In this document: one piece after another, positions 1 through 64,000 of the stretch
Position numbering within the stretch: the first letter of the stretch is position 1
Layout of the letters: each line of letters opens with the position of its first letter
Source of the DNA: Nemertoderma westbladi
Lineage: Eukaryota > Animalia > Xenacoelomorpha
Assembly: GCA_032718475.1 (NCBI GenBank)
Contig: JAUCBJ010005093.1
Location: 1 to 64,000 of the forward strand
Direction of reading: 5' to 3'
Length of the DNA stretch: 64,000 nucleotides
Made by a program: the position numbers and the translations under genes
The notes under the pieces: generated by a model
What the model was told of the DNA's origin: nothing
Databases searched by the model: none
The model's input: only the letters and a program-made list of their open reading frames with translations

Positions 1-177
1 GGACCCGGAGAGACGGAAGAGAGGTCGGCGACGAGGACGTCGGGGTTTCTGATCGACTTCGACGGGCCTACAACGCGACCCGGAGACTATTAGAGGAGGC
101 CAGAGGAGGGGCGACGATAGACAAGGTAAAACTAAAGAGAAGGACTAGGTGAGTCGAATAGACACTTTTATTATCTA

Positions 178-3100
178 ATGCGCTTCGGGCAAAGAGGACT
201 GGCCGAGGAGAGAGCGAGAGGGGTTGCCGAGGAACTGTATGACTTGTGGCGGTATGGGGGTATGGAACCTAGCGTAGTGTACGTAGGGCCGTACTTAGTC
301 GATGCCCGGGGAGTAAAATTAGTGGGTTGGGAGAGACCTGAGGAGGACGAATCCGAGGTTAACCCCGAGGATTCGGCCTCGTCGGTCGGAGGAAGTTCCG
401 GGAGGCGGGGGAAAGTTAGTAGGACGGGGAGGCGGAGGGAATCCGTTACAACCGATAAGTCTGCTACATCCTCCGTGAAAGAAAGACGGGTGAGAGAGAT
501 AAATGCCGCGTACCGTCTCGATCTAATAGAGCAAGGTCAAAGGGAAGTAGGTAGACGGTTAGAGGAGGGGAGAGTGCTGCTAGAGAGGGAAATGGCGTTG
601 ATTAAGGAAACCGGAGAGAGGGCCGAAAGGGCCGCGAGAAGCCTTAGGGAGAGTGAGGAAGTAGGGAGGAAGGAACAAGAAGAGCGCGAGGCGAGAGAGA
701 AAAATGAGCGCGGAGAGCGTGAGGCGGAACGCAGGGAGCGTGAGGCGGAAAGTAGGGAACGTGAGGCGAAAGAGGAAAACGAGTGCAGAGAGCGCGAGGA
801 GAGAAAGGAAAACGAATACAGAGAGCGTGAGGCGAGACGAAGGGAGGGGGCTAGAAGAGAGTTGGAATTGGCCGAACGGAACGCACGGGAGTGTAAGGAG
901 AGAATGGCAAGGAAGGAGTGTGAGCAAAAGGAACTAGAGAAACGTCAAGGTCAGCTTACAGGGTACAAAGCTGTATATACGCGCGAGCGGGAACTGGCGC
1001 GAGTAGGGGCGTCTGAGAGTGGGGCTAGCTCGAGTATTTTCGAGGAGCCAGGGGCCGTGGATACATTTATTAATACCCCACTTACAGGGACCGCACAACA
1101 GACCCAAGACTGGTGTGACCGTACGGGCGGGGGGGGGGGGGGGGGGGGGGGGGTAATAATAATGCTATAGTAGACGTCGTTAATATTAATAGTACCGTAT
1201 GGGATAACTCTAACCAAACCTTTATTGCAGCAAATAATGCTTTACCCAGTAGCAGTAATTTAAATTTAAGTACAAATAATAATTTCAATTTGAACGTGCA
1301 AAATAATTCAAATAATTTAAATAATGATCCAAGTCCGAATTTACAAAATAATTTAAATGATTTTGTTTCAAACGAACAAATTAATTCCGTTTCCAATGTG
1401 GGTGCTATTAACGTGAACACGTCGGGCGTGTATGGCCGGGCAGACGGGGGCCTGGTAGGCCGTACAATTGGTAGGTCGGAGGTGGCGGGATTGAGCCAAC
1501 CCAGAGAGGGCCTGGTAGGCCACGTAGTTGGTAGGCAGGGAGCAGCTGGGTTGGATAGACCCGGTGGGGGCCTGGAAGGCCGCGTAGTTGATAGGCAGGG
1601 AGTGGCTGGGTTGGACAGACCCAGCGAGGGCCTGGTAGGCCACGTAGTTGGTAGGCTGGGAGTAGAGGGCCTGGTAGGCCACGCAATAGCAGAGGGAGAG
1701 GCGGGGGTGAATAGACCCGACCGCGGTAGGGTAGATGTGTCGACTAGAGAGGCGGGAATACTACACTGAAAGGAGAAGAAGAGAAGACAGTAGTAAAAGT
1801 ATCGCCGCGAACGATTGAAGAGAGAGGACGGATAGCGAGCCGTCGGTAGTCGAGATGAGAACGGAGAGTCAGTGGGGTCGGACTCCGGGAGATTGCCGTC
1901 GCCCCGGAGAGATGCGACCTGGCGAGGTGCATTACGCGCCGATGGAAGGGTACACGATGTACCGGTACGAAGACGAGAACAGTAGAGAGGGAGGTCGAAG
2001 AGAAACTTTCCGACGGAATGTACCTACCGATCGAGAATACGGTAGCCGTGGGGAGGATTATTCGAGAAGAATAAACTTCGATCCCGAGCAACACATGCAG
2101 ACAGTAGGACATACTGTAGGCCTTACTGCACATACCATAGGCCATACTGACAGAGGCAATGTAGGCGATAGGATAGCGCGGACAACGGGATTAAACCCGG
2201 AAGTCGCGGATTACATACCGGCGAGGAGGCCAGAAGCTGATAGGCCTATACTGGTACCAGTACAGCAGTATGACTACAGCATGCAGGGACATAACATATA
2301 CCCAGGGGAGGGGGGAATTATTGCGGATAGGTGTATGGGCCCCAACATATTAACATCAACCCCAGTACCAAACATACCGGTGGGGGGGGGGGACAGGGTG
2401 ACATTCCCCCATCACAATATCAACAATATACCCCGATAGGAGCGAGAACAACGAGACCCTTGGATGAAAATAGGTCGTGTGACACAGAGATATGGAGGGG
2501 GCCGCTACCCCCGATGACATACCCAAGTCAAAGAAGATCAAGAAATAGGACGGACGAACCGCACCAGACAGGAGAAACTATACAGCATCCATCGAACCCA
2601 TTGGAAGTGCAGGCGATGGGGATGGCCACGTTGATCGATGCGTTGAAAACGAGGATCGAGTTACCACCCGTGGAACCATTCAAATTCGATGGGAGTAGGC
2701 CGGAAGAATATCTACAGTTTCGGCGCATGTATAGAAACGAAATACTTACAAAAAACTTGACGCAGGCGGAGTGCCTAAAGTATCTGCAAGTATACACGGG
2801 AGGCCCAGCATATGACATCGTGAGGCAATATCAAGGAATATAGGGCGGCTTCACGACAGCATGGCGGGCACTGGATAGGGAATACGGGCACCCGGCCAAG
2901 ATCATCAGACAGACACTGAGAGGCATAACATCGGGTGGCCTATAGGATAATCCCGTTAGCATTAAGACATTCGCTAACAAGGTCGAAAAGGCGCTAATCG
3001 TGCTGAAGACGCTAGACGCGCCATACGAGCTCAACGCGTCCAATAACATCACCACGATAGCACAGGCACTACCTAACTGGCTGCGCAACAAGTGGAGGAA

Positions 3101-4214
3101 GATCGCTTTCTCCACTCGAGACAAGAAGGGTGCGGAACCGGGTTTAGAAGAAATGTCAAGCTTCTTAAACTACGAGGCCGAACTAATAACTGACCCAGTC
3201 TATAGCGAAGATAGCCTGGGAAAGGGACCGAAGACGGATTACCATAGACCGAAACCAGAGCACAATACATCAAACGCATTACCGAGGCTCAGCCAGTCAT
3301 TGCCATATGCAGCGACGCAGGGGACTGCAAGTCCACAGCTAGCCGAAGATAAGACAACACCATGGAACGGACAGGGGAACAATAACAACACGAATAAATA
3401 TAACCCCAGTACGTCCAGTAGGCCGAATCCAAACAATAAGAATAGTAGGGACTTTGGTACAAACGCAGCTGCGATACGCAATGCACTGTATAAAGAGGGC
3501 TACGACCCAAAGAGCAAATGCCAGCTACACGCAAATGCGCTTCATCAAACCATGAACTGCAGGTACTGGCAGGCGCTACCTAGGAAAGATCAGATAGATT
3601 ATGCGTTGAGCAACAAAATCTGCTCGCGATGTGTAATGAGTGGACATAGAGCAAGGGAGTGCAAGGAGAAGCCGGTAAAATTTGGTCAGAGGAGAGGCCA
3701 GACGATGGCGACGAGCACAGTAGGGGCGAAGAAGAGAGGAACGGTGTTACTTGGAGTAGTACCCGTGCGAGTGATTGGGGAAGGCAATCGATCAGTAACA
3801 ACACTAATGCTGGTTGATAGTGGAGCTGCCTTCACATTAGTCGAGGAAAGGGTGGCCGAAGAGATAGGATTGAGAACGAGGCCAAGCAGAATGGCGGTAA
3901 CAACCATCTCTAGCAAAGATGAGATCCTGGAGATAAGAACAGGACGGTGCGCAATTGCAGCAGTGGCACCGGGATGCGACTATGGGGCAACCATCGACCC
4001 CATCCAAGTGATAGAGTCAATTAATATCAATGCCATGCGGCCAACCAACATCGAGTTCGAGCAATATAAATTCCTGGACGACATTGACTTCTCAATCCCA
4101 GATGTGGACGTTAGGAAGGTATCCATCATAGTAGGAATGGACTGCCCAACGCCCACGAAAGAATGCAAACGGTCTTCGGCGAAGACAAGCAGTGTGACCC
4201 GGTGGCGATATTAA
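178..4214 (+). pseudogene. gag: BEL/Pao gag-protease, broken by stops and frameshifts
   Basis: Coiled-coil N-terminus, DUF1759-like FKFDGS/LKYLQVYTGGPA, knuckles CQLH..H..C and CSRC..GH..C, protease LVDSGA; in-frame TAG 2841-2843, frameshifts near G runs and ~4150. Confidence 0.85.
1430..1700 (+). repeat. 60-bp tandem repeat (~4.5 copies) in the gag region
   Basis: GGGCCTGGTAGGCCACGTAGTTGGTAGGC recurs at 60-nt spacing (1449, 1509, 1569, 1629). Confidence 0.9.
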
Positions 4215-7200
4215 CACCATTCGGGTGGACGCTGAGTGGTCCAATCAAGAGTAAGATACCATTTAGGATGTCGGAGACATCAGGATGCATGTTCGCGGGA
4301 ACAATGCAGGAAATGGGTGATGAGGGAGCAGAGGAGCAGCTCAAAAGACTGCTCAGGCAAGATTTCGAGGGACTAAAGGAGACCGGGGTCGGGACCTCGG
4401 TAGAAGACAAGCAGGCTTTACAAAGCGTGGAGGAATCGATGACATGCAATGAGGGGCGGTATACTATAGGAATGGTATGGAAACTACCGAAGATACCGCT
4501 GCCCGATAATAGAGGGATGGTACTCACGAGACTCCGCAAGCTGAAACAAACACTAAAACGGAGCCCCGAGAAGAATGAGTACATCCACAGAACGATTAAG
4601 AAGTAAGTCGAAAAAGGATGGGCCGTGGAGTTACCGGTCGACGAGCCGAACACAGACAGGACATATTACCTGCCACTCCACGTGGCTTTAGACCCAAAGA
4701 AAGGTAAACTACGGATGGTAGTCGACGCATTGGCAAAGACCGACGGAAAATGCTTAAACGACTACCTGTTAGAAGGCCCAAACATAAACAATTCGGGCAT
4801 AGAGGTGCTACTTAGATTTAGGAATGGGAAACACGCCTTCACGTGTGACATAGAAGGCATGTTCAACCAAGTCCGTGTAACGGAGGAAGATAGCGACAGT
4901 CAGCGCTTCTTATGGTATAACGGCGAGGAAGAACCGTCGATAATACCGGCATATAAGATGGTAGTACAGAACATGGGAGCCAAGTCGTCTTCATTTACGA
5001 CGACTATGGCATTCAGAGACACAGTGAAGGGGAAGGAAGATAGATACAGCACTAGGGCCGTCGATATGATTCGACGTGGCTTCTACGTAGACGACGGAAT
5101 GGAGTCTGGAAATACGGTTAAGGAGATGCTGGACACGGGGCGCAAGGTTCGTGACATCCTGAAAGGATCTGGCTTTAACCTGACCAAATTCCAATCCAGT
5201 TCGGAAGAATTTATCAAGGCGATAGAGGACAAGAGACCAAAATCGACCATGGATAATCCCACGACAGCCAAAGGGCAGGACATGGCGAATAAGAAAACAG
5301 AATCTCAACAGAAGGCATTGGGAGTCGTGTGGAACAGAGAGACAGACGAACTGAAGTATCAGCTGAGCCAGGAGGGTGCAGACATCCACACGAAGAGGGG
5401 CTATGTATCGTATATAGCAAGGATATACGATCCCCTAGGCCTAGCATCCCCATTATTAGTTACAGGGAAACAGATACTCAAGAGAGTATACAAATTGAAG
5501 GATGAGTGGGACGTAGAGGTACCAGAGGAAATCAAGAAACAATGGAGTAAGTGGACAGGAGACTTGGAGAAGATGGGAACATACAACATGCCACGAGTGT
5601 ATTTCCCGGATGGGAACATGACGAACCTGGACCTACACATGTTCTCCGATGCGTCGTTGGAGGCGTACGGAGCGGCACTCTACTTAGTACAACGAGAGGG
5701 GGCTCATAAGCCCAGACTAGCCTTTAGCAAAGCAAAGTCAACGCCGCCAGATTCAGCATCAGTTCCCAAATTAGAATTGACAGCTGCGAGACTAGGAGTT
5801 AGAGCCACAGCCTACCTAGTGGATACTATTCCCAACATAGTGGAGACACACTACTGGACGGACTCCATGGTAGTACTTGGTTGGCTACATAACGAAAGGA
5901 CGAGATACCCAATATTCGTCGCAAATAGAGTGGACGAAATAAGGGCGAGCACAGAACTGGAAAGGTGGCACTACTGCCCAACGGACGAGAACCCAGCGGA
6001 CTTGTTGTCGAGGGGCGTGGTACGCCACACTTTCTTGAAGAAGGAAGTATTGTGGCAACATGGGCCACAATTTCTGAGCGATAAGGAGGCCTGGCCGCCA
6101 ATTAGAAAGGTGGACCCGGGCTCAGAAGTAGTGTCAGAAGGAGAAGAGGGAGATTCAGAGGGAGAAGAGATATACTCCCAGATGGTGAGGGAGATTAGGG
6201 ATGTGCAACCAAAACGAGAACTGTGCGATAACCCGACGGATAAACTCCTCAGCTACAGTTCTAGTTGGTATAAGACCAAGAAACTAGTGGCGTACTGGAG
6301 AGCCTTCGGGAATTTCCTCGCGGGAGTTGGCAAGGACAAGAAGATCATGACAACCATAGATCTGGAAGGAGCGGCTAAGGCAATCATCCGCTATGAACAA
6401 CGGAAGAACTATAGCGACGAGGTAGAACGCGTCGGTAACCAACAACACCTCCGACAGGACAGCGAGCTGATCGCGCTGTCGCCACAACTTAATGACGATG
6501 GGATTCTAGTAATGAACTCTAGGGTGGGATACAACAACAGCATAATCGTACCACCGAAACCCATCATCATTCCAACAGGATCGCCAATAGTTCACCAGAT
6601 TATCTGGGACTCCCATAAATCGATATTGCACGGGGGCACCAACCGAACCCTCACCGAGATAAGGAGGACCTTTTGGGTCAAACAGTTGAGGAAGAAGGTA
6701 AAAGCGGTGGTGGGGCAGTGCCAGACCTGCCGGCGAGCGAAGAAGGAGCGAGCCATACAAGAAATGGCGCCACTACCAGCGAGTAGAGTAAGACAGCACG
6801 ACCCGCCATTTACGCATTGCGGTGTGGACATGTTCGGGCCGATAAAGATAAAGGTGATGCGGCACACGGAGAAACGCTACGGTATCATCTTCGTATGCAA
6901 CAACACGCGGGCGATAGGGATAGAACTCGCCCAAGATGCAACCGCATCAGCATTCATTAATGCCTTAGAAAGATTTAGGGACCGCAAAGGTGGGACGATC
7001 GCAGTGATATACAGCGACAACGGCACCAACTTTGTGGGCGCAGAGAATGAGATGGCAGAGGCCTTGGACATCTTGGAAGGAGAAGAAGTCAGGGCAGCCA
7101 TGAGGTGACGACAAGTAAAGTGGGAGAGAAGGACGCCGTATGCACCACATACACTAGGATGCGTCGAGAGACTGGTGGGCAGTTCTAAGCGTCTAATGAC

Positions 7201-7723
7201 GAAGCTAATGAACACCCACATGGTCACTGAGGACGTCTTACGGACAGTGCTTGCGAAGTGCGAGGGGATCATTAATAGCAGACCGCTATACCCGGAGAAT
7301 GATGACCCTGAGTCATTAGACGTGCTGACGCCTAGCCATTTCCTGATGGAAAGGCCAGCGACCATCGATATGCGGGGTGTAGACCCAGATGACATACACT
7401 CCCGCCAAAGTTGGAAAGTAGCCAAAGCAATAAGCGCAGAGTATTGGAGGAGGTGGGTCGAGGAATACCTACCCACACTCCATAAAAGGAGTAAGTGGAG
7501 GAAGCCAAATATGGAGTTAAGAGAGGGAGATCTCGTAATCGTTACGGATGATACTATCATCAACAACCAGTGGCGGTTAGCGAGAGTTGTAGGCACTTAC
7601 TCCGACGAGGACGGAAGAGTCCGATCGGTAGAAGTGCGGATAGATGGTAAGATAGGTGCGAAGGACAGAAAAACCTACAGGAGAGCTGTGGGAAAATGCT
7701 GTCTGCTAGAAGGGGCACCTTAG
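4163..7723 (+). pseudogene. pol: BEL/Pao reverse transcriptase-RNase H-integrase
   Basis: One frame with in-frame stops at 4604-4606 (TAA) and 7106-7108 (TGA); YYLPLH, LRMVVD, CDIEGMF, FYVDDG, FSDAS, HHCC zinc finger and DDE integrase motifs. Confidence 0.93.
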
Positions 7724-7884
7724 TGGAGTTTGTCATGAGTTTAGTCGTCCAAGCTTTGGACTGAGGGGGGTGGGATTGAGGGCGAGACACCCTTCCCACA
7801 CATAAAAACAGATAAAAATAGAAAATAAAAATAAAATAATAGTACATAGTAGGTACGCAGTTAGTAGGCAAAAGTTAGTCAGTA

Positions 7885-8390
7885 AGAAGGTACGTAGTAC
7901 CTAGAGTTAGTTAGTTAGTTAGGAGGTACGTAGTACCGTTAGTTAGAGAGGAGTTAGAGGGTACGTAGTACCGTTAGTTAGAGAGTTAGAGGGTACGTAG
8001 TACCGTTAGTTAGAGAGGAGTTAGAGGGTATGTAGTACCGTTAGTTAGAGAGTTAGAGGGTCCGTAGTACCACTAGTTAGAGAGTTAGAGGGTACGTAGT
8101 ACCGCTAGTTAGAGAGTTAGAGGGTACGTAGTACCGTTAGTTAGAGAGTTAGAGGGTACGTAGTACCGTTAGTTAGAGAGTTAGAGGGTACGTAGTACCG
8201 CTAGTTAGAGAGTTAGAGGGTACATAGTACCGCTAGTTAGAGAGTTAGAGGGTACGTAGTACTGCTAGTTAGAGAGTTAGAGGGTACGGAGTACCGCTAG
8301 TTAGAGAAGAGTTAGAGGGTACGTAGTACCATTAGTTAGTTAGAACTAGAGTTAGAGGGTACGTAGTACCGTTAGTTAGAGAGAGAGAGT
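7885..8390 (+). repeat. 32-35 bp tandem array (~15 copies), one hairpin per unit
   Basis: Unit GAGAGTTAGAGGGTACGTAGTACCG(T/C)TAGTTA; each copy contains GGTAC-GTA-GTACC. Confidence 0.95.
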
Positions 8391-8866
8391 AAGAGGTAAA
8401 AGGGTATATAAGATATAGATATTAGTTAGCAGTTAGTAACGAGAGGGGGGCATATGAGTACAGCTGGGTAAATCGTGTGGCAACACGACGCATACTGCTG
8501 TACTGCACAGGCCCACAGAGTAGGCCAGAATGTGGATTAAAGAATAGAACAATCCATAGGCAATAGTAAGTAGTAGGACAGTAGAATTAAAATTAAAATT
8601 ACAAATAAATAGAATAGGGCTGAAAGTTACAAATAATGGCAACACAAGGAAAGTTATTCTAGAACATAATAAAAGTAACGGACAGAAATTGTAAATTACG
8701 CTCATTTACTAGCTTCAAAATTAATTAGTAATAATTTAGGTTAAAAGGCGCAGTTAAGTAAGAAATAGGCCATTATCGGACCGTACAGAACATCCTAGAT
8801 ACATCACTCATCTGTATTGCGCCTTGGTAAGGCACCACCTTGCAGGTGAGCGAGTGAGTGTTCGGA

Positions 8867-11379
8867 ATGGCGGGCAAATTGATCAGAAAGAGAAAGGCGG
8901 AGTCAGGAGGAAAGGAGATGCTGGTGGATTTCACCGAGAGGCATCCGGAAGAGAAGACGAGAGGATACTACGAGAGGTTGGAAAGGGATCACTTCCGGGA
9001 GATGCACGAACAGCGGCTGGTCGGGACCTACGGGACGCCGTCGCTGGACAACGCGATCTTCCAACACTTCCACTACGTGGTGAAAGGGGACGAGGCGAAG
9101 TTCGGGATTCCGAAGTACCCGAGGGAATCATCGAGGAAGGACTGGAAGAGATTCATAGAGTCCGTCAACAGAGGAGGATATATGATCCTAGACGACGAGG
9201 GAACCGTGGAAGACGAGGCGGGTTCGAGACAAGGATCGGCGGGGTCGGCCAGGACCATACTCCTACATTTGGCCGCGCCAAATGGGGACATCTTCTTATT
9301 CGATCTAGGAACGTATGGGAAGAAGGACGGGCCGAAATTAAACCGGTTACCGAAAGCGGTACAAGTCTTGGTAAGGGAGAAGTCGACGACGAAAGTAGGA
9401 TCGGCGATTCGCGAGGATGCGGAGAGGATCATCGGTCCGGACGCCACCAACCTCCTGGATATGCAGAAGGTCTTTATGGCTATGACGGCACCGGATGGGT
9501 TGGGGGTAGTCGAAAACCCAGGCCAATGGCAATGGGCCAATTATTGGGGCTTGTGAGCCAGAAACCGATGGATTGGGGGAAGTTCAGGGAAGAATACGGA
9601 CCAGAACTAGCGAACTCGCTAAAGTGGGGAGCGAGACCGGGAAAGCAAGAGGTATATCAATTCCGCAGAGAAGCGATAAAGGTATATCAGAAGCGATATA
9701 TCCTGCAGGAAGATTGGATGATGATAAGTTTGCTTAACTTATTTATGACCGTGGTCATCGAGAGGGAACCAGGGGCATTTCTGTTATCGGGATCACCCCT
9801 AAGCTACAGGAGAGCCTTTAAAATGGCCTTCGACGGTCTGGTAGACCACCCGGGGCTGAAGGGCGAGTCAGTGTACTACAATAGCCGGCATCTGGTAGAC
9901 GGGGAGACAGATACGCCGTATCAGAGATGGGAGCAGCTAGAAACGGATAGACGAGAAGCAAAGCGACTGGAAGAAGTCGCTAGACGGGAGAGGATAGAAG
10001 CAGAGGAGAGGGAAGAGGAGGCCAGGACACAGAGTTATGGCTTCGAGGAACAGGCAGGCTTAGACGAACTTCATTGGACTTCGTCAGGGAGTTCGGGGGA
10101 GTCTCTAGGGCGAGAACTGGGATGGACGGTGGGATCGCCGAAACAGTTGATGTCGGGGTTGCAAGCAATGCCCATACCAGCAGGCGCCGAAGGCGACCAA
10201 CCGCCAAGGAAGTTAAGGGAGCTAGAGGGATGGAGAGCTACGGGCGAGAGCCAAGGCGGGAAGGGACATAGTGGATCCATCGGGATACCGGGGTTGGAGC
10301 CACTGCCAGAGGAGGAGGAGGACGGCGACGAGTTCGGAGAGATGCCGCCCATCGAGAGGATAGGCCACTCGGACACGGACTGGGTTGGCGGAAGGGTGGT
10401 GACGGCCAGTGGGGCGAGGGCCTTCTGGAACAGATCCGGCAAGCGGACCTGGGTGCACGAGGAGCCGGCGATGGATTTCGCGGGGAGCACTATCAGGTTG
10501 GGCGAGCAACCGGGGACGGCACCACGGGTAGTATTCGGGGAGACAATGCCCGAGAGGGGCGGAGAGATCGACGTAGACAGGGACACCAACGTGGAGAAAT
10601 TCGCCTACCAGCGACTCCACAGACCGCGGAGATCGCTTGGGACGAGAGACGACGTGGGGCGGGAGACATTGGTACTCGGCTGCGACTACTGTGGGAGACA
10701 GACCCACCAGGAAAGGAGCTGCCTGTACCGGTTCCAAAAGGGAACCTCTTGTCTCTACTGCCGAGAACCGAGCCACAGGATGGGGGCGTGTCCACGACTG
10801 CATAACCGATGTCCAAAGTGCCACTTTCGGGGACACTACGGACGCCAGTGCGACTGGATGGACGACGAAGAAAAGTTCAGGAGATTCGAGGAGTGGGCCG
10901 ACGTCGGGGCCATGACGCGCCAGCGCATGAAGGCCCAGGAGTTCAAGTGGGGTTTCTTCCTTATCAATCAGGAGGCTCACATGGAAATCATAAAGCGGAG
11001 GCTACCGTTTACCTATCAAGAGGTAGCGACGGCGGCGTCGTATGCCGGAGTAATGAACACACAAAGATATTTGGACAGGTGGACGCCACAGAACCGAGGG
11101 GAGTTTAGGGATTTCTTGGCGGAGCACGTACCGCAAGCAATGAAGATGATCCTATGGGACGCCACCAGAGGGAGACAACAGGGCCACTCTGAGGGGCCAC
11201 CGGCGAAGCGATATCGGGCACTAATAACACCAGCGCCCAAGGAGCCAACAACCGGAATCAGCAAGGAGGTGGCGGCGAAGGTCCGAAAGCAGAAAGCGGA
11301 TCCCAGAGGAGCGGTGGTAACCAAGAAACGACCCAGGGAAGAGGACGCCAGGGGGAACTATCCCCAGAGGAACAGATAG
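8867..11379 (+). pseudogene. Accessory ORF of element A: DEDDy-type 3'-5' exonuclease plus three CCHC zinc knuckles (one frameshift ~9500-9525)
   Basis: ORFs 8858-9556 and 8824-11379 joined: ExoI YMILDDEG, LLHLAAPNGDIFLFDL, ExoII LPKAVQVLVREKSTTKVGSAIREDA, ExoIII-like KRYILQED; CDYC..H..C, CLYC..H..C, CPKC..H..C. Confidence 0.78.
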
Positions 11380-11654
11380 GTTCCGGGGGCCGAGGGAGAG
11401 AAACTGGGACTTGGACGTGGTACACCTGGAAGGCGCCGCGTGGGACGTACGAACTATTAAGTACAAATCTAATTAATGCAAATAATCATATAAGTGCAAT
11501 TTGTATGTACGTACGTAGCAATTAGTAATCTACAAATATACGTTAGGAGTAAGTACTATAGTCATACAACCTTTCTCAATTAGCTACTGGGACTGGGGGG
11601 ATAACTGACTATGGCACTATGGACGAGACACCAGACAATTTCACACTTCTTGAG

Positions 11655-12640
11655 TGCGACGGCACAAGAGGGGGGGGGGGAGATTCGTCAGAAGGGATGA
11701 GGCAATCGAAGTGGGGTTGAGGAACGGAGCAATAGTGCGAAGTGCGGAGAGAGTGCGGACGCAATTCTAGTGTGTGGGGGGGGGAGAATAAGAGGCTGAG
11801 TGAGGGACGAGGAGGTCCGAGGGTATGAGAGATAGGGTGAGAGTGGAGAAGAGATAGGGCAAAAGTGTTGGGGAAACAAAAGTCGCGTGAGAGGTGAGCG
11901 CGATCGGCCCGACATGAGACGCCAGGCATACAGGGTAGCGTTATCATACCCAGAGGGAGCGGCCTGGAAAGCCGGCTCCGAGAGAAAGGAATTCCACCCC
12001 ACACCCGATACTAGATCGGGATCCAGCGGGATTGTAGCGCACTTAAGGTGGATGCTATCTTCTCACCGGGAAGATAGCATGGGGGGGAGTGTTAGCTTAT
12101 TCAATCCCGCTAACACCCCATAAAGTTAAGCCGATAAGCAATATTGGGAGCCATGAGATTGGGTAATCAACCAACTCGTGCCACCCCAACAAAATGGGAA
12201 GGAAACACACAATGAGGGTCAGGGGCCAAACCCCTAACCCAGAGAGAACAGGTGGAGTGAATGGAAACACTCCAAAGGGCGCCAACAAGGGTATCAACCA
12301 ATCAGAGGGGAGAAAGGCATCGATTAGGTAGAGTAACAAGGCCAACCGTGCAATATAGCCACTTTGCAGTAATCATATCAGTTCAGTTATCTCAGTGTAA
12401 TATTGGTGCTAGTTTAGGTTAGTTAGTTTAGCTAGGGAAGGACCGGGACTTTAATTACCATATCCCGCCTTCTGTATACGACAACATTATCCGTACACCT
12501 ATATCTATATACCCTATATCTATATCAGTTATTATATACAACGAACGACACGGATTCCCTTTTTTACCTTTCATACACACGGCGGGGACGAGTGAATTAA
12601 ACAACCGGATAAATCGGGATCCTTCCTGGATCCCGTCACA
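11655..12640 (+). repeat. Probable 3' LTR of element A (left boundary uncertain)
   Basis: Non-coding, follows the last ORF and G-rich tracts, ends in TCACA; partner LTR not in window. Confidence 0.5.
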
Positions 12641-12649
12641 TGTTTAATG

Positions 12650-13460
12650 ACCATCTGTCACCAACAGTATTGATTCGAATCGTTGCATCAACCAATCATC
12701 AATATTCATCTATGCGTAGCCTAACCTAGCGATGCTCACATTACTCGACTGCTGTTATCAACCATCAGTATTGATTAGCGTCGTTGCATCAACCAATCAT
12801 CAATATTCATCTATGCGTAGCCTAATCTCGCGATGTATGGCTAGCCCCCACCTACCCATCGCTACTCGACTCCTGTTACCAACCAACAGCGATGCTCGCC
12901 TAGCCCTCCGGTTACTCCCCTTTTCGCCTCGCTACCACATACTGTATATGATGACAACGAAAGAGTCAGTCACAGACGTTGCCATCTCCGCACACGCATA
13001 TACCACGTCACGCCACGCCACGCTATTATATCGATTGCCAACTCATCGATTTACCCATCGCTAGAGCTACTTGACTGCTGTTACCAAACCAACCAACCAA
13101 CCAACCAGTATGATACATTAAATTCCCGCTACGCGTACACATCATCACGTACACGTTGTCGCATTTCCATAGTTACTCAACCTAACCTAACCCACAGCAT
13201 CTGTGCCATATTGAAAGGCTAACAATATACTGCGCGTTTTTATTATAATTATTGATTATTATTATTATTACGCACAACCCAATGATTCATTTTCCTACTC
13301 ACACTACCAACCAACCAACCAGCCAGTATGAGTGTTATATGAGACATGAAATCCCGCTACGCGTACGCGTACACGTACAATAGTGATTATTATTATTATT
13401 ATTACGCAGAACCCAATAATTTTCAATTGTACTGTATTTCCCTACCAACTAATCAACCAA
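12650..13460. repeat. Imperfect ~100-bp duplication and (CCAA)n/(ATT)n-containing duplication
   Basis: CGTTGCATCAACCAATCATCAATATTCATCTATGCGTAGCCTAA twice; CCAACCAACC...CCCGCTACGCGTAC twice. Confidence 0.75.
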
Positions 13461-13628
13461 CCAATAAACCGAATTTAGGCTATTTCTCGGTTTAACTGTA
13501 TTATTTTTGAAAATATCTTATATATAATCTCTTGCTTTAATCACAATTAATCATTTATAATGGTTTTAGTTTAAAAATTTTTACTTTGTTTGTTTGATTT
13601 ACAATAAAATAATTAAATAAATTAAATA

Positions 13629-14071
13629 ATGTCTTCTGATTCCGATATGGTTATGCCAATAGTAAGGCATTCATTTTTTGCAGAAGATGATGAAGCCTAT
13701 ATTGTTATTGATTATATAATTTACCGTCGAGGAGATGATAAATATAAAATCGATTTTTTAAAAAGCCAGGAAAGTTTTAAGCTCAATTGATATTGATGCT
13801 TCTGAAAATACAATTTATCTCTTAGATTACAACCTAAAAGATGATCACGGAGGAAAAATTAATCAACATCTTACTATTATCCATGATAGAGGGGTTAATT
13901 GTTATTACACAATACAACGAAGCTGGTGAAAAGTTTGAAATACAGCTAAATCGACATAATCCCTACGAAATTATGTCTTTCTTTATTGTAATGATTTCAA
14001 AAGAATCCTTTGTCGAGACTGAAGAATCAACAGATAATGTTGAATTTGTTGATAATATCATTGATTCTTGA
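13629..14071 (+). pseudogene. Hypothetical Polinton protein, frameshifted
   Basis: ATG 13629 (MSSDSDMVMP...) and downstream 76-aa ORF; no recognised motif. Confidence 0.35.
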
Positions 14072-14253
14072 CTTTTCCCCTTATATTATAAATATTTTAT
14101 GATTATTTTTAAAATTTTGATCTTTTTAATTATGAAAAAAAAAAAAAATTTTAAATAATCGAAAATTGTAGTAGTATTTGTATATACAGTATATCGGATT
14201 TGTTTGTTGTGTATTGAGGTAATTATTTTCAATTTTTCTTTAAAATTTGAAAA

Positions 14254-14703
14254 ATGGATATTTTAAACGAAAAATGTCCAGTTTGCTATTCTAAGTTATT
14301 GCAACATCGAGATTATTATAAATGTGAAAATAAACATGCAACTTGCGCGCGATGTATTGTACAATATTCCGAAATGAATAATTATTGTTCTAAAATTTGT
14401 CCTATTTGTCGTGCGCGCATATCTAAGTTAAATATGAAGTTGGCGAGATACGACCCCTATTATTGGAAAGAGCTACGAAATATAACTTATATTTCTGCGG
14501 AAAGTAATGATCCTGGAGATTTATTTACAATATTGGAGAATATTTTTTATAGAAATGTAGTACGACGGTGTTGCTACTATGTTCCTTATTTTTTCAACAG
14601 CGAAGTTAGAAAAATCATCGGTGCAAAATTCCAGGGAAGTGATTTCCATGCTGCTGATGTTACCTATCATTATCTCGTGTATAAAGGTGCTAATGCTCAT
14701 TGA
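14254..14703 (+). CDS. RING-finger protein (putative E3 ubiquitin ligase)
   Basis: CPVC-x11-CENKH-ATCARC-x12-CPICR, C3HC4-type pattern. Confidence 0.82.
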   Translation: MDILNEKCPVCYSKLLQHRDYYKCENKHATCARCIVQYSEMNNYCSKICPICRARISKLNMKLARYDPYYWKELRNITYISAESNDPGDLFTILENIFYRNVVRRCCYYVPYFFNSEVRKIIGAKFQGSDFHAADVTYHYLVYKGANAH

Positions 14704-14926
14704 ATTACATTGATTAAGTCTATACAACATCAACAACAATCGGAAATAGCGCCTATAGTTGGGTGACAGTTGCGACACGTGTTTATTAAATATACAGTAC
14801 TGCTAATATTGTAGTTGCATCAATTATTGTTATTATATACATAGTAATGGTGATGATGGTTCTTTATGTTATATTATATTGTATTGTAATAATAATATTG
14901 TATAATGTATTGTATAATAATAATAA

Positions 14927-15610
14927 ATGGCTGACTTTAATTCAGGTCCATATAATTTAAACTTTCAAATGGGAACGAGTATGATAATTTCTGGCCCGTC
15001 TGGTTCCGGAAAGTCTACATTTGTTGGTAATTTAATTAAACTCAAGAATGGCTGCTTCAACGAACCCCCCTTACGAGTATTGTATTGTTACGGGAGCAAT
15101 CCCCCGACTATTCCTGGTATTACTCACCTTTACAAAGGTTTGCCTGAAAATATAGATAGTTTAGTAAATAGCCGAGATTTATTAATTATAGATGATTTAT
15201 TAACAGAAAATGAGTCTCGTACAGCCTTAACTGTATTGTTTACTAAGGTTGCTCATCATTCCAATATATTTATTTGTTTTATAATGCAAAACATGTTTTA
15301 CAGTGGGAAGCATAACCGCACAAGATCAATTAATAGCCATACCTTAGTATTAATGAAAAATCCGCGAGACAGTTTATCGGTTTTAAATTTCACGAAGCAG
15401 ATGTTACCAGGGCAGACCAAATTTTTAGTAGATTCCTATCAAGATGCAACTATTGAACCATTTTCACATTTCTTAATTGATTTACGACAGGAAACACCCA
15501 AACATTTAAGATTTAGATCGGATATATTTCGTAATCATAATTGTTACATTAAAAATTACATTGACTATAAATGTAGCGAAAATAATAATAATAATAATAA
15601 TAATAATTAA
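14927..15610 (+). CDS. Polinton packaging ATPase (FtsK/A32-like)
   Basis: Walker A GPSGSGKST, Walker B LLIIDDL, FIMQNMF, RTRSINSHTLVLMKNPRD. Confidence 0.93.
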   Translation: MADFNSGPYNLNFQMGTSMIISGPSGSGKSTFVGNLIKLKNGCFNEPPLRVLYCYGSNPPTIPGITHLYKGLPENIDSLVNSRDLLIIDDLLTENESRTALTVLFTKVAHHSNIFICFIMQNMFYSGKHNRTRSINSHTLVLMKNPRDSLSVLNFTKQMLPGQTKFLVDSYQDATIEPFSHFLIDLRQETPKHLRFRSDIFRNHNCYIKNYIDYKCSENNNNNNNNN

Positions 15611-15643
15611 TATTTTGTAGCAATTTTCAATAATGTTGCAACA

Positions 15644-16027
15644 ATGAATAGACTTGTGCAGAAATATCGTAACGAATTGGAATTTCTACGCAGCGCTACC
15701 CCTCAACAAAGAACTTATTTTATTAACCATACCGCGAGTAACGAATTAATACGGCTCATTGTAAATACTGCATTAAATGTTCTAAAAGGTAACGTACAAT
15801 TGACCCCTCATTAATTTAGAAATATTCGTCGTTATAAAAAGGTATTAAAATCACTCAACCGCAAAACAAAAAATATATCAAGTTACAGAAAAAAGTTAAC
15901 CGATCAATCTGGTGGTATACTACCGTTTCTAATACCCTTACTCGGCATTGGCGTGAAACTTGCTGCGGGAGCTGGGGCCGCCGCCGCTGGTGCGGCTATT
16001 GCGAAAAGAATTAACCGTGGACAGTAA
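15644..16027 (+). pseudogene. Small basic Polinton virion protein with QSGG protease site and hydrophobic tail (internal TAA 15812-15814)
   Basis: Hand translation MNRLVQKYRNELEFL...NVLKGNVQLTPH*...LTDQSGGILPFLIPLLGIG...; resembles the conserved ORF following the Maverick ATPase. Confidence 0.7.
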
Positions 16028-16248
16028 TAATGGTTAAAACGGGAGTAACATTTAGAAAATTATATTTAGTATCGAGTAAACCGTTAGCTACTGATTTAAA
16101 ACCTCAAGATATACCTAGAGTAAATACTACAAAAAGAAAACCCTTCAAAACATCAACTTCAAAGAAGATAAAAAAATTTCAGCTGTTTTTACGGTGATGC
16201 CCTTTATAAGAGATTTGAATATACATATTACTTGCGGTTGTCGAAAAG

Positions 16249-17338
16249 ATGCCACGCAAGATGAGACTGATTTTAAGCCGAAGCTTACACAAAAAACTGT
16301 TAAGAATTTATTTAGATCCTTCATCACCTGCGGGTTTTGCAAGTATCGCAAAATTAGCAAAAGCCGCAAACATCAAACCAGCTCAAGCCCAGAAATGGTT
16401 GAGCGGGCAAAAGACATACTCCCTTCACGCACCATGTAGACATCATTATCCACCATCTAAAATATTTACGGGAGGGTTAAAAGATATATATATGATAGAT
16501 CTGGTGGATATGCAGCAATATAAATCGCAAAATAATAATTATAACTATATATTAACATGTATTGATGCCTTTAGCCGGCTTGCTTTTGCCTATGGTATGA
16601 AAACAAAAACAGGTATTGAAATTATTAGTATATTGCAAAAAATATTCCAGAAGGGTAAACCAAACAGAATCGCGACTGATCAAGGGTCTGAGTTTCTAAA
16701 TAAATCTGTAAGAAAATATTTAGATACTATTGGTGTACAGTATTACGTAATGTACTCTGTGAATAAGGTGGCTATTATCGAGAGATTCAATAGAACATTA
16801 AAAACAAAGATGTTCAAAATTTTCACGCAACGGGTAAATAATGTTTGGATAAAAATTTTACCGAAGCTTATTTTTGCTTATAATAGGTCATTTCATAGGA
16901 CTATACAAATGACGCCCATTGAAGTTAATAAATTTAATGAAACTGAATTAATGAATAGATTATATGGGAAATATAGACAGATTAATCACAAGAAAATAAA
17001 ATTTAAAGTTGGAGATACAGTACGATTATCTATCGCGCGTAATGCTTTTGCTAAAAGCCATTGAGAACAATGGACACGTGAATTATTTATTATTCATCAG
17101 GTCAGATTGGATAGAGTACCAGCAGTAATGTTCGATATTAAGGACAGTGCCGGTGCTATAATAAATGGTTCATTTTATTCATACGAACTCCAAAAGGTCC
17201 ACCCGAGTAGTAATATTTATCTTCCAATTGACAAAAATATTGGCAAACTTAAAGAACGTGTGCGCAATGGGAAAAAAAGAATATTTAGTCCGATTCATTG
17301 GATCCAAAAAACAGTCGTGGGTACAGCATATTCAATAA
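16249..17338 (+). pseudogene. Polinton retroviral-type integrase with chromodomain-like tail
   Basis: MIDLVD, TDQGSEF, IERFNRTLK; TGA at 17062, then QWTRELF...GSFYSYELQKV and a frameshifted GKKEYLVRFIG...SWV. Confidence 0.92.
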
Positions 17339-17855
17339 GTTTAGGTTTATACTGTATATTAGTTCATTGAGTGAATAATGGTCACATATGACCGTAATTA
17401 ATCAATATTAACTCAAATGATATTACTATACTGTACTGTAAGTCTAATATCTATAGTTCATTCGCTTTAAATAAAGCCAGTAAAATATTGATCACTCGCA
17501 TATACTGCAGAAGCGGTAATGAACGTGGTAACAGATGTCTATAATTTAACATTATACTGTATATACAAAGGAGATAAGTAGAGAGAGCTTAAATAATAAT
17601 AATGGCCATAGATACATATATCACTCTAGTTTCAGATAGCTCATTAAACACATACCCCAATAATAACCCTAGCGAGTTTACTGTTGATTTAGCCGAAGAA
17701 TTATAATTATATTGGTCCAAACGCTAAAATTGGGCTTGCCGAGATTCAATACCAAGCAACATACAGTAATATTACTTTGCAAACTCAAATCTCACTGTCA
17801 ATCGGGGTAGATGCAAAAGATGCCAAATTATACAGTTTATTTCCAGGTATGCATA

Positions 17856-19852
17856 CAGTCGGGGTCTCAAAGTGCATCTGTTCTTTGAGATTTTCTCAAA
17901 GTTTTTCTAAAAGTGTCTAAAAGTCATTACATTACTCCCAACGGCCGCTTTGAATTCTTGTAGACACTTTTAGTTGGGAATCTCAAAGTGATTTCCTGCT
18001 TTTAGGCACTTTGAATTCTTTGAGAAATGTCACTTTGAGTTAGGTTGCGGCACTTTGAATTCTTTGAGAAAATAAACTCCGAGGTATTCCTGATTGACAG
18101 CTCGTGGTAAGTTAACAGATGCAGAGGCATTCTCGGGGAACAATATCATGCGGGCAACAAAGTGATACTTGTGTGCTGGCCAGTTGTTCCCTAGAAGCTG
18201 TTCCCATTAATTTATCATATTGAGGTTCCTGAGGTCATTACGGGATGGGTTTTCGGTCGCAAGTACAAATTTAATTTACGGCGCCCTAAAGTCATTCCAA
18301 AAAAACATTCTTAAAAATCAAATAATACATGAAACATAATTAGTGAAACAAGATTAATGCTTGACAAGATTGATTATTTTAATAACATAATACAATATCA
18401 GATTAACAATTAATATAAGAAAAACTGCACTGCAGTTTCTCTGTATACATAGTTTCATTATAATGACCTAAAGAAGCCCTGTTTGGAGAAAGCTTGTAAT
18501 AACATTTGTTATTCATTTCATTAGTCACCTGAGGTCAAACCGTACTACCGTAACTGTTTAATTAATATGATAACTATGTTGACGAGAGCGCGAGAATTCC
18601 TTCTTAAAAACTAAGAAAGGCTTTCGACTTTCAAGTACGATAGAACGGCTACACACTTGTGTTGTTTTAGCTTAATAGAGATATTAAAATATCCCCTGCC
18701 CCTGGCGTTTATATTTGAGCATATTTTAAATGTTTGCCTCATATTCAATTGATGTGTACCGCGGGGTACCGCCTTCTGGAAAAGCGGCACCCAGTTTAAA
18801 CTATCAATCACAGCTAGCGAGTAGCGACCCATGGACGGCGACCTTCAAACAAACAGGTGCAGAGCCGGAAAGAACTGTCGTGTTGCTGTTTGCTTGGCTT
18901 GTGGTACCATTTGATTACATAATAGATTTTGGCAGACTGGGCGGTCGCTCTGACCTGCATTGCGCACCAACAATGCCTAAAACTTCTATGGGAACAGCCA
19001 ATTAGAGCGCTTGAATCATTTCTCTTTATTCCTGCCTCTATCTTTATTCTTTACTTTGTATAACACAATTTACAGTGCGGCAAAGAAGGGCTGGTTGACA
19101 ATTGAAATGCATTGGTAAAGGAATTCGGCGTTCACGTGGGCTAAACAAATTTAAACAGTACAGTTTTAGCACTATACATTAATATAGATAGGGCAACAGA
19201 CAAACTGTCTATGACACAAATACCAACACATTCCAATAGCCCGCAATTATGGCGTCTCTAAAGAGTCAAATTATAAATTAATAAAATCCTCTATGAAACA
19301 ATAAAAATACCTACCAAAAATACTGCTGTATTAAATATTAGTTACTGCAGTAACAAATATTTATTACTGCAGCAACAAATATTTATTACTGCAGTATCAA
19401 ATATTTATTACTGCAGTAACAAATATTTATTACTGCAGTAACAAATATTTATTACTGCAATAATCAATATTAATAATTGAATAAATAATTGAATAAAAAT
19501 TTATACTGCAGTATCAAATTATTTGTTACTGCAGAAAAAAGACAATTTTTTATTACTGCAGTAATAATTAATTCTTACTTTCAGTAACAAATATTTATTA
19601 CTGCAGTATTTTTTGGAGGCATCTTTATTGTTTCATAGAGGTTTTTATTACTTATATTTTACCCTTTAGTCAAAGTCAATATACACCATTCCATAGCCAG
19701 CTTCAGGCTGGACTGTATGAAATGACTGACAGTACTACTTTGAAATCTTTGAGGACACTTTGTCATTTTCTTGGACCACTTTTAGAACTTTGAGACACTT
19801 TTAGTTCTTTGAGAAAATCTCAAAGAACAGATGCACTTTGAGACCCCGACTG
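17856..19852. mobile_element. Non-autonomous Tc1/mariner-type DNA transposon
   Basis: TIRs CAGTCGGGGTCTCAAAGTGCATCTGTTCTTTGAGATTTTCTCAAAG and reverse complement; TA on both sides (17854-55, 19853-54); no transposase. Confidence 0.9.
19258..19669. mobile_element. Foldback-like MITE with internal 21-bp repeats, nested in the Tc1-type element
   Basis: Imperfect ~70-bp inverted ends (CTAAAGAG...CCTCTATGAAACAATAAA / TTTATTGTTTCATAGAGG...CTTTAG) around (TTACTGCAGTAACAAATATTTA)n-type units. Confidence 0.7.
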
Positions 19853-20295
19853 TAGCTCTATTCAAGTCATTATTGATGATATAAATAAACTGTTTAATTC
19901 TGAAGCGAAATATAAAGATTTTGAATTCATTTTTAATACAAATAATTCTAGAATTAAATTTAAATTTCCTAAAAAGTTGAAAAAAATAAAATTAAGTCTA
20001 CGCGGTGATATAATACAAATTATAGGCTTAACACAATTATTGGATCAGAATCATCCGGGTATTCCGAATTGGGATATATACAGTACCACTACAGTGGATG
20101 AATTAAGCAATATAGAACAGCCGATATTAATTTTAAATTATATTGGACCAAAAATTTCAGAAATTGGTATTTTAGATTTTCCAGATCCCACGAATATTAC
20201 TCGTAATAAAGATACAATCTTCATATATACAGATATTATTAAAAGCTCTTTTGTTGGTGACGCTTTAGCTCCGCTCTTAAGAACCTGTCCTTTAA

Positions 20296-21145
20296 CCCTA
20301 TTCCACCTGGGCTCTTTTGTCCGAGATTCCACCTGGGGTTGGGCATAATATGCCCAACAGTTTATTATACACTAAAAAGTAATGATAATTTTATCAAAAC
20401 TTTCCAAATTTTCGCAGGTTTATAGAAAAATATATAATGCATCTGTTCTGAGTTTTATATATTCATAATTTTAAATAATATATCCATATAAATGAATTAT
20501 CATGAAGATAACCCATTATAGTAAAAAGATGAGATAATACTATACATACTCCTCCCAACACCACTGTCTGCCTAACTCTGCCTGACATCCCAAGTGAAAA
20601 TTTTGCTTGCAGGGGTGCTGTTATTGAATAGATTTATTCACCTCTGTTTATGTCTGCTGTATTACATTAGGAATATACTGGTTTCAATGGTGGTTGTTGT
20701 TTTATCCTAGTAGACTTATTGCTTGCTTATCTGTCAGTTTAGTATTTTGTTATTAAAAAATAATGTGATTGATGTGTACTAATCCAGGCAGTAGACAATC
20801 TCATGTTTGAATTTAACTTTACAACCCAGCCAAGTGAATGTCCTGGACCGTAATTGGTTGTATTCTAGCTTGTTGACCAAGGGAACTATCCAACCAGGGA
20901 TTATCTTTTCTACCAGTTAGGCTAATAAAGATATTATAATAAAAAAATGTGACTATGATATGAAAAACACACCATAGCACAAAAAGTATCAATGATGAAA
21001 AAAATATTTTGTTACCATCAGAAAGCCAATTAAATTCTAGGAAAAGTCAATGAATTTCATAATAATACATAAAAATCATCATGATGAATTTCTAAAAATA
21101 AAAAGTGTTGGGCAGATTCTGCCCAACCCCCCAGGTGGAATAGGG
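20296..21145. mobile_element. piggyBac-type MITE
   Basis: TTAA-CCCTATTCCACCTGGG...CCCAGGTGGAATAGGG-TTAA; removal restores the penton frame. Confidence 0.92.
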
Positions 21146-21320
21146 TTAACACAATTAAATCGAAAATATATTAATCACGAATATGAGAGCATTTGCTATT
21201 ACTCATTGTTGAATAAAAAACTAAAAACAATCTTAATTACTTTGCGTGAAGATCAAGGAGAATTAATTAATTTCAACGGAGGTCGCACTGTTATAACACT
21301 TAAGTTAATACGCGGTGGTG

Positions 21321-22166
21321 ATGGATGAATTCTATGTTAGGCTACCAAGTAACTCTTGTCCAATTGATTTCCCCCGTAATACTAATAGTAATTATCAGAT
21401 CAATTTTCATGGTGCCTTACCTATAAATCCAAACGAAAACTGGGTGGTTGGTATAAAAAGTATATTTTACTTAACCAAGTTACCATCCATGTATAACAAT
21501 GTAGAGAATGTTATTTTATTAAAAAAAGGGAAAACAAATTTTGAGGATACACTTCCATCCGGTTTGTTCTACAGTATTAATGACATTATAGATTATTTTA
21601 ACACTGGGGCGTTGAAAGATAAATTACAAATAGTTGAAAATACTCAGCAAAATATATTGCAATTTATTTTAGGGAAAACTGTACGAGAGTTATTTATAGG
21701 TCAACAATTAGCCTATTATTTTGGAATTACTGAAAATAATCTCGGTGCGAATTTAAATCCAAATTTTAAAATTATTTTGAAGACGAAAAATAATATAAAG
21801 GGTTATTTAATAAAGATTATCGGAAATGAAGAAAAAGCTTACCAAATGGTATTTTTATGTCCTCAACCACCCAATTCTATTCCAGAACCTAAGTCAAACA
21901 TGTATGTGACTACTAATATAATTGAAAATGAATATATTAATGATTTTGGCTTAGCTTTACTTCGTCGCGTGGCAATACCTGATGACGTGAAATATGGTAG
22001 TGTAATAAATAACGAATTTGCTAAGGATACAATTCATTATATCCCTGTAAAAAAATCATATAAGATAACATACATTCATATTGAAATAACAGACAAAGAA
22101 GGAAAAGATTTAAATTTTAAATATGGTACAACTTCTATTATCTTACACTTTAAAAAAATAAATTAA
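21321..22166 (+). CDS. Minor capsid (penton) gene 2, intact
   Basis: FYVRLPSNS..FPRNTNSNY...WVVGI...PSGLFYS...MYVTTNII...LLRRV...IEITDKEGKDLNFKYGTTSIILHFK. Confidence 0.85.
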   Translation: MDEFYVRLPSNSCPIDFPRNTNSNYQINFHGALPINPNENWVVGIKSIFYLTKLPSMYNNVENVILLKKGKTNFEDTLPSGLFYSINDIIDYFNTGALKDKLQIVENTQQNILQFILGKTVRELFIGQQLAYYFGITENNLGANLNPNFKIILKTKNNIKGYLIKIIGNEEKAYQMVFLCPQPPNSIPEPKSNMYVTTNIIENEYINDFGLALLRRVAIPDDVKYGSVINNEFAKDTIHYIPVKKSYKITYIHIEITDKEGKDLNFKYGTTSIILHFKKIN

Positions 22167-22167
22167 A

Positions 22168-22567
22168 ATGGATTCCGATTTATTTCAAAGATACAGTAAA
22201 CCTCAATATGGTGGTGCAGACTCTAATCTTGCTGTTTTTAAAGGTGGTAGAAGTATGAGAGGCTCGACGCAAGTTCCTGTTTTTCGAGGTGGTTCATATA
22301 TTGACCCTTACGGTCAACAAATTGGTGCATTTGGTCCAAACTTAAAACAACGTCGATTTCAACGTTATCGCAGAGGTATGCAGACAAATCAACACGGGGA
22401 AGGTATACTTACAGATGCTTTATCTACATTGAAAAAATTTGTAAAGCCATTAGCAAAAAAAGTTTTACAAAAAGCTTTACCATTTATCACAAAATTTATG
22501 AGACAACACGTAATACCAAAAGGTAAGCGTGTCTTACATCAGCAGGCTAATATGGTTATTAATAAAG
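22168..22567 (+). pseudogene. Basic core-like Polinton protein (PZ/pVII-like), truncated by element B
   Basis: QYGG, VFKGG, VFRGG and QHGEG cleavage-like motifs followed by an amphipathic Lys-rich helix; last codons of the listed ORF are LTR sequence. Confidence 0.7.
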
Positions 22568-23613
22568 TGTTAAACAAACTACCCCGGCCTAACCAATAAA
22601 GACACAAAACTGCTCTATTTATTAGACAGGGCAATCAGGAGCGTATTATTGCTAATGTAAGGGCTGCTAAATACAAAACCGCTACTCATCGTTAGATGGC
22701 GCTAACCTGCCGTCCGCTAATATATTTAACTAATTTTCTACGGCTCCTGCTAATTTCTTGTTCCTTTCTCTACCGATTACTCGATAGAGAGCTAATTGTT
22801 CGAATATATGAGCCACGCGGGAATAACCAAAACAATAACCCAAATCGGCTCCCTAAGCTGACTTAAAACAAGTATGAGAGACTTTACACTCAGAGTATAT
22901 TCTTACGGCCTAATCTAGCTGCTAAAACGCGTTAACAACAACGTCCTTTCTAATCTAATCTAATCGCATCTAATCGCATCTAATCGCTTCCCTAACAGAA
23001 TGTGTGAATGTGAGAATATTTAAATAATCAAAAATTGTTACAGTGTTTATTTCGGGACTCAAACTTACCTGCGGCTGGCTTTAGACCAGCAATTTACTGA
23101 TGCGCGCTATATACTGTATACTACGATGTGAATTATTGTCCGCTAATTCAAAAAACCGCCCAGCGTGAATAGTGTACGGTACTCTAAATTATTACCTTAA
23201 CTACCCTCCGCTATGGTGCGTACAAATTCTTAATTTTACTAAATAATTACAGTCACAAATATGTAACGGCGTACTAATTACTAAGTATTCCAGAGTGCGT
23301 AATTCTAATTTATTACTCAACGGGTCGCACTAGCAACAGCCTAAAATACCGTATTATTTTCGACCTAATCAGTAATTAATTACAGTAAACTAAGATATAG
23401 AAATCAATCAAAGGGAAAAGAGCGCCTATCCAAGCATTCGTGATTTTTTAGGCACACTTTAGTAACATACCAATCAGCGTAACAATATATAGTTTATACT
23501 TACCAATTTTAGTTCTTAACGCACAATTCACAATCAACAGTCAGATAGCAATTCGCAACGTAAAGCACGCAGGTCTCTCCCGGCTACATCTAGGCTTCCT
23601 AACTAACCCAATT
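22568..23613 (-). repeat. 3' LTR of element B (matched part; true LTR extends further right)
   Basis: Starts TGTTAAACAAACTACCCC on +; direct repeat of 39262-40357 with roughly 25-30 substitutions counted by eye. Confidence 0.95.
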
Positions 23614-25266
23614 CCTGTCCCCCTAATACTACAAAATAGAGACAAAATCTGGATCATCAGCCCCTAATTACTGCACCGGCGCACCTGACCCGCTCTACAC
23701 TGCGAACTTGCACCCGCAATAGTACTCCCACCAATGTTGCTCGTCTTTGAATCCTCCGCACCCCCTTCGTCGCTAACCCCCCAATGCGCCCGCCGCGCTT
23801 ACCGGTAACCTAACCCTCCATCAGAATGAATAGCTACCGTAGCGGCACATGCAAATCTCAAAGTCTGACAGTCTAAGAAATCCCGTAGGATTATTGTGTC
23901 GAAAGGAATCACATAGAACCATTTGCTAAAGGGTAGAAATCATAGTTCCAATTTGTAATTAACAGTAATAGTTGGGATTGATTGAGAAACACAAACAAGA
24001 ATCAACAGAAATTGCAAAGTAGCGAATCATTGCAAGAAAATCAAAAAGGCAGTAATTTACACAAAAAACTAAGCATCAAATAATAGTTTAACATGAAGGA
24101 TAACTGAAGTGAGGAGTAAGGTAGGGTGTGGTGTGGGATAAGGGGTACAGACACACCGGCAAAACGCCAATTTATAGGTGATTTGAGAGGAATGATGCAA
24201 TCGATCTCTTATTGGCTCCCCAATCCGAGCTATCATTAGACCAACCTGGAAGCAGTTAGGCCAATAAGAGAGCCGGATTGTGAACCTATTGCTCCCTGAA
24301 ATCGCAAATCGTTACCATAAAAGGTAATTTTCCCGATGCTTAATTTGGCGGTACTAATAATATCATGCACAAATGTTAATTTAGCGCAATTATAGAGAAA
24401 ATTAAAACCAGTAGCTAGCCCCATCAAGGCTAATAACAGCAAGCCCACATCCACGGTCCAACAAGAACTTGCTACCCTGGAACTATCTACTTATATCCTA
24501 TTACAAAATTACATAGGTAGGGCTACATACTACAAAATGGATGAGTTCAAAATATATGGGCGTTTCAATTTCCTTATCTAAATATCATTGCGCGTTATGC
24601 CTTATCTAAATAATTATACTGCATCACGGACTAATATATGATACTATATAATGAACTAATATATTATACTGTATGATGGACTAATATATGTACAGTATAA
24701 CGGACTAATATATTACATAATATAGGTACAGCGCCATATACCGTAACACCGCTCCAAGGGAAATCGAGCAATGTTTCCCTCCAATTGTAGAAGAGTGTAA
24801 GGCGATGTATACAAAACAAAATAAATCTCTTTCAAATAATCTAAATATCTTGGTACTATAATAATTCTACTATTTACAAATATTGCTATAGATATTGCAT
24901 AATGAATTGCATACAAATTAAATTTGCAAAATATTATCTCTTTCAAAGTTAACGATTATTACATACAAATTAAATTTACAAAAATACTGTTTCTCATTCG
25001 TTCTACATAATGATTACTACATACAAATTAAATTTACAAATTATTCACCTTTCAATATATAAAAATTTGCTAGGGCAGGTGAAAGGAGTAAGCCAAACCT
25101 GCAGGTTTGTCTCCCCAATCACCTCATTCGCCTCTCTCATAATATAAATTCAAATCAGTGCGACTAGTGTATATGAGTCCAGTCGGATATTTGCAAAATG
25201 CTACAATATACATCAGAGCGACGATGATGTATATATCTAGAGTCTGTCGCCCCGTGATACGATGCA

Positions 25267-28200
25267 TTACCGACCCGCTCCTGGGTTCTTCGGGCTCGCT
25301 CCCCTCTTTCGCCCCCTTCCCAGATACACCAATCGTCCTCCAGTCGATTCTGTTGACGTCGTCCGCGAGGCGTCACTCCTCGGAACCGGCGACGATGATT
25401 CCCGGCTCGTGCTTCTCCCTCGGCCTTGTCCCAATTGTCGTGCTCCTGTGGTCACTTCCGCCAACTCTTCCTTTTGCAATTGCACGCGCGCCTTCTCCGA
25501 CGCACCCTGCGCCTTGCGCTGCAATCGCTGTGCCTCTATAATAGAATGGTAGTGATCGTCCTTGACTTGACGCTTGTCTTGGACCTCTCCTCCTGGTTCC
25601 TTCCGTGAGCCTTGAGCTCCAACGGTCGTCACTGTGGGCGCTGCGGTTCGCTGTTCTTCGATTCTCTGAGCGTCAACGACACCACTGGTACGTGAGTCAA
25701 TAGGAATTCGTTGCGGTATTGAATAGCCGCCATCCTCCAATCTCCTCGCGCGCGCACCACCTTTCTAGTTTCCGAAAATAGACCTTTCGTGATACGGTCG
25801 CAAATAGCAACAAAGTTCCAAGTGTACTTATTATCCATATTTAGTTGTCTGAAGTATTCCCGAACAACTATGACTCCAGTGTTCTGTGGAAGGTCTTGAG
25901 CGGTCAATATGAGCTCCTGATATTGTGGCAAAGACTGTAGATACGGCTCGTACGCAACATGTGATGGGTCTACCGCCCAAAATCCATATCCCGCCTTAAA
26001 TGGTAACCAACGCATCTGCGCTTGGATGTGGTCAGCCACACTCTCCCACTTATCTAGCATCTCCCGAAGTAGGTTAGCGCTATGGTTTTGGAAGGAATCG
26101 TCTTGCAGTTGGCATCTTGCGCTACGATGTCCCTTTACTCCACAATATCCACATTGAGAAATGAAAACGGTGCACGTATGAAATGAATGGTCGGTCTCGT
26201 TGCACCAATGGCAGACCTTATGCGCCGCCTCCACTACCGCGTCGCACGATTTTTGATTGTGCCTTGTGCTGCCGCACAACTTGCACCTACGCGCTTGTGG
26301 AAACCAGGCCCTCTCGTATATGAGGTCTCCAATCGGTTTCGCACTTCCTTCTTTCCCAATGTCTAATACGATGTCGTCCTCTCCGGTTAAAGGTTGTCGA
26401 TCCGGAACGAAGTAAACATCCTCGCCCTTGTCCTCTATCTCCAATATTTCCTCCCGCGTTCGTTTCGGATATGTCTTCTCCACCGGAAGATCTACTCCAA
26501 ACACCTCTACTAACGTCTCCGGCCAACCCTCTCTAACAGGTCTATCAGCCTCCGAGTGGAAGGGAGTACCAAACCCGCGGGTTTGATTCCCGAACCACTT
26601 CTCCAAAGCTTCTGGCGTCGGATACTCCATCGACGGTCCGTCTCCCAAATCTCCGATATTCTGTCGATATATCCCTTCGAATATCGCTAATCCTCTCCTC
26701 ACCATCGACGTATTCTCTAGCGATTGGTTGAAGAACGGGGTTAAGAAACGCTTCATCACGTCGGATTGGATTCCCACTTTCGAGCGAACGTATTGATTTC
26801 CTCCGAACACCAATGGATGACGCTTCAAAACTCGCGCAACGATATCCGCTAATAAACAAGTTACCATGTTCGACTCAAGCACCAAATAATATTGTAGTGA
26901 CGCACGGGGTGGCGCGCATATGTTCCAATACACTAACGCTTGCCGCTTGAAGTGGGATTTGAACTCCGCTCCCGGTGGCGTGTTATATTCACCATACGCC
27001 TCCTCGTATTTCTTCTGCGTTTTCAACTTGAAGTCCCAATTATACAATAAATGTGCTATGAAGCCCACACCAGTCTTGGCAGAGTTGGGATACTCCCTAT
27101 AAATTCCAATGTCTTGTACCCATAGCAACAATTGTTTGGTGTCGACAAACGGTCTTGACAATCTATCTTCCAAATCAGTTATGGCGTTAAAGTCACTCTC
27201 CAAATCGCTCTGGACTCCCGATCCCACCTTGACGTAATCTTGGTTGAGAATAGCCTCTCTAACCTTCTTGGGTAACATCCTGGTGTCGATACGCTCTGCT
27301 CCGTGCATACCTCCTCGCCTGCATAGTGCATACCTCCAAAATCTGTTCCCTAGGATCCTTCCCTTTCCGATATTGTGTCGTGATTATGGGCTCCGGTCTC
27401 TCTCTATCCGCTCTTACGCGCATAAACACATGAGTCACACCATCGGCCGTGCGAATTTGAATGCACTTACTAGTCAAGCATTCCTGATGAGACCCTCCTT
27501 CATTGTCGTAGAACATCACTCTCCAATCCTGCAGTGATTCCTCCGTTTTCCTCCACTGACGCTGAATCTCGTCGGATGGGGTCCACATGCGCTCGATAGC
27601 CTTGTGGTCGTCATATCGGGTGTAAGATCCCTTTCTCCTCAGCCACGCCGGATCTACCTCCTCGTCATCTGGGAATGTAGCCACCGCGACCCATACCTTG
27701 ATGTACTTATCTAACCATCCGAATAACTTACTCTCCTTTCCCGGAGCTCCAATCTTATCCAATGTGTCGTAGTCTGTGATCTGCATTGGGACATCACGCA
27801 AGAACTTCGCGCATAAAACTTCCCGTAGACAGTCGACGTTCCAATGATCCGACATCCTCACCATCGGCAAGAATCTAATCGCTTCTCGCGACTCCGGGTG
27901 ATCTACCAATATCGCAGGTTAGTTGCCGTCGGAATAATACACCGGTCGGGGTTGAGATACGGCCTGTGGAACAAATCCGGTCACTCTCCTCGTCTCCTCT
28001 TGATGTCTATCCGCGGTCTTATTATATTCCGCTACCCGCGCTTCGAATAATTGATTCGCCTTCGCCGCTCGCTCCTCCTGCCGCAACGCATCTATGTCGT
28101 CCTGATGCTCAGGCGTGAGAGTTTTCGCTTGATGGGGCGAAGTAAACGTAGACCAGGGACTCAAGAGCTCCAAACCCGCGGGTTTGGTACCTGAGTCCCG

Positions 28201-28986
28201 TGCCGCTTCGCACCGCGCCTCTAGGTAGGCTCGGTATAGCGAAATGGCCGCTGCCGTCTCTATCAAACTAGGTGTCGAACAGGGTTTAATCTCCGTATAC
28301 GGATCTAATGTCGTAACAGTCGGCGTAATGGGTCTTGGAGGTCGCTTGCCGCTGAAGTCGATACTGATCATCGGGTTGCTCATTGGGTAACCTCCCTCGT
28401 TGTATCTAAGGAATTGGTGAGCTTGACATCGCGTTAATATCGGTTCAGGATGTTGCTCGTCCAGTCGGTCGGGAATCGCCACGTCTTGTTTATTCATGCA
28501 TTCACCACATTTGTAGAACAACTTGTATACACTGAAGACCTTTGACGTCTCTTGATCCTCGCCTCGAGTCCTCCGATACAGATGCATTCCATCGAATTGA
28601 TCTCGGACTGCAGGTAAAGGCTCTTCATGTCGTAAATACATGTTCATATGGTACAGCCGCGCAATCTCCTCGTCCGGGTCTGCGCTAATGTTGCATACGT
28701 CTAACGCGAAATCGTAGGGATACCGAGTGCGATACTCCTTCCGCAAAACTTCCATGCGGTCCCCCAACGCTCTCATTCTTTCCCTCCTTAATTCTTTATC
28801 GTAAGCGGGTTTATACTTCCCATTTAGCTCCATTACCGACCTTCCATGATAGTAAACATTCGAATCCTTACATCCTGGTCGGGCAAATGGCAGCTCCGCC
28901 TCCTCTCTGGCAGTAAATCCTCTCCGCGGTTGGGCTCTAATTCCCTTCTCCATTACAATCCGCATATATACATATATATATTCCAA
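25267..28986 (-). pseudogene. Accessory ORF of element B: unknown N-terminal domain, DEDDy-type exonuclease, three CCHC knuckles, basic tail
   Basis: 28986-27919 continues in frame past TAA into 27909-27259 (MFYDNEG), frameshifts to 27308-25629 (LPKKVREAILNQDYVKVGSGVQSDL; YYLVLES; CKLC, CHWC, CGYC knuckles), probable tail in 25740-25267. Confidence 0.78.
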
Positions 28987-29720
28987 TAAGTTCCGTTACG
29001 TAACTAATTACACTGTGGGTGAATCAGTTAGATGTCGCTGAAGGACAGACCTCCTGAGCCCCCCCCCCCCCCCCCCCCCCCCCCACCGCCTTCCAGCAGT
29101 TCAGGTTCGACTCTCTAGATCCCGTCTCATTCCTAACTATCCTCTAACCTATTCCCATGCATAGCGCAAAAACTTTTGAGATAAACTGGCCGTGACCCTG
29201 ACCAACTCACTTTTTGATGCCCAAACTACTCCCATTACTTGTACTAAACTACAGTAGTTAGAAAGGACAATAGTCTCAATGCTCGACTATACCAAACCCA
29301 CAGGTTTGATAATCGAACATCACACTTCACTGCAAACTACTGAGTGCGGTCCGTGTATGCCCTGGTGCTACTAACCTTTAGCACCTTAGTTGTACTGTAG
29401 GCACCAATCTGTGGAAGTTGCTAAACTCAATTCACACTCCTACGTAATATAGCCGTCACCATGGTTTCTAAATGCTATTTTCCAGGCTTCATGACTTTTC
29501 AAATTACTGTTTATCTATAGACGAATTCTAAATCGCATCTATACACAGCATCTGGAATTGTCTTGGGTTCACTTCTAATTTTTAAATTTTTTAATTTTCC
29601 AAAAATTTTGAAATAAAATTTTGTTTTGATACCCACCAGGCAAATCACCACAAACCCGCTCCTATGCATTTCCTTGTATTTGCATACGAGGAATGCATAC
29701 GAAGTGAGTTGCGTCCAACA

Positions 29721-32700
29721 CTAATTTTTATTTGAGGCAGGAGACAAATTATAATCTCCTGTCTCGATGCGTGTCTCTTCTAATAACACAATATCTTGGA
29801 CCGGTCGGTCCAAGGTGTGTAAACCATTAGTTTTACACTTCTTTGGGTGCGGACACTTGCACCTAATTTTCACAGTGACTGTGCGCACTATGTTTTGCAC
29901 GTCTGGGTGTATGTGCAAGATAACTCCCGTCTCCCAGTACTTTCTCTTGACAATTGGTTCGGTTATCAATACGTAATCTCCTCTTTGGAGGCTCCGAACC
30001 GTTTTGTACCACTTTGTTCTGGTAGATATGGTGGGAAGATAGTATTCCCGCCAATATTCCCAGAATGTGTACGCCACAAATTGTGTCACTTTCCAGCTCT
30101 TACGACTATATAGGTCGGCACTAATGGGTTCTGATGCCGGCACAAGAAATGCTGGACTCTGCATTAGCAAATGATTCGGCGTTAATGCAACACCGTCTGG
30201 CAACATAGCTATCGGCCTCGAGTTCAGGGTATGCTCGATTTCGATGAAAGCTGTGACCAGTTCGTCGTCGGTAAGTTGTTTGTTTACAGGCAATGTCTTA
30301 GCAATGGCCTGCTTTATGGAACGAACCAAACGCTCCCAACTTCCTCCTCTCCAAGGACTTTCTGGAGTATTGAATCTCCACTCTATTCTTTGCGGCAAAA
30401 GTGCTGCAGAAATTTCTTTATTCTGCGCTGCTCTGTGAGCCGCGTTCAACTCGCTATTCCCTCCGACAAAGTTTGTACCCTTATCAGAGTAGAACACCTT
30501 TACTAGTCCTCTCCTGGCCATAAATCTCTTTAAGGCCAGGAGCAGAGATTTGGTCGACATGTCTGCCACACGCTCGATATGTATGGCTCTACTAGCCATG
30601 CATGTCAGTAGCAGGCCCCATCGCTTGTGGGTCAGCCGTCCACTCTTTGCCTCAATCGGACCAAAACAATCCACCCCTGTATTCGTAAAGGGTGGGTCAT
30701 ATGCCTGCACTCTCGCTTCCGGGAGTTCAGCCATCTCCTGTTCCAATACTCTGGCGTTCACCCTCTTGCAAACCAGACAGGCGTCGTACATAGTGCCTAC
30801 TGCCCTGCTTGGCTGCAATAGAATGAATCGCTGTCTCGCTGCCGACAAACAGTGTAACTTTCCCGCGTGATGCAACCTCTTGTGTATATCCCATAGAATC
30901 GCTCTTTGCAATTCTATTGGGTGACTAGGGATTATCACTGGGAACCTGAACTGTGAGTTTATGTCGACAGTCTGGATTCTCGATCTATGACAAATCAAAC
31001 CCTTATGGATTAATGGACTCCATTTTCTAAGGGGTTTATAGAGAACTGGTCGTTGAGCCGATAATAGATGGAATTCCTTTGGGAAGGCACACATTTGATA
31101 ATGTTTCAAATGCTTTAATTCCGCTTGATCAATGTCATCCTCTGTCAGAGGTTGTTTCAATTTCTGAATTCGCTCACTATTAGTGCTCATTTGTTCTCCC
31201 AAATGTTTCGAATGTTTTAAACAAAGGTACGAAATGTATCGGCTTAACCACGCAGTTCTTTTACAAATTGTCAGCCAAGAGGCAGACGAATTTAGTAATT
31301 TGTCATAAATACTACATGGCTCTAACGCCAGCGACGGTTGTCCGCTAACTAATGGAAGTTTCGAATCCAAACCCACAGGTTTGGAAACCAAAGGCTCCAT
31401 TGTGTCGGTCATTTTCTGTCCGTCACTTACCAACTGTGACTCTGGTTTAGTCTGTAAGGGTGGTTTTACGTCATAACTTACCCTTCCTGACCTAGTAGTC
31501 ACGTAAGTCTGTAGGTCTGACAGGTCTCCAGGCCGCTCCAATGGCTCTTCAGGCCGCTCCAATGACTCTTCAGGCCGCTCCAATGACTTGAGTTTGGCTT
31601 TAGACTTTGACTTAGAGACTTTCTCCACTTTGACTTCTGCATCTTCTGGCATCGGATTGGTCACTATCTTTAGTCGCTCTGGCCAATGTTCCTGTGTCCT
31701 CGTTAGAAAATCAGGTCCATGCAACCAAAACTCCTGGGACTCTTCCTGACAGAATTCCGCCGGCATTGCACCTCTCGAAGTTATGTCGGCCGGGTTTAAC
31801 ACTCCCGGACAATGTCTCCATTGTTCCTTCGTCGAAAAGTCGACGATCTGAGCGCGTCTGTTGGCCACAAATGTCTTTAGTGCAATATTGTCGGCCGCAA
31901 TGTATACTAACACTAAGGATGCGTCCGTCCAATAAAATAAGGTCAATGTCGTGTCTAACTCCTCTGTTATCTGCTTACTTACCTCGACTGAAACTACTGC
32001 CGCCTGTAACTCTGCACGAGGGACAGTCATGTATTTGACCGGCATTGTCTTTGATCTAGAAGTCACAAAGGCCGTCTCAAATTTATCCTGACTTACCTCT
32101 CGGCGAAGGTAGGCTACCATACCAAAGCCGGTGTCACTTGCGTCACTGAATAGGTGGAGTTCGAGATCAGCTGGGAATACCAGCTGATTCGGAAAGTAGG
32201 AACGGGGTACATCTATGTTTTTCAATAGATGCAACTCGGCTTCCCACTCTCTCCACTGCTTTGCATGTATAGGAGATATTGGTTCGTCCCACTCTAGGTC
32301 GGACAACCAAATTTTCCTCATGCACGCTCGTGCCTGTAATATTACCGGACTGATAAAGTTCATCGGGTCAAATAGTCTACTTAATGTCGATAAGCAAATT
32401 CTCTTTGTCAAAACTTTGTCTGGACTACTGGGCTCAAATCTAACTCTTACCTGGAACTTGTCCGTGTTCGGGTTCCAAGCGAGTCCCAGTACTCGCGCCA
32501 TGGGGATGGGTTCTACCCCCAATTCAATGTCTCCGCTCCCGCGATCTTTCACCGGGAACGACTCTAATAGGGCCTCCGAGTTCGTAGTGAACTTGGTCAG
32601 AGGAAATCCCCCTGTAGCCAAGCACTCCTGCAGGCCGTGAGCCACTTCTATGGCTTGTTCCGCTGTGTCCTTGGACACCAATCCGTCGTCCATGTAGAAG

Positions 32701-35700
32701 TTTCTCAAGATGGACTCGATAACCTCTACTGGATACTTACCAATCTGGGCTGTTGCCGTTTTCTTTAGAACAAACAGCGTGCCATTTGGACTATCGCGGG
32801 CACCAAATATCCTAACGTACATTTGGTATGTAACCACTGGGCCGGATAAGTCTTCATTCTCAAACCAGAGAAATCGAAGGCTATCCTGGTCTGCCTTACA
32901 GGCTCTTACCTGGTGGAACATCGCCTCGATGTCACAAGTAAATGCGAATCGCCGCTGTCTAAAACGCAACAGTATTCCTATCAAATAATTGTTCAGGTTG
33001 GGTCCGTCCATCAACTCTGAATTCAGGGACATACCTCTGTAGACTGCTGCGCAGTCGTTGACTACTCGGACTTTGTCAGGTTTGTCAGGGTGAGTCACAT
33101 AGTGGTGTGGGAGGTAATAAGTCTGGTCTGTCACTAAGTCAGGGTCCTCTACCTTCCCAGCAAATCCCTTGGCGAAATAGTTGTTGATCTGGGCGCAATA
33201 CTTCTCCCTAATGTCCGGATTCTTCAACAACCGAGCCCTTACTCCGTTCAATCTTTTCAAGGCTAAGCTGTAGTTGTTCTCCAACTTAGGAGGTTGTCGA
33301 CGCCACAACATTCCAACTTCAAAATGTCCAGTCGGTAGCAGACGTATGGTATCTTCCATCATCTCCAGCGACCGTTTCTCATCAGTAGACATGGCTAGGT
33401 CATATCCACCGGGTTCCATTGCGTCCCTATCCAGCCATTCGACGGTTCTGGCTCCTGTCTCGAGGTCCTGGCGTATCAATTCCTTCTGTAGCTCCTCCTC
33501 ACTGTATTGGAAAATGTCTAGGTCTCGATATTTAGCCACTTGACCCTCCACTATGTCGGTATAAGTCAAAACGTTACTCAGATAGGTAGCGTGGGCCGCT
33601 GAACCAGACCCACGGGTCTGATAACAGTAGTCCTCGGGTTCACTATCTGTCCGGTCATTGTGAAGTGGTTCCGACAACCTAACATTATCGGGAATCAACT
33701 CCTCGTCCGACTCGCTAACGTCACTATAATGGTCAATACAGGTTCTCCTAAACTCGTCTATGTCTGGTGGTTCTACTAACGGTGGTTGAGTTATAGGCTG
33801 TAATCCGTCGTATCTATCCATTGGCTTGTCGCCACCTGTAAACTCATAAGACATGGGTACTCGTGTATACCAACCTAATATAGTCCTATGGGCATGTGGT
33901 CCATTGACATGCGGCTCAGCTGGTCTCGTTTCCCATATTTGGTGTGCGATCAGCTGTTCTGCACCAATCAACATAGAAACATTCCTATAACCTACCTGGT
34001 GTCTCGGTACTCTGAGTTTGTCAAAATACTCCTGTGCTATGGGACTCATCGGTGGCACCTTACCTAACTGCCTGCCGAACCCCTTCATAGCTAGACACTT
34101 GAATCCATCTAATGGCAAAGCTTTCCGTTCTTGTCGAGTGTGTTGGTCTCTCGGAAGTAGGGAATCTAGTTCTACAGAAATTCTGTGTCCCTTGAGGTCA
34201 CGTACCCCGTGCATAGACTTTAACTCTATTTGTATTTCCTCTGCATCCTGGAAGCTAGAAACGGCTCTCGCCACTTCCTCGTCTATATATGATAATGTGG
34301 ACGCAGTGTCCAACATCACATATATTCTTTTTGATCCCTTATCTCCAGTAAGTTTCACCGGAATCACGCTAAATATTTCCGACGTGGCCGATGATAAATA
34401 CGTCCGCGCGCTGGTCGATGAACTATCCGCAGTGAAACCTTGGCAGGTCACCTCTCTTGCGCTCGATTCGCCATCCTCGTCCGACGAACCTGGTTGGTAA
34501 CCATCGTCTTGAATGCCGGTATACGTATTTCTTCTTATCGATACGGGTTCTTCGCTCTCCTTCCTTTGAGGATTTCGCTGTAAGTAACGGTCCGTTGGGG
34601 TGTGGAAATCCGCATGTAGCAACTTGTGATGTAGTCTGCCGCATTCCATGCATCCGTCCTTGCTGTTCGGGCACTGCCGCCGTACATGACCTGGCGCAAG
34701 ACATGCCCAACAGGTGTCCAATGTCCGCACTTGAAATCTTCTCTGTTCCGAATTTAATTCTTTGAACCGTCTGCAACTATCCAACTTATGATCGTCAGAT
34801 CTTACCTCCTTTAGTAAGCAGAATTGGCAACCTACAAATCCATCCGGCAACTCCTGTTGCTTTAACCTAGGTCTATCTAACCGCTCACCTGACCATACTC
34901 GCGAGTCTGATCTAAAGGCTGGGGTACTCGAATTATATCTGTCTACTGAGTTAAATGTCACAGTGGTCCTGTCATCGTCAAAACTTACCATAGACTTACC
35001 GGTAACAGGTTTAGACTCCCACATATTCTCCTCTGAGAAGTTTGATTTCATCTCTGCTACTGCGTCTGTGGCTATCATGTCATGGATATGTTGAAGTGTC
35101 AACACCTTACTTTGACCCTCCAACTTATTCTCTAATTTGCGCCATTTCTGACTGTAACGCATGTTTAAACGTCTTATTACGCTCTTCAAAACTTCGGCGT
35201 GATCACCAAGATAAGGTAGATTCACCATCATCAAGATGTCTAATGCGTTCGAAATAGCATTCGCTAAGTTCAACAGCTCTAACGGAGTTGTAATCCTTCC
35301 GCCCTTACCCAAGTCTTCTACTATCGACTGTGCCATCTTGGTTTTATTCCCATAGATGTCGCTAAGCGTCTTCATTGCTAACTCAAACGCCCTTTCATTG
35401 CCGACGAAGTTGTCAGCAATGACTCTAGGTTCTCGATGGAGCATTTGAAGCAAATAGTTGAACTTCTCGTTGGGAGTAAAGGTGCTGTTGGTCAGCTGTT
35501 CGTCGACATAGGTTTTGAACGTCCTCCAATGCTTATGGTTGCCCATAAACTTCTGGGGTTGTTGCGTCGGCAGTCCTTGCCTAGCAGCAAACTTACCTAT
35601 GTCTCTAAGTGTTGCGTCGTTCCGGGTTAACAAATGGTTTAGTTCTGCAGGGTTATTAAGTCTGGTCCTTTCCCGGGGATTAAAACTTACCTGCTCCGCG

Positions 35701-36941
35701 TCCATCCTTCTTTCCTTATAGTTTCGGGACTTCTGATGTCTCATGTCATCCTCTTCATCGCTTGATTCAGTGTCAGTCCTTAGCGCTCGCGATGGTTTGC
35801 GCGCTGAGGCCCTGACCCAGGCATCTTGTATAAACTTCTCGGCCGAATTTTCGAAATCGGGATTATGGATAGTCGGGACAGGCATCCTTACCTGAGGTCT
35901 ATGTGGTATAGTTGCCTCCAATATGCGTACTCGTTGACTAGGTTGGACTTTATCTAACTCAGGCCTGCTAGGATTTGAATTACTTCTTACCTGGGCTGCT
36001 TCCTTTAACCGTAGGTTGCTAAGCATGTCCGTTATAGGTTGGATGTGCGGCGATATAGCTTGCGCTAAACTGGCACTTAACTCATCCCTCGTAATAAATT
36101 CCTGGCTAGGGTTCTGTTGTATAGTCGGCTCTATCTGAATAATCCGCTGTCTCTCATATGATCCCTCTTCCGGTTTATCCCGTAAGTTCTCCGTTGAACT
36201 GGGTCGGCGCTCCGTCCGCGTATTCCAAACCCGCGGGTTCGGTTCACCAAATACTCGTCCCGTTGGAGTTTCTCTAAACTCTTCATTCTCGCGTTCGGTA
36301 TGTAGTGGTGCGGTGTTCTGATGCCGTGGATTCTGTGCGATAGGTGAAGCACTAATACCAACTGGTGTGCGATTTGTAGAGAACGGTTTAGCGATCCGTG
36401 TACTCGTAATAGCTGGACCGGGTATAGGAATTCTGGTCATCGTCGACTCGCGTATAGTCGGAGTTCTTGCTTCCTGTTCGGCCTTCTGCAGTGCGAACAG
36501 TTCTCGCAACTCAGTACCTACACTCGCCCCACATTCTTCGATCATTCGCATCCCCTTCTCGGCGATTTCATTTGCCTTCCTGGTCCGTTCTTCGCTCTCT
36601 AAGTTTAATCTCGCACTTTCCAACTGCGCCAGTTTACGTTCTTCTTCTTCCTTCGCTCGTCTTGCTGCGCTCTCTTCTTCCACTCGCGCCTTCTCTTCAT
36701 ACAACGCTTGTCGCTCTTTTTTGATCTCGAGTTTGCGTTCTTTGCGTTCGCGTTCCTTGCGTTCGCGTTCAAGTTCGAGTTCGCATTCCTTCTGTTCACG
36801 TTCAAGTTGGAGTTCGCGTTCCTTGCGTTCGCATTCAAGTTGGAGTTCGCGTTCCTTGCGTTCGTGTTCAAGTTGGAGTTCACGTTCCTTGCGTTCGCGT
36901 TCCGCTTGCTCACGCTTACTTATTTCTTCCAACTCTCGCAA
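29721..36941 (-). CDS. gag-pol: BEL/Pao Gag-Pol polyprotein (open, 2406 aa)
   Basis: DUF1759-like gag, three knuckles, MLDTAS protease, FYMDDG, FSDAS, NPADITSRG, GVDCFGP, SDKGTNF, GSWERLV. Confidence 0.95.
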   Translation of the reverse strand: MRELEEISKREQAERERKERELQLEHERKERELQLECERKERELQLEREQKECELELERERKERERKERKLEIKKERQALYEEKARVEEESAARRAKEEEERKLAQLESARLNLESEERTRKANEIAEKGMRMIEECGASVGTELRELFALQKAEQEARTPTIRESTMTRIPIPGPAITSTRIAKPFSTNRTPVGISASPIAQNPRHQNTAPLHTERENEEFRETPTGRVFGEPNPRVWNTRTERRPSSTENLRDKPEEGSYERQRIIQIEPTIQQNPSQEFITRDELSASLAQAISPHIQPITDMLSNLRLKEAAQVRSNSNPSRPELDKVQPSQRVRILEATIPHRPQVRMPVPTIHNPDFENSAEKFIQDAWVRASARKPSRALRTDTESSDEEDDMRHQKSRNYKERRMDAEQVSFNPRERTRLNNPAELNHLLTRNDATLRDIGKFAARQGLPTQQPQKFMGNHKHWRTFKTYVDEQLTNSTFTPNEKFNYLLQMLHREPRVIADNFVGNERAFELAMKTLSDIYGNKTKMAQSIVEDLGKGGRITTPLELLNLANAISNALDILMMVNLPYLGDHAEVLKSVIRRLNMRYSQKWRKLENKLEGQSKVLTLQHIHDMIATDAVAEMKSNFSEENMWESKPVTGKSMVSFDDDRTTVTFNSVDRYNSSTPAFRSDSRVWSGERLDRPRLKQQELPDGFVGCQFCLLKEVRSDDHKLDSCRRFKELNSEQRRFQVRTLDTCWACLAPGHVRRQCPNSKDGCMECGRLHHKLLHADFHTPTDRYLQRNPQRKESEEPVSIRRNTYTGIQDDGYQPGSSDEDGESSAREVTCQGFTADSSSTSARTYLSSATSEIFSVIPVKLTGDKGSKRIYVMLDTASTLSYIDEEVARAVSSFQDAEEIQIELKSMHGVRDLKGHRISVELDSLLPRDQHTRQERKALPLDGFKCLAMKGFGRQLGKVPPMSPIAQEYFDKLRVPRHQVGYRNVSMLIGAEQLIAHQIWETRPAEPHVNGPHAHRTILGWYTRVPMSYEFTGGDKPMDRYDGLQPITQPPLVEPPDIDEFRRTCIDHYSDVSESDEELIPDNVRLSEPLHNDRTDSEPEDYCYQTRGSGSAAHATYLSNVLTYTDIVEGQVAKYRDLDIFQYSEEELQKELIRQDLETGARTVEWLDRDAMEPGGYDLAMSTDEKRSLEMMEDTIRLLPTGHFEVGMLWRRQPPKLENNYSLALKRLNGVRARLLKNPDIREKYCAQINNYFAKGFAGKVEDPDLVTDQTYYLPHHYVTHPDKPDKVRVVNDCAAVYRGMSLNSELMDGPNLNNYLIGILLRFRQRRFAFTCDIEAMFHQVRACKADQDSLRFLWFENEDLSGPVVTYQMYVRIFGARDSPNGTLFVLKKTATAQIGKYPVEVIESILRNFYMDDGLVSKDTAEQAIEVAHGLQECLATGGFPLTKFTTNSEALLESFPVKDRGSGDIELGVEPIPMARVLGLAWNPNTDKFQVRVRFEPSSPDKVLTKRICLSTLSRLFDPMNFISPVILQARACMRKIWLSDLEWDEPISPIHAKQWREWEAELHLLKNIDVPRSYFPNQLVFPADLELHLFSDASDTGFGMVAYLRREVSQDKFETAFVTSRSKTMPVKYMTVPRAELQAAVVSVEVSKQITEELDTTLTLFYWTDASLVLVYIAADNIALKTFVANRRAQIVDFSTKEQWRHCPGVLNPADITSRGAMPAEFCQEESQEFWLHGPDFLTRTQEHWPERLKIVTNPMPEDAEVKVEKVSKSKSKAKLKSLERPEESLERPEEPLERPGDLSDLQTYVTTRSGRVSYDVKPPLQTKPESQLVSDGQKMTDTMEPLVSKPVGLDSKLPLVSGQPSLALEPCSIYDKLLNSSASWLTICKRTAWLSRYISYLCLKHSKHLGEQMSTNSERIQKLKQPLTEDDIDQAELKHLKHYQMCAFPKEFHLLSAQRPVLYKPLRKWSPLIHKGLICHRSRIQTVDINSQFRFPVIIPSHPIELQRAILWDIHKRLHHAGKLHCLSAARQRFILLQPSRAVGTMYDACLVCKRVNARVLEQEMAELPEARVQAYDPPFTNTGVDCFGPIEAKSGRLTHKRWGLLLTCMASRAIHIERVADMSTKSLLLALKRFMARRGLVKVFYSDKGTNFVGGNSELNAAHRAAQNKEISAALLPQRIEWRFNTPESPWRGGSWERLVRSIKQAIAKTLPVNKQLTDDELVTAFIEIEHTLNSRPIAMLPDGVALTPNHLLMQSPAFLVPASEPISADLYSRKSWKVTQFVAYTFWEYWREYYLPTISTRTKWYKTVRSLQRGDYVLITEPIVKRKYWETGVILHIHPDVQNIVRTVTVKIRCKCPHPKKCKTNGLHTLDRPVQDIVLLEETRIETGDYNLSPASNKN

Positions 36942-36962
36942 CTTCGCGTCTAACTTACATGT

Positions 36963-38070
36963 TCACTCCCTTTCCCGTTCGGCTTCCTTTCGTGCTTCCG
37001 ATGCACGCAAAACTTCCGCCTGCTGTTCATCTAGTCGGCGTCTTCTCTCCTCTGCCGAGTTGTGAGAAACAAGGGATCTAGCACATATAACCTTGCCTCG
37101 CGCTTGACTAACCTGAGAATCGCCACTGTCTCTAGATGCATCGTCGGGTGGAGTCAACGTCCTCTGTTGGATGTTCTCCGTCGTCGGTAGCACCTGGCCC
37201 GGTACCACCACTCCACTCTGCATCAGCCAGCCGGTAACTTCCCGCTGATACCTGCGCTCCTCCTTATCCTGTATTTCTTCCCGCTCCACTAAATCTCTCG
37301 ACTCTGCGTCACTCACCTGAGTCGCCTGCGCTTGTGATGCCCATAGCAGCCAGTTCTCCGTCCTAACTCGTCGAAATCGCTCCGATAACGCGCGGTGCTC
37401 CAACAAGGCTGCTAAAACCCTGCCGTAAATCCTCGTTGCCACGTCACTCGACTGAGACTCTACTGCCTTCTTTGCGAGGACTGCAAGCTCCTCCGTTTGT
37501 TTGAGTAACGCTGAGTTGTATCCCTTTCTAATCTCTACTAACCCTTCCCTTCCGATGTTTGCTGAGTCGGCTAACATCTTCCTTACCTTTTCCGCCATCC
37601 GTGTCATATGTCCAGCATGCGCGCGAAGTTTCTTCTTTATCGCGATGTCAAGTTCTCTTTCGCTTACCTGACTCACACTTGGTGGACTTGGATTATGGTG
37701 GATTATTTCGGGAACTACGGGTACTCCTTATAGCCGCTGGGACCACGGCACTTACCATACCCACAGGTCTGGAAACCGGGCTCCGGGCTCTCGCTTCTGC
37801 TACACTACCCTCCCTATCACTCATCTCTGGTCGGGTTGCTGTACAATCCTTCCTTACAGTAGCGGTAGGGGATCCTAATACTATTACCTGAGGTTGTTGT
37901 TCTTCCTCACTAGTTACTGTCTCGTCCTCCTGTTCACTTACATCAGCGTCACTCGCTGTGTCGTCATAGTCGGCATTGTCGTCAACAGTAATATTAACGC
38001 TATCGTCAGTCGGCGGTCCTGCCGCCATCTCATAGCTGTCCTCTAGTGCCTCCTTCTCTGAGACACTCAT
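36963..38070 (-). pseudogene. gag: N-terminal part of element B gag
   Basis: 37676-36963 is in frame with the 2406-aa ORF across one TGA; 38070-37693 joins through a frameshift. Confidence 0.75.
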
Positions 38071-38879
38071 AGTCTAAATAATATTTGCCTTCCGGCAAAA
38101 TCTCGCAAATATTCGAGATGTATATATATATAATTTAATCGAAAATACGATTAAATTATTGTCAAATAATCAATTTGTCCAAAATATCAAAATAAATTCG
38201 CAATGCAATATTGTGAATTTAATAGGATCTAATTTTAGCAAATACCAGTACAATATTTAAACAAAATATTATTCTATAGCTATTATATAGTATTTAAATA
38301 CCGGTATGACACAAATAATTTTTTGAATCTAATACAAAATATTCAAAATAAACTTGCCACCCAAATATTTCTAATTTTACATATATAGCTCTAATTAACG
38401 CAATTTTAATTTCAAATATTATATGTATCCACTAGCGCGAGGCTACATCTTCGGGTTACGACTCTCTCTCTCTCTCTCTCTCTCTAACTCGAGCGATTCA
38501 AAAACCCATGGTCGGCTAAACCTAACTATCCTAACTAATAAATTGAGTTCAGCTTCGCAGTTAAACAACCGATAATTTTTTACTGCTTCCACAAACACAA
38601 TGGTGCCAACAGAACAACTAACCTTGTTTGCTGTGAGATTCCACGTCCGCGTCCAAAGTTTCAGTCTTTTCGCTGATTGCAAACCGAACCCGCAGACCCA
38701 CACGAACCCCAAACTCAGAAGCTCCGTCTTGCCATGCATCTCCAGATGGTATAAAATAACTAAGCGGTTATCTAACATACCGGTACAAAACTCTAGATTT
38801 TATTACAAAGTTAATTTTGACCGAAACTGAATTCTCACAAACCTAGCTAAAATTTTTCAAAAACTAACTTACAGCTTGC

Positions 38880-39245
38880 CCTAACGGCCTAATGAACTGC
38901 TGTATTTGCGATTAGTAAACGCACTACCGTACATCCACTGTACGCAATACAGTAAGTAAAACAGTACACCAACCTAACAGCCTAATGAATACTGTGTGCG
39001 GTACAGCAAAACAAATGTATTTTCTACTGTACGCAGTAACAGTAATCACTGAATCAGCCTAATGTACTACTGTACTATTGTACGTGACCAGTGAATACAG
39101 TAATCTAAACTATCAGCCTAATGATACACTCTATACTGTTACAAGCAACAGCGAATCACGAGCCTTCACGGTACGCTGTACAGTGATCCTACCTAACAGC
39201 CTAAAGAATATACTCGTCACTGTACGCAGTAGGCCTACAGCAGAC
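38880..39245 (-). repeat. Degenerate tandem repeats in the 5' leader of element B
   Basis: Recurring CAGCCTAATG...ACTGTACGCA...ACAGTAA units. Confidence 0.7.
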
Positions 39246-39261
39246 AATATATGTGCTTTAC

Positions 39262-40357
39262 TGTTAAACAAACTACCCCGGCCTAACCAATAAAGACACA
39301 AAACTGCTCTATTTATTAGACAGGGCAATCAGGAGCGTATTATTGCCAATGTAAGGACTGCTAAATACAAAACCGCTACTCACCGTTAGATGGCGCTAAC
39401 CTGCCGTCCGCTAATATATTTTACTAATTTTCTACGGCTCCTGCTAATTTCTTGTTCCTTTCTCTACCGATTACTCGATAGAGAGCTAACTGTTCGAATA
39501 TATGAGCCACACGGGAATAACCAAAACATAACCCGAATCGGCTCCCTAAGCTGACTTAAAACGAGTGTGAGAGACTTTACACTCAGAGTATATTCTTACG
39601 GCCTAATCTAGCTGCTAAAACACGTTAACAATTACGTCCTTTCTAATCTAATCTAATCGCATCTAATCGCATCTAATCGCATCTAATCGCATCTAATCGC
39701 ATCTAATCGCATCTAATCGCAAAGACTGGGGTTCCCTAACAGAATGTGTGAATGTGAGAATATTTAAATAATCAAAAATCGGTACAGTATTTATTTTGGG
39801 ACTCAAACTTACCTGCGGCTGGCTTTAGACCAGCAATTTATTGATGCGCGCTATATACTGTATACTACGATGTGAATTATTGTCCGCTAATTCAAATAAC
39901 CGCCCAGCGTGAATAGTGTACGGTACTCTAAATTATTACCTTAACTACACTCCGCTATGCTGCGTACAAATTCTTTATTTTACTAAATAATTACAGTCAC
40001 AAATATGTAACGGCGTACTAATTACTAAGTATTCCAGAGTGCGTAATTCTAATTTATTACGCAACGGGTCACACTAGCAACAGCCTAAAATACCGTATTA
40101 TTTTCGACCTAATCAGTAATTAATTACAGTAAACTAAGAAATAGAAATCAATCAAAGGGAAAAGAGCGCCTATCCAAGCATTCGTGATTTTTTAGGCACA
40201 CTTTAGTAACACACCAATCAGCGTAACAATCTATAGTTTATACTTACCAATTTTAGTTCTTAACGCACAATTCACAATCAACAGTCAGATAGCAATTCGC
40301 AACGTAAAGCACGCAGGTCTCTCCCGGCTACATCTAGGCTTCCTAACTAACCCAATT
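39262..40357 (-). repeat. 5' LTR of element B, U3 side deleted; contains (ATCTAATCGC)7
   Basis: Match to the other LTR stops at CTAACCCAATT and runs directly into protease-coding sequence; no TSD. Confidence 0.93.
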
Positions 40358-40721
40358 AAAAACAAAAAGAGACTATGGGTTAATAGTAAATACCGATAAA
40401 GCGCATCTACCAGGTGTTCATTGGGTGGCTATATATATACGAGATAATGAAGCTGAATTATTTAATTCGTTTGGTCCAAAATATCCAAACAGATGTATCG
40501 AAAAATGGCTTGAGAAAAATTCAACAAAGTGGTGTACTACTCGCAGGCAATTTCAAGACCCTAGAAGGATCACATGCGGGTTATACTGTCTTTATTACTT
40601 GGTAAATCGAATTCACACAAATTATCCAATGAGAGCGTTTTCAAATAATGTGGAAATAAATGAAATAATATTATATAAATGGCTTGTTAATTATTATAAA
40701 ATAAACCAACAAGCGTTGTAA
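40358..40721 (+). pseudogene. Polinton adenain-type (C5) cysteine protease, 5'-truncated
   Basis: GLIVNTDKAHLPGVHWVAIY...FNSFG...QFQ...TCGLYCLYYL. Confidence 0.92.
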
Positions 40722-40765
40722 TTAATCATTTAACTTTTGTTTATCTAAATATATTATCAGATAAA

Positions 40766-41366
40766 ATGGATAATATTATTTTTGTCGATTTTCAATATTA
40801 TACGATAGACAATAAGGAATATCCGGTAGTATTTAAAGAATTTGCTATATTCGATTCTAATTACACCAAAACTAATGTAAAGACGTTTTTAATTAAAGGA
40901 CCTCCTGATATTAAGTTATCGGCATTAGATAAAGCCCACGTAAACAATTTACGGGACATGATTTCACATTTACCCTGGGATTACGGTGACATTTCGCAAG
41001 ATGACTTTAAAAAGTACATGAAGAGACATTTAAAATATAAAAATATATATATATGTATTCGGGTTGATGAAGCTGGCAATATTAATTTCCGAACTTGATG
41101 TACTTGCTCCAAAATCGATGGAGAAATTGGGAATATATCAACGGTATTACAACTATTTAACCCCTTGTCCCTTCCACGATCAATTTACTACAGTAGAAAA
41201 TAAATGCGCTTCCCACTTAAACAGAAAGGATAACTGTCTGCGGTACTGCTCCGCAAAACGAGTCGGAGGGTATGAATTGAAACGATTTTTCGTGAGAAAG
41301 CGATTAACTGAGACTGATGATAAACAGAAAGAAATAACTGTGGTGGAAGATGTACTCGTACAGTAG
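40766..41366 (+). pseudogene. DEDD/Maelstrom-like RNase H-fold nuclease (frameshift ~41050)
   Basis: IFVDFQ...FKEFAI...FLIKGP...SHLPWDYGD and C-terminal CPFH...KCA, resembling the MAEL E-C-H-C zinc motif. Confidence 0.6.
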
Positions 41367-42336
41367 GTTTACTCTAAGCATGTAATGTGATGGGATAATA
41401 TAATTGTTTTAATGTCAATAAAAATAATAAAAACATTAAAATCTGTTTTTTTATATCTCAGTTTGACTGAAGGTGTAGAGCTTAAGTTTACACTCACAAA
41501 CACAGCGTACCTACCGGTAGCCGGCTGTTGTATCAGAGTTTAACTACCAGTAGCTGACTTTACACATACAGACATTTAACAGCAGAATGGCTCCCCTTCA
41601 GCCCTTCTAGACTGACAGCACCCGCAGCGCTTTAGCGTTACTTACTAGTAACAAAATTAAATTAACTCGACATGTGGTTCGTGAATGCGGTATTAGAGAG
41701 GCCCACCTAACAATAGGCCTACTGGTACCGGCACTGTAGCACTCTTGTAACTGTATACTTGGATAGGGCAAGGGCACGCTGGTTTCTCCGATTTAAGGAT
41801 TAGGCTATTACACTTGAATGCTTCCAATTTTCTGTTTACAACTTTAATTGGTCTAATCTACATTATTATTATTACTGTGGGCTACTACTGTCGCATAGGT
41901 AAGCCTATACAGCTATAGTTAACTTTATGCGGCCCCCTTTTTCGAATGTAGGCCCAATATGGTTTACGGTTAACCTTTAGAACTCACGGACAGGCACACC
42001 TTCATTCGGTTTGGCATATAGGCCTAATGACTCCTCAACTGAAAGCCGGCCAGCTCATTGATACAATAGGTGTGGCTAGCAATATATAAAATCCACTGCT
42101 CACAAGTTCATTCACTCCATGTTGTAGGCCTATATAAAACATAGTTAGTTTATTTATGTATTCGCTTTTTTTTTTAATTAGATATAAAATATACAATACA
42201 AAAAACCTACTGCTACCGGTAACACATTAACACTGAAACAAACAGACTGACTCATTATATACGAGTCTACTTGCTACTGGTGTGTTCTTGGATTTGTCGG
42301 AAGTAGTAGAGTCGGAAGAGGAGCTACTGATATTTC

Positions 42337-42621
42337 TTATTCTTCTTTCCAGTGCTCACCCCTACTATAGTTATCCAGACTTATCTGGTGAGCTTCTCCA
42401 GCCTGCACCCGAACGTTTAAACTAAAGTTTTTATTTGTAGACAATGTAGTTTGTCGACCTTCGCCGCTCGTTTTATTTCTAACCATTATAGTAATCACTC
42501 CATTGTCATTTTTCAAATGTAATTCCATTACATTTAACGATGTAAAAAAGAGCTCTTCCCCCTCGAGATCAAATTTTAGTAAACAGTCGCTATCTCTATT
42601 TCCAATAAATGCGAACGACAT
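42337..42621 (-). CDS. Hypothetical protein, probably Polinton
   Basis: Open frame MSFAFIGNRD... with protein-like composition; no motif recognised. Confidence 0.35.
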   Translation of the reverse strand: MSFAFIGNRDSDCLLKFDLEGEELFFTSLNVMELHLKNDNGVITIMVRNKTSGEGRQTTLSTNKNFSLNVRVQAGEAHQISLDNYSRGEHWKEE

Positions 42622-44574
42622 GTTGGTTGAGTGATTGAATGTTTGATGGATCACCGCGACTGAAGTTAGGAGGTTAGTTTTTTTTTTGCAAGTACAAATA
42701 CAAGTAGGTCTATACCGGTATTTTTTTTTTATTTACGGTAACAAAATTATACTTAAGATAGAAAAATTGAGTTTATATATATTTTTGTAGAGGGTCGCAG
42801 ATGTTTACATTACAAAATTCACATAGTTAACAAAATGCACAACATAAACTTTTCCCATGCGGATTAGCGATATATGCTCTGTTCATTGTTTTATTATGAA
42901 TGTAGGGAAATGCATAGCTGATGTTTTAATAATATGTACTGGTATACAGGCTAGTAACAGATAGGAGGGCTTCGACTTTGACTATGAATACCAGTACACA
43001 GCCCTAAACTTTTCTCACCGAGCTTAGCGATGCTCGCTGCACACACACACGCACACACTCACTCTCATAAGTAACAGATGCGCAACTGTAGCTCACTCGC
43101 GCGATGCTTAGCTAGCTAGCTACTGTCTCTGGGTATACTATGCATACTTGGGTGTTACAAGCAATCGCTCTACCGAACCCGGGTTGAAATTCTTAGTATA
43201 TTTCCTAAGTTCTAAACAAGTCTGCTTAGTAAGACTTAGAACGCTCAGCAACGCTGGTGCCAAGGGTGAGTAAAGTACTTAACAAATTTTCCAATTTCAT
43301 AAAAATGACATTGCAAGTTTATAATGTTTAGTAAGTTGTTGCTATGTGACTGACAAGTATTACAGGATATATAAACGTGCTTTATATGTAACCGATGATA
43401 TATGCAAGTGTAATGAACTAATAACATGCACATTACAAATCTAGCATATATCTGTAACCTACTGTATATATTCCCGGCACTAGTTCGAACCTGCGTCACT
43501 AATTTTTTTAAGTAATAATTATTTTTGAAAAATAAATATTATGGGAAGAGTGGAAGAGTGGCAAATGAAAGTAAGTGATGACCCCCCCCCCCCCCCCCCC
43601 CCCCCCCAGACGAGAGAAACAACAAATAGAACATCATAGTGAGTGATGTACTGTATGCTATACACTTGTGTTTGGTTTGATATTCTTTGTTGCAACCCCC
43701 CCCCCCCCCACAATGACATATGTAAACAAATTAATACAGAGACTCTTAATGTTTTTAATATATTAATATAAACACCAACAAACATATTATTACGCTCTAC
43801 GTCACATAATTATACACATCAGATATAAACTCACAAATACTGTAGGTCTACACTAAAACAGAGTTATGTCGGAAAAATTTAACCAAAATGTTCAAAAATG
43901 GTATTCCTTATTTCTGTTTATACAATAAAACTATTTAATTCAAATTTGTAATCTTATCAAGCACTACAGTAGATTACGACTTGAGCACGGAATAAAATAA
44001 AAAATCACCCCATCATATAAAGGTACTAATAACATGATCATATATTATAACTATGGATTGCAGCAATTGTATTTTGAACATTAGGGTTAACTTTTCCCAA
44101 CGAAAATAGTGATTGAATGATCAAATTAATATTAGTTTTTAAAAATAATTAAGTCATGTTCAAAATCATTTATTATTGAGTTTAGATGCAGGATAACTGC
44201 CGGTTCATTGTGGTGGACCAGTTGAATTTTATATACTGTAACATTTTTTTTACCATTTCGTTACTACCGGGTGTCTGTGAGAAAAGACTGTTTCCTTGGG
44301 AAAATGTCTGGAAAAAAAACAGAATAAAAATCAGGGTTTTTTTTAAGTAGGCCTACTTTTTTATCTTCATTTTGTTATTTTTTTATTGGGAGCTGCCGCC
44401 CCCAAACCCCCGTTTAGTACAATGAAACGGGTTTAACAATAATAATATAAAGCAGAAATTACAATTAAAATTAAACACTGCGAATTTTAAAAGAACCTAC
44501 AGTAACTATAAATCCAAAAAGACTAGCACATATAGGTCTACATACAGTACAAATAAACAAATAAGAGAAAGCAC

Positions 44575-45170
44575 AACACATTACATAGTTTACAGATTCA
44601 GTTTACAGAGTCAGACGAGTGGAGTGATCGGCAATCCAGCTCCATCCTCCGCAACCAGACCACGGCGCCACTTGAGAACATGAGAAGCCCCTCGAACTAT
44701 AGCGAATGCGAACTGCACACGGCGACGAACCCACTCCATGACGGTGCTATAAGGTCTGTCCCAGTTATGGTGTAACCTATCAGCGAAGATCCTCAGGAGC
44801 TTGTTGGCCTGCGGTGCCAGAATTCCATCGCAAGAGACTACGAAGGGTGCAAAGTCAGCTCTCCTATGTCTCGCTGGTTCCGCATATAGTGCGGTTTTAA
44901 CGTCCTCCGCAGATTCTTGAACCCTCATCGGGGGGCGTCCCGCATACGACTCAGAGTCAATGTTTACGACCCTGATATCTAACAACGTCTGAGTCTGCGG
45001 GTTGAATGCCCCTGTAACTACAACATCACACCAAAGTCCTGCTTCTCCACTTAATCCAGGCTGGTCTCTGACTATGGGTTCCGACAGTGACGTTTCGTGG
45101 TCCAAATGCTAGAGAGGCCAGATCCCCAACAACATCACGGCGTTCATTATATGTGTTTGGAGTATGAGGC
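44575..45170 (-). mobile_element. 5'-truncated CRE-type non-LTR retrotransposon fragment (restriction-like endonuclease domain)
   Basis: EPIV...CDVVVTG...LLDIRVVN...SY...E..K..LY...FAPFVVSCDG...YSTVMEWVRRRVQF; short repeated tail. Confidence 0.8.
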
Positions 45171-45972
45171 CTTTTTTAAATTCCAATTCTTCCAAATTCA
45201 ATTGTTATTAATCACATTTCACTAACATTTAATTAATTTGAAGTTTAATTGTAGGGCCTATCACAATGTATCAATTAAAGAGTACAAAATACAATAAACA
45301 ATTGAATTGGAGTAAACAAACAGCAATAAAACTACAGTACCAGTATAAATTAAAGTAACAAAATGCTATACACTATTTATTTAAGTAAGCAAAACTCATT
45401 AAACAATTAAACGTAAATAAAGAAAACTCAATAAACGCAACTCTGCAGTAAAGCAGTAGGCCTACTGACCACAAAATGACTGTATGAGTCATTTATTGGC
45501 GATGAATCATGTGTCTGATTTATAATTGCAATGCGTGTCAAGCACCACTAAAGTACTTATGAAATGTTTGTCAGGTTATAAAGTCACTGAAATTATATTC
45601 TCGGTATACAAAATTTGTGAAGAATTTGGTAAGTGCATTGCATGATAAGTGCCCACCAAATTATTTCTTAATATCTATACTGTACTTGGCAAGTATTTTT
45701 TAATTCCTTAACAAATAATGGAAAATGTGGTAATTGTAAAATTTTGGTAAATTTATCATGCCAGTAACTTGCCATTAGGTAGTACTTTACTAATATGATA
45801 AGATTCTCAACCCGGGAAGTTAATTAGTTTGTTAGTTAATTTCCCCAACTAGTTGTTGATTTAAAAAATATTCATAAATTTCTTCTCCCTCAATTTAATA
45901 TATATATATTTTACAGTAAAAAATCTCCACCACCAAACAACAACAATAAATTTCACTCTCTCTAATTATATT

Positions 45973-46540
45973 TTACATCAAAAACCCACCACCAAACAAT
46001 AATAAATTATTAACCAGTTTGTTGAACATAGGATAATATATATGAAATTTAAATGGAGAACACATTAATGTACATTTACCAGTGTAGAAGCAGCAAACAA
46101 CAACAATATTATTTATTCTGACTTTACAGTTATTGAATATTGCGGGGTCGTATGAAATTTCTAGTTTAACATTATCAAATATAACATAAAACCCGATATT
46201 GTTTATAAGTAACCTTATAGATTACGGTGTCGATACTAAAAATATAAGTACACAAAAAGATAGATTTAAAAATCAAATTAATGTTTGTTTTTTCGAATAT
46301 ATGCTTTTTAACTTTATTAAAATTATATTTTCTACCAAGAATTGTTATTCGTCCATTTGTAAACATTAATATGGTTGCACCAAATACCTTATATATAAAC
46401 TGATTAGGTTTGAGTACAATTTTACCTGTCAATTGAATTTTTAATTCTTTTAAATTAAGTCCATAAATGATCTGCTTACAACTTATATTTTTATTTACTA
46501 TTTGATAATTCATCATCATCATCACCTTTCGGTTCTTCAT
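45973..46540 (-). pseudogene. TATA-binding-protein-like gene with two TBP repeats (frameshift ~46200)
   Basis: Repeat 1 LNLKEL...ATILMFTNGRITILG; repeat 2 in the other frame ISYDPAIFNNCKVRINNIVVVCCFYTGKCTLM (compare TBP SYEPELF...LIFVSGKVVLTG). Confidence 0.65.
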
Positions 46541-47601
46541 AAATTGGTATATTTGATATTTTTATAGGTTTTTTGAGGTTTGTTTTATAGTGTTTTTATA
46601 GTAGTTTTTATTAAGCCAATAAAGTTTATCATCAAAGCTACTGAGTGCCAGCCGCGTAGCCAGGAATTTCCCACGGTAGGGTCCCAGACCCCAAATTGTA
46701 ATTCATATTTATAGTAGTTGTGGGTGTGGGGGAAGAGCCCCCCCCCCCCCAGCGTAGTCCAGGTGTGATTGTTTGGAATTTTAACAAAATGACGCCATAC
46801 GTGATGTGTAATGTTTAGTAGGGTACGCAGCAAACTTCGCTTAACAAACTTAACTTATTCTTAAAAACTAGTACTATAGGCCCTACTACCATGGAATCAT
46901 AACAACATGTATTGATAACATAAAAGTATTGCAAAATGACAGTAGGCAAATTTCAATTTTACCCCTTCATGTCATTTAAATTAAGGGACGTAAAGTTTAA
47001 ATGTGCTTCCGTTTTTTAAATACCTTATTTACAAATCGGCGATTTCCATTTAGTTAAATGTCGCTTCGTGAAACAATCCCCCACCCCACACCATGGTATA
47101 TTATTTTATAAACTGCCACATTTTGAAATTGAACTAATTATGGTACCAGTACATTATTAATAATACACTTTTTTGATTTATTGAAAGTCAAAAAAAAACG
47201 TTTTTTTGTTAAAAAAAATTAATGTTCTAATCAATTACATTTCAAAGTAATTTTCATGGTATTAATAATAATATTGAATTAAAATACATAGCCACCCACA
47301 GGTTATTTAGTTCTGACTCGGCAAGACAAGCTACGCAATATCCAATCACGTTGGTCAGTGTACCCAGAAAAAATTACATAATTCATTATATTACATCAGA
47401 GTCAGCGTGCCTATCTTATTTATGCTATCTTTCATTGGTATATATTGAACCCTGCTTGACAGGCAAGGCACAGCGACGTCGTCTAACCAAAGCACAGAAA
47501 CCAAGGCAGGAGCCAGTGGGCGCCCCCCTGCAGTGGTCAATTGGGCTCCATTTCATTGCTTTACATTACAGACTATTAAACTGGTTGAGAGATTATATAA
47601 T

Positions 47602-47640
47602 ACTAGCTGCAGGCGGCCCTTCGGGCCGCCTACAGCTAGT
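47602..47640. other. 39-nt near-perfect palindrome ending CTAGT (Helitron-end-like)
   Basis: ACTAGCTGCAGGCGGCCC-TTC-GGGCCGCCTACAGCTAGT. Confidence 0.6.
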
Positions 47641-48159
47641 CACATTTGATCACACTAAAAACAATAAGTGACATTATACACCATGTCCCGTAATATACAG
47701 TAGTGTCATTTTCTGATGACACGGACAGACCCCCCCCCCCCCAGATTTTTCTACAAATCTTTATCATATTGCTTGAAATTTGAAACACAACTAGTTCCAC
47801 TCACCGTCGATGACCCCATGAAGCCGGAATTTTGGATTTTGCCTTTACATTTTTTTTTATAACCGTTTTAAAAAAGTGTCTTTTGCGAAACCGCACCCTC
47901 CGCATCGTGGCCATTATTCACATTAGTCGTAATATTTCATATTTCAAATCATTAGATAGCTTGCGTTGCAAGGATTCCAAATATGTAACAATATCTGAAT
48001 TTCGTTGAGAAACAACTGAGATATAGGAGTTCAAATATTGAAAGAATTATCGTTCGCTGCAGGCCATTTATTCTATTTAATAAATACACAAAATTCTAGA
48101 ATGTGCTATTTATTTTATAAGTTGGCTGGCAACAGCGGTAATCCTATCCAATATATCTA

Positions 48160-49179
48160 TTGCATAGCTATTCATACTTAAACAAATGTTCCAGAATATC
48201 GTGTATTTATTCCTCCTTTAACAGCCGCTGGATTGGTTGTGTGGGGTGCGAGTGTTGGGTTTGCTACGAATGCGCCTTCGATGCCCTACCCTCCCGCCAG
48301 GTCAATGGTGCAGAATGCTTCTACGACCGAGCTAACTCCGGACACGACGAATATTCGCCATGGGTTTACCTGTGTCGCGACTGTCACAAATGCATTACTC
48401 GCAGTCGCAGCGATAAACCGAAGAGTTCCGGAATCACTCTTGAGGATCGTGTTGAACAGTTAAGTAATCTAGTCGCATCTCAATCGGACCTTATAAGAAC
48501 TGTGACTGCAGATCTGAAAACAAGGGAGGACTCCCTAGGTTGCGAGTCTAATGCTCCACGGGGTGTTCACAATAGTAACCCTGCACGTCTAGCACAGGTT
48601 GTTGAATCCTCCATTAAGGATGTACTTCACAATGAGCAAATTCGCAAAGAAGTTATTGTCGCTCGCCTACCGGAGTCCAACGGCCCAAGTGCAGACAGAG
48701 CAGCTGTAACAAAATTATGTGAAGAATTTTCGGTTGACCCGCTTTCCGTTGGTGATATATCAAGGTTGGGACGTCACTGTGAAGGTCGCGATCGTCTCCT
48801 GAAGGTTTCCTTCTCTTCCGACTTAGAGGCCCGAAACCTGCGAGTGAACCACAACCTGAACCGCTCCAACGAGAACGTCTCGGATATCTCGAGGAAATTA
48901 AGGATCCGACCAAGCCTCCCGGTAGGGGAACGGAAGTTGATGAGCGACCGATCAAAGTTAGTTCACTCACTGAACAATGCGGCAAACAACGAGGAGGTAA
49001 GTTTCAGTTTGCGATCGGACGGTTCAATTTGGAAGTTTGAACACCACGAAGATGGAAAGTGGAAACGCAACCGCCAATGGAACCATCAACAAGTTAGCGA
49101 TGACCATACGAGAAATCACGCGTCGGAATCATCGCGGCCCTCAGTCGGAGCTCTCTCCCAGGCCCAGGGAAACAAGTAA
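48160..49179 (+). CDS. LINE ORF1 (PHD finger, coiled coil, RRM-like region); true start uncertain
   Basis: WIGCVGCECWVCYEC...YLCRDC; VIVARLPES; RLG...RLLKVSF. Confidence 0.8.
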   Translation: MHSYSYLNKCSRISCIYSSFNSRWIGCVGCECWVCYECAFDALPSRQVNGAECFYDRANSGHDEYSPWVYLCRDCHKCITRSRSDKPKSSGITLEDRVEQLSNLVASQSDLIRTVTADLKTREDSLGCESNAPRGVHNSNPARLAQVVESSIKDVLHNEQIRKEVIVARLPESNGPSADRAAVTKLCEEFSVDPLSVGDISRLGRHCEGRDRLLKVSFSSDLEARNLRVNHNLNRSNENVSDISRKLRIRPSLPVGERKLMSDRSKLVHSLNNAANNEEVSFSLRSDGSIWKFEHHEDGKWKRNRQWNHQQVSDDHTRNHASESSRPSVGALSQAQGNK

Positions 49180-52040
49180 AGGGAGGGTCTAGCCCAGCAC
49201 TGGGACCGTTCATTAAGTGTTGTCATTTTAATGCTCGCTCATTAAAAAATAAACTGATAGAGTTACAATATTTACTATCTGATCAACAATACGATATAGT
49301 TTGCATAACTGAGACGTGGCTTAATAACGATGTACCAAATTCTTTACTAGTGAATGGAAGTAACTACTCGGTAATTGCCAGGGCTGACCGTAAACTCCGC
49401 GAGGGTGGAGGCGCCGCGATTTTAGCTCGTAACAATCTTAAATGTGTCGAAGTACCTCTCCCTGCTAACTCAAACAATACAGAATACTCGTTGGTGGTCA
49501 TTGATATATTAGGCCATCTCGCTCTCTCCCATCGGTTAGCCTGTGTGTATAGGCCACCTCCCCGTCCGGATGTTTCAGATCACAGTCAGATCCTCTGGAA
49601 TGACCTATCAGTTCTTTGTGATGTTGTTTTTCCGTTTACCATTGTAGGTGATTTTAATTTTCCCCAATTCGATTGGAAAGAATTTTCTTACCCCGACAAT
49701 TACCTGTATAATAAATTCGGTGATTTTGTGTTACAAAATAGTTTATACCAGATCCAGTTAGTCCCCACTTGTGGAGATAATGTTCTGGATCTAGTGTTTA
49801 CTACTGACCGGAAATTTATCAGCGACGTTCACACTGACGCGCCGTTTTCCACTAGTAACCACGATTGTGTTGTGTTTGATATCATTGTATGTAGAAATGA
49901 CAGCGCACCTGCACCTATTACGGGATACTATGACTACTCAAACGGAGACTATACTTCTTTTAATAATTATATTAGAAATGCTGATCTTATTTCACAGCTT
50001 GCTTCTTGTACTACAGTGAATGAATATTACAATACTTTTAGTGCTGTAATTAAATCAGGTGTTGAACAATTTGTTCCTTTTAAATCGTTTAATGTCGATA
50101 AAAGAAAAAGTTATCCTTTATATGTTAAGCGCCTGCAGCGCGCAAAAAAAAAGCTGTGGAAAAGGCGTAATACCGCGCATGGGAAACAGGCGTATCAGCG
50201 GGTGGCACTACTAGCTTCCAAAGCGGCTCTTCGTGCCACCTGCGCATACGAAACTAAAATTCTCAACTCGGCCGACCCCAATAAAATATTTAAATATATG
50301 AACTCCAAAAGGAAGGATCGTAATGTAATTGGACCTTTGAAACATAACGGCGAAACTGTAGTAGATGACAGTACTAAGGCGAAAATTTTCGCCAACGTGC
50401 TAGCGGAAAATTTTTCGAATGACAACCACAGTGTCCCAATATTCAACCGTAGGGTTCCTACTGGTACATATTTGTCTACTGTAGATTTATCCCCAGTTCG
50501 TGTGTTAACAATGTTAACTAAAATGCCAGCCAAAAAGAGTGCGACGCCAGACAACTTGCCTAGCATTTTATTTGCCAGATTAGCTATTAATATCGCCGCA
50601 CCACTATCTGTTTTATTTAAGTTATCTCTCGAAACATACACACTTCCATCTGCATGGCTCACAGCTACTATTATACCAATGTTTAAAAAGGGTGATCCTT
50701 GTAACCCATACAATTACCGTCCAATATCGTTAACGTGCATATCTTGTAAAGTGATGGAAATGTGTATAAAAAGTGACATTATTCTGTATCTACGCAATAA
50801 TAATATTATTTCGAAGTCCCAACACGGGTTTCTTCATCGTAAATCCACGTGTACCCAGCTATTAGATTGTGTGACTGACTGGTTTCGTATTTTAGATAAA
50901 CGTAGGAATATCGATATTATATATGTTGACTTTCCCAAAGCTTTCGATTCTGTAGTTAAATCAAAATTATTGTGTAAGTTAGCTGCTTATGGGATTTCTG
51001 GAAATCTACTAGATTGGTTGAATGCTTTCCTCTCAAACAGATCTCAACAAATTATTGTCGGAAATGAGTTTTCACCATTAGTTGCTGTGAAATCAGGCAC
51101 ACCCCAAGGAAGTGTTCTGGGACCAGTGCTATTTCTTGTTTTCATTAACGATCTGCCAGACCTGTTAAATCCCATAGCAGTGAAACTTTTTGCTGATGAT
51201 GTGAAATTGTATTCTAGTACAACCGAGAGTGAATCCCTCGCCCAAGCACTCAGCAAGCTGGAGGCATGGGCGAGCGAATGGCAGCTCTCTATTGCAACCC
51301 ATAAATGTATTGTTATTTATGTTGGCTCATCCAATGCGAAGCGCGAATACACTCTCAATTCGTCTGTGCTCACCTCTGATACACACTGTAAGGACCTGGG
51401 CCTAACAATTTCATCCGATCTAAAATTCGATCTTTATTGTAGAGACCAAACAGCAAAAGCTTACAAAGTTATCAATATGTTATTCCGGAGCATCGTAACT
51501 AGTAACCGTCAAGCTTTAATAATAGCTTATAAAGCCATAGCTCGGCCACTTGTAGAATATTGCACGCCTGTCTGGTCTCCACATACAAAACGCAGCATAG
51601 ACATGATTGAGGGTGTTCAACGCTACTTTACTCGTCGTCTGTGTATGCGCTGTAAGATACCCTACTCTAGCTACATGGACCGCCTCGAACTGCTTTCCCT
51701 ACAACCTTTAGAAGTGCGTCGAATGATATTCGACCTAAAAATGGTTTACAAAATTACACACGGTCTTGTTGATCTTGACTTTGATAATTATTTCTCTCAA
51801 GCTCCCCGAGCTGGTCTTCGTGGCAACAGTAGGAAACTTTACGTACCTAGGTGTCGTTTAGATATCAGCAAACATTCTTTCTCATCTCGTGCAGTCAGAT
51901 TATGGAATAATCTCCCTTCTTCAGTAGTTGATTCTTGTAACCTGAACATATTTTCACGCAAGTTGCTGGCGATCGACTTTTTGGAACACTGTAATTTTAC
52001 ACGACCCCCTGGCAATCCATTATTTTTAGCACAACAGTGA
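49167..52040 (+). CDS. LINE ORF2: AP endonuclease plus reverse transcriptase
   Basis: Frame open from the ORF1 overlap: HFNARSL, ITETWL, GDFN, LDLVF, SNH; YRPISLT, DFPKAFD, PQGSVLGP, FADD. Confidence 0.95.
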   Translation, partial: GKQVKGGSSPALGPFIKCCHFNARSLKNKLIELQYLLSDQQYDIVCITETWLNNDVPNSLLVNGSNYSVIARADRKLREGGGAAILARNNLKCVEVPLPANSNNTEYSLVVIDILGHLALSHRLACVYRPPPRPDVSDHSQILWNDLSVLCDVVFPFTIVGDFNFPQFDWKEFSYPDNYLYNKFGDFVLQNSLYQIQLVPTCGDNVLDLVFTTDRKFISDVHTDAPFSTSNHDCVVFDIIVCRNDSAPAPITGYYDYSNGDYTSFNNYIRNADLISQLASCTTVNEYYNTFSAVIKSGVEQFVPFKSFNVDKRKSYPLYVKRLQRAKKKLWKRRNTAHGKQAYQRVALLASKAALRATCAYETKILNSADPNKIFKYMNSKRKDRNVIGPLKHNGETVVDDSTKAKIFANVLAENFSNDNHSVPIFNRRVPTGTYLSTVDLSPVRVLTMLTKMPAKKSATPDNLPSILFARLAINIAAPLSVLFKLSLETYTLPSAWLTATIIPMFKKGDPCNPYNYRPISLTCISCKVMEMCIKSDIILYLRNNNIISKSQHGFLHRKSTCTQLLDCVTDWFRILDKRRNIDIIYVDFPKAFDSVVKSKLLCKLAAYGISGNLLDWLNAFLSNRSQQIIVGNEFSPLVAVKSGTPQGSVLGPVLFLVFINDLPDLLNPIAVKLFADDVKLYSSTTESESLAQALSKLEAWASEWQLSIATHKCIVIYVGSSNAKREYTLNSSVLTSDTHCKDLGLTISSDLKFDLYCRDQTAKAYKVINMLFRSIVTSNRQALIIAYKAIARPLVEYCTPVWSPHTKRSIDMIEGVQRYFTRRLCMRCKIPYSSYMDRLELLSLQPLEVRRMIFDLKMVYKITHGLVDLDFDNYFSQAPRAGLRGNSRKLYVPRCRLDISKHSFSSRAVRLWNNLPSSVVDSCNLNIFSRKLLAIDFLEHCNFTRPPGNPLFLAQQ

Positions 52041-52321
52041 CAAATATCTTTTTTGTCATTTTTTTTATTGTTTTAGTTTTTCGTCTCGTTTTTCTTTTTA
52101 TAAGTCTCAATTTTATTAGAAATTTAAAATATTATAGCAATTTGTAAAGTGTACTGTATGTGCATTACAGTATATTTTATGTTCACTTTATAGTACCCAA
52201 ACTCCCGTAAGTGCCTTGAGCCTGGGCAGTTTCCCTCCCTCGACCTTTTGTGTATTCTTTGTTCTGTATGTATGTTTCTATGTTATGTGTATTTCACATA
52301 TTTTAATATCGAGTTTTTAAA

Positions 52322-52352
<31 letters not shown>

Positions 52353-54199
52353 AAAAGACGTAACGCCGTTCTGTATATCGTTCTTTATAATTGCCAAACC
52401 CTTTATTGAATAATTAATTAATAATTTCCCTACGCATGATAATATGGTAGTGGCAGGCTACAATCTCTAACACAGTTTGATTGAATACAATTTTGTTGTA
52501 GGCAATTGTATACAAATTAATAACAATTAAAACGTATAACATGAATTGAATTTTTTGTATAATGACCAGTCAGGAACAAATAATGAAATAAACAGCAAAA
52601 TCAAAGTAAAATATCACAGAATAAGTAAACAACAAATATATGGCCCATTACGTAAATGGTTTTGATATTTCGGTTAAAGTTAATCACAGACTTAAAAAGA
52701 ATATGTTTATGACGTAATAATAAGTGACAACAACGTAATGAATTGCATCAATTAAAATACTTTGAGTTAATATTATTCACTAGATTTATAGATCTAATTT
52801 GTAGTCTATATAAAATAATGTACATATAGTGGGTTTAATAAATAATACCTCACAACAATGTTAAATTATTAAAAGGAGCAGGTTACAGTTGGCAGTTGGC
52901 TACAGAGGCACATTATTATTATATCCTTCGGGTAAACAAAAAAAAAACAGGTTACAGATTTATTTCTGGGAGAGTAATCAGTACTTATTTGAATCGATAT
53001 CTCCCTGGAGAGGGATGATTTTGATTGCATCGCAAATCCTCCCTATCTGAACAAATCATATTTAAAAAATTAAATGTTAATTATAATTATAGCTGAGTGA
53101 GCTTAATTTATTAAACTGTAATAATAAATCAATAGGCCTAGGCGCTACAAAAGTACAATTTAAAAACTGAAACAATAAATAGTTTGTAATAACAGTTAAT
53201 GTGAAGTTTTCAAATCGAAATCGAATCGAAAGTTTTGTAGTAATGCTGTCCCTGCGCCCTGCCCCTTCAACTGAAAACTGGGGACCTCCCAATAATAAGA
53301 ATTCCAATCTTTAGTCCTCGGCTGTTGAAATCCACCATCCGTACAGCAGTACAGACAAATAAGTCAATCCCCCACCTGTCAGTGCTGGTTTAAGGGGACT
53401 TCCTGGTCCTGGCAGACTTGAATTCTGTAATTGGTAGGTCTAATCACTAATGCAGTAATGTGTGAATCCAGAGGGTAAAGGCGAACTCGCATTCAGGTAG
53501 ATATGCTTTATTTATGAGTTCAGGTTAAATAAATCACAAAACCAACTGAAAACTATAAAACCCAAAATATAAGCTACTGTACAGTGCAGTAGGCCTGCAG
53601 TAACTACACTACAGTAATATAGAGATAGGCCTTGCAGTACAGCAGTATAACAATACATATACACAATAAACATTGAATACAGGCATGCCAGACAGCCAGA
53701 ATGAGTATTGTACAACATACCATCGGCCTACTGTATGCCATTTACATGTGGAAAATTCCTCCATTACCGCGAATTTTAAAATTAGCCAATCATCAATCTC
53801 AGATTAGATAATAGAAGTGACAGCGTCTATCGCATAATGTTTATTTTATGTGACAAAATAACATTGTTCTGATATGTAACAAATCATGTTCTTAAAATGT
53901 TAGAACTAAACACTTATGTAAAAGCTTTTGCTGAATTGTCCGGTTATTTTTCCTTATTTTTCCCGTAAAATACTCTGTAGTTGGTTTACCAGGCATAAAA
54001 AGGCCGTGTCCTTGCTGTACTGGTGTTTTAGCGGACATAAAAGCTATTTCTTCTGTATTTGTACTTTAGAGGACATAATCCGTAATTCCGTGACGTAAAA
54101 GCTCGATACTCTTGAAAACAGTGTCGCTACCATGACGACAGCTAGCAGCTGATATTGCCACGACGTTTCTTTGTTTCTCTGTTCTCTCGTTGTTCAGGT

Positions 54200-54265
54200 T
54201 GACCAATCAGAGCGTTTGTTGTCTTTGTGTTGGAGGTATATACAGAACTAGAGTAGTTCAGTGTT
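54200..54265 (+). promoter_or_regulatory. Possible Pol II promoter (CCAAT, TATA-like, Inr-like)
   Basis: GACCAATCAG ~54201, GTATATAC ~54236, TCAGT ~22 nt further downstream; motif spacing only. Confidence 0.35.
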
Positions 54266-55545
54266 ATGTTTTTGCCCAGAGCCTAAGAACCGGCTTTGGC
54301 ACCTCCGTGTTTTCAGTTTTTAGTCTTACACTAGTAGGTTTAATTATAAAGGGCATATATCCTTTAACTCATGGAATCACTGCTGACTGATCATACATGC
54401 TGACTGCTGAAACATTGCAAACTCATAACAATCAGTGTTTTCATTGTTGTTTTATACTGCTATTTACTGTCAGTTCTTCATAACATGGTTGATGAATTAT
54501 TATATTTGGAATAACGATAAATAACCCCGAAACCCAATATTCTTGATATACCGAAGGTAAGAGAGAAGGGTTACAGATAAACGATTGTGACTTATGTTAA
54601 AGTGGTTTGAAGTGAATCTAATGTTATTTGATAGACCCTACATGAGTCAGTCCGTGTTCCTTTTATATGTGACTAAAATCAGTGAAGATTGGCAAATTAG
54701 TGTGCAGTATTGTGCAGCATTGTGTATGAGTGAGTCTGTTAAAGAAGCAATTCCTAAAGAATGCGCCATATATGTGAATTATAATTAAGCCATATCGTTG
54801 TGAGTAGTTTAAGTCATAACTCTGTTTATATAGATAAAGCGCCACGTCCTAAAGGAACTGTTAATATTACCGAAGGTGAATAATATTGTCAGAGATTATA
54901 TAATACTGTCAGTCGAATAATACATTAGGCTTACATAGCAATAAAATTAAACCGTCGAACCCAATCTCCCAGGAATATCCAGCGGGTGAATGATCGCGCA
55001 CAGATTGGTTTCGACTAGTGTAGTGAATCAAATACTTGTCATAGACTAAAAACCGATTTAATATCTAGCAGACATCTTAATTTGGTGGGTTAAACTGCCA
55101 AAGGTCTGAAAGCGCGAACATTAAAGGATATAGCTTCTTTGTTGCAGTAAGCAATAAAGTTGAAAGTACCGGTCAACCGGTAAACCTGAACCGGTACATC
55201 TATAGGTCGGTAGGCTCAACCGTTAGAACCGGTACATCTGTGGGTCAGTAGGCCCTACTGCTAGAACCGGTACTTCTGTAGGTCCATAGGCCTAGCTGTC
55301 CTAACCGGTGCTTCCGTATAAGTACACTAGTATTATTCGATTTGATTGTTGTATACCGGTAGGCTGTTTGAGGGATTAGGGATTGATCACCCCTTATACC
55401 TTTATATGGTTTACTTATCTCTGTCAAGTTTTATTTATCTGTAGGCCAGTATTGAACAGAAGGCGTGTAAGCCTGATCAGATTGTACAGACGATTTGTAG
55501 GCTGAGCTGTTGTCTGATTGCTGTTAAGTCCGAACGAATTGCAGT

Positions 55546-56060
55546 GTGTGTAGATCACCTGTCCGATTAAGTACGATTAGGCAGTAGGGGCAGCGAACGC
55601 TGTAAGGTAAACCCCCAACTAAAGAATAAGTCGCACTACTGGGTTAGAGCGCATACTCCCTAATCATTTCGGAGTCTGCATGTCCTGAGGTTTATTTAGG
55701 CTTGAGAGTAGTCTGCCATCGTTTAGTCTGTACTTTGTTTGTGTAAGTCTGTACGGGTAGCGTATAATTTTATTTAGATAATTTGTAGGCTGGATAGTTG
55801 TCTGGCTGTTATTAGGTCTGAACGGATTGCCGCGTGTGTAGATCATCTGTCCGATTAAGTACGGTTAGGCAGTAGGGGCAGCGAACGCTGTAAGGTAAAC
55901 CCCCAACTAAAGAATAAGTCGCACTACTGGGTTAGAGCGCATACTCCCTAATCATTTCGGAGTCTGCATATACCGTAGTTTGTTTAGGCTTGATAGTAGT
56001 CTGTCAGTGTTCGGTCTGTATTTTGTTTGAGTAGTTTGTACGCGTAGCGTAATATTTATT
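55546..56060 (+). repeat. 288-bp-period duplication in the leader of element C
   Basis: GTCCGATTAAGTACG...GGAGTCTGCAT at 55561 and 55849, ~135 nt nearly identical. Confidence 0.9.
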
Positions 56061-57380
56061 ATTCAGAGTTTATGCGATTATCCGCAACATTCATTCCCCA
56101 AGTTTGTTCCTACAGTAATTGTGTTTGTTATACATACCGCTATAGTTAAATTAACCCCGGTACTACACGGGCTGCTCGGCGTAGGTAAAGACTGGTGATT
56201 TTGTGCATCGGTCACTCCAGCAGATGCCGTGGTTCTTTTAGCTGTCCAAGTATATTTAACTACTGATTATCTGTTGTACAAGTACTTGTACCTAATTTAG
56301 GGTTTAGTGTACAGTGCTTTCCGAAGTAATTATTGTAGACATTATATCTGTGTTGTAAAGTGGTTGATAGGCACATTCGATTAGCTCTATTAACTTCTAG
56401 GTAGGAGCACTCCGTGATACATAACGTAGAACCTATAGCGATACGGCTATAGGTCGTCAGGCGGTGGTATTTTTCTATCTGGACAACGCAGTGTATTTAC
56501 TACTACTTATTATTTCAAATACCGTAATACCCTGTCCATTGTAATAACCAGATTTCTAACCCTTTGTTAGGCTGGTTTGTAGACTTCTTGTAAAATTACC
56601 CTGAAAATTCGTATTTTGTGTTTTTTGTAAATTTTTGTGTTTATTTAGAGATTGTAATCTCACCCGAATTGTACGTAATCTGTAGTATTAAGTAACTTAG
56701 GTAAATTAGTATTATTTGTTTTAGTGTCCTATCAGTAACACTTCACTGAAAGCGCACCGCTTTGTGTAGTGATTACTCTCCAGAAATAATAACATTTATT
56801 TCAAACATTGACAAAACCCATTATAACGGGTATATATATTATAAATCAAATCTAACGATTTATAAATAGTAGGCCTACCATACAACCATTAGGTCTCCAT
56901 ATCAGTTGGTCTACTGCTCAAATAGCGGTAATAAAGTAAGAAAAGTAACCAAGTAACCCTTAAAATTCAGAAATTCAATTATTTAAAATAATTGACATAC
57001 CAGTATTTACAATAGGCTTATTATATTTATTTCTATAAATTTTAGGTTGAAATCATACCGGTATTCTGTAATTAATTCTAGTCTGTAATTATACTTATAT
57101 ATATACACTATAAGTGTAAACTGCATACCGGTATTCACGATAGGCCTATTATATATTTATATATATTTGTGCTAAAATTATATACCGGTTTCTGTGAAAA
57201 ACCTAGTCTGTAATAATATTTATATATACCATAAGCATACCGGTATTCTAATATTATATATATCACGCTACACTGAGTAGCAGTATCGGTAATTAATTAC
57301 TAGGCTAGCAGTTAATACTGAATTACTAGACTTGCTTTAACTGTATTTATAGCCGTAGGCATTCAACTGTGTAAACGAGC

Positions 57381-60300
57381 ATGTCTGACACAACCCAATC
57401 ACTGTCGGATAGTCTCCTAGATAGCGTTAGAATGACTGTCAGAAAGTGTCTTAAAAAGATCAGTGACCCAGATCCAAGTATAGAACATCCTAGATCCAAG
57501 TCTAAGTCACCTCCTGCTGTAAGAAGGGCCATCCCTACTGTATTAGTCTCAGACCCTGGGCTGGTCCAACATCGTAGGTCTATCATAGGCACTCGAGCTC
57601 GGGTCAAGCGGGACCAAGAAGCAGCGGAACAGCGACAACCCGCGAGCCAAGAGCTTACTTCTCAGCGGCCCAATAGCTCCGGTGGTTCGGATACTGTTGG
57701 GCGGACGCCCGAACGCGGAGCGAAGATGGCGGATAAGGTTTATGATGAGCGGCCAACCTATGAAGAATCAACCGACGCCACTTCTTCTCAAGAAGAAAGC
57801 GAAGTGACAGCAGAGAAACCGCATAAGAGGGATGCTATTGACATCTATCTGTCAGACTATCAACGCTTTGTAGGAGATGAAGAGTTGAGGAGAAGGCTGG
57901 AGGGGCTTAGCCCTAATAGTGAAGGAACCAAGCTTGTGCTGGATGCAATCGATGCGGAAATGTTAGCGGCGAACCAAGCTAAATTCGATGAACAACTCCG
58001 CATCGCTAGAGAACAAGGAGAACAAGTAAAGAAAAAACGTATAGAAGATAGAAAGACAACGGCAGTGGCAGCAGCAGTGGCAGCGGCAGAAGCCGAAAGA
58101 AAAGCGGCACTGGCAATGGCAGAGGCAGCGGCAGAAACCGAAAGAAAAGTGGCAGAAACCGAAAGAAAAGCGGCACTGGCAATAGCAGAGGCAGCGGCAG
58201 AAACCGAAAGAAAGGCGGCACTGGCAATAGCAGAGGCAGTGGTAGAAGCCGAACGGAGGGCATCTGAAGAGGCAACCCAACTAGAGTTGGAAATTCTTCA
58301 AGAGAAGCAAGACAACTTCAATAAACAGTTAACAGCGAGCAATATGCAGATGATGAGTCGATCTACTCCCAAGAGACAGGGGTATACATCATCTGAGGAA
58401 GGCGATACCACCGACACTGAAGGCGGAAGAAATCGATCTCGCCTAAGCAGACGTAAAAGAACATTCCACCGGCAGAAATTGCCTGATTTGCCTCCAGCTG
58501 TTAGAAGGCAACTAAATAACACCAAAATAGGTAGTACAGAACCCACAGACCAAATGATTACAATAGAAAGACTCCCTACTATAGTAGATGAGCCTGAAAT
58601 AAATAGGCCTGTTCTTGAAATCACCCCTTCGGTAATAGATACACCTGTGCTCCCTGAAGCTACCTATAAATTCCCTCTACATAGCACTAAGCTACCTGTG
58701 CCCCGTAGAACTGCCCAGGAGACAGTTCAGGTCCTGGACCCCGAGCGAAATATTCCGAATTTGTCGCCCGTTGTCCCTTGTCTGCCCGCTACGACGTTGG
58801 CGGATCCCGTTTCGGCGGTTGATGGGGTAGACGAGAGACGGCGGGGGATGGATATTCTCCTCGGAGAGATGAAGGAGAATCGGAGACTCTCCTCCCAACA
58901 GGTCCGAGAGTTGGAAGGGACTGTCCAACATTTAAAGGGAACAGTGAGGGAAAGTAAGTTAGAGTTGCAAGAAGTGCAGCAAAATAGTGCGCTAGAGCGC
59001 GATAAATTAGTAAATTTACAAAAGGGTATACCACCACCCCCTGTAACAATGTGTCAACCCGTTAGGTCTGAAGTATCTCATGCGCAAGGTGTGGAGCCTA
59101 CACGCATTTATACTGCTAGCGAAGTAGAAACTCCTATAGTGAACCCTATTAAGGGTAATTATAGACCTGTTGATAATGATATTCCCTATAGAACTGATCA
59201 TAATCCGAGAAATTTATATACCGATAACTCGATATTAAATAGCACGATGGCCCAAGAAAGTTTTACGCGTCAAATGGCTAGAACCGAAGCCCGGCAAGCG
59301 GTAAAGGTTGGAGAGATCGTCAAGTTCAATGGAGATGAGATGAAATGGTTACCTTTTAATGAATATTACAAAGATAACATACAGAACTCTGTACTATCTA
59401 ATGGAGAAAAACTTAGATACCTCATCGAGTGCTTGGAAGGATCTCCCAAGTTAATGGCGTTAAAGTTTATTGGACATCCCGACGGATTAAGACAAGTTTG
59501 GGATACACTAAACATCAGGTATGGTAATAGGAATAACATCGCTGGGTACTTATATGCAAAGTTAGTAGCGCCCCGAAAGTTTATTAGTAGCGGAATTATC
59601 GAGTTTTCCGATGAGATCAAGGAGATCTGCAGACAATTAGATTGGCTAGGTAAGTCTCATGAGTATCAGAGTGCTATGGTTATTAGAGCAGTGGCTTCTG
59701 CTTTACCGAAGGGTGGAGTAGGTACACGCTGGGATAAGAAAGTGTTATATATGATGGAACAACAACGACGAGACCCTACCATGGCTGATCTCATGTCATT
59801 CTTAGATGGAGAAGTGAAATTACAGCTCCTAAGGCAGTCCAGAGAGAGGACATTGGAAAACAAGGTAAGTGAGAAACCCGTTTCTAGGAGAAGGGTAACA
59901 CCAGTATGTTATACCGACGACGGTGAAAGCCAAACTTCTCAAGGAGAGGACAGCGGGAAAGACACTGACAGATCTTATTATGTCAATAAAATGCCTAAAG
60001 ATCAGGTAAGTAAATCCGAGTCTCGACCCAATGACAGAAGGGAACCGGTACAAAAAACCCTTCCTACGTCTCCTAAAAGAATTCAGGTGAGAAAGCCCGA
60101 GGAAAGAACAAGTGTGCACCACATAGCACAGGTTAAAGTAAGTAACATCAAGCCGAAATGTGTGCTGTGCGACGGGCCCCACCGTTTAAATGCGTGTGAT
60201 AAATTCCTGAGGAAATCACTAAAGGATAGACGTGAAGTCATGTGGGATAAGCGGTTGTGTTATAATTGCCTCAGACGAGGACACCAACGGCGAACCTGTA

Positions 60301-61898
60301 ACTCCGACGCAAGGTGTGCAAAGTGCGGCGCAAAACATCATATCTTGTTGCACACGGAATTCGAACGAAACATCCCGAGTCAGGTAAGTGAGTCCGAACT
60401 ACATGTCCAATTCAGTGATGTGAACGACACTGATCAATCTGAGATGGAAGGATTCTATACGGACGAGTTCTCCGACCAAAACGAATCCTGTTACCTAATA
60501 AACACCACCGCAGTGTATCGAGCACTCGTGTATGAGAAAGACACAGACAGCGACCTTACCTTAACTACTTCCGATCAACAACCATCTTGGAAAGCGCCAA
60601 CTTCCAATATAGGAATCCGAGAATTTCCTGTAGTCCAGTTACGGGTCCACGGACCTCAGAAGAGCTATATAGTGAACGCCCTCCTGGACTCCGGTAGCAC
60701 AGGAACATTCATCGATAGGGAACTAGCCGAAGTCATCTTTGCTGGACAACCCAAGTTCCGAACCAAGCTAAACATGTCAGGGATCATGCAGGTTTGGAAT
60801 TCTACTGTAGCTGCCGACTATTATATAGGTGAGTTGTCCACCCCCCAGGACGAACTAGGAGAACATAGCATCAGGTCAGTGAAAATGGTGGCTATAAAGA
60901 ACTTCGCTACTACTCAAGCAGACCTTTATAATTGGGACGAGGATGAGAGCATCCAACATCTTAACATACCTCGATTCCAGACTGATTATCCTGGAGTGCA
61001 AATACTCATCGGCCAAAACGCGCATGAGGCGCTGGAGACATTAGAGAAACGGCCTGCTCAACCGCAGCCACTACAGACCTATGCGGTAAGAACTAGAGTA
61101 GGTTGGTACCTTACTGGACCTTCCCGTAGAACGCTCAGGGAAAGACTGCTTCAAGATCGCGTCTGCCAGGTGAGTGAATGGGAAGATGATACTAGTGAGG
61201 GAGACGACCCAACTGAGGGAACACCACACTCCTCAGATAATGACAATCTTAGCTCCAATGTAGATCAATGGAGATATTGCCCCAAGAAGTTTAATCCAAC
61301 GGACATCGCTTCCAGAGGAGCAACTCCTCAAGAACTGACAGATACTATAGACCGGTTAGGTGAACCCGACTTCCTGAGTAAGGAGAATGAATGGCCTCCC
61401 CATCTTACTCCGACTGAGATTAGACCAGCCAAGGGAGCGGAGAAAGTCGAACCTGAAACCCGGACGGGTGGATCGGAGTTATTTGAACCCGGGATAGATC
61501 TGTCGGTATTACATGTTGCCAGGGACGACGCCGTGGATCTGGGCCTCCCCTCCGCGAGTGGATCCTTCATGAAGATCAGAGAGAGCGATTGGAGCTCTGG
61601 AACATCAGACGTCTCGCAGGGACTCTCACCTCTCCTGCAGAGAGCGACGGACCACTATAGCTCCTGGAATCGGCTTTGTGACGCCGTCATATACTTTGAG
61701 CGATGTTTCTATCGTCACTATTCCAGGACGAAGAGGAAACCTGGAATTGTATTCAGGATGCAGCGACTCAATCACCCAGTCGGTCGTTTGTGTTTATCGG
61801 AAGGGAATGGAGGACTCTCCGGAAACTGTGGAAGGCAAGATTCTCTTCCCACGACCACCTCCCTAATCCTTCAAACATCTAGGGACTCCATAACGTAA
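57381..61898 (+). CDS. gag: BEL/Pao Gag-protease fused to RNase H tail and integrase tail remnants
   Basis: KFNGD, EKLRYLIECLEG, three knuckles, ALLDSGS, then directly QWRYCP..FNPTDIASRG; no YxDD and no DDE core. Confidence 0.9.
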   Translation: MSDTTQSLSDSLLDSVRMTVRKCLKKISDPDPSIEHPRSKSKSPPAVRRAIPTVLVSDPGLVQHRRSIIGTRARVKRDQEAAEQRQPASQELTSQRPNSSGGSDTVGRTPERGAKMADKVYDERPTYEESTDATSSQEESEVTAEKPHKRDAIDIYLSDYQRFVGDEELRRRLEGLSPNSEGTKLVLDAIDAEMLAANQAKFDEQLRIAREQGEQVKKKRIEDRKTTAVAAAVAAAEAERKAALAMAEAAAETERKVAETERKAALAIAEAAAETERKAALAIAEAVVEAERRASEEATQLELEILQEKQDNFNKQLTASNMQMMSRSTPKRQGYTSSEEGDTTDTEGGRNRSRLSRRKRTFHRQKLPDLPPAVRRQLNNTKIGSTEPTDQMITIERLPTIVDEPEINRPVLEITPSVIDTPVLPEATYKFPLHSTKLPVPRRTAQETVQVLDPERNIPNLSPVVPCLPATTLADPVSAVDGVDERRRGMDILLGEMKENRRLSSQQVRELEGTVQHLKGTVRESKLELQEVQQNSALERDKLVNLQKGIPPPPVTMCQPVRSEVSHAQGVEPTRIYTASEVETPIVNPIKGNYRPVDNDIPYRTDHNPRNLYTDNSILNSTMAQESFTRQMARTEARQAVKVGEIVKFNGDEMKWLPFNEYYKDNIQNSVLSNGEKLRYLIECLEGSPKLMALKFIGHPDGLRQVWDTLNIRYGNRNNIAGYLYAKLVAPRKFISSGIIEFSDEIKEICRQLDWLGKSHEYQSAMVIRAVASALPKGGVGTRWDKKVLYMMEQQRRDPTMADLMSFLDGEVKLQLLRQSRERTLENKVSEKPVSRRRVTPVCYTDDGESQTSQGEDSGKDTDRSYYVNKMPKDQVSKSESRPNDRREPVQKTLPTSPKRIQVRKPEERTSVHHIAQVKVSNIKPKCVLCDGPHRLNACDKFLRKSLKDRREVMWDKRLCYNCLRRGHQRRTCNSDARCAKCGAKHHILLHTEFERNIPSQVSESELHVQFSDVNDTDQSEMEGFYTDEFSDQNESCYLINTTAVYRALVYEKDTDSDLTLTTSDQQPSWKAPTSNIGIREFPVVQLRVHGPQKSYIVNALLDSGSTGTFIDRELAEVIFAGQPKFRTKLNMSGIMQVWNSTVAADYYIGELSTPQDELGEHSIRSVKMVAIKNFATTQADLYNWDEDESIQHLNIPRFQTDYPGVQILIGQNAHEALETLEKRPAQPQPLQTYAVRTRVGWYLTGPSRRTLRERLLQDRVCQVSEWEDDTSEGDDPTEGTPHSSDNDNLSSNVDQWRYCPKKFNPTDIASRGATPQELTDTIDRLGEPDFLSKENEWPPHLTPTEIRPAKGAEKVEPETRTGGSELFEPGIDLSVLHVARDDAVDLGLPSASGSFMKIRESDWSSGTSDVSQGLSPLLQRATDHYSSWNRLCDAVIYFERCFYRHYSRTKRKPGIVFRMQRLNHPVGRLCLSEGNGGLSGNCGRQDSLPTTTSLILQTSRDSIT

Positions 61899-62439
61899 CA
61901 ACATATGGAGTGGGTGTGTGACTCTATTATTTTATATTATTTTATTATTTTTATATTTATGTATGTATTACTATGTAATTCTATTATAATCGTTTTCTTT
62001 AATTTTATTCAGTAGAATGTTATTTTAGCGATTATTTAGTAGATTAGTGCAATATATATTCGCGTTTATTACTTAATTACGTATATATTATATTTAATGC
62101 GACGGCAAGAAATAATTCTTTTCCTTCTTCCTTACTGTCCGTATTACATTACAAATACGTAACTACAGTAAGATGAAATGTCCGTACTTATTAAAGTACA
62201 ATAAAGCCACTACTATATTTAAGTATTATTGGTAGGCAGAGTATTAGGAATGCAAAGTTCAGATCCTCGTGTCTCGGCTAAACCAAGCTCTGGGTAGACC
62301 TTGGAAACGACTTGCCTCTTCACACTGACATTGCTTCGTGCGATATTGCTCTCATACCGTATATTAAATAATACATATAGTAGCGTGATGTCCCTTTAAC
62401 AGTAGCGTATAACGCAAAATAAATCTGTTAAACCCTTTG

Positions 62440-62730
62440 ACCATCTGTAATTCTAGTCGATTAAGATATCGTGGCACCCACCGATATACTTGAAAGACAA
62501 ATTATAGAATCAGTGGTTAACGTCCCCAGACAAGTTCTGGAATAAATTGGTGCCCATCTCAAATATTAATTATTTAATATTTGCAAATCTAATAAATCAA
62601 ATCTGTAAAATTCAGATCCTTCAACAATTCTAGTCAATTAAGATATCGTAGCATTTACCGATATTCTTAAAAAAGACAATTGTCATAGAATTAAGGATCT
62701 TGTGTCCCTAGACATGTTCTAGAATCAAAA
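62440..62730 (+). repeat. Imperfect ~178-bp duplication in the trailer of element C
   Basis: AATTCTAGTC(G/A)ATTAAGATATCGT...ACCGATAT...AAAGACAA twice. Confidence 0.75.
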
Positions 62731-64000
62731 TATGTCCATGTCATGCCTTTTAATGAATTTAATAAATTGCCATTTTTACGCAATTTATAAAGTTCCCAAA
62801 ATTCCATTAATTAATAGATCAAGGGAGCGGAGATTTATCTTATCATGCGTATGAGTGTGTGAAAGTCTCCCAAACATAGTCAATAGCCGATAAAATTCAT
62901 AAAGTCATGTATAAAACAGAACATTGACTATTAAAGAATACTATTAAATAACATCCCAGATCTGTATGCATTGGAATCACCCTAATTCTACCGCTAGCTT
63001 TGCATAATGTCACCATAGCAACAACCACGCTAGAATTAGAATTGAGTTAAAAGAACAATAGAAAGCTTGTCCCATTGAATAGCATAAGGAATAAATAGCG
63101 CACTACTAGTATCCAAGGATACATAATAATACAGTGACATTCTGGAAGGCATTGACTAACGGACAAATGGCCCGAATGTGTGTAATTTGTGACAAGTTGT
63201 GTGTGTGGTATTTGTGAGTTTATAGGTGAATGTTACTGCTAAAGTGTGTTTACAGTAGCTAGTCGCAATCGTAAAAGTAACCTAACTCTCCAAGGAAAAC
63301 CTGAAGTACATCTAAGCCTTTGGGACGGACAGTTGAGTGACTTGTGCCGGTTGTCGTTGTCGTTGTGCGGCTACGTCGTTGGCGAAAGTACAGCGGCGAC
63401 GACACATCGGCGCTGAGGATCTCGTACTGTCCGGGGGTTGATTGGGGTAGGCAGCGACGCTCGCTAGCCTAAATATAAACTCATTATAATATGGATAAAC
63501 TCATATAGCAGATATGGTTGAGTTGATAGAAGATGATCTTGGTATCGGGGAGCGATATACTCTACTTTTACAAGCGTTTGTTGATAGCTTATATACGCAG
63601 CGTAATGGTATGTATATGGGCTTCTTAACTACTGGTCATCCTATCGATTTACACAATACGGACTATGTCGACTATATATCCTGCCCAGCGGAGTCGGAAC
63701 CATAAACTGAAATTCGAATGCGAAAATTCTATTCGAAATCGACTCGAAAGAAAAGACACTAAAGAAACAAATAAACGCGGTAACTCCAACGTATATTTGG
63801 AATTCTTGATAGAAGCATTGTAACAACAAATAAATATCACCCGCGTTTACCCTACCAGACGTGCGTCTTTGGTATTATTACGATAAATGCCCTAGACCCA
63901 ACTAATAAACGGAAAGACATAAACATCCACGTAAACCGAAACTTGTTGACGTATCACCTATGCTCACTCGGCTCGAACGATCCTGGAGTAAACCTACGAT

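Follow-up and report, generated by a model that had tools for sequence, protein, structure and literature searches.

Accessory genes of animal LTR retrotransposons are mostly env. The question raised by this locus was what kind of protein is encoded by the third open reading frame (ORF3) that lay in the place of env in a BEL/Pao element, and what it may do there. The window, which is the whole stretch of 64,000 nucleotides of Nemertoderma westbladi DNA that was analysed, carried two such elements, referred to here as A and B. A preliminary description of element A had reported an exonuclease of the DEDDy type joined to three zinc knuckles, and had proposed that it acts as a small-RNA counter-defence, as a proofreader of reverse transcriptase (RT) or as a trimmer of primers and cDNA ends.

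ORF3 in two BEL/Pao elements

The pol of element A was assigned to BEL/Pao by matches to Peptidase_A17 (E 1.6e-40), DUF5641 (E 2e-25), Integrase_H2C2 and rve in Pfam. Its gag/protease region matched Asp_protease_2 (Pfam, E 1.2e-5) and had a CCHC motif at 3621. Both elements showed the order PR-RT-RH-IN together with a Pao-type RNase H (PF05380) and DUF5641, and were therefore BEL/Pao elements. ORF3 of element A was located between pol and the 3' LTR. It spanned 8867-11376, with about 836 codons and one frame break (Table 1). Every motif named in the preliminary description was found at its place, and the three CX2CX4HX4C knuckles were confirmed. Three such repeats were present in each element, and the 3' piece of element A had nine Cys residues, all of which were knuckle Cys. 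The nearest solved sequences to the knuckle region were LIN-28 (E 0.001), TbRND (E 0.012) and retroviral nucleocapsids. We set a nested gag aside, since the knuckles of BEL gag in this window followed a different pattern and no second pol came next. ORF3 had no membrane-spanning segment (maximum 19-residue hydropathy 1.07-1.47), which indicated that the protein was not env-like. Its ends were basic and NLS-like, and its linker was acidic, as read from the sequence.

The LTR-like segment downstream of ORF3 was bounded by 7 contigs of public run X5, which ran on beyond 12640 into dissimilar flanks. Contig depth climbed over approximately 11856-12431, inside this LTR. Copy A had decayed: gag-pol contained at least 7 breaks, compared to 1 in ORF3. 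Since element A had its 3' LTR alone within the window, enclosure by two LTRs rested on element B.

Element B was the second BEL/Pao element in the window (minus strand, 22568-40354). It carried a homologous ORF3, which was also broken and was sited between pol and the 3' LTR as in element A. Copies enclosed by BEL LTRs had been proposed as a check in the preliminary description, and in element B the homolog was found between both LTRs. No clear target-site duplication was seen at the ends of this element. The pol proteins of the two elements were 34% identical. BLASTP matched the 3' pieces of ORF3 to each other with E 7e-10 in a stretch that took in the knuckles and the post-knuckle region, and a second stretch was matched at ExoIII with E 0.008. 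The 5' pieces gave only E 0.018. In the nuclease regions, 52 of 182 residues aligned by hhalign were identical.

An RT tree was built from the two elements together with 66 of 80 metagenomic BEL loci. In this tree, A and B were sisters (support 0.94) on long branches, and this grouping may be the result of long-branch attraction. The 80 loci formed a small sample for ORF3: 57 had the integrase C-terminus, and 11 had at least 1.5 kb downstream. None of these 11 loci had an ORF3 match downstream of integrase, which indicated that ORF3 was accessory and not core. ORF3 is characteristic of the lineage to which these BEL elements belong, rather than an insert that landed there by chance. The homologous ORF3 in a second, distant BEL/Pao element is new here.

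Table 1. Positions of the features of elements A and B in the window
Feature	Position	Strand	Remarks
Element A gag/protease region	136..4606	+	Several frames; 5' end and 5' LTR beyond the window; from the ORF list
Element A pol (RT, RNase H, integrase)	4607..7723	+	One stop, 7106-7108
32-bp tandem array, pol-to-ORF3 interval of A	7873..8383	+	15.3 copies
Putative branch point and splice acceptor	8803..8846	+	AG 8844-8845; 5' of ORF3 ATG; predicted from sequence
ORF3 of A, 5' piece	8867..9556	+	Frame +2; ORF 8858-9556; ATG 8867; basic N-terminus
Putative ExoI, D109/E111	9185-9202		5' piece, frame +2; ILDDEG starts at 9185
Strand 2	9260-9286		5' piece, frame +2; LLHLAAPNG starts at 9260
Putative ExoII, D184	9392-9421		5' piece, frame +2; KVGSAIREDA starts at 9392
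LLDMQ	9452-9466		5' piece, frame +2; LLDM starts at 9452
Frame-break zone of copy A	9522..9557	+	Depth dip, loose ends of other copies' contigs, frame switch
ORF3 of A, 3' piece	9556..11379	+	Frame +1; ORF 8758-11379; order: putative ExoIII, acidic low-complexity linker, knuckles, conserved post-knuckle region, basic tail
Putative ExoIII, YxxxE	9697-9714		3' piece, frame +1; YILQED at 9697
Three CX2CX4HX4C zinc knuckles	10681..10851	+	Starts 10681, 10750, 10810
Element A 3' LTR	11655..12640	+	Start uncertain, 11655-11685; end ...CA at 12640
Element B 3' LTR	22568..23610	-	1034/1061 aligned bases identical to 5' LTR (97.5%)
Element B basic ORF	25267..25764	-	Probably continues ORF3 past a further break; basic tail resembles that of A
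Element B ORF3, 3' piece	25629..27383	-	KVGSGVQSD, FVDTK, YYLVLES; three knuckles 26285, 26213, 26153
Element B ORF3, 5' piece	27259..27918	-	FYDNEG, putative ExoI
Element B in-frame upstream ORF, 349 aa	27919..28995	-	Without counterpart in A; either a gene of its own or an N-terminal extension
Element B gag-pol	29721..37727	-	2413-aa open frame and upstream piece; Peptidase_A17 E 5.5e-39, DUF1759, DUF5641
Element B 5' LTR	39262..40354	-

Diversity and codon-level selection in family A

Other copies of family A were surveyed in public contigs. The region 8400-12700 was matched by 10,526 contigs of run X1 and 5,957 contigs of run X2. The summed contig depth, which is not a copy number, was similar over ORF3 and its flanks and higher over the LTR. 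The element A family is abundant and diverse. In run X6, which carries organism label B and may be RNA, 17 low-depth contigs matched parts of ORF3 and the LTR; they were not taken as a sign of expression. The contigs of other copies diverged from copy A at 9522-9557, and therefore the frame break looks private to copy A or its subfamily. Programmed frameshifting was set aside because other copies differed from copy A at the break.

The differences scored were the best-supported 40 of 765 rows and 40 of 100 rows, with 58 distinct sites within ORF3. Before the break, 11 of the 17 listed differences were at third positions in frame +2 (p 0.008). After the break, third positions in frame +1 accounted for 30 of 41 (p 2e-7). 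Over the whole ORF3, 41 of 58 were third-position and 40 of 58 were synonymous, where approximately 33% was expected (p 7e-9). These figures are counts on a subset of listed differences and not a dN/dS. The third-position bias switched frame at the break, which backed the single frameshift of the preliminary description and indicated one protein-coding gene under purifying selection with a lesion in copy A. ORF3 in family A carries the codon signature of purifying selection; the neutral decay that the preliminary description had named as evidence against its reading was not what we found. The listed differences at the ExoII Asp codon (9418) and the ExoIII Glu codon (9711) were silent. Since the family difference in the Glu codon was silent, the Glu was not a lesion of copy A.

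Comparison with DnaQ-like exonucleases

ORF3 gave no exonuclease match in the Pfam, PHROG and NCBIfam libraries. PF01612 was not matched at E 0.1 or E 10 by HMMER, whose filters drop weak matches. A profile was built from 11 of 15 bacterial PF01612 regions; of the other four, one had been read in the wrong frame, one was of a different type, and two went into an RNase D-type set. The best PDB matches of this profile were WRN, Nibbler/Mut-7 and EXD2. With the filters off, the 5' piece of A scored 9.1 bits; the highest-scoring of 681 decoy frames reached 3.8 bits, and the highest-scoring of 1,000 shuffles reached 5.6. The 3' piece of B scored 4.1 bits at the same profile positions as A, and its best shuffle, in which the first 200 residues were shuffled, scored 3.0. 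The hhalign probability was 43% for A (E 2.5e-4, one comparison), 5.5% for B and 29% for the pair, and none of 200 shuffles reached A, B or the pair. Neither the RNase D-type nor the PolA-type profile picked up ORF3 in HMMER or hhalign. The ordered-block test gave z 6.8 for the 5' piece of A and z 5.3 for the 3' piece of B. The 5' piece of B was not significant (z 0.5), and the ExoIII of B was not picked by this test.

The individual motifs were then compared. In MAFFT alignments, D109/E111 and D184 of A were placed on the invariant ExoI and ExoII columns, with 18-28% identity to the bacterial members. At ExoI, B had D-N-E at the place matching D109/E111; hhalign did not include this motif, and the block test misplaced that of A. 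The ExoII Asp was aligned in A (D184) by HMMER and hhalign as well as MAFFT, and in B by HMMER. The best ExoIII site in the 612-aa 3' piece of A was YQKRYILQEDW, with a block score of 19.9 compared to 6.6 for the next site. The Tyr of ExoIII was kept, and the Asp position was Glu in A and, by alignment to A, in B. Thus, ExoIII read YxxxE in place of YxxxD. By these alignments, ORF3 departs from a strict DEDDy site at ExoIII and appears to resemble WRN/EXD2-type DEDDy nucleases most. The earlier statement that the motifs match ExoI-III was too strong in calling the match established, because there was no Pfam or NCBIfam match, the hhalign probability was 43%, two of three alignment methods missed ExoI, ExoIII had Glu and the alignment-free model lacked the fold.

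Structure models were also built. AlphaFold without an alignment gave a poor model (pLDDT 36.8) with a helix at 90-102, strands at 105-109, 129-136 and 142-150, and helices at 177-189 and 196-204. The helix-strand-strand-strand-helix order fitted DnaQ at the expected residues; however, this model matched no DnaQ protein. Its gelsolin-like and other matches were weak and were treated as noise. A model guided by the bacterial alignment (pLDDT 64.4) matched TbRND, EXD2, Egalitarian, EXD1 and Nibbler. The top Foldseek match was TbRND (E 1.3e-4, 20% identity), and the best VIA-align match was EXD2 (Z 8.2, rmsd 4.4, 111 aligned). Because the DnaQ alignment imposes the fold, these matches are circular and indicated compatibility only. 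Altogether, a DnaQ/DEDDy fold was moderately supported for ORF3, and we consider it highly probable.

Homologs of ORF3 were also searched for elsewhere. Word-based protein searches with the 5' and 3' pieces of A and the 3' piece of B gave no homolog, and the search with the 5' piece covered longer proteins. No ORF3 homolog was found in a metagenome scan, viral scans and PDB sequences. The sole phmmer match of the 5' piece of A among 1.84 billion representatives was a 2805-aa protein aligned in 14 short stretches, which was rejected as a repeat artefact. A restriction of the gene to this host does not follow from these blank searches.

Known systems and candidate functions

Juno and Vesta are gypsy-type elements, and nematode BEL/Pao elements are examples with env. 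The available part of PMC5408684 describes a DEDDy ORF3 with the motif DEED in the bdelloid Juno/Vesta LTR elements and Athena/Terminon elements, for which activity was not demonstrated; the rotifer precedent given in the preliminary description was right. The account is repeated in the available parts of PMC5718144, PMC6338049 and PMC6431247. As described there, the rotifer ORF3 is similar to that of the BEL/Pao elements in lying downstream of pol in the place of env, in its DnaQ-like DEDDy domain and in having no membrane segment. However, the hosts differ, since Juno/Vesta are retrovirus-like LTR lineages with dUTPase. The motif is DEED in the rotifers and aligned as D-E-D-E here, a comparison by description only. 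In the same part of PMC5408684, no CCHC array is reported for rotifer ORF3, and a Cys-His-Cys motif is given for two families only. Codon-level selection was seen in ORF3 of family A, whereas none is demonstrated there for rotifer ORF3. The env genes of BEL/Pao elements share the place of ORF3 between pol and the 3' LTR (PMC3118150, available part), and ORF3 differs from them in having no membrane segment. In the survey of BEL/Pao elements in PMC3118150, the word exonuclease is absent from the main text, and its supplementary element sequences could include such genes. The available part of PMC3985635 mentions no exonuclease gene. In the literature outside subscription papers and Repbase/GyDB annotations, neither an exonuclease ORF3 for BEL/Pao nor an exonuclease-knuckle fusion for any retroelement turned up. 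The absence of a BEL/Pao exonuclease ORF3 from print is not proven. An enzymatic ORF3 of LTR elements was known already from rotifers, the one described case that we found; the BEL/Pao host and the knuckle fusion appear to be new.

Among cellular proteins, TbRND (PDB 7c42/7c45) has a DEDD exonuclease followed by a CCHC array, as ORF3 appears to have. According to the available part of PMC7797062, this array binds ssRNA, and trimming by the DEDD domain is much stronger with it. The exonuclease-knuckle fusion thus has a cellular precedent, which was not named in the preliminary description. TbRND is an enzyme of kinetoplastid cells that has four knuckles and a linker of 28 aa. ORF3, in contrast, is carried by a mobile element; it has three knuckles, its acidic linker is long, and it has additional regions at both the N- and the C-terminus. 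The two probably came to this architecture by convergence. The WRN/EXD2/Nibbler (Mut-7) group of PF01612 shares with ORF3 the KVG..I.xD ExoII block, its preceding helix and the h-h-D-h-Q strand. In contrast to this group, ORF3 was below Pfam detection and had ExoI without the G-x-D-x-E context, YxxxE, inserts and the knuckle fusion. Nibbler acts in a small-RNA pathway. The nearest cellular relatives of ORF3 include Mut-7/Nibbler and EXD1, which are small-RNA pathway proteins in the available account of PMC5408684. Egalitarian and EXD1, RNA adaptors with a non-catalytic exonuclease-like domain, resemble ORF3 as RNA-binding multi-domain proteins with a DnaQ-fold domain that are tied to transposon RNA. 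They are host-encoded and have LOTUS-like domains, whereas ORF3 has knuckles and acidic residues at all four positions.

Our preferred reading is that ORF3 encodes a knuckle-assisted 3'-5' RNA exonuclease that probably counters host small-RNA silencing. As a whole, this reading is held tentatively, at slightly less than an even chance. ORF3 would be expressed from a spliced subgenomic RNA with the acceptor at approximately 8845, and the protein may enter the nucleus via its basic motifs. The three knuckles would grip single-stranded RNA, and the exonuclease domain would trim its 3' end. The trimmed targets would be small silencing RNAs or their precursors, and host silencing would be blunted. 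That RNA is the substrate is suggested by analogy with TbRND; the linker between nuclease and knuckles is about 300 aa in A, as a counterpoint to this analogy, compared to 28 in TbRND. The domain is rather likely to be catalytically active, with Glu serving as its fourth ligand. The corresponding Asp-to-Glu change at ExoIII of Klenow reportedly keeps activity and was not used as evidence. A suppressor acting in trans is a shared good, which is harder to hold under selection than a cis-acting protein. A wider claim, which we regard as doubtful, is that a BEL/Pao lineage has had its own small-RNA-destroying enzyme with a D-E-D-E site since before the split that left 34% pol identity, and that this would explain its abundance.

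A DnaQ fold with a weak or dead nuclease could also serve as an RNA adaptor like Egalitarian or EXD1, moving, exporting, packaging or shielding the RNA of the element. The change of the ExoIII Asp to Glu in both elements, the degenerate ExoI, the basic NLS-like ends and the presence of Egalitarian and EXD1 among the guided-model fold matches point in this direction, and a cis-acting role easily accounts for purifying selection. However, pseudo-nucleases usually lose catalytic acidic residues, and D, E, D, Y and E were kept in two elements with 34% pol identity. We consider the adaptor unlikely; as a point in its favour, the catalytic residues of Egalitarian are dispensable and the protein binds the I-factor localisation signal, as given in the available part of PMC13186709. 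If the nuclease is active on RNA, it might instead process the element's own RNA, at its 3' end or at the RT primer, as is suggested for rotifer DEDDy ORF3s in the available text of PMC5408684. Cis action fits selection in this case too. In element B no primer site of the tRNA type was found, and the bases after its LTR were complementary to its own LTR over 9 nt; the primer site of A lay outside the window. However, such a 9-nt match has a probability of approximately 4% by chance, and the other sampled BEL loci were without the gene, so priming does not generally need ORF3. Processing of the element's own RNA seems quite unlikely.

Action on DNA, by RT proofreading or by trimming of cDNA ends before integration, is improbable. 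The closest profile, WRN/EXD2, includes DNA nucleases, and the DEDDy domain that Dada DNA transposons also carry was proposed for 3'-end processing (PMC3706591, available part). However, ORF3 is a separate gene that is not fused to pol, the PolA proofreading profile gave no signal, both RTs were on long branches and the family copies were diverse. RT proofreading is the least likely of the three functions proposed in the preliminary description. The likeness to exonucleases might be a matter of chance, in which case ORF3 would combine knuckles with an N-terminal domain that has some other fold. The sub-threshold scores, the blank library searches and the uninformative alignment-free fold fit this possibility. 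Nevertheless, two diverged sequences fitted the same profile positions above shuffles and in order, and the ExoIII site fell at its predicted place, and we give chance likeness very little credence. That the gene is a passenger without use to the retrotransposon, be it a host gene that was captured or a nested element, is largely refuted and hardly credible. Both copies of ORF3 were broken, and variation in the rotifer env/GDSL ORF3 looked neutral in the available part of PMC5408684. Against this stood the third-position bias, the sharing of position and strand by two distant elements, the lack of repeats flanking the gene, a contig depth over the gene in line with that of the neighbouring internal region, and the single break in ORF3 compared to those in gag-pol of A.

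These results indicated that the gene is old, common to two distant families and selected in the abundant one. Concrete biochemical predictions follow from the change at the fourth ligand and from a knuckle fusion like that of TbRND. If the nuclease is dead, ORF3 would be an Egalitarian-like RNA adaptor encoded by the element, which would also be of weight. If the small-RNA-destroying reading is true, an animal retrotransposon would encode an enzyme that suppresses piRNA/siRNA silencing. ORF3 is well suited to the question of whether retrotransposons of animals actively counter small-RNA silencing through proteins of their own.

The third ORF of elements A and B

The comparison of the two BEL/Pao elements showed that about 90 residues C-terminal to the zinc knuckles of ORF3, the extra gene between pol and the 3' LTR, were kept in both copies, including a W and FK.G.GF, among others. 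This region would be an unnamed domain. At the N-terminal part of ORF3 in element A, loose ends of many contigs from two public sequencing runs (X1 and X2) were located at 8986-8992, so this part differs in length in other copies.

In element B, the 349-aa ORF upstream of ORF3 contained a Cys/His cluster. It gave 0 matches in Pfam, PHROG and NCBIfam, and its counterpart was absent from element A.

Primer region of element B

No tRNA-type primer site was found in element B (minus strand). LTR positions 43-51 were complementary to the first 9 bases past the 5' LTR (chance about 4%).

Other elements in the window and metagenomic loci

The third BEL/Pao element had no homolog of ORF3 within the window. 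Separately, frames of ~378 aa were observed downstream of the integrase, in the same orientation as pol, at two metagenomic BEL loci (L021 and L038). These frames showed no relation to ORF3 of A or B.

The Polinton label for the stretch between elements A and B is our reading of its gene set. The 165-aa frame had no match in a Pfam search; in its pattern it resembles the nuclease region found at the C-terminus of certain non-LTR elements. We take the non-LTR element to be CR1/L2-like by its pattern.

Positions of the features described in this part
Feature	Position	Strand	Content or basis
Polinton/Maverick-like genes	14251-22166		gene set
RING protein	14251-14703		part of Polinton/Maverick-like set
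A32-like ATPase	14927-15610		part of Polinton/Maverick-like set
rve integrase	16219-17064		part of Polinton/Maverick-like set
Additional ORFs of Polinton/Maverick-like stretch	at 19842 and 21309		
Conserved post-knuckle region of ORF3	A 10852-11130; B 25800-26100		A-B comparison
349-aa ORF of element B	27919-28995	minus	in frame, directly upstream of ORF3 of B
9-base complementary pair of element B	39253-39261 and 40304-40312	minus	complementarity, post-5'-LTR bases vs LTR
165-aa frame	44611-45108	minus	
Non-LTR element	48142-52040		endonuclease-RT ORF (978 aa, open) and Cys-rich ORF1
Third BEL/Pao element	57375-61898		gag-protease; pol mostly deleted

Follow-up and report, generated by a model that had tools for sequence, protein, structure and literature searches.

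Two distant BEL/Pao retrotransposon families share a gene for a predicted DEDDy-type exonuclease with three CCHC knuckles

Introduction

Is an extra gene that lies behind pol in two long retrotransposons one and the same gene, and what could its product do for the element? This question is raised by a stretch of Nemertoderma westbladi DNA of 64,000 nucleotides, which was analysed as a whole and is hereafter called the window. The window is repeat-rich DNA, and two long BEL/Pao LTR retrotransposons lie inside it. We call them element A (plus strand) and element B (minus strand). An earlier note, made from the letters of the window, proposed that the same exonuclease-knuckle module recurs in both elements and has been kept by long-term selection. 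Here we examine the shared ancestry of the two ORFs, the identity of the exonuclease, its acidic residues and the signs of selection, and we weigh possible functions.

Results

The host elements

Elements A and B belong to the BEL/Pao LTR retrotransposons (Belpaoviridae). In the Pfam searches, Peptidase_A17 was found in A (E 1.6e-40) and B (E 5.5e-39), DUF5641 and integrase domains were found in both, and DUF1759 was found in B. Both elements show the Pol order PR-RT-RH-IN with Pao-specific domains. Because their Pol proteins are 31-34% identical, A and B are members of distant families. Element B spans 40354-22568 (17.8 kb). Its two LTRs (1.04 and 1.09 kb, 3.0% substitutions apart) have the TG...CA ends and the length of 0.2-1.2 kb that are expected for BEL/Pao. 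Its gag-pol includes a 2413-aa open stretch (36962-29721), and the gag pieces upstream are broken. Neither a canonical TGG primer site directly behind the 5' LTR nor a target-site duplication adjoining the ends of B was found; this copy is possibly recombined or deleted. The partner (5') LTR of element A falls beyond the window. A third BEL fragment in the window is without such an exonuclease-knuckle ORF.

Layout of the extra ORF

As shown in Table 1, each element has a sense ORF 3' of pol, which comprises the exonuclease, a linker, three CCHC knuckles and a short conserved C-terminal motif (W-x-x-x-A/G...W/Y-G-F-F/W). The motifs described in the earlier note, their order, the sense orientation and the position after pol were all recovered by coordinates in A and B. 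The region 25267-28986 is not one open frame. It consists of four pieces: a stop (27919-27921) divides the first two, the frame shifts near 27320, and it probably shifts again near 25680. In A, there is one frameshift, near 9530. Both window copies of the extra ORF are thus broken, a point absent from the earlier note, and we count this against our best explanation.

Table 1. Features of elements A and B in the window; indented rows are motifs within the piece above them.
Feature	Position	Strand	Content and basis
Element A gag-pol	136..7723	+	Split over several frames; Peptidase_A17, RT, integrase, DUF5641 (ORFs, Pfam)
Element A extra ORF, piece 1	8867..9529	+	ATG, ExoI, ExoII
 ExoI	9185-9202	+	ILDDEG
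 ExoII	9347-9418	+	LPKAVQ...IRED
 LLDMQK	9452	+	
Element A extra ORF, piece 2	9541..11379	+	ExoIII, long linker, three knuckles, C-terminal motif, basic tail
 GKFREEYG	9577	+	
 ExoIII	9694-9714	+	RYILQED
 Knuckles	10681-10851	+	Three CCHC
 C-terminal motif	10885-11022	+	FEEWAD 10885, KWGFF 10945
Element A candidate 3' LTR	12090..12640	+	Behind G-rich purine tract; inferred from TG/CA ends
Element B 5' LTR	39262..40354	-	
Element B gag-pol	29721..38073	-	DUF1759, knuckles, RT (YMDD), Peptidase_A17, integrase, DUF5641 (ORFs, Pfam)
Element B extra ORF, piece 1	27922..28986	-	355-aa ORF from first ATG, matching no known family
Element B extra ORF, piece 2	27325..27918	-	N-terminal exonuclease part with ExoI; possible own start ATG 27864
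 ExoI	27513-27496	-	FYDNEG
Element B extra ORF, piece 3	25700..27314	-	ExoII, ExoIII Y-x3-E, linker, three CCHC knuckles, C-terminal motif
 ExoII	27275-27204	-	LPKKVRE...VQSD
 FVDTKQ	27149-27132	-	
 KKYEEAYG	27014-26991	-	
 ExoIII	26891-26871	-	YYLVLES (Y-x3-E)
 Knuckles	26285-26112	-	Three C-x2-C-x4-H-x4-C
 C-terminal motif	26048-25914	-	WESVAD 26048, GYGFW 25991
Element B extra ORF, piece 4	25267..25690	-	Probable low-complexity charged tail, other frame
Element B 3' LTR	22568..23610	-	TG...CA; purine-rich tract before it on minus strand

Piece 1 of B gave no Pfam match and no convincing PDB match. It shares its frame with piece 2, which lies beyond the stop, and may either be an ORF in its own right or form the N-terminus of one protein with piece 2. 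In a simple window test of the six A and B pieces, the Kyte-Doolittle 19-residue maximum was 1.47. The ORFs have no strongly hydrophobic segment, and therefore the protein is not env-like. Acceptor-like motifs are present just 5' of both ATGs (near 8845 in A and at 29015-29040 in B). A copied Gag tail as the origin of the C-terminal motif was considered and rejected: the motif had no match to the Gag regions of A, B and the third element.

Homology of the two ORFs

The extra ORFs of A and B were compared as proteins, with X inserted at the breaks. For the exonuclease regions, the score was 69, above the maximum of 55 among the shuffles (0/1000). For the whole pre-knuckle part, 1/1000 shuffles matched the score, and the post-knuckle region was marginal (40/1000 shuffles). 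The region before the exonuclease showed no likeness (876/1000 shuffles); the linkers and N-terminal parts of A and B are unrelated to each other. A lack of any significant alignment outside the knuckles had been named as the outcome that would speak against a conserved gene. It was not observed, given the result for the exonuclease, though piecewise BLASTP outside the knuckles was weak (E 0.007-0.016). The exonucleases are about 24% identical and thus slightly more diverged than Pol. The absence of DNA-level similarity reported earlier was borne out (best blastn E 0.12), as was the statement that the LTRs are unrelated (A candidate 3' LTR against B LTR, best E 0.85).

A further member was obtained by searching 1.84 billion representatives with HMMER (E <= 0.001); the query was the B exonuclease piece of 233 aa without the knuckles. 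One protein was returned, P0121 (648 aa, E 4.6e-6), an intact, unnamed protein that forms a cluster of one and is encoded on a 9449-base ENA contig. It contains, in order, SIDVE, KVGSNIKAD, VLDTQ, WTKPLCHDQLYYIYCE, a low-complexity linker, three knuckles and FERWAP...WGFF...LPFTY. In the first knuckle, the spacing from Cys to His is shorter by one residue. The exonuclease of P0121 scored 98 against A and 151 against B, and none of 1000 shuffles reached either score. Behind the knuckles, P0121 was above the shuffles when compared with A (0/1000), and the comparison of this part with B was not significant (338/1000). By sequence, P0121 is a protein of the A/B architecture and bridges A and B. 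Because the query was knuckle-free, yet P0121 carries both the knuckles and the C-terminal motif, this result independently confirms the module as a single protein family. That the two ORFs share ancestry, as the earlier note suggested, is thus upheld by the exonuclease scores and by P0121. Metagenome scans with the B exonuclease piece and with P0121 found no locus, and word-based protein searches for relatives gave 0/3902 and 0/1575 candidates.

Identity of the exonuclease domain

Neither Pfam nor PDB sequence searches detected an exonuclease in A or B, whether pieces or sequences read through with X were used. P0121 matched PF01612 with 11.9 bits (E 0.2), below the Pfam gathering score of 23.6 bits. 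We therefore used a home-made DEDDy profile of 41 bacterial domains (WRN-like, RNase D and Pol I). On this profile, A scored 8.0 bits (0/500 shuffles), with its piece ranking first among 618 six-frame segments (E 0.056), B scored 2.4 bits (1/500 shuffles), and P0121 scored 21.4 bits (shuffle maximum 4.5). In hhalign, the alignment of the three members matched the DEDDy profile with 91% probability (E 1e-6), and the WRN-like subset alone with 2.5%. The value for A and B against WRN-like proteins was 0.5%, which we count against the assignment.

The ESM Atlas returned three unnamed clusters and then, as the best named one, a PF01612 cluster (0.94); 34% of the members of this cluster carry the family, and 25/30 hits share the set. 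With the knuckle and C-terminal region, generic zf-CCHC leads below 0.9 were the only result. An AlphaFold model of P0121 was made without templates from an alignment of A and B only, in which DEDD sequences were absent. Its overall quality is poor (mean pLDDT 34): residues 31-122 are moderately confident and ExoIII is unmodelled. Single-sequence AlphaFold of B also gave a pLDDT of 34. Foldseek with the P0121 model returned nothing at E <= 0.001 (best E 1.4e-3). Among the matches listed, 37/37 were DEDD-exonuclease-domain proteins, judged by title or general knowledge, and EXD2, Exd1, TbRND and Egalitarian were the leaders. In VIA-align, EXD2 was the best match (Z 8.1, rmsd 4.2, 115 residues) and the sole chain with Z >= 8 among 48,161. 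The viral structure library was also headed by 3'-5' exonucleases. A weak match to rotavirus VP8 (E 0.01) was put down to chance, since both the fold and the profile tests speak for another assignment. The RNase H-like DnaQ fold was seen for the N-terminal half only. Each of these tests is weak alone. Taken together, however, the profile, Atlas, Foldseek and VIA-align results make the predicted DEDDy type secure for the ExoI-ExoII part, in support of the DEDD-family identity given in the earlier note.

The acidic residues

ExoI D-x-E is DNE in B, DDE in A and DVE in P0121, and the ExoII Asp stands in QSD, RED and KAD, respectively; these motifs aligned with the DEDDy profile. Because the model does not resolve ExoIII, this motif was placed from the W-x-x-P-L...Q-x-x-Y context of P0121 and from the three-way alignment. 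With this placement, all three proteins retain D-x-E, D and Y-x3-E, and none has the Y-x3-D of DEDDy enzymes. The residue four after Tyr is Glu in 3/3 members, in contrast to Asp in 41/41 bacterial references. Thus, the Glu noticed earlier at this position in A and B is confirmed, and P0121 adds a third, independent homologue. In A, an Asp adjoins the ExoIII Glu; this Asp is absent in B and P0121.

Family copies and selection

Contigs from public runs X1-X4 were searched for family copies (X1 and X2 are one sample). The numbers of contigs over the ORF were 6759, 4026, 3899 and 8 for A and 4278, 3336, 2124 and 5 for B (X1-X4, respectively), with end-to-end coverage in both cases. Many family contigs are 90-99% identical to the window copies. 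Thus, A and B are clearly multi-copy families, and the depth is no measure of copy number. At the B break near 27320, family contigs of all three organism-A runs have an indel relative to the window, and one X4 contig differs across the break of A. Therefore, those breaks are not family-wide. The B stop (27919-27921) was not among the best 40 of 312 differences. A subset of the B family contigs has an in-frame internal deletion (28478-28807), and the contigs spanning 25556-25721 have one gap in the alignment.

We then classified the differences at codon level. The samples are small and non-random, being the best-supported 40 of 356 differences for A and 40 of 312 for B. Of these, we used 39 for A, leaving out one upstream site, and 32 for B, where one difference beyond the ORF and seven in the tail, whose frame is uncertain, were set aside. 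The sample of differences mixes private decay with subfamily divergence. In A, 28/39 differences were synonymous, as compared with about one third expected (p 3e-6); the wrong frames gave 3/39 and 9/39. Among the listed differences in A piece 2, 24/32 were synonymous, and where the codons for the ExoIII Glu and Asp differed, the change was at the third position. In B, 17/32 were synonymous (p 0.03): 7/9 in the linker-knuckle part and 8/14 in the N-terminal ORF (p 0.06), with no synonymous excess in the exonuclease part (2/9). The proposal of long-term selection therefore stands strongly for family A and partially for family B, where the exonuclease gave no signal. We consider it very likely that homology and selection both hold.

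Discussion

Both families carry a homologous gene for a DEDDy-type exonuclease domain with three knuckles. It was probably captured once and retained through selection, and its product would act as a trimmer of RNA 3' ends against silencing or decay. We favor this reading tentatively, at slightly less than even confidence as a whole. A single capture with vertical descent is fairly probable, and catalytic activity of the domain is about as likely as not. The acceptor-like motifs upstream of the ATGs are suggestive of a separate, perhaps spliced, messenger for the ORF. The knuckles would grip single-stranded RNA and the exonuclease would trim its 3' end, possibly at a working two-metal site in which Glu replaces Asp. 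RNA is preferred over DNA by analogy with TbRND, the trypanosome RNase D and the nearest layout for which a mechanism is known, because the CCHC fingers of that enzyme bind RNA and strongly raise cleavage (PMC7797062). In the germline, tailed transcripts of the element or small RNAs that direct silencing would be the most plausible targets, and the element may thereby escape host RNA silencing or decay. Nibbler and Exd1 have roles in small-RNA pathways, and such a target is suggested because the nearest folds include these proteins. An anti-silencing target is rather doubtful. The boldest version, a deep BEL/Pao lineage whose undescribed D-E-D-E, triple-knuckle nuclease would serve as a dedicated counter-defence enzyme, destroying or trimming piRNAs and so bringing both families to high copy number, is decidedly unlikely.

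Three other explanations have to be weighed. The protein may be a pseudo-nuclease RNA adaptor, comparable to Egalitarian, Exd1 and Maelstrom, which binds RNA ends or stem-loops without cutting them and packages, protects or transports the element RNA. The replacement of the ExoIII Asp in all three members is what an adaptor might show, EXD1 and Maelstrom are inactive DEDD derivatives (PMC5408684), the top fold matches include Exd1 and Egalitarian, the latter with one entry in complex with I-factor RNA, and the knuckles resemble nucleocapsid knuckles. However, the four acid positions are still acidic, and the Tyr is still Tyr, at about 24% identity. Dead enzymes usually lose their catalytic acids. 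Moreover, Glu can ligate metal, and A has an Asp adjoining the Glu. We regard an adaptor as somewhat unlikely. A DNA enzyme in the particle is an improbable alternative. It would act ahead of strand transfer or integration and trim strong-stop or full-length cDNA whose 3' ends are mismatched or non-templated. Against it, the ORF is separate from Pol, no packaging signal is evident, and multiple CCHC knuckles beside an RNase D-type domain serve RNA binding in TbRND (PMC7797062). Nevertheless, such trimming may matter for an element as unusually long as B, DEDDy enzymes include the DNA-acting WRN and polymerase proofreading domains (PMC5408684), which are among the fold matches, and for Dada transposons a role of a DEDDy domain at cleaved 3' ends has been proposed (PMC3706591).

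The remaining alternative concerns the origin of the gene. A and B may have acquired a portable cassette separately, from a common pool that is swapped between retroelements. The DEDDy ORFs of bdelloids were gained at least twice and are common to LTR and Penelope-like elements (PMC5408684); the lack of relationship between A and B in their linkers and N-terminal parts, and the third BEL fragment lacking the ORF, would also fit a swap. In contrast, the position and orientation of the ORF are identical in A and B, the exonuclease is slightly more diverged than Pol, as co-descent predicts, and there is no DNA similarity of the kind that marks recent exchange. Separate acquisition is unlikely, and a single capture followed by descent within BEL/Pao is the more probable course.

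To our knowledge, few counter-defence proteins are known from animal retrotransposons. The present locus adds a second retrotransposon family, BEL/Pao, in which the architecture is distinct and the codon differences show signs of selection. P0121 is an intact natural homologue whose isolated domain can be assayed. If it is active, a DEDDy enzyme tolerates Glu at ExoIII, a residue absent from the 41 references.

In the literature search, whose scope did not take in Repbase, Dfam, GyDB and older Cer papers, we found no exonuclease ORF described for BEL/Pao. A nematode Cer element is said, perhaps, to have been noted with an exonuclease-like domain. Therefore, absence from print is not established. 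In the available main text of the BEL/Pao survey PMC3118150, the word exonuclease occurs 0 times, and no relevant content was found in the accessible part of PMC11662393. The profile of Belpaoviridae (PMC8742986) shares LTRs, PR-RT-RH-IN, Peptidase_A17, DUF1759 and DUF5641 with our elements. However, it gives gag, pol and env only, and a length of 4.2-10 kb; B is far longer, and its third region is the exonuclease-knuckle gene instead of env.

Among proteins of the PF01612 group, EXD2, WRN-exo, Nibbler (Mut-7), Exd1 and Egalitarian are the best structural matches, and P0121 shares with them the ExoII K-V-G-x-x-x-x-x-D and the W-x-x-P-L...Q-x-x-Y context. The new family differs from this group in its 11-20% identity, the ExoIII Glu, an insertion before ExoIII and a score below the Pfam cut-off. 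TbRND (PDB 7C42) was the top PDB sequence match of the family profile, via the knuckles, in addition to being a fold match. In both, a DEDD exonuclease is followed by several CCHC fingers. TbRND, however, is a cellular, mitochondrial enzyme with a canonical DEDD site, four fingers and a short linker (PMC7797062), and the similar architecture is probably convergent.

DEDDy domains in mobile elements have been described before. Dada DNA transposons carry one (PMC3706591), and DEDDy ORF3s occur in the bdelloid Juno and Vesta LTR elements and in Athena/Terminon, with the motif changed to DEED and without demonstrated activity in the accessible text of that paper (PMC5408684; echoed in PMC6338049, PMC6431247 and PMC5718144). 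The bdelloid ORF3 is a close parallel: it too is a sense ORF after pol that replaces env, with an RNase D-like DEDDy domain, altered acids and no transmembrane part (PMC5408684). The differences, which are drawn from published descriptions and not from sequence alignment, are as follows. The host is BEL/Pao here, as against Juno, Vesta, TelKA and Mag; here the domain is fused to three CCHC knuckles and a conserved C-terminal motif, whereas a Cys-His-Cys motif is described in Vesta2/5; and the acid motif is D-E-D-E instead of DEED (PMC5408684). Furthermore, we observed a synonymous excess, whereas intragenomic ORF3 variation in bdelloids was near-neutral (env- and GDSL-type ORFs were tested; PMC5408684). 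Thus, a DEDDy ORF3 itself is already known, and what is apparently new here is the BEL/Pao host, the triple knuckle and the D-E-D-E site.

Surroundings of element B

The BEL/Pao LTR retrotransposon B is bordered on both sides by Polinton/Maverick-like DNA, the features of which are listed in the table below. Because the left and right flanks of B lie in different ORFs and no target duplication was found at these flanks, the arrangement suggests a deletion or recombination. An element of 2 kb with perfect 48-nt terminal inverted repeats, which contains a 22-nt tandem array, is inserted in the Polinton-like region.

Features in and around the retroelements of the window. Polinton gene labels are in part tentative.
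Feature	Position	Location
Polinton/Maverick-like DNA	14927-22567, 40347-41360	both sides of B
Packaging-ATPase-like ORF	14927-15610	Polinton-like region
Integrase	16219-17064	Polinton-like region
Inverted-repeat element	17854-19854	Polinton-like region
Cysteine-protease-like remnant		Polinton-like region, immediately right of B
Short ORF	40700-41100	Polinton-like region
355-aa ORF	27922-28986	B, upstream
Repeat array	7870-8390	A
G run	29058-29085	B, sense strand
CR1/L2-type LINE	48142-52040
Third BEL/Pao gag-protease ORF	57375-61898

Other features of the retroelements

The 355-aa upstream ORF of B possesses a C-x2-C...C-x2-H pattern and had no database match. In a subset of the public-run contigs of B's family, an internal in-frame block of this ORF is missing. 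Between pol and the extra exonuclease ORF, the BEL/Pao element A carries an array in which a 32-35-nt unit occurs about 15 times; the matching place in B is occupied by a run of about 28 G.

The LINE comprises ORF1 and an open endonuclease-RT ORF (978 aa). The third BEL/Pao gag-protease ORF encodes 1507 aa, its pol is mostly missing, and no exonuclease ORF was found for this element within the window.

The short ORF in the Polinton-like region did not match the retrotransposon exonuclease profile. Its first residues, IIFVDFQYY, resemble those with which ExoI begins, as if the ORF were a further DEDD-type nuclease remnant.

Follow-up and report, generated by a model that had tools for sequence, protein, structure and literature searches.

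Element B, a BEL/Pao retrotransposon on the minus strand of a Nemertoderma westbladi contig, probably primes its reverse transcription with RNA of its own long terminal repeat (LTR). A probability of about 0.75, judged from sequence and predicted folding, is assigned to this reading with two forms of primer taken together, namely a contiguous LTR segment and a splice-built junction. The contiguous segment of 9 nt by itself is given an even chance of being the primer. The strongest support for self-priming in B is comparative and comes from the sequences of its relatives. The window is the whole stretch of DNA that was analysed, 64,000 nt in length.

Classification and features of element B

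DUF1759, Peptidase_A17, an integrase zinc finger and DUF5641 were matched by domain search in a single gag-pol frame of 2413 codons (29721..36962, minus strand, as are all features of B below), which identifies B as a BEL/Pao element. The full arrangement of such elements (Gag/DUF1759, then protease, RT, the RNase H/Peptidase_A17 region, integrase and DUF5641) was found in B, and putative acidic motifs of RNase H can be read in the translation. An in-frame stop near the start of gag divides the frame from one of 254 codons upstream. The best homologues are BEL/Pao polyproteins with about 40% identity, and the named ones are mostly from marine invertebrates; of the 285 homologues, those listed carry PF05380. 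With its extra 3' reading frames (25267..28995) B is about 17.8 kb long. These frames contain repeated Cys/His knuckles, as do those of the neighbouring element A (8758-11379), to which they are weakly similar (23% identity over 154 aa, E 9e-10). The extra frames of both elements gave no Pfam match and were not env-like by any test run.

The LTRs of B were recognized as a direct repeat. The portion common to both copies extends over 39262..40357 at the 5' end, where the 5' side may be cut short, and over 22568..23613 at the 3' end; the copies (40357-39262 / 23613-22568) differ by 26 mismatches in 1045 aligned nt. A G-rich purine tract adjoining the repeat boundary (23614..23623) is the candidate PPT. 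The CA end of the LTR is confirmed by contigs, and its 5' start is uncertain: depth profiles, which are summed contig depths, did not place it, and a target-site duplication was absent at all five candidate starts tested. A scan with Rfam gave one sub-threshold match on the element strand (E 0.049), which was taken as chance. No close copy of B was found in viral contigs, nor in metagenome contigs by the exact 23-nt pattern of the LTR end.

Insertion site and neighbouring elements

B splits a Maverick/Polinton-like element with integrase, ATPase, core-type gene and protease (13600-22567 and 40358-41300). The label is inferred from an integrase match, a weak ATPase match and a putative protease motif. 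The sequence between the core-type gene and the protease gene of these flanks is missing. The flank contigs run 11 bases into the end of the 3' LTR and then diverge, so that this junction has 11 bases of microhomology. Together with the missing sequence, this suggests an irregular integration or a later deletion. Within the Maverick-like element lies a 2-kb insert (17854-19854) with inverted ends of 71 bp and an internal tandem array of 22-bp units.

Element A is the 3' part of a BEL/Pao element on the plus strand. Its 3' LTR (12090-12450), which starts after a purine tract with a run of G and contains an initiator motif besides CCAAT and TATA-like motifs, seems to break off after about 360 bases. 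A LINE-type element with endonuclease, RT and an AAAT-repeat tail is located at 48142-52350.

LTR end and primer binding site

An earlier note on this DNA had reported that no TGG, the usual start of a tRNA primer binding site (PBS), follows the 5' LTR of B. This was borne out: the LTR ends ...TTTAACA at 39262, the PBS is placed in the 9 nt flush with that end (39253..39261), and the first TGG is met 172 nt on, at 39090. Since the final 11 nt of the 3' LTR are identical to sequence belonging to the flanking gene, position 39262 fell under suspicion of being a mere deletion breakpoint. This was rejected, since unrelated contigs end at the same base: among contigs aligned on 39150-39390, two (one X5, one X3) have 39262 as their last matching base, followed by 255+ and 86 nt of unlike sequence. 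The same PBS is present in contigs of two runs, and one contig retains the 9-nt PBS and diverges at the very next base. Copies with a TGG site, which according to the earlier note would speak against self-priming, did not turn up among 17 loose ends listed of 41.

Indels in the listed contigs fall at 39241-39250 and none at 39251-39262, a pattern that is only weak evidence of constraint because the density of variants is low. Two X3 contigs of sister subfamilies align over the PBS and leader but differ in U5 beyond 39269-39271. The leader after the PBS (39250-38850) consists of decayed tandem units, and one X1 contig repeats a unit including the PBS.

A contiguous complement in the LTR

The exact complement of the PBS that had been claimed for the LTR is indeed there. 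The 9-mer is found at 39253-39261 (minus), 40304-40312 and 23560-23568, three matches in the window; the latter two represent a single LTR site in its two copies, and a shuffle count on three matches is no test. The copy in the 5' LTR (40304..40312) is the candidate self-primer. The chance of such a match, put earlier at about 0.4%, was reproduced with a strictly flush site (0.5%, 21/4000 simulated LTRs at offset 0) but rose to 4.9% (197/4000) when offsets 0-5 were admitted, and to 13% (40/300 PBS shuffles) when one G-U pair was allowed; the bare 9-mer is therefore suggestive and not decisive alone. With nine pairs it is shorter than the match of any relative (10-15).

Duplex folding agreed with the earlier proposal of further pairing with U5. 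The segment 40291..40303 is predicted to pair with the U5 end (39262..39276) in an extended helix of 9 bp, a 1-nt bulge, 3 bp, a 2-nt bulge and about 10 bp, with a predicted energy of -24.3 kcal/mol and four G-U pairs counted from the sequence. This energy was reached by 2 of 100 other 26-mers taken from B and by none among 150 shuffled targets. Because U5 differs in the two X3 contigs, the G-U-rich extension is not fixed across subfamilies. In the fold of B the 9-mer and the PBS are predicted to pair with a probability of 0.92, against at most 0.12 in 14 shuffled-PBS controls, and folding of whole leaders gave 0.87-0.99 in all six leaders containing the 9-mer, whether the rival junction described below was present or not, although long-range folding across 1.05 kb is unreliable.

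Primer binding sites of related families

Relatives were drawn from 80 metagenome loci, 28 of them with a terminal repeat; ten families have an LTR 3' end fixed by both copies, after exclusion of loci whose end was truncated or had decayed, or whose repeat was an overlap of the assembly. A TGG site is present in one of the ten (L006) and absent in the other nine. In eight of these nine the PBS matches a splice junction in the family's own LTR and in one a contiguous segment, the letters differing from family to family. The PBS of L004, L008, L022, L053, L057 and L060 pairs over 11-15 bases with the exon-exon joint (0/300 shuffles each), and the introns predicted there follow the consensus GTAAGT...YAG with lengths of 76-164 bases. 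L041 has a junction match of 10 bases with a weaker donor (0/300 shuffles); that of L025, also 10 bases, failed the acceptor filter in the shuffle test and passed unfiltered. The contiguous match of L078 has 10 bases and was reached in 8/300 shuffles. When each primer was compared with every PBS, the match was 10-15 bases with its own and at most 8 with the others, except between the sister families L053 and L057. The covariation between related families that the earlier note had proposed to look for is thus seen between families.

In the relatives the primer segment is found 100-290 nt inside the LTR. Six of the eight junction families have a poly(A)-type hexamer downstream of the primer; none was found in the other two. 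Strand transfer would require such a layout, and the hexamer counts for self-priming; B has one downstream of its primer too. The predicted primers of eight of these families (L004, L008, L022, L025, L041, L053, L057, L060) and of L018, L047 and L055 end in AC or AT; these ends pair with GT or AT 0-5 bases after the LTR end, and they may mark the cut site.

Further candidates came from less strictly controlled scans: L016, L018, L047 and L055 (junction) and L032 and L070 (contiguous, with an LTR end not independently fixed). A blind junction scan upstream of the longest frame gave matches in 6/47 loci, against 1/47 in reverse-complement controls, and a second scan gave a match of at least 10 nt in 8 of the 11 loci whose LTR start is known; the match of L005 in that scan is situated beyond the LTR end and probably due to chance. 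L005 also shows, by eye, a contiguous match of 11 bases adjoining a decayed end. Of 34 further loci scanned blind, 8 were too short, and the remaining 26 gave one match versus two in the control. When the tree was given an arbitrary root on A, B branched outside all 80 loci (35-43% identity). The relatives therefore show the behaviour of the wider group and not that of B's own family; no close relative of B was seen among the 80 loci, nor covariation inside its own family.

A possible splice-built primer in B

That B itself is primed by a junction RNA is doubtful but credible. Removal of 40264-40134 would join 40269-40265 to 40133-40126, and this predicted junction, which does not appear in the earlier note, would pair without interruption over 13 bases, the final 3 of the LTR and 10 of the PBS. 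The exon-1 arm (40265..40269) precedes a weak GT donor at 40264, the predicted intron (40134..40264) has 131 nt, and the partners of the exon-2 arm (40126..40133) would be the LTR's final 3 nt and the first 5 nt of the PBS. It was the best of 422 junctions tested in B, by a margin of 3.3 kcal/mol (6/300 in shuffles), and the strongest duplex of B, with -20.3 as compared with -15.4 kcal/mol for the contiguous segment. Its acceptor, which ends at 40134, is strong and pyrimidine-rich, family L025 has the same 5+5 layout flush with the LTR end, and the junction form is the one used by eight of nine non-TGG relatives, seven of these at 0/300.

Against these points, the splice at 40264/40134 is a prediction, with a donor that matches one of the four consensus positions after GT. 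When both candidates are in the RNA, the 9-mer is predicted to win by 0.87 to 0.10. In addition, a deletion of 1 nt in the exon-2 arm is carried by three X3 contigs (about a quarter of the summed depth) and one X4 contig, and no matching PBS deletion is listed. Over 1.65 kb upstream of the 3' repeat, the weak donor was not bettered by any canonical one. A consensus donor 17 nt further on (starting at 40247) was rejected as the primer donor, its match being only 8 pairs. The contiguous and junction candidates have core letters in common and are alike in 21 of 30 columns downstream, which may reflect a duplication or only pairing to one common target.

A contiguous match in element C

Element C (53865-61900, plus strand) is the 5' part of another BEL/Pao copy, with a candidate LTR of 1.25 kb. 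Its RT domain was not found in the window; in the long frame, gag-protease is followed directly by the end of RNase H. The candidate PBS (55121..55132, plus strand) directly follows ...GAACA (55120), a candidate LTR end, and is complementary over 12 contiguous nt to 54356..54367 (plus strand, exact match), about 100 bases downstream of C's initiator motif. The match was spotted by eye, by analogy with B, before scoring. It is the best among 11 AACA sites, and simulated regions reached it in 1/600 (offset 0) and 9/600 (offsets 0-5) cases, or in 26/600 and 79/600, respectively, if any CA may be the end of C. Folding of C did not favour the 12-mer, and a junction scan of C gave only AT-rich matches far from the candidate end. 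Because the 3' LTR of C is outside the window and other pairings are preferred in folding, the 12-mer is supporting and not proving. B and C together suggest that an intron-free form of the primer coexists with the junction form. Rather unlikely is the further reading that B is switching forms, a decaying splice-built primer having been joined by an intron-free copy of its letters gained upstream, within a wide marine radiation of self-priming BEL/Pao elements that mostly use spliced primers.

Transcription start and proposed mechanism

The earlier note had also stated that no TATA box lies upstream of the 9-mer. This holds inside the shared repeat but not upstream of the 3' copy, where CCAAT (24215), ATCGAT and TATAAA (24176) form a module (24171..24215) that would be a candidate promoter should the true LTR extend beyond the shared repeat. 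It is the best CCAAT/TATA module of B and lies about 600 nt upstream of the 9-mer, in sequence seen solely at the 3' end. A has a similar module in its 3' LTR (12298, 12352, initiator 12378), and so does C at its 5' end (54203, 54237, initiator 54258). At 40312 neither an initiator nor a TATA motif was found.

Two placements of the start are near even. In one, the true LTR starts near 40354 with a U3 of only about 40 bases, which fits the G-rich tract (23623-23614) at the repeat boundary; in the other, the module at 24215/24176 is the promoter, the 5' LTR has been cut short, and the 9-mer lies about 580 bases into the unspliced transcript. A third placement, ranked lower, uses a TATAAA that the 3' copy has at 23498, downstream of the 9-mer; this motif is a caveat to the contiguous primer in that its use as promoter would leave the 9-mer outside the RNA. 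A Tf1-type primer at the extreme 5' end is doubtful, since the best promoter motif is about 600 nt upstream. What stands of the earlier reading is tRNA-independent self-priming, which agrees with the family-specific PBS/LTR matches of the relatives and with the folding of B. Its Tf1-like start at or just above 40312 is doubtful: that site has no promoter motif of its own, the best module is far upstream, and the primer segments of the relatives are well inside the LTR.

With the contiguous segment as primer, the 9 nt would fold onto the PBS as its exact complement and be cut at their 3' end, after 40304, probably by the RNase H of the element. Reverse transcription would then copy from 39262, and transfer to the 3' end of the RNA would proceed via the region between the cut and the downstream poly(A) signal. 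The primer would probably be internal to the 5' leader, whereas that of Tf1 is formed by the first 11 bases.

Other explanations

It is unlikely that the match in B is due to chance, with some other real primer in use, or that the PBS of this copy has decayed. The lenient chance of 5-13% is easily met when many elements are scanned, and the copy is irregular: it lacks a target-site duplication, host sequence is absent between its flanks, and it has the in-frame stop near the start of gag. On the other side, contigs of two runs have the same PBS, two separate complements (9 and 13 nt) and the U5 extension come together in B, and the pattern recurs repeatedly in the group. Priming of B by a host tRNA fragment, such as a 5' half of tRNA-Val(TAC) ending at the anticodon, is very unlikely. 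It is conceivable because 2 of the 60 phage loci that were scanned, out of 80 listed, are tRNA-Val(TAC) genes with the 9-mer in the anticodon arm, ending at the anticodon's last base; copia lineages are known to use half-tRNA primers (PMC6317226), and sister subfamilies with a different U5 still align over the PBS. Against it, these genes are on phage contigs and do not belong to the host, the half-tRNA primers described in PMC6317226 are cut in the anticodon stem and not in the loop, and nine related families have nine different non-TGG sites, each tracking its own LTR. No tRNA genes were found within the 64-kb window.

Comparison with known systems

Self-priming in Tf1 requires an adjacent R-U5 stem; that of B is predicted, is rich in G-U pairs and involves a U5 that differs in sister subfamilies. 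The primer of Tf1 needs no splicing, whereas most relatives of B have a junction primer. Like B, the Ty3/gypsy elements of the Tf1/sushi group, among them Tf1/Tf2 of S. pombe and Tj1 of S. japonicus, have no tRNA PBS, and their PBS complements LTR-derived RNA beside the LTR end; in that group an RNase H cut has been proposed or shown to release the primer (PMC7175516 and PMC4600332). Complementarity of the PBS to an LTR segment is found in B with 9/9 pairs and the fold probability given above, but B has the domains of BEL/Pao and not of a chromovirus, and so stands outside the Ty3/gypsy phylogeny of the group. On the self-priming reading, B works like Tf1 but is outside the Tf1 group. Self-priming has been predicted from PBS/LTR complementarity alone, as here for B, in the plant lineages Tcn1 (gypsy) and TAR/Houba/Osr-1 (copia), which belong to other superfamilies and hosts than B; the available part of that paper does not mention a splice-built primer (PMC6317226).

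B shares with the Belpaoviridae of the ICTV the set and order of domains, LTRs ending in CA and the purine tract (PMC8742986). According to that family's profile, the PBS has 18 nt and complements a host tRNA (Arg or Gly), LTRs measure 0.2-1.2 kb and genomes 4.2-10 kb, and BEL/Pao replication is treated as tRNA-primed and poorly understood (PMC8742986); B, which is far longer and has extra 3' frames, does not carry an 18-nt site matching a tRNA 3' end. A tRNA-Tyr PBS is given for Achilles in PMC4580426, and the words 'primer', 'PBS' and 'tRNA' are absent from the main text of PMC3118150. Searches of mostly open-access literature, by their listings, turned up no description of self-priming in BEL/Pao, nor of a primer built there by splicing.

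Implications

If self-priming in B is true, a third LTR superfamily joins those in which it is known (gypsy) or predicted (copia). Some Cer elements of C. elegans have been described as encoding a primer-like RNA themselves; that would be a non-tRNA case of another kind within the BEL/Pao superfamily. Self-priming would let the elements escape control by tRNA fragments, and it would account for why annotation based on the PBS can overlook them. The junction form of the relatives, if true, would make host splicing an obligatory step of replication, and the coexisting intron-free form in B and C would offer a way to study the conversion of one form into the other.
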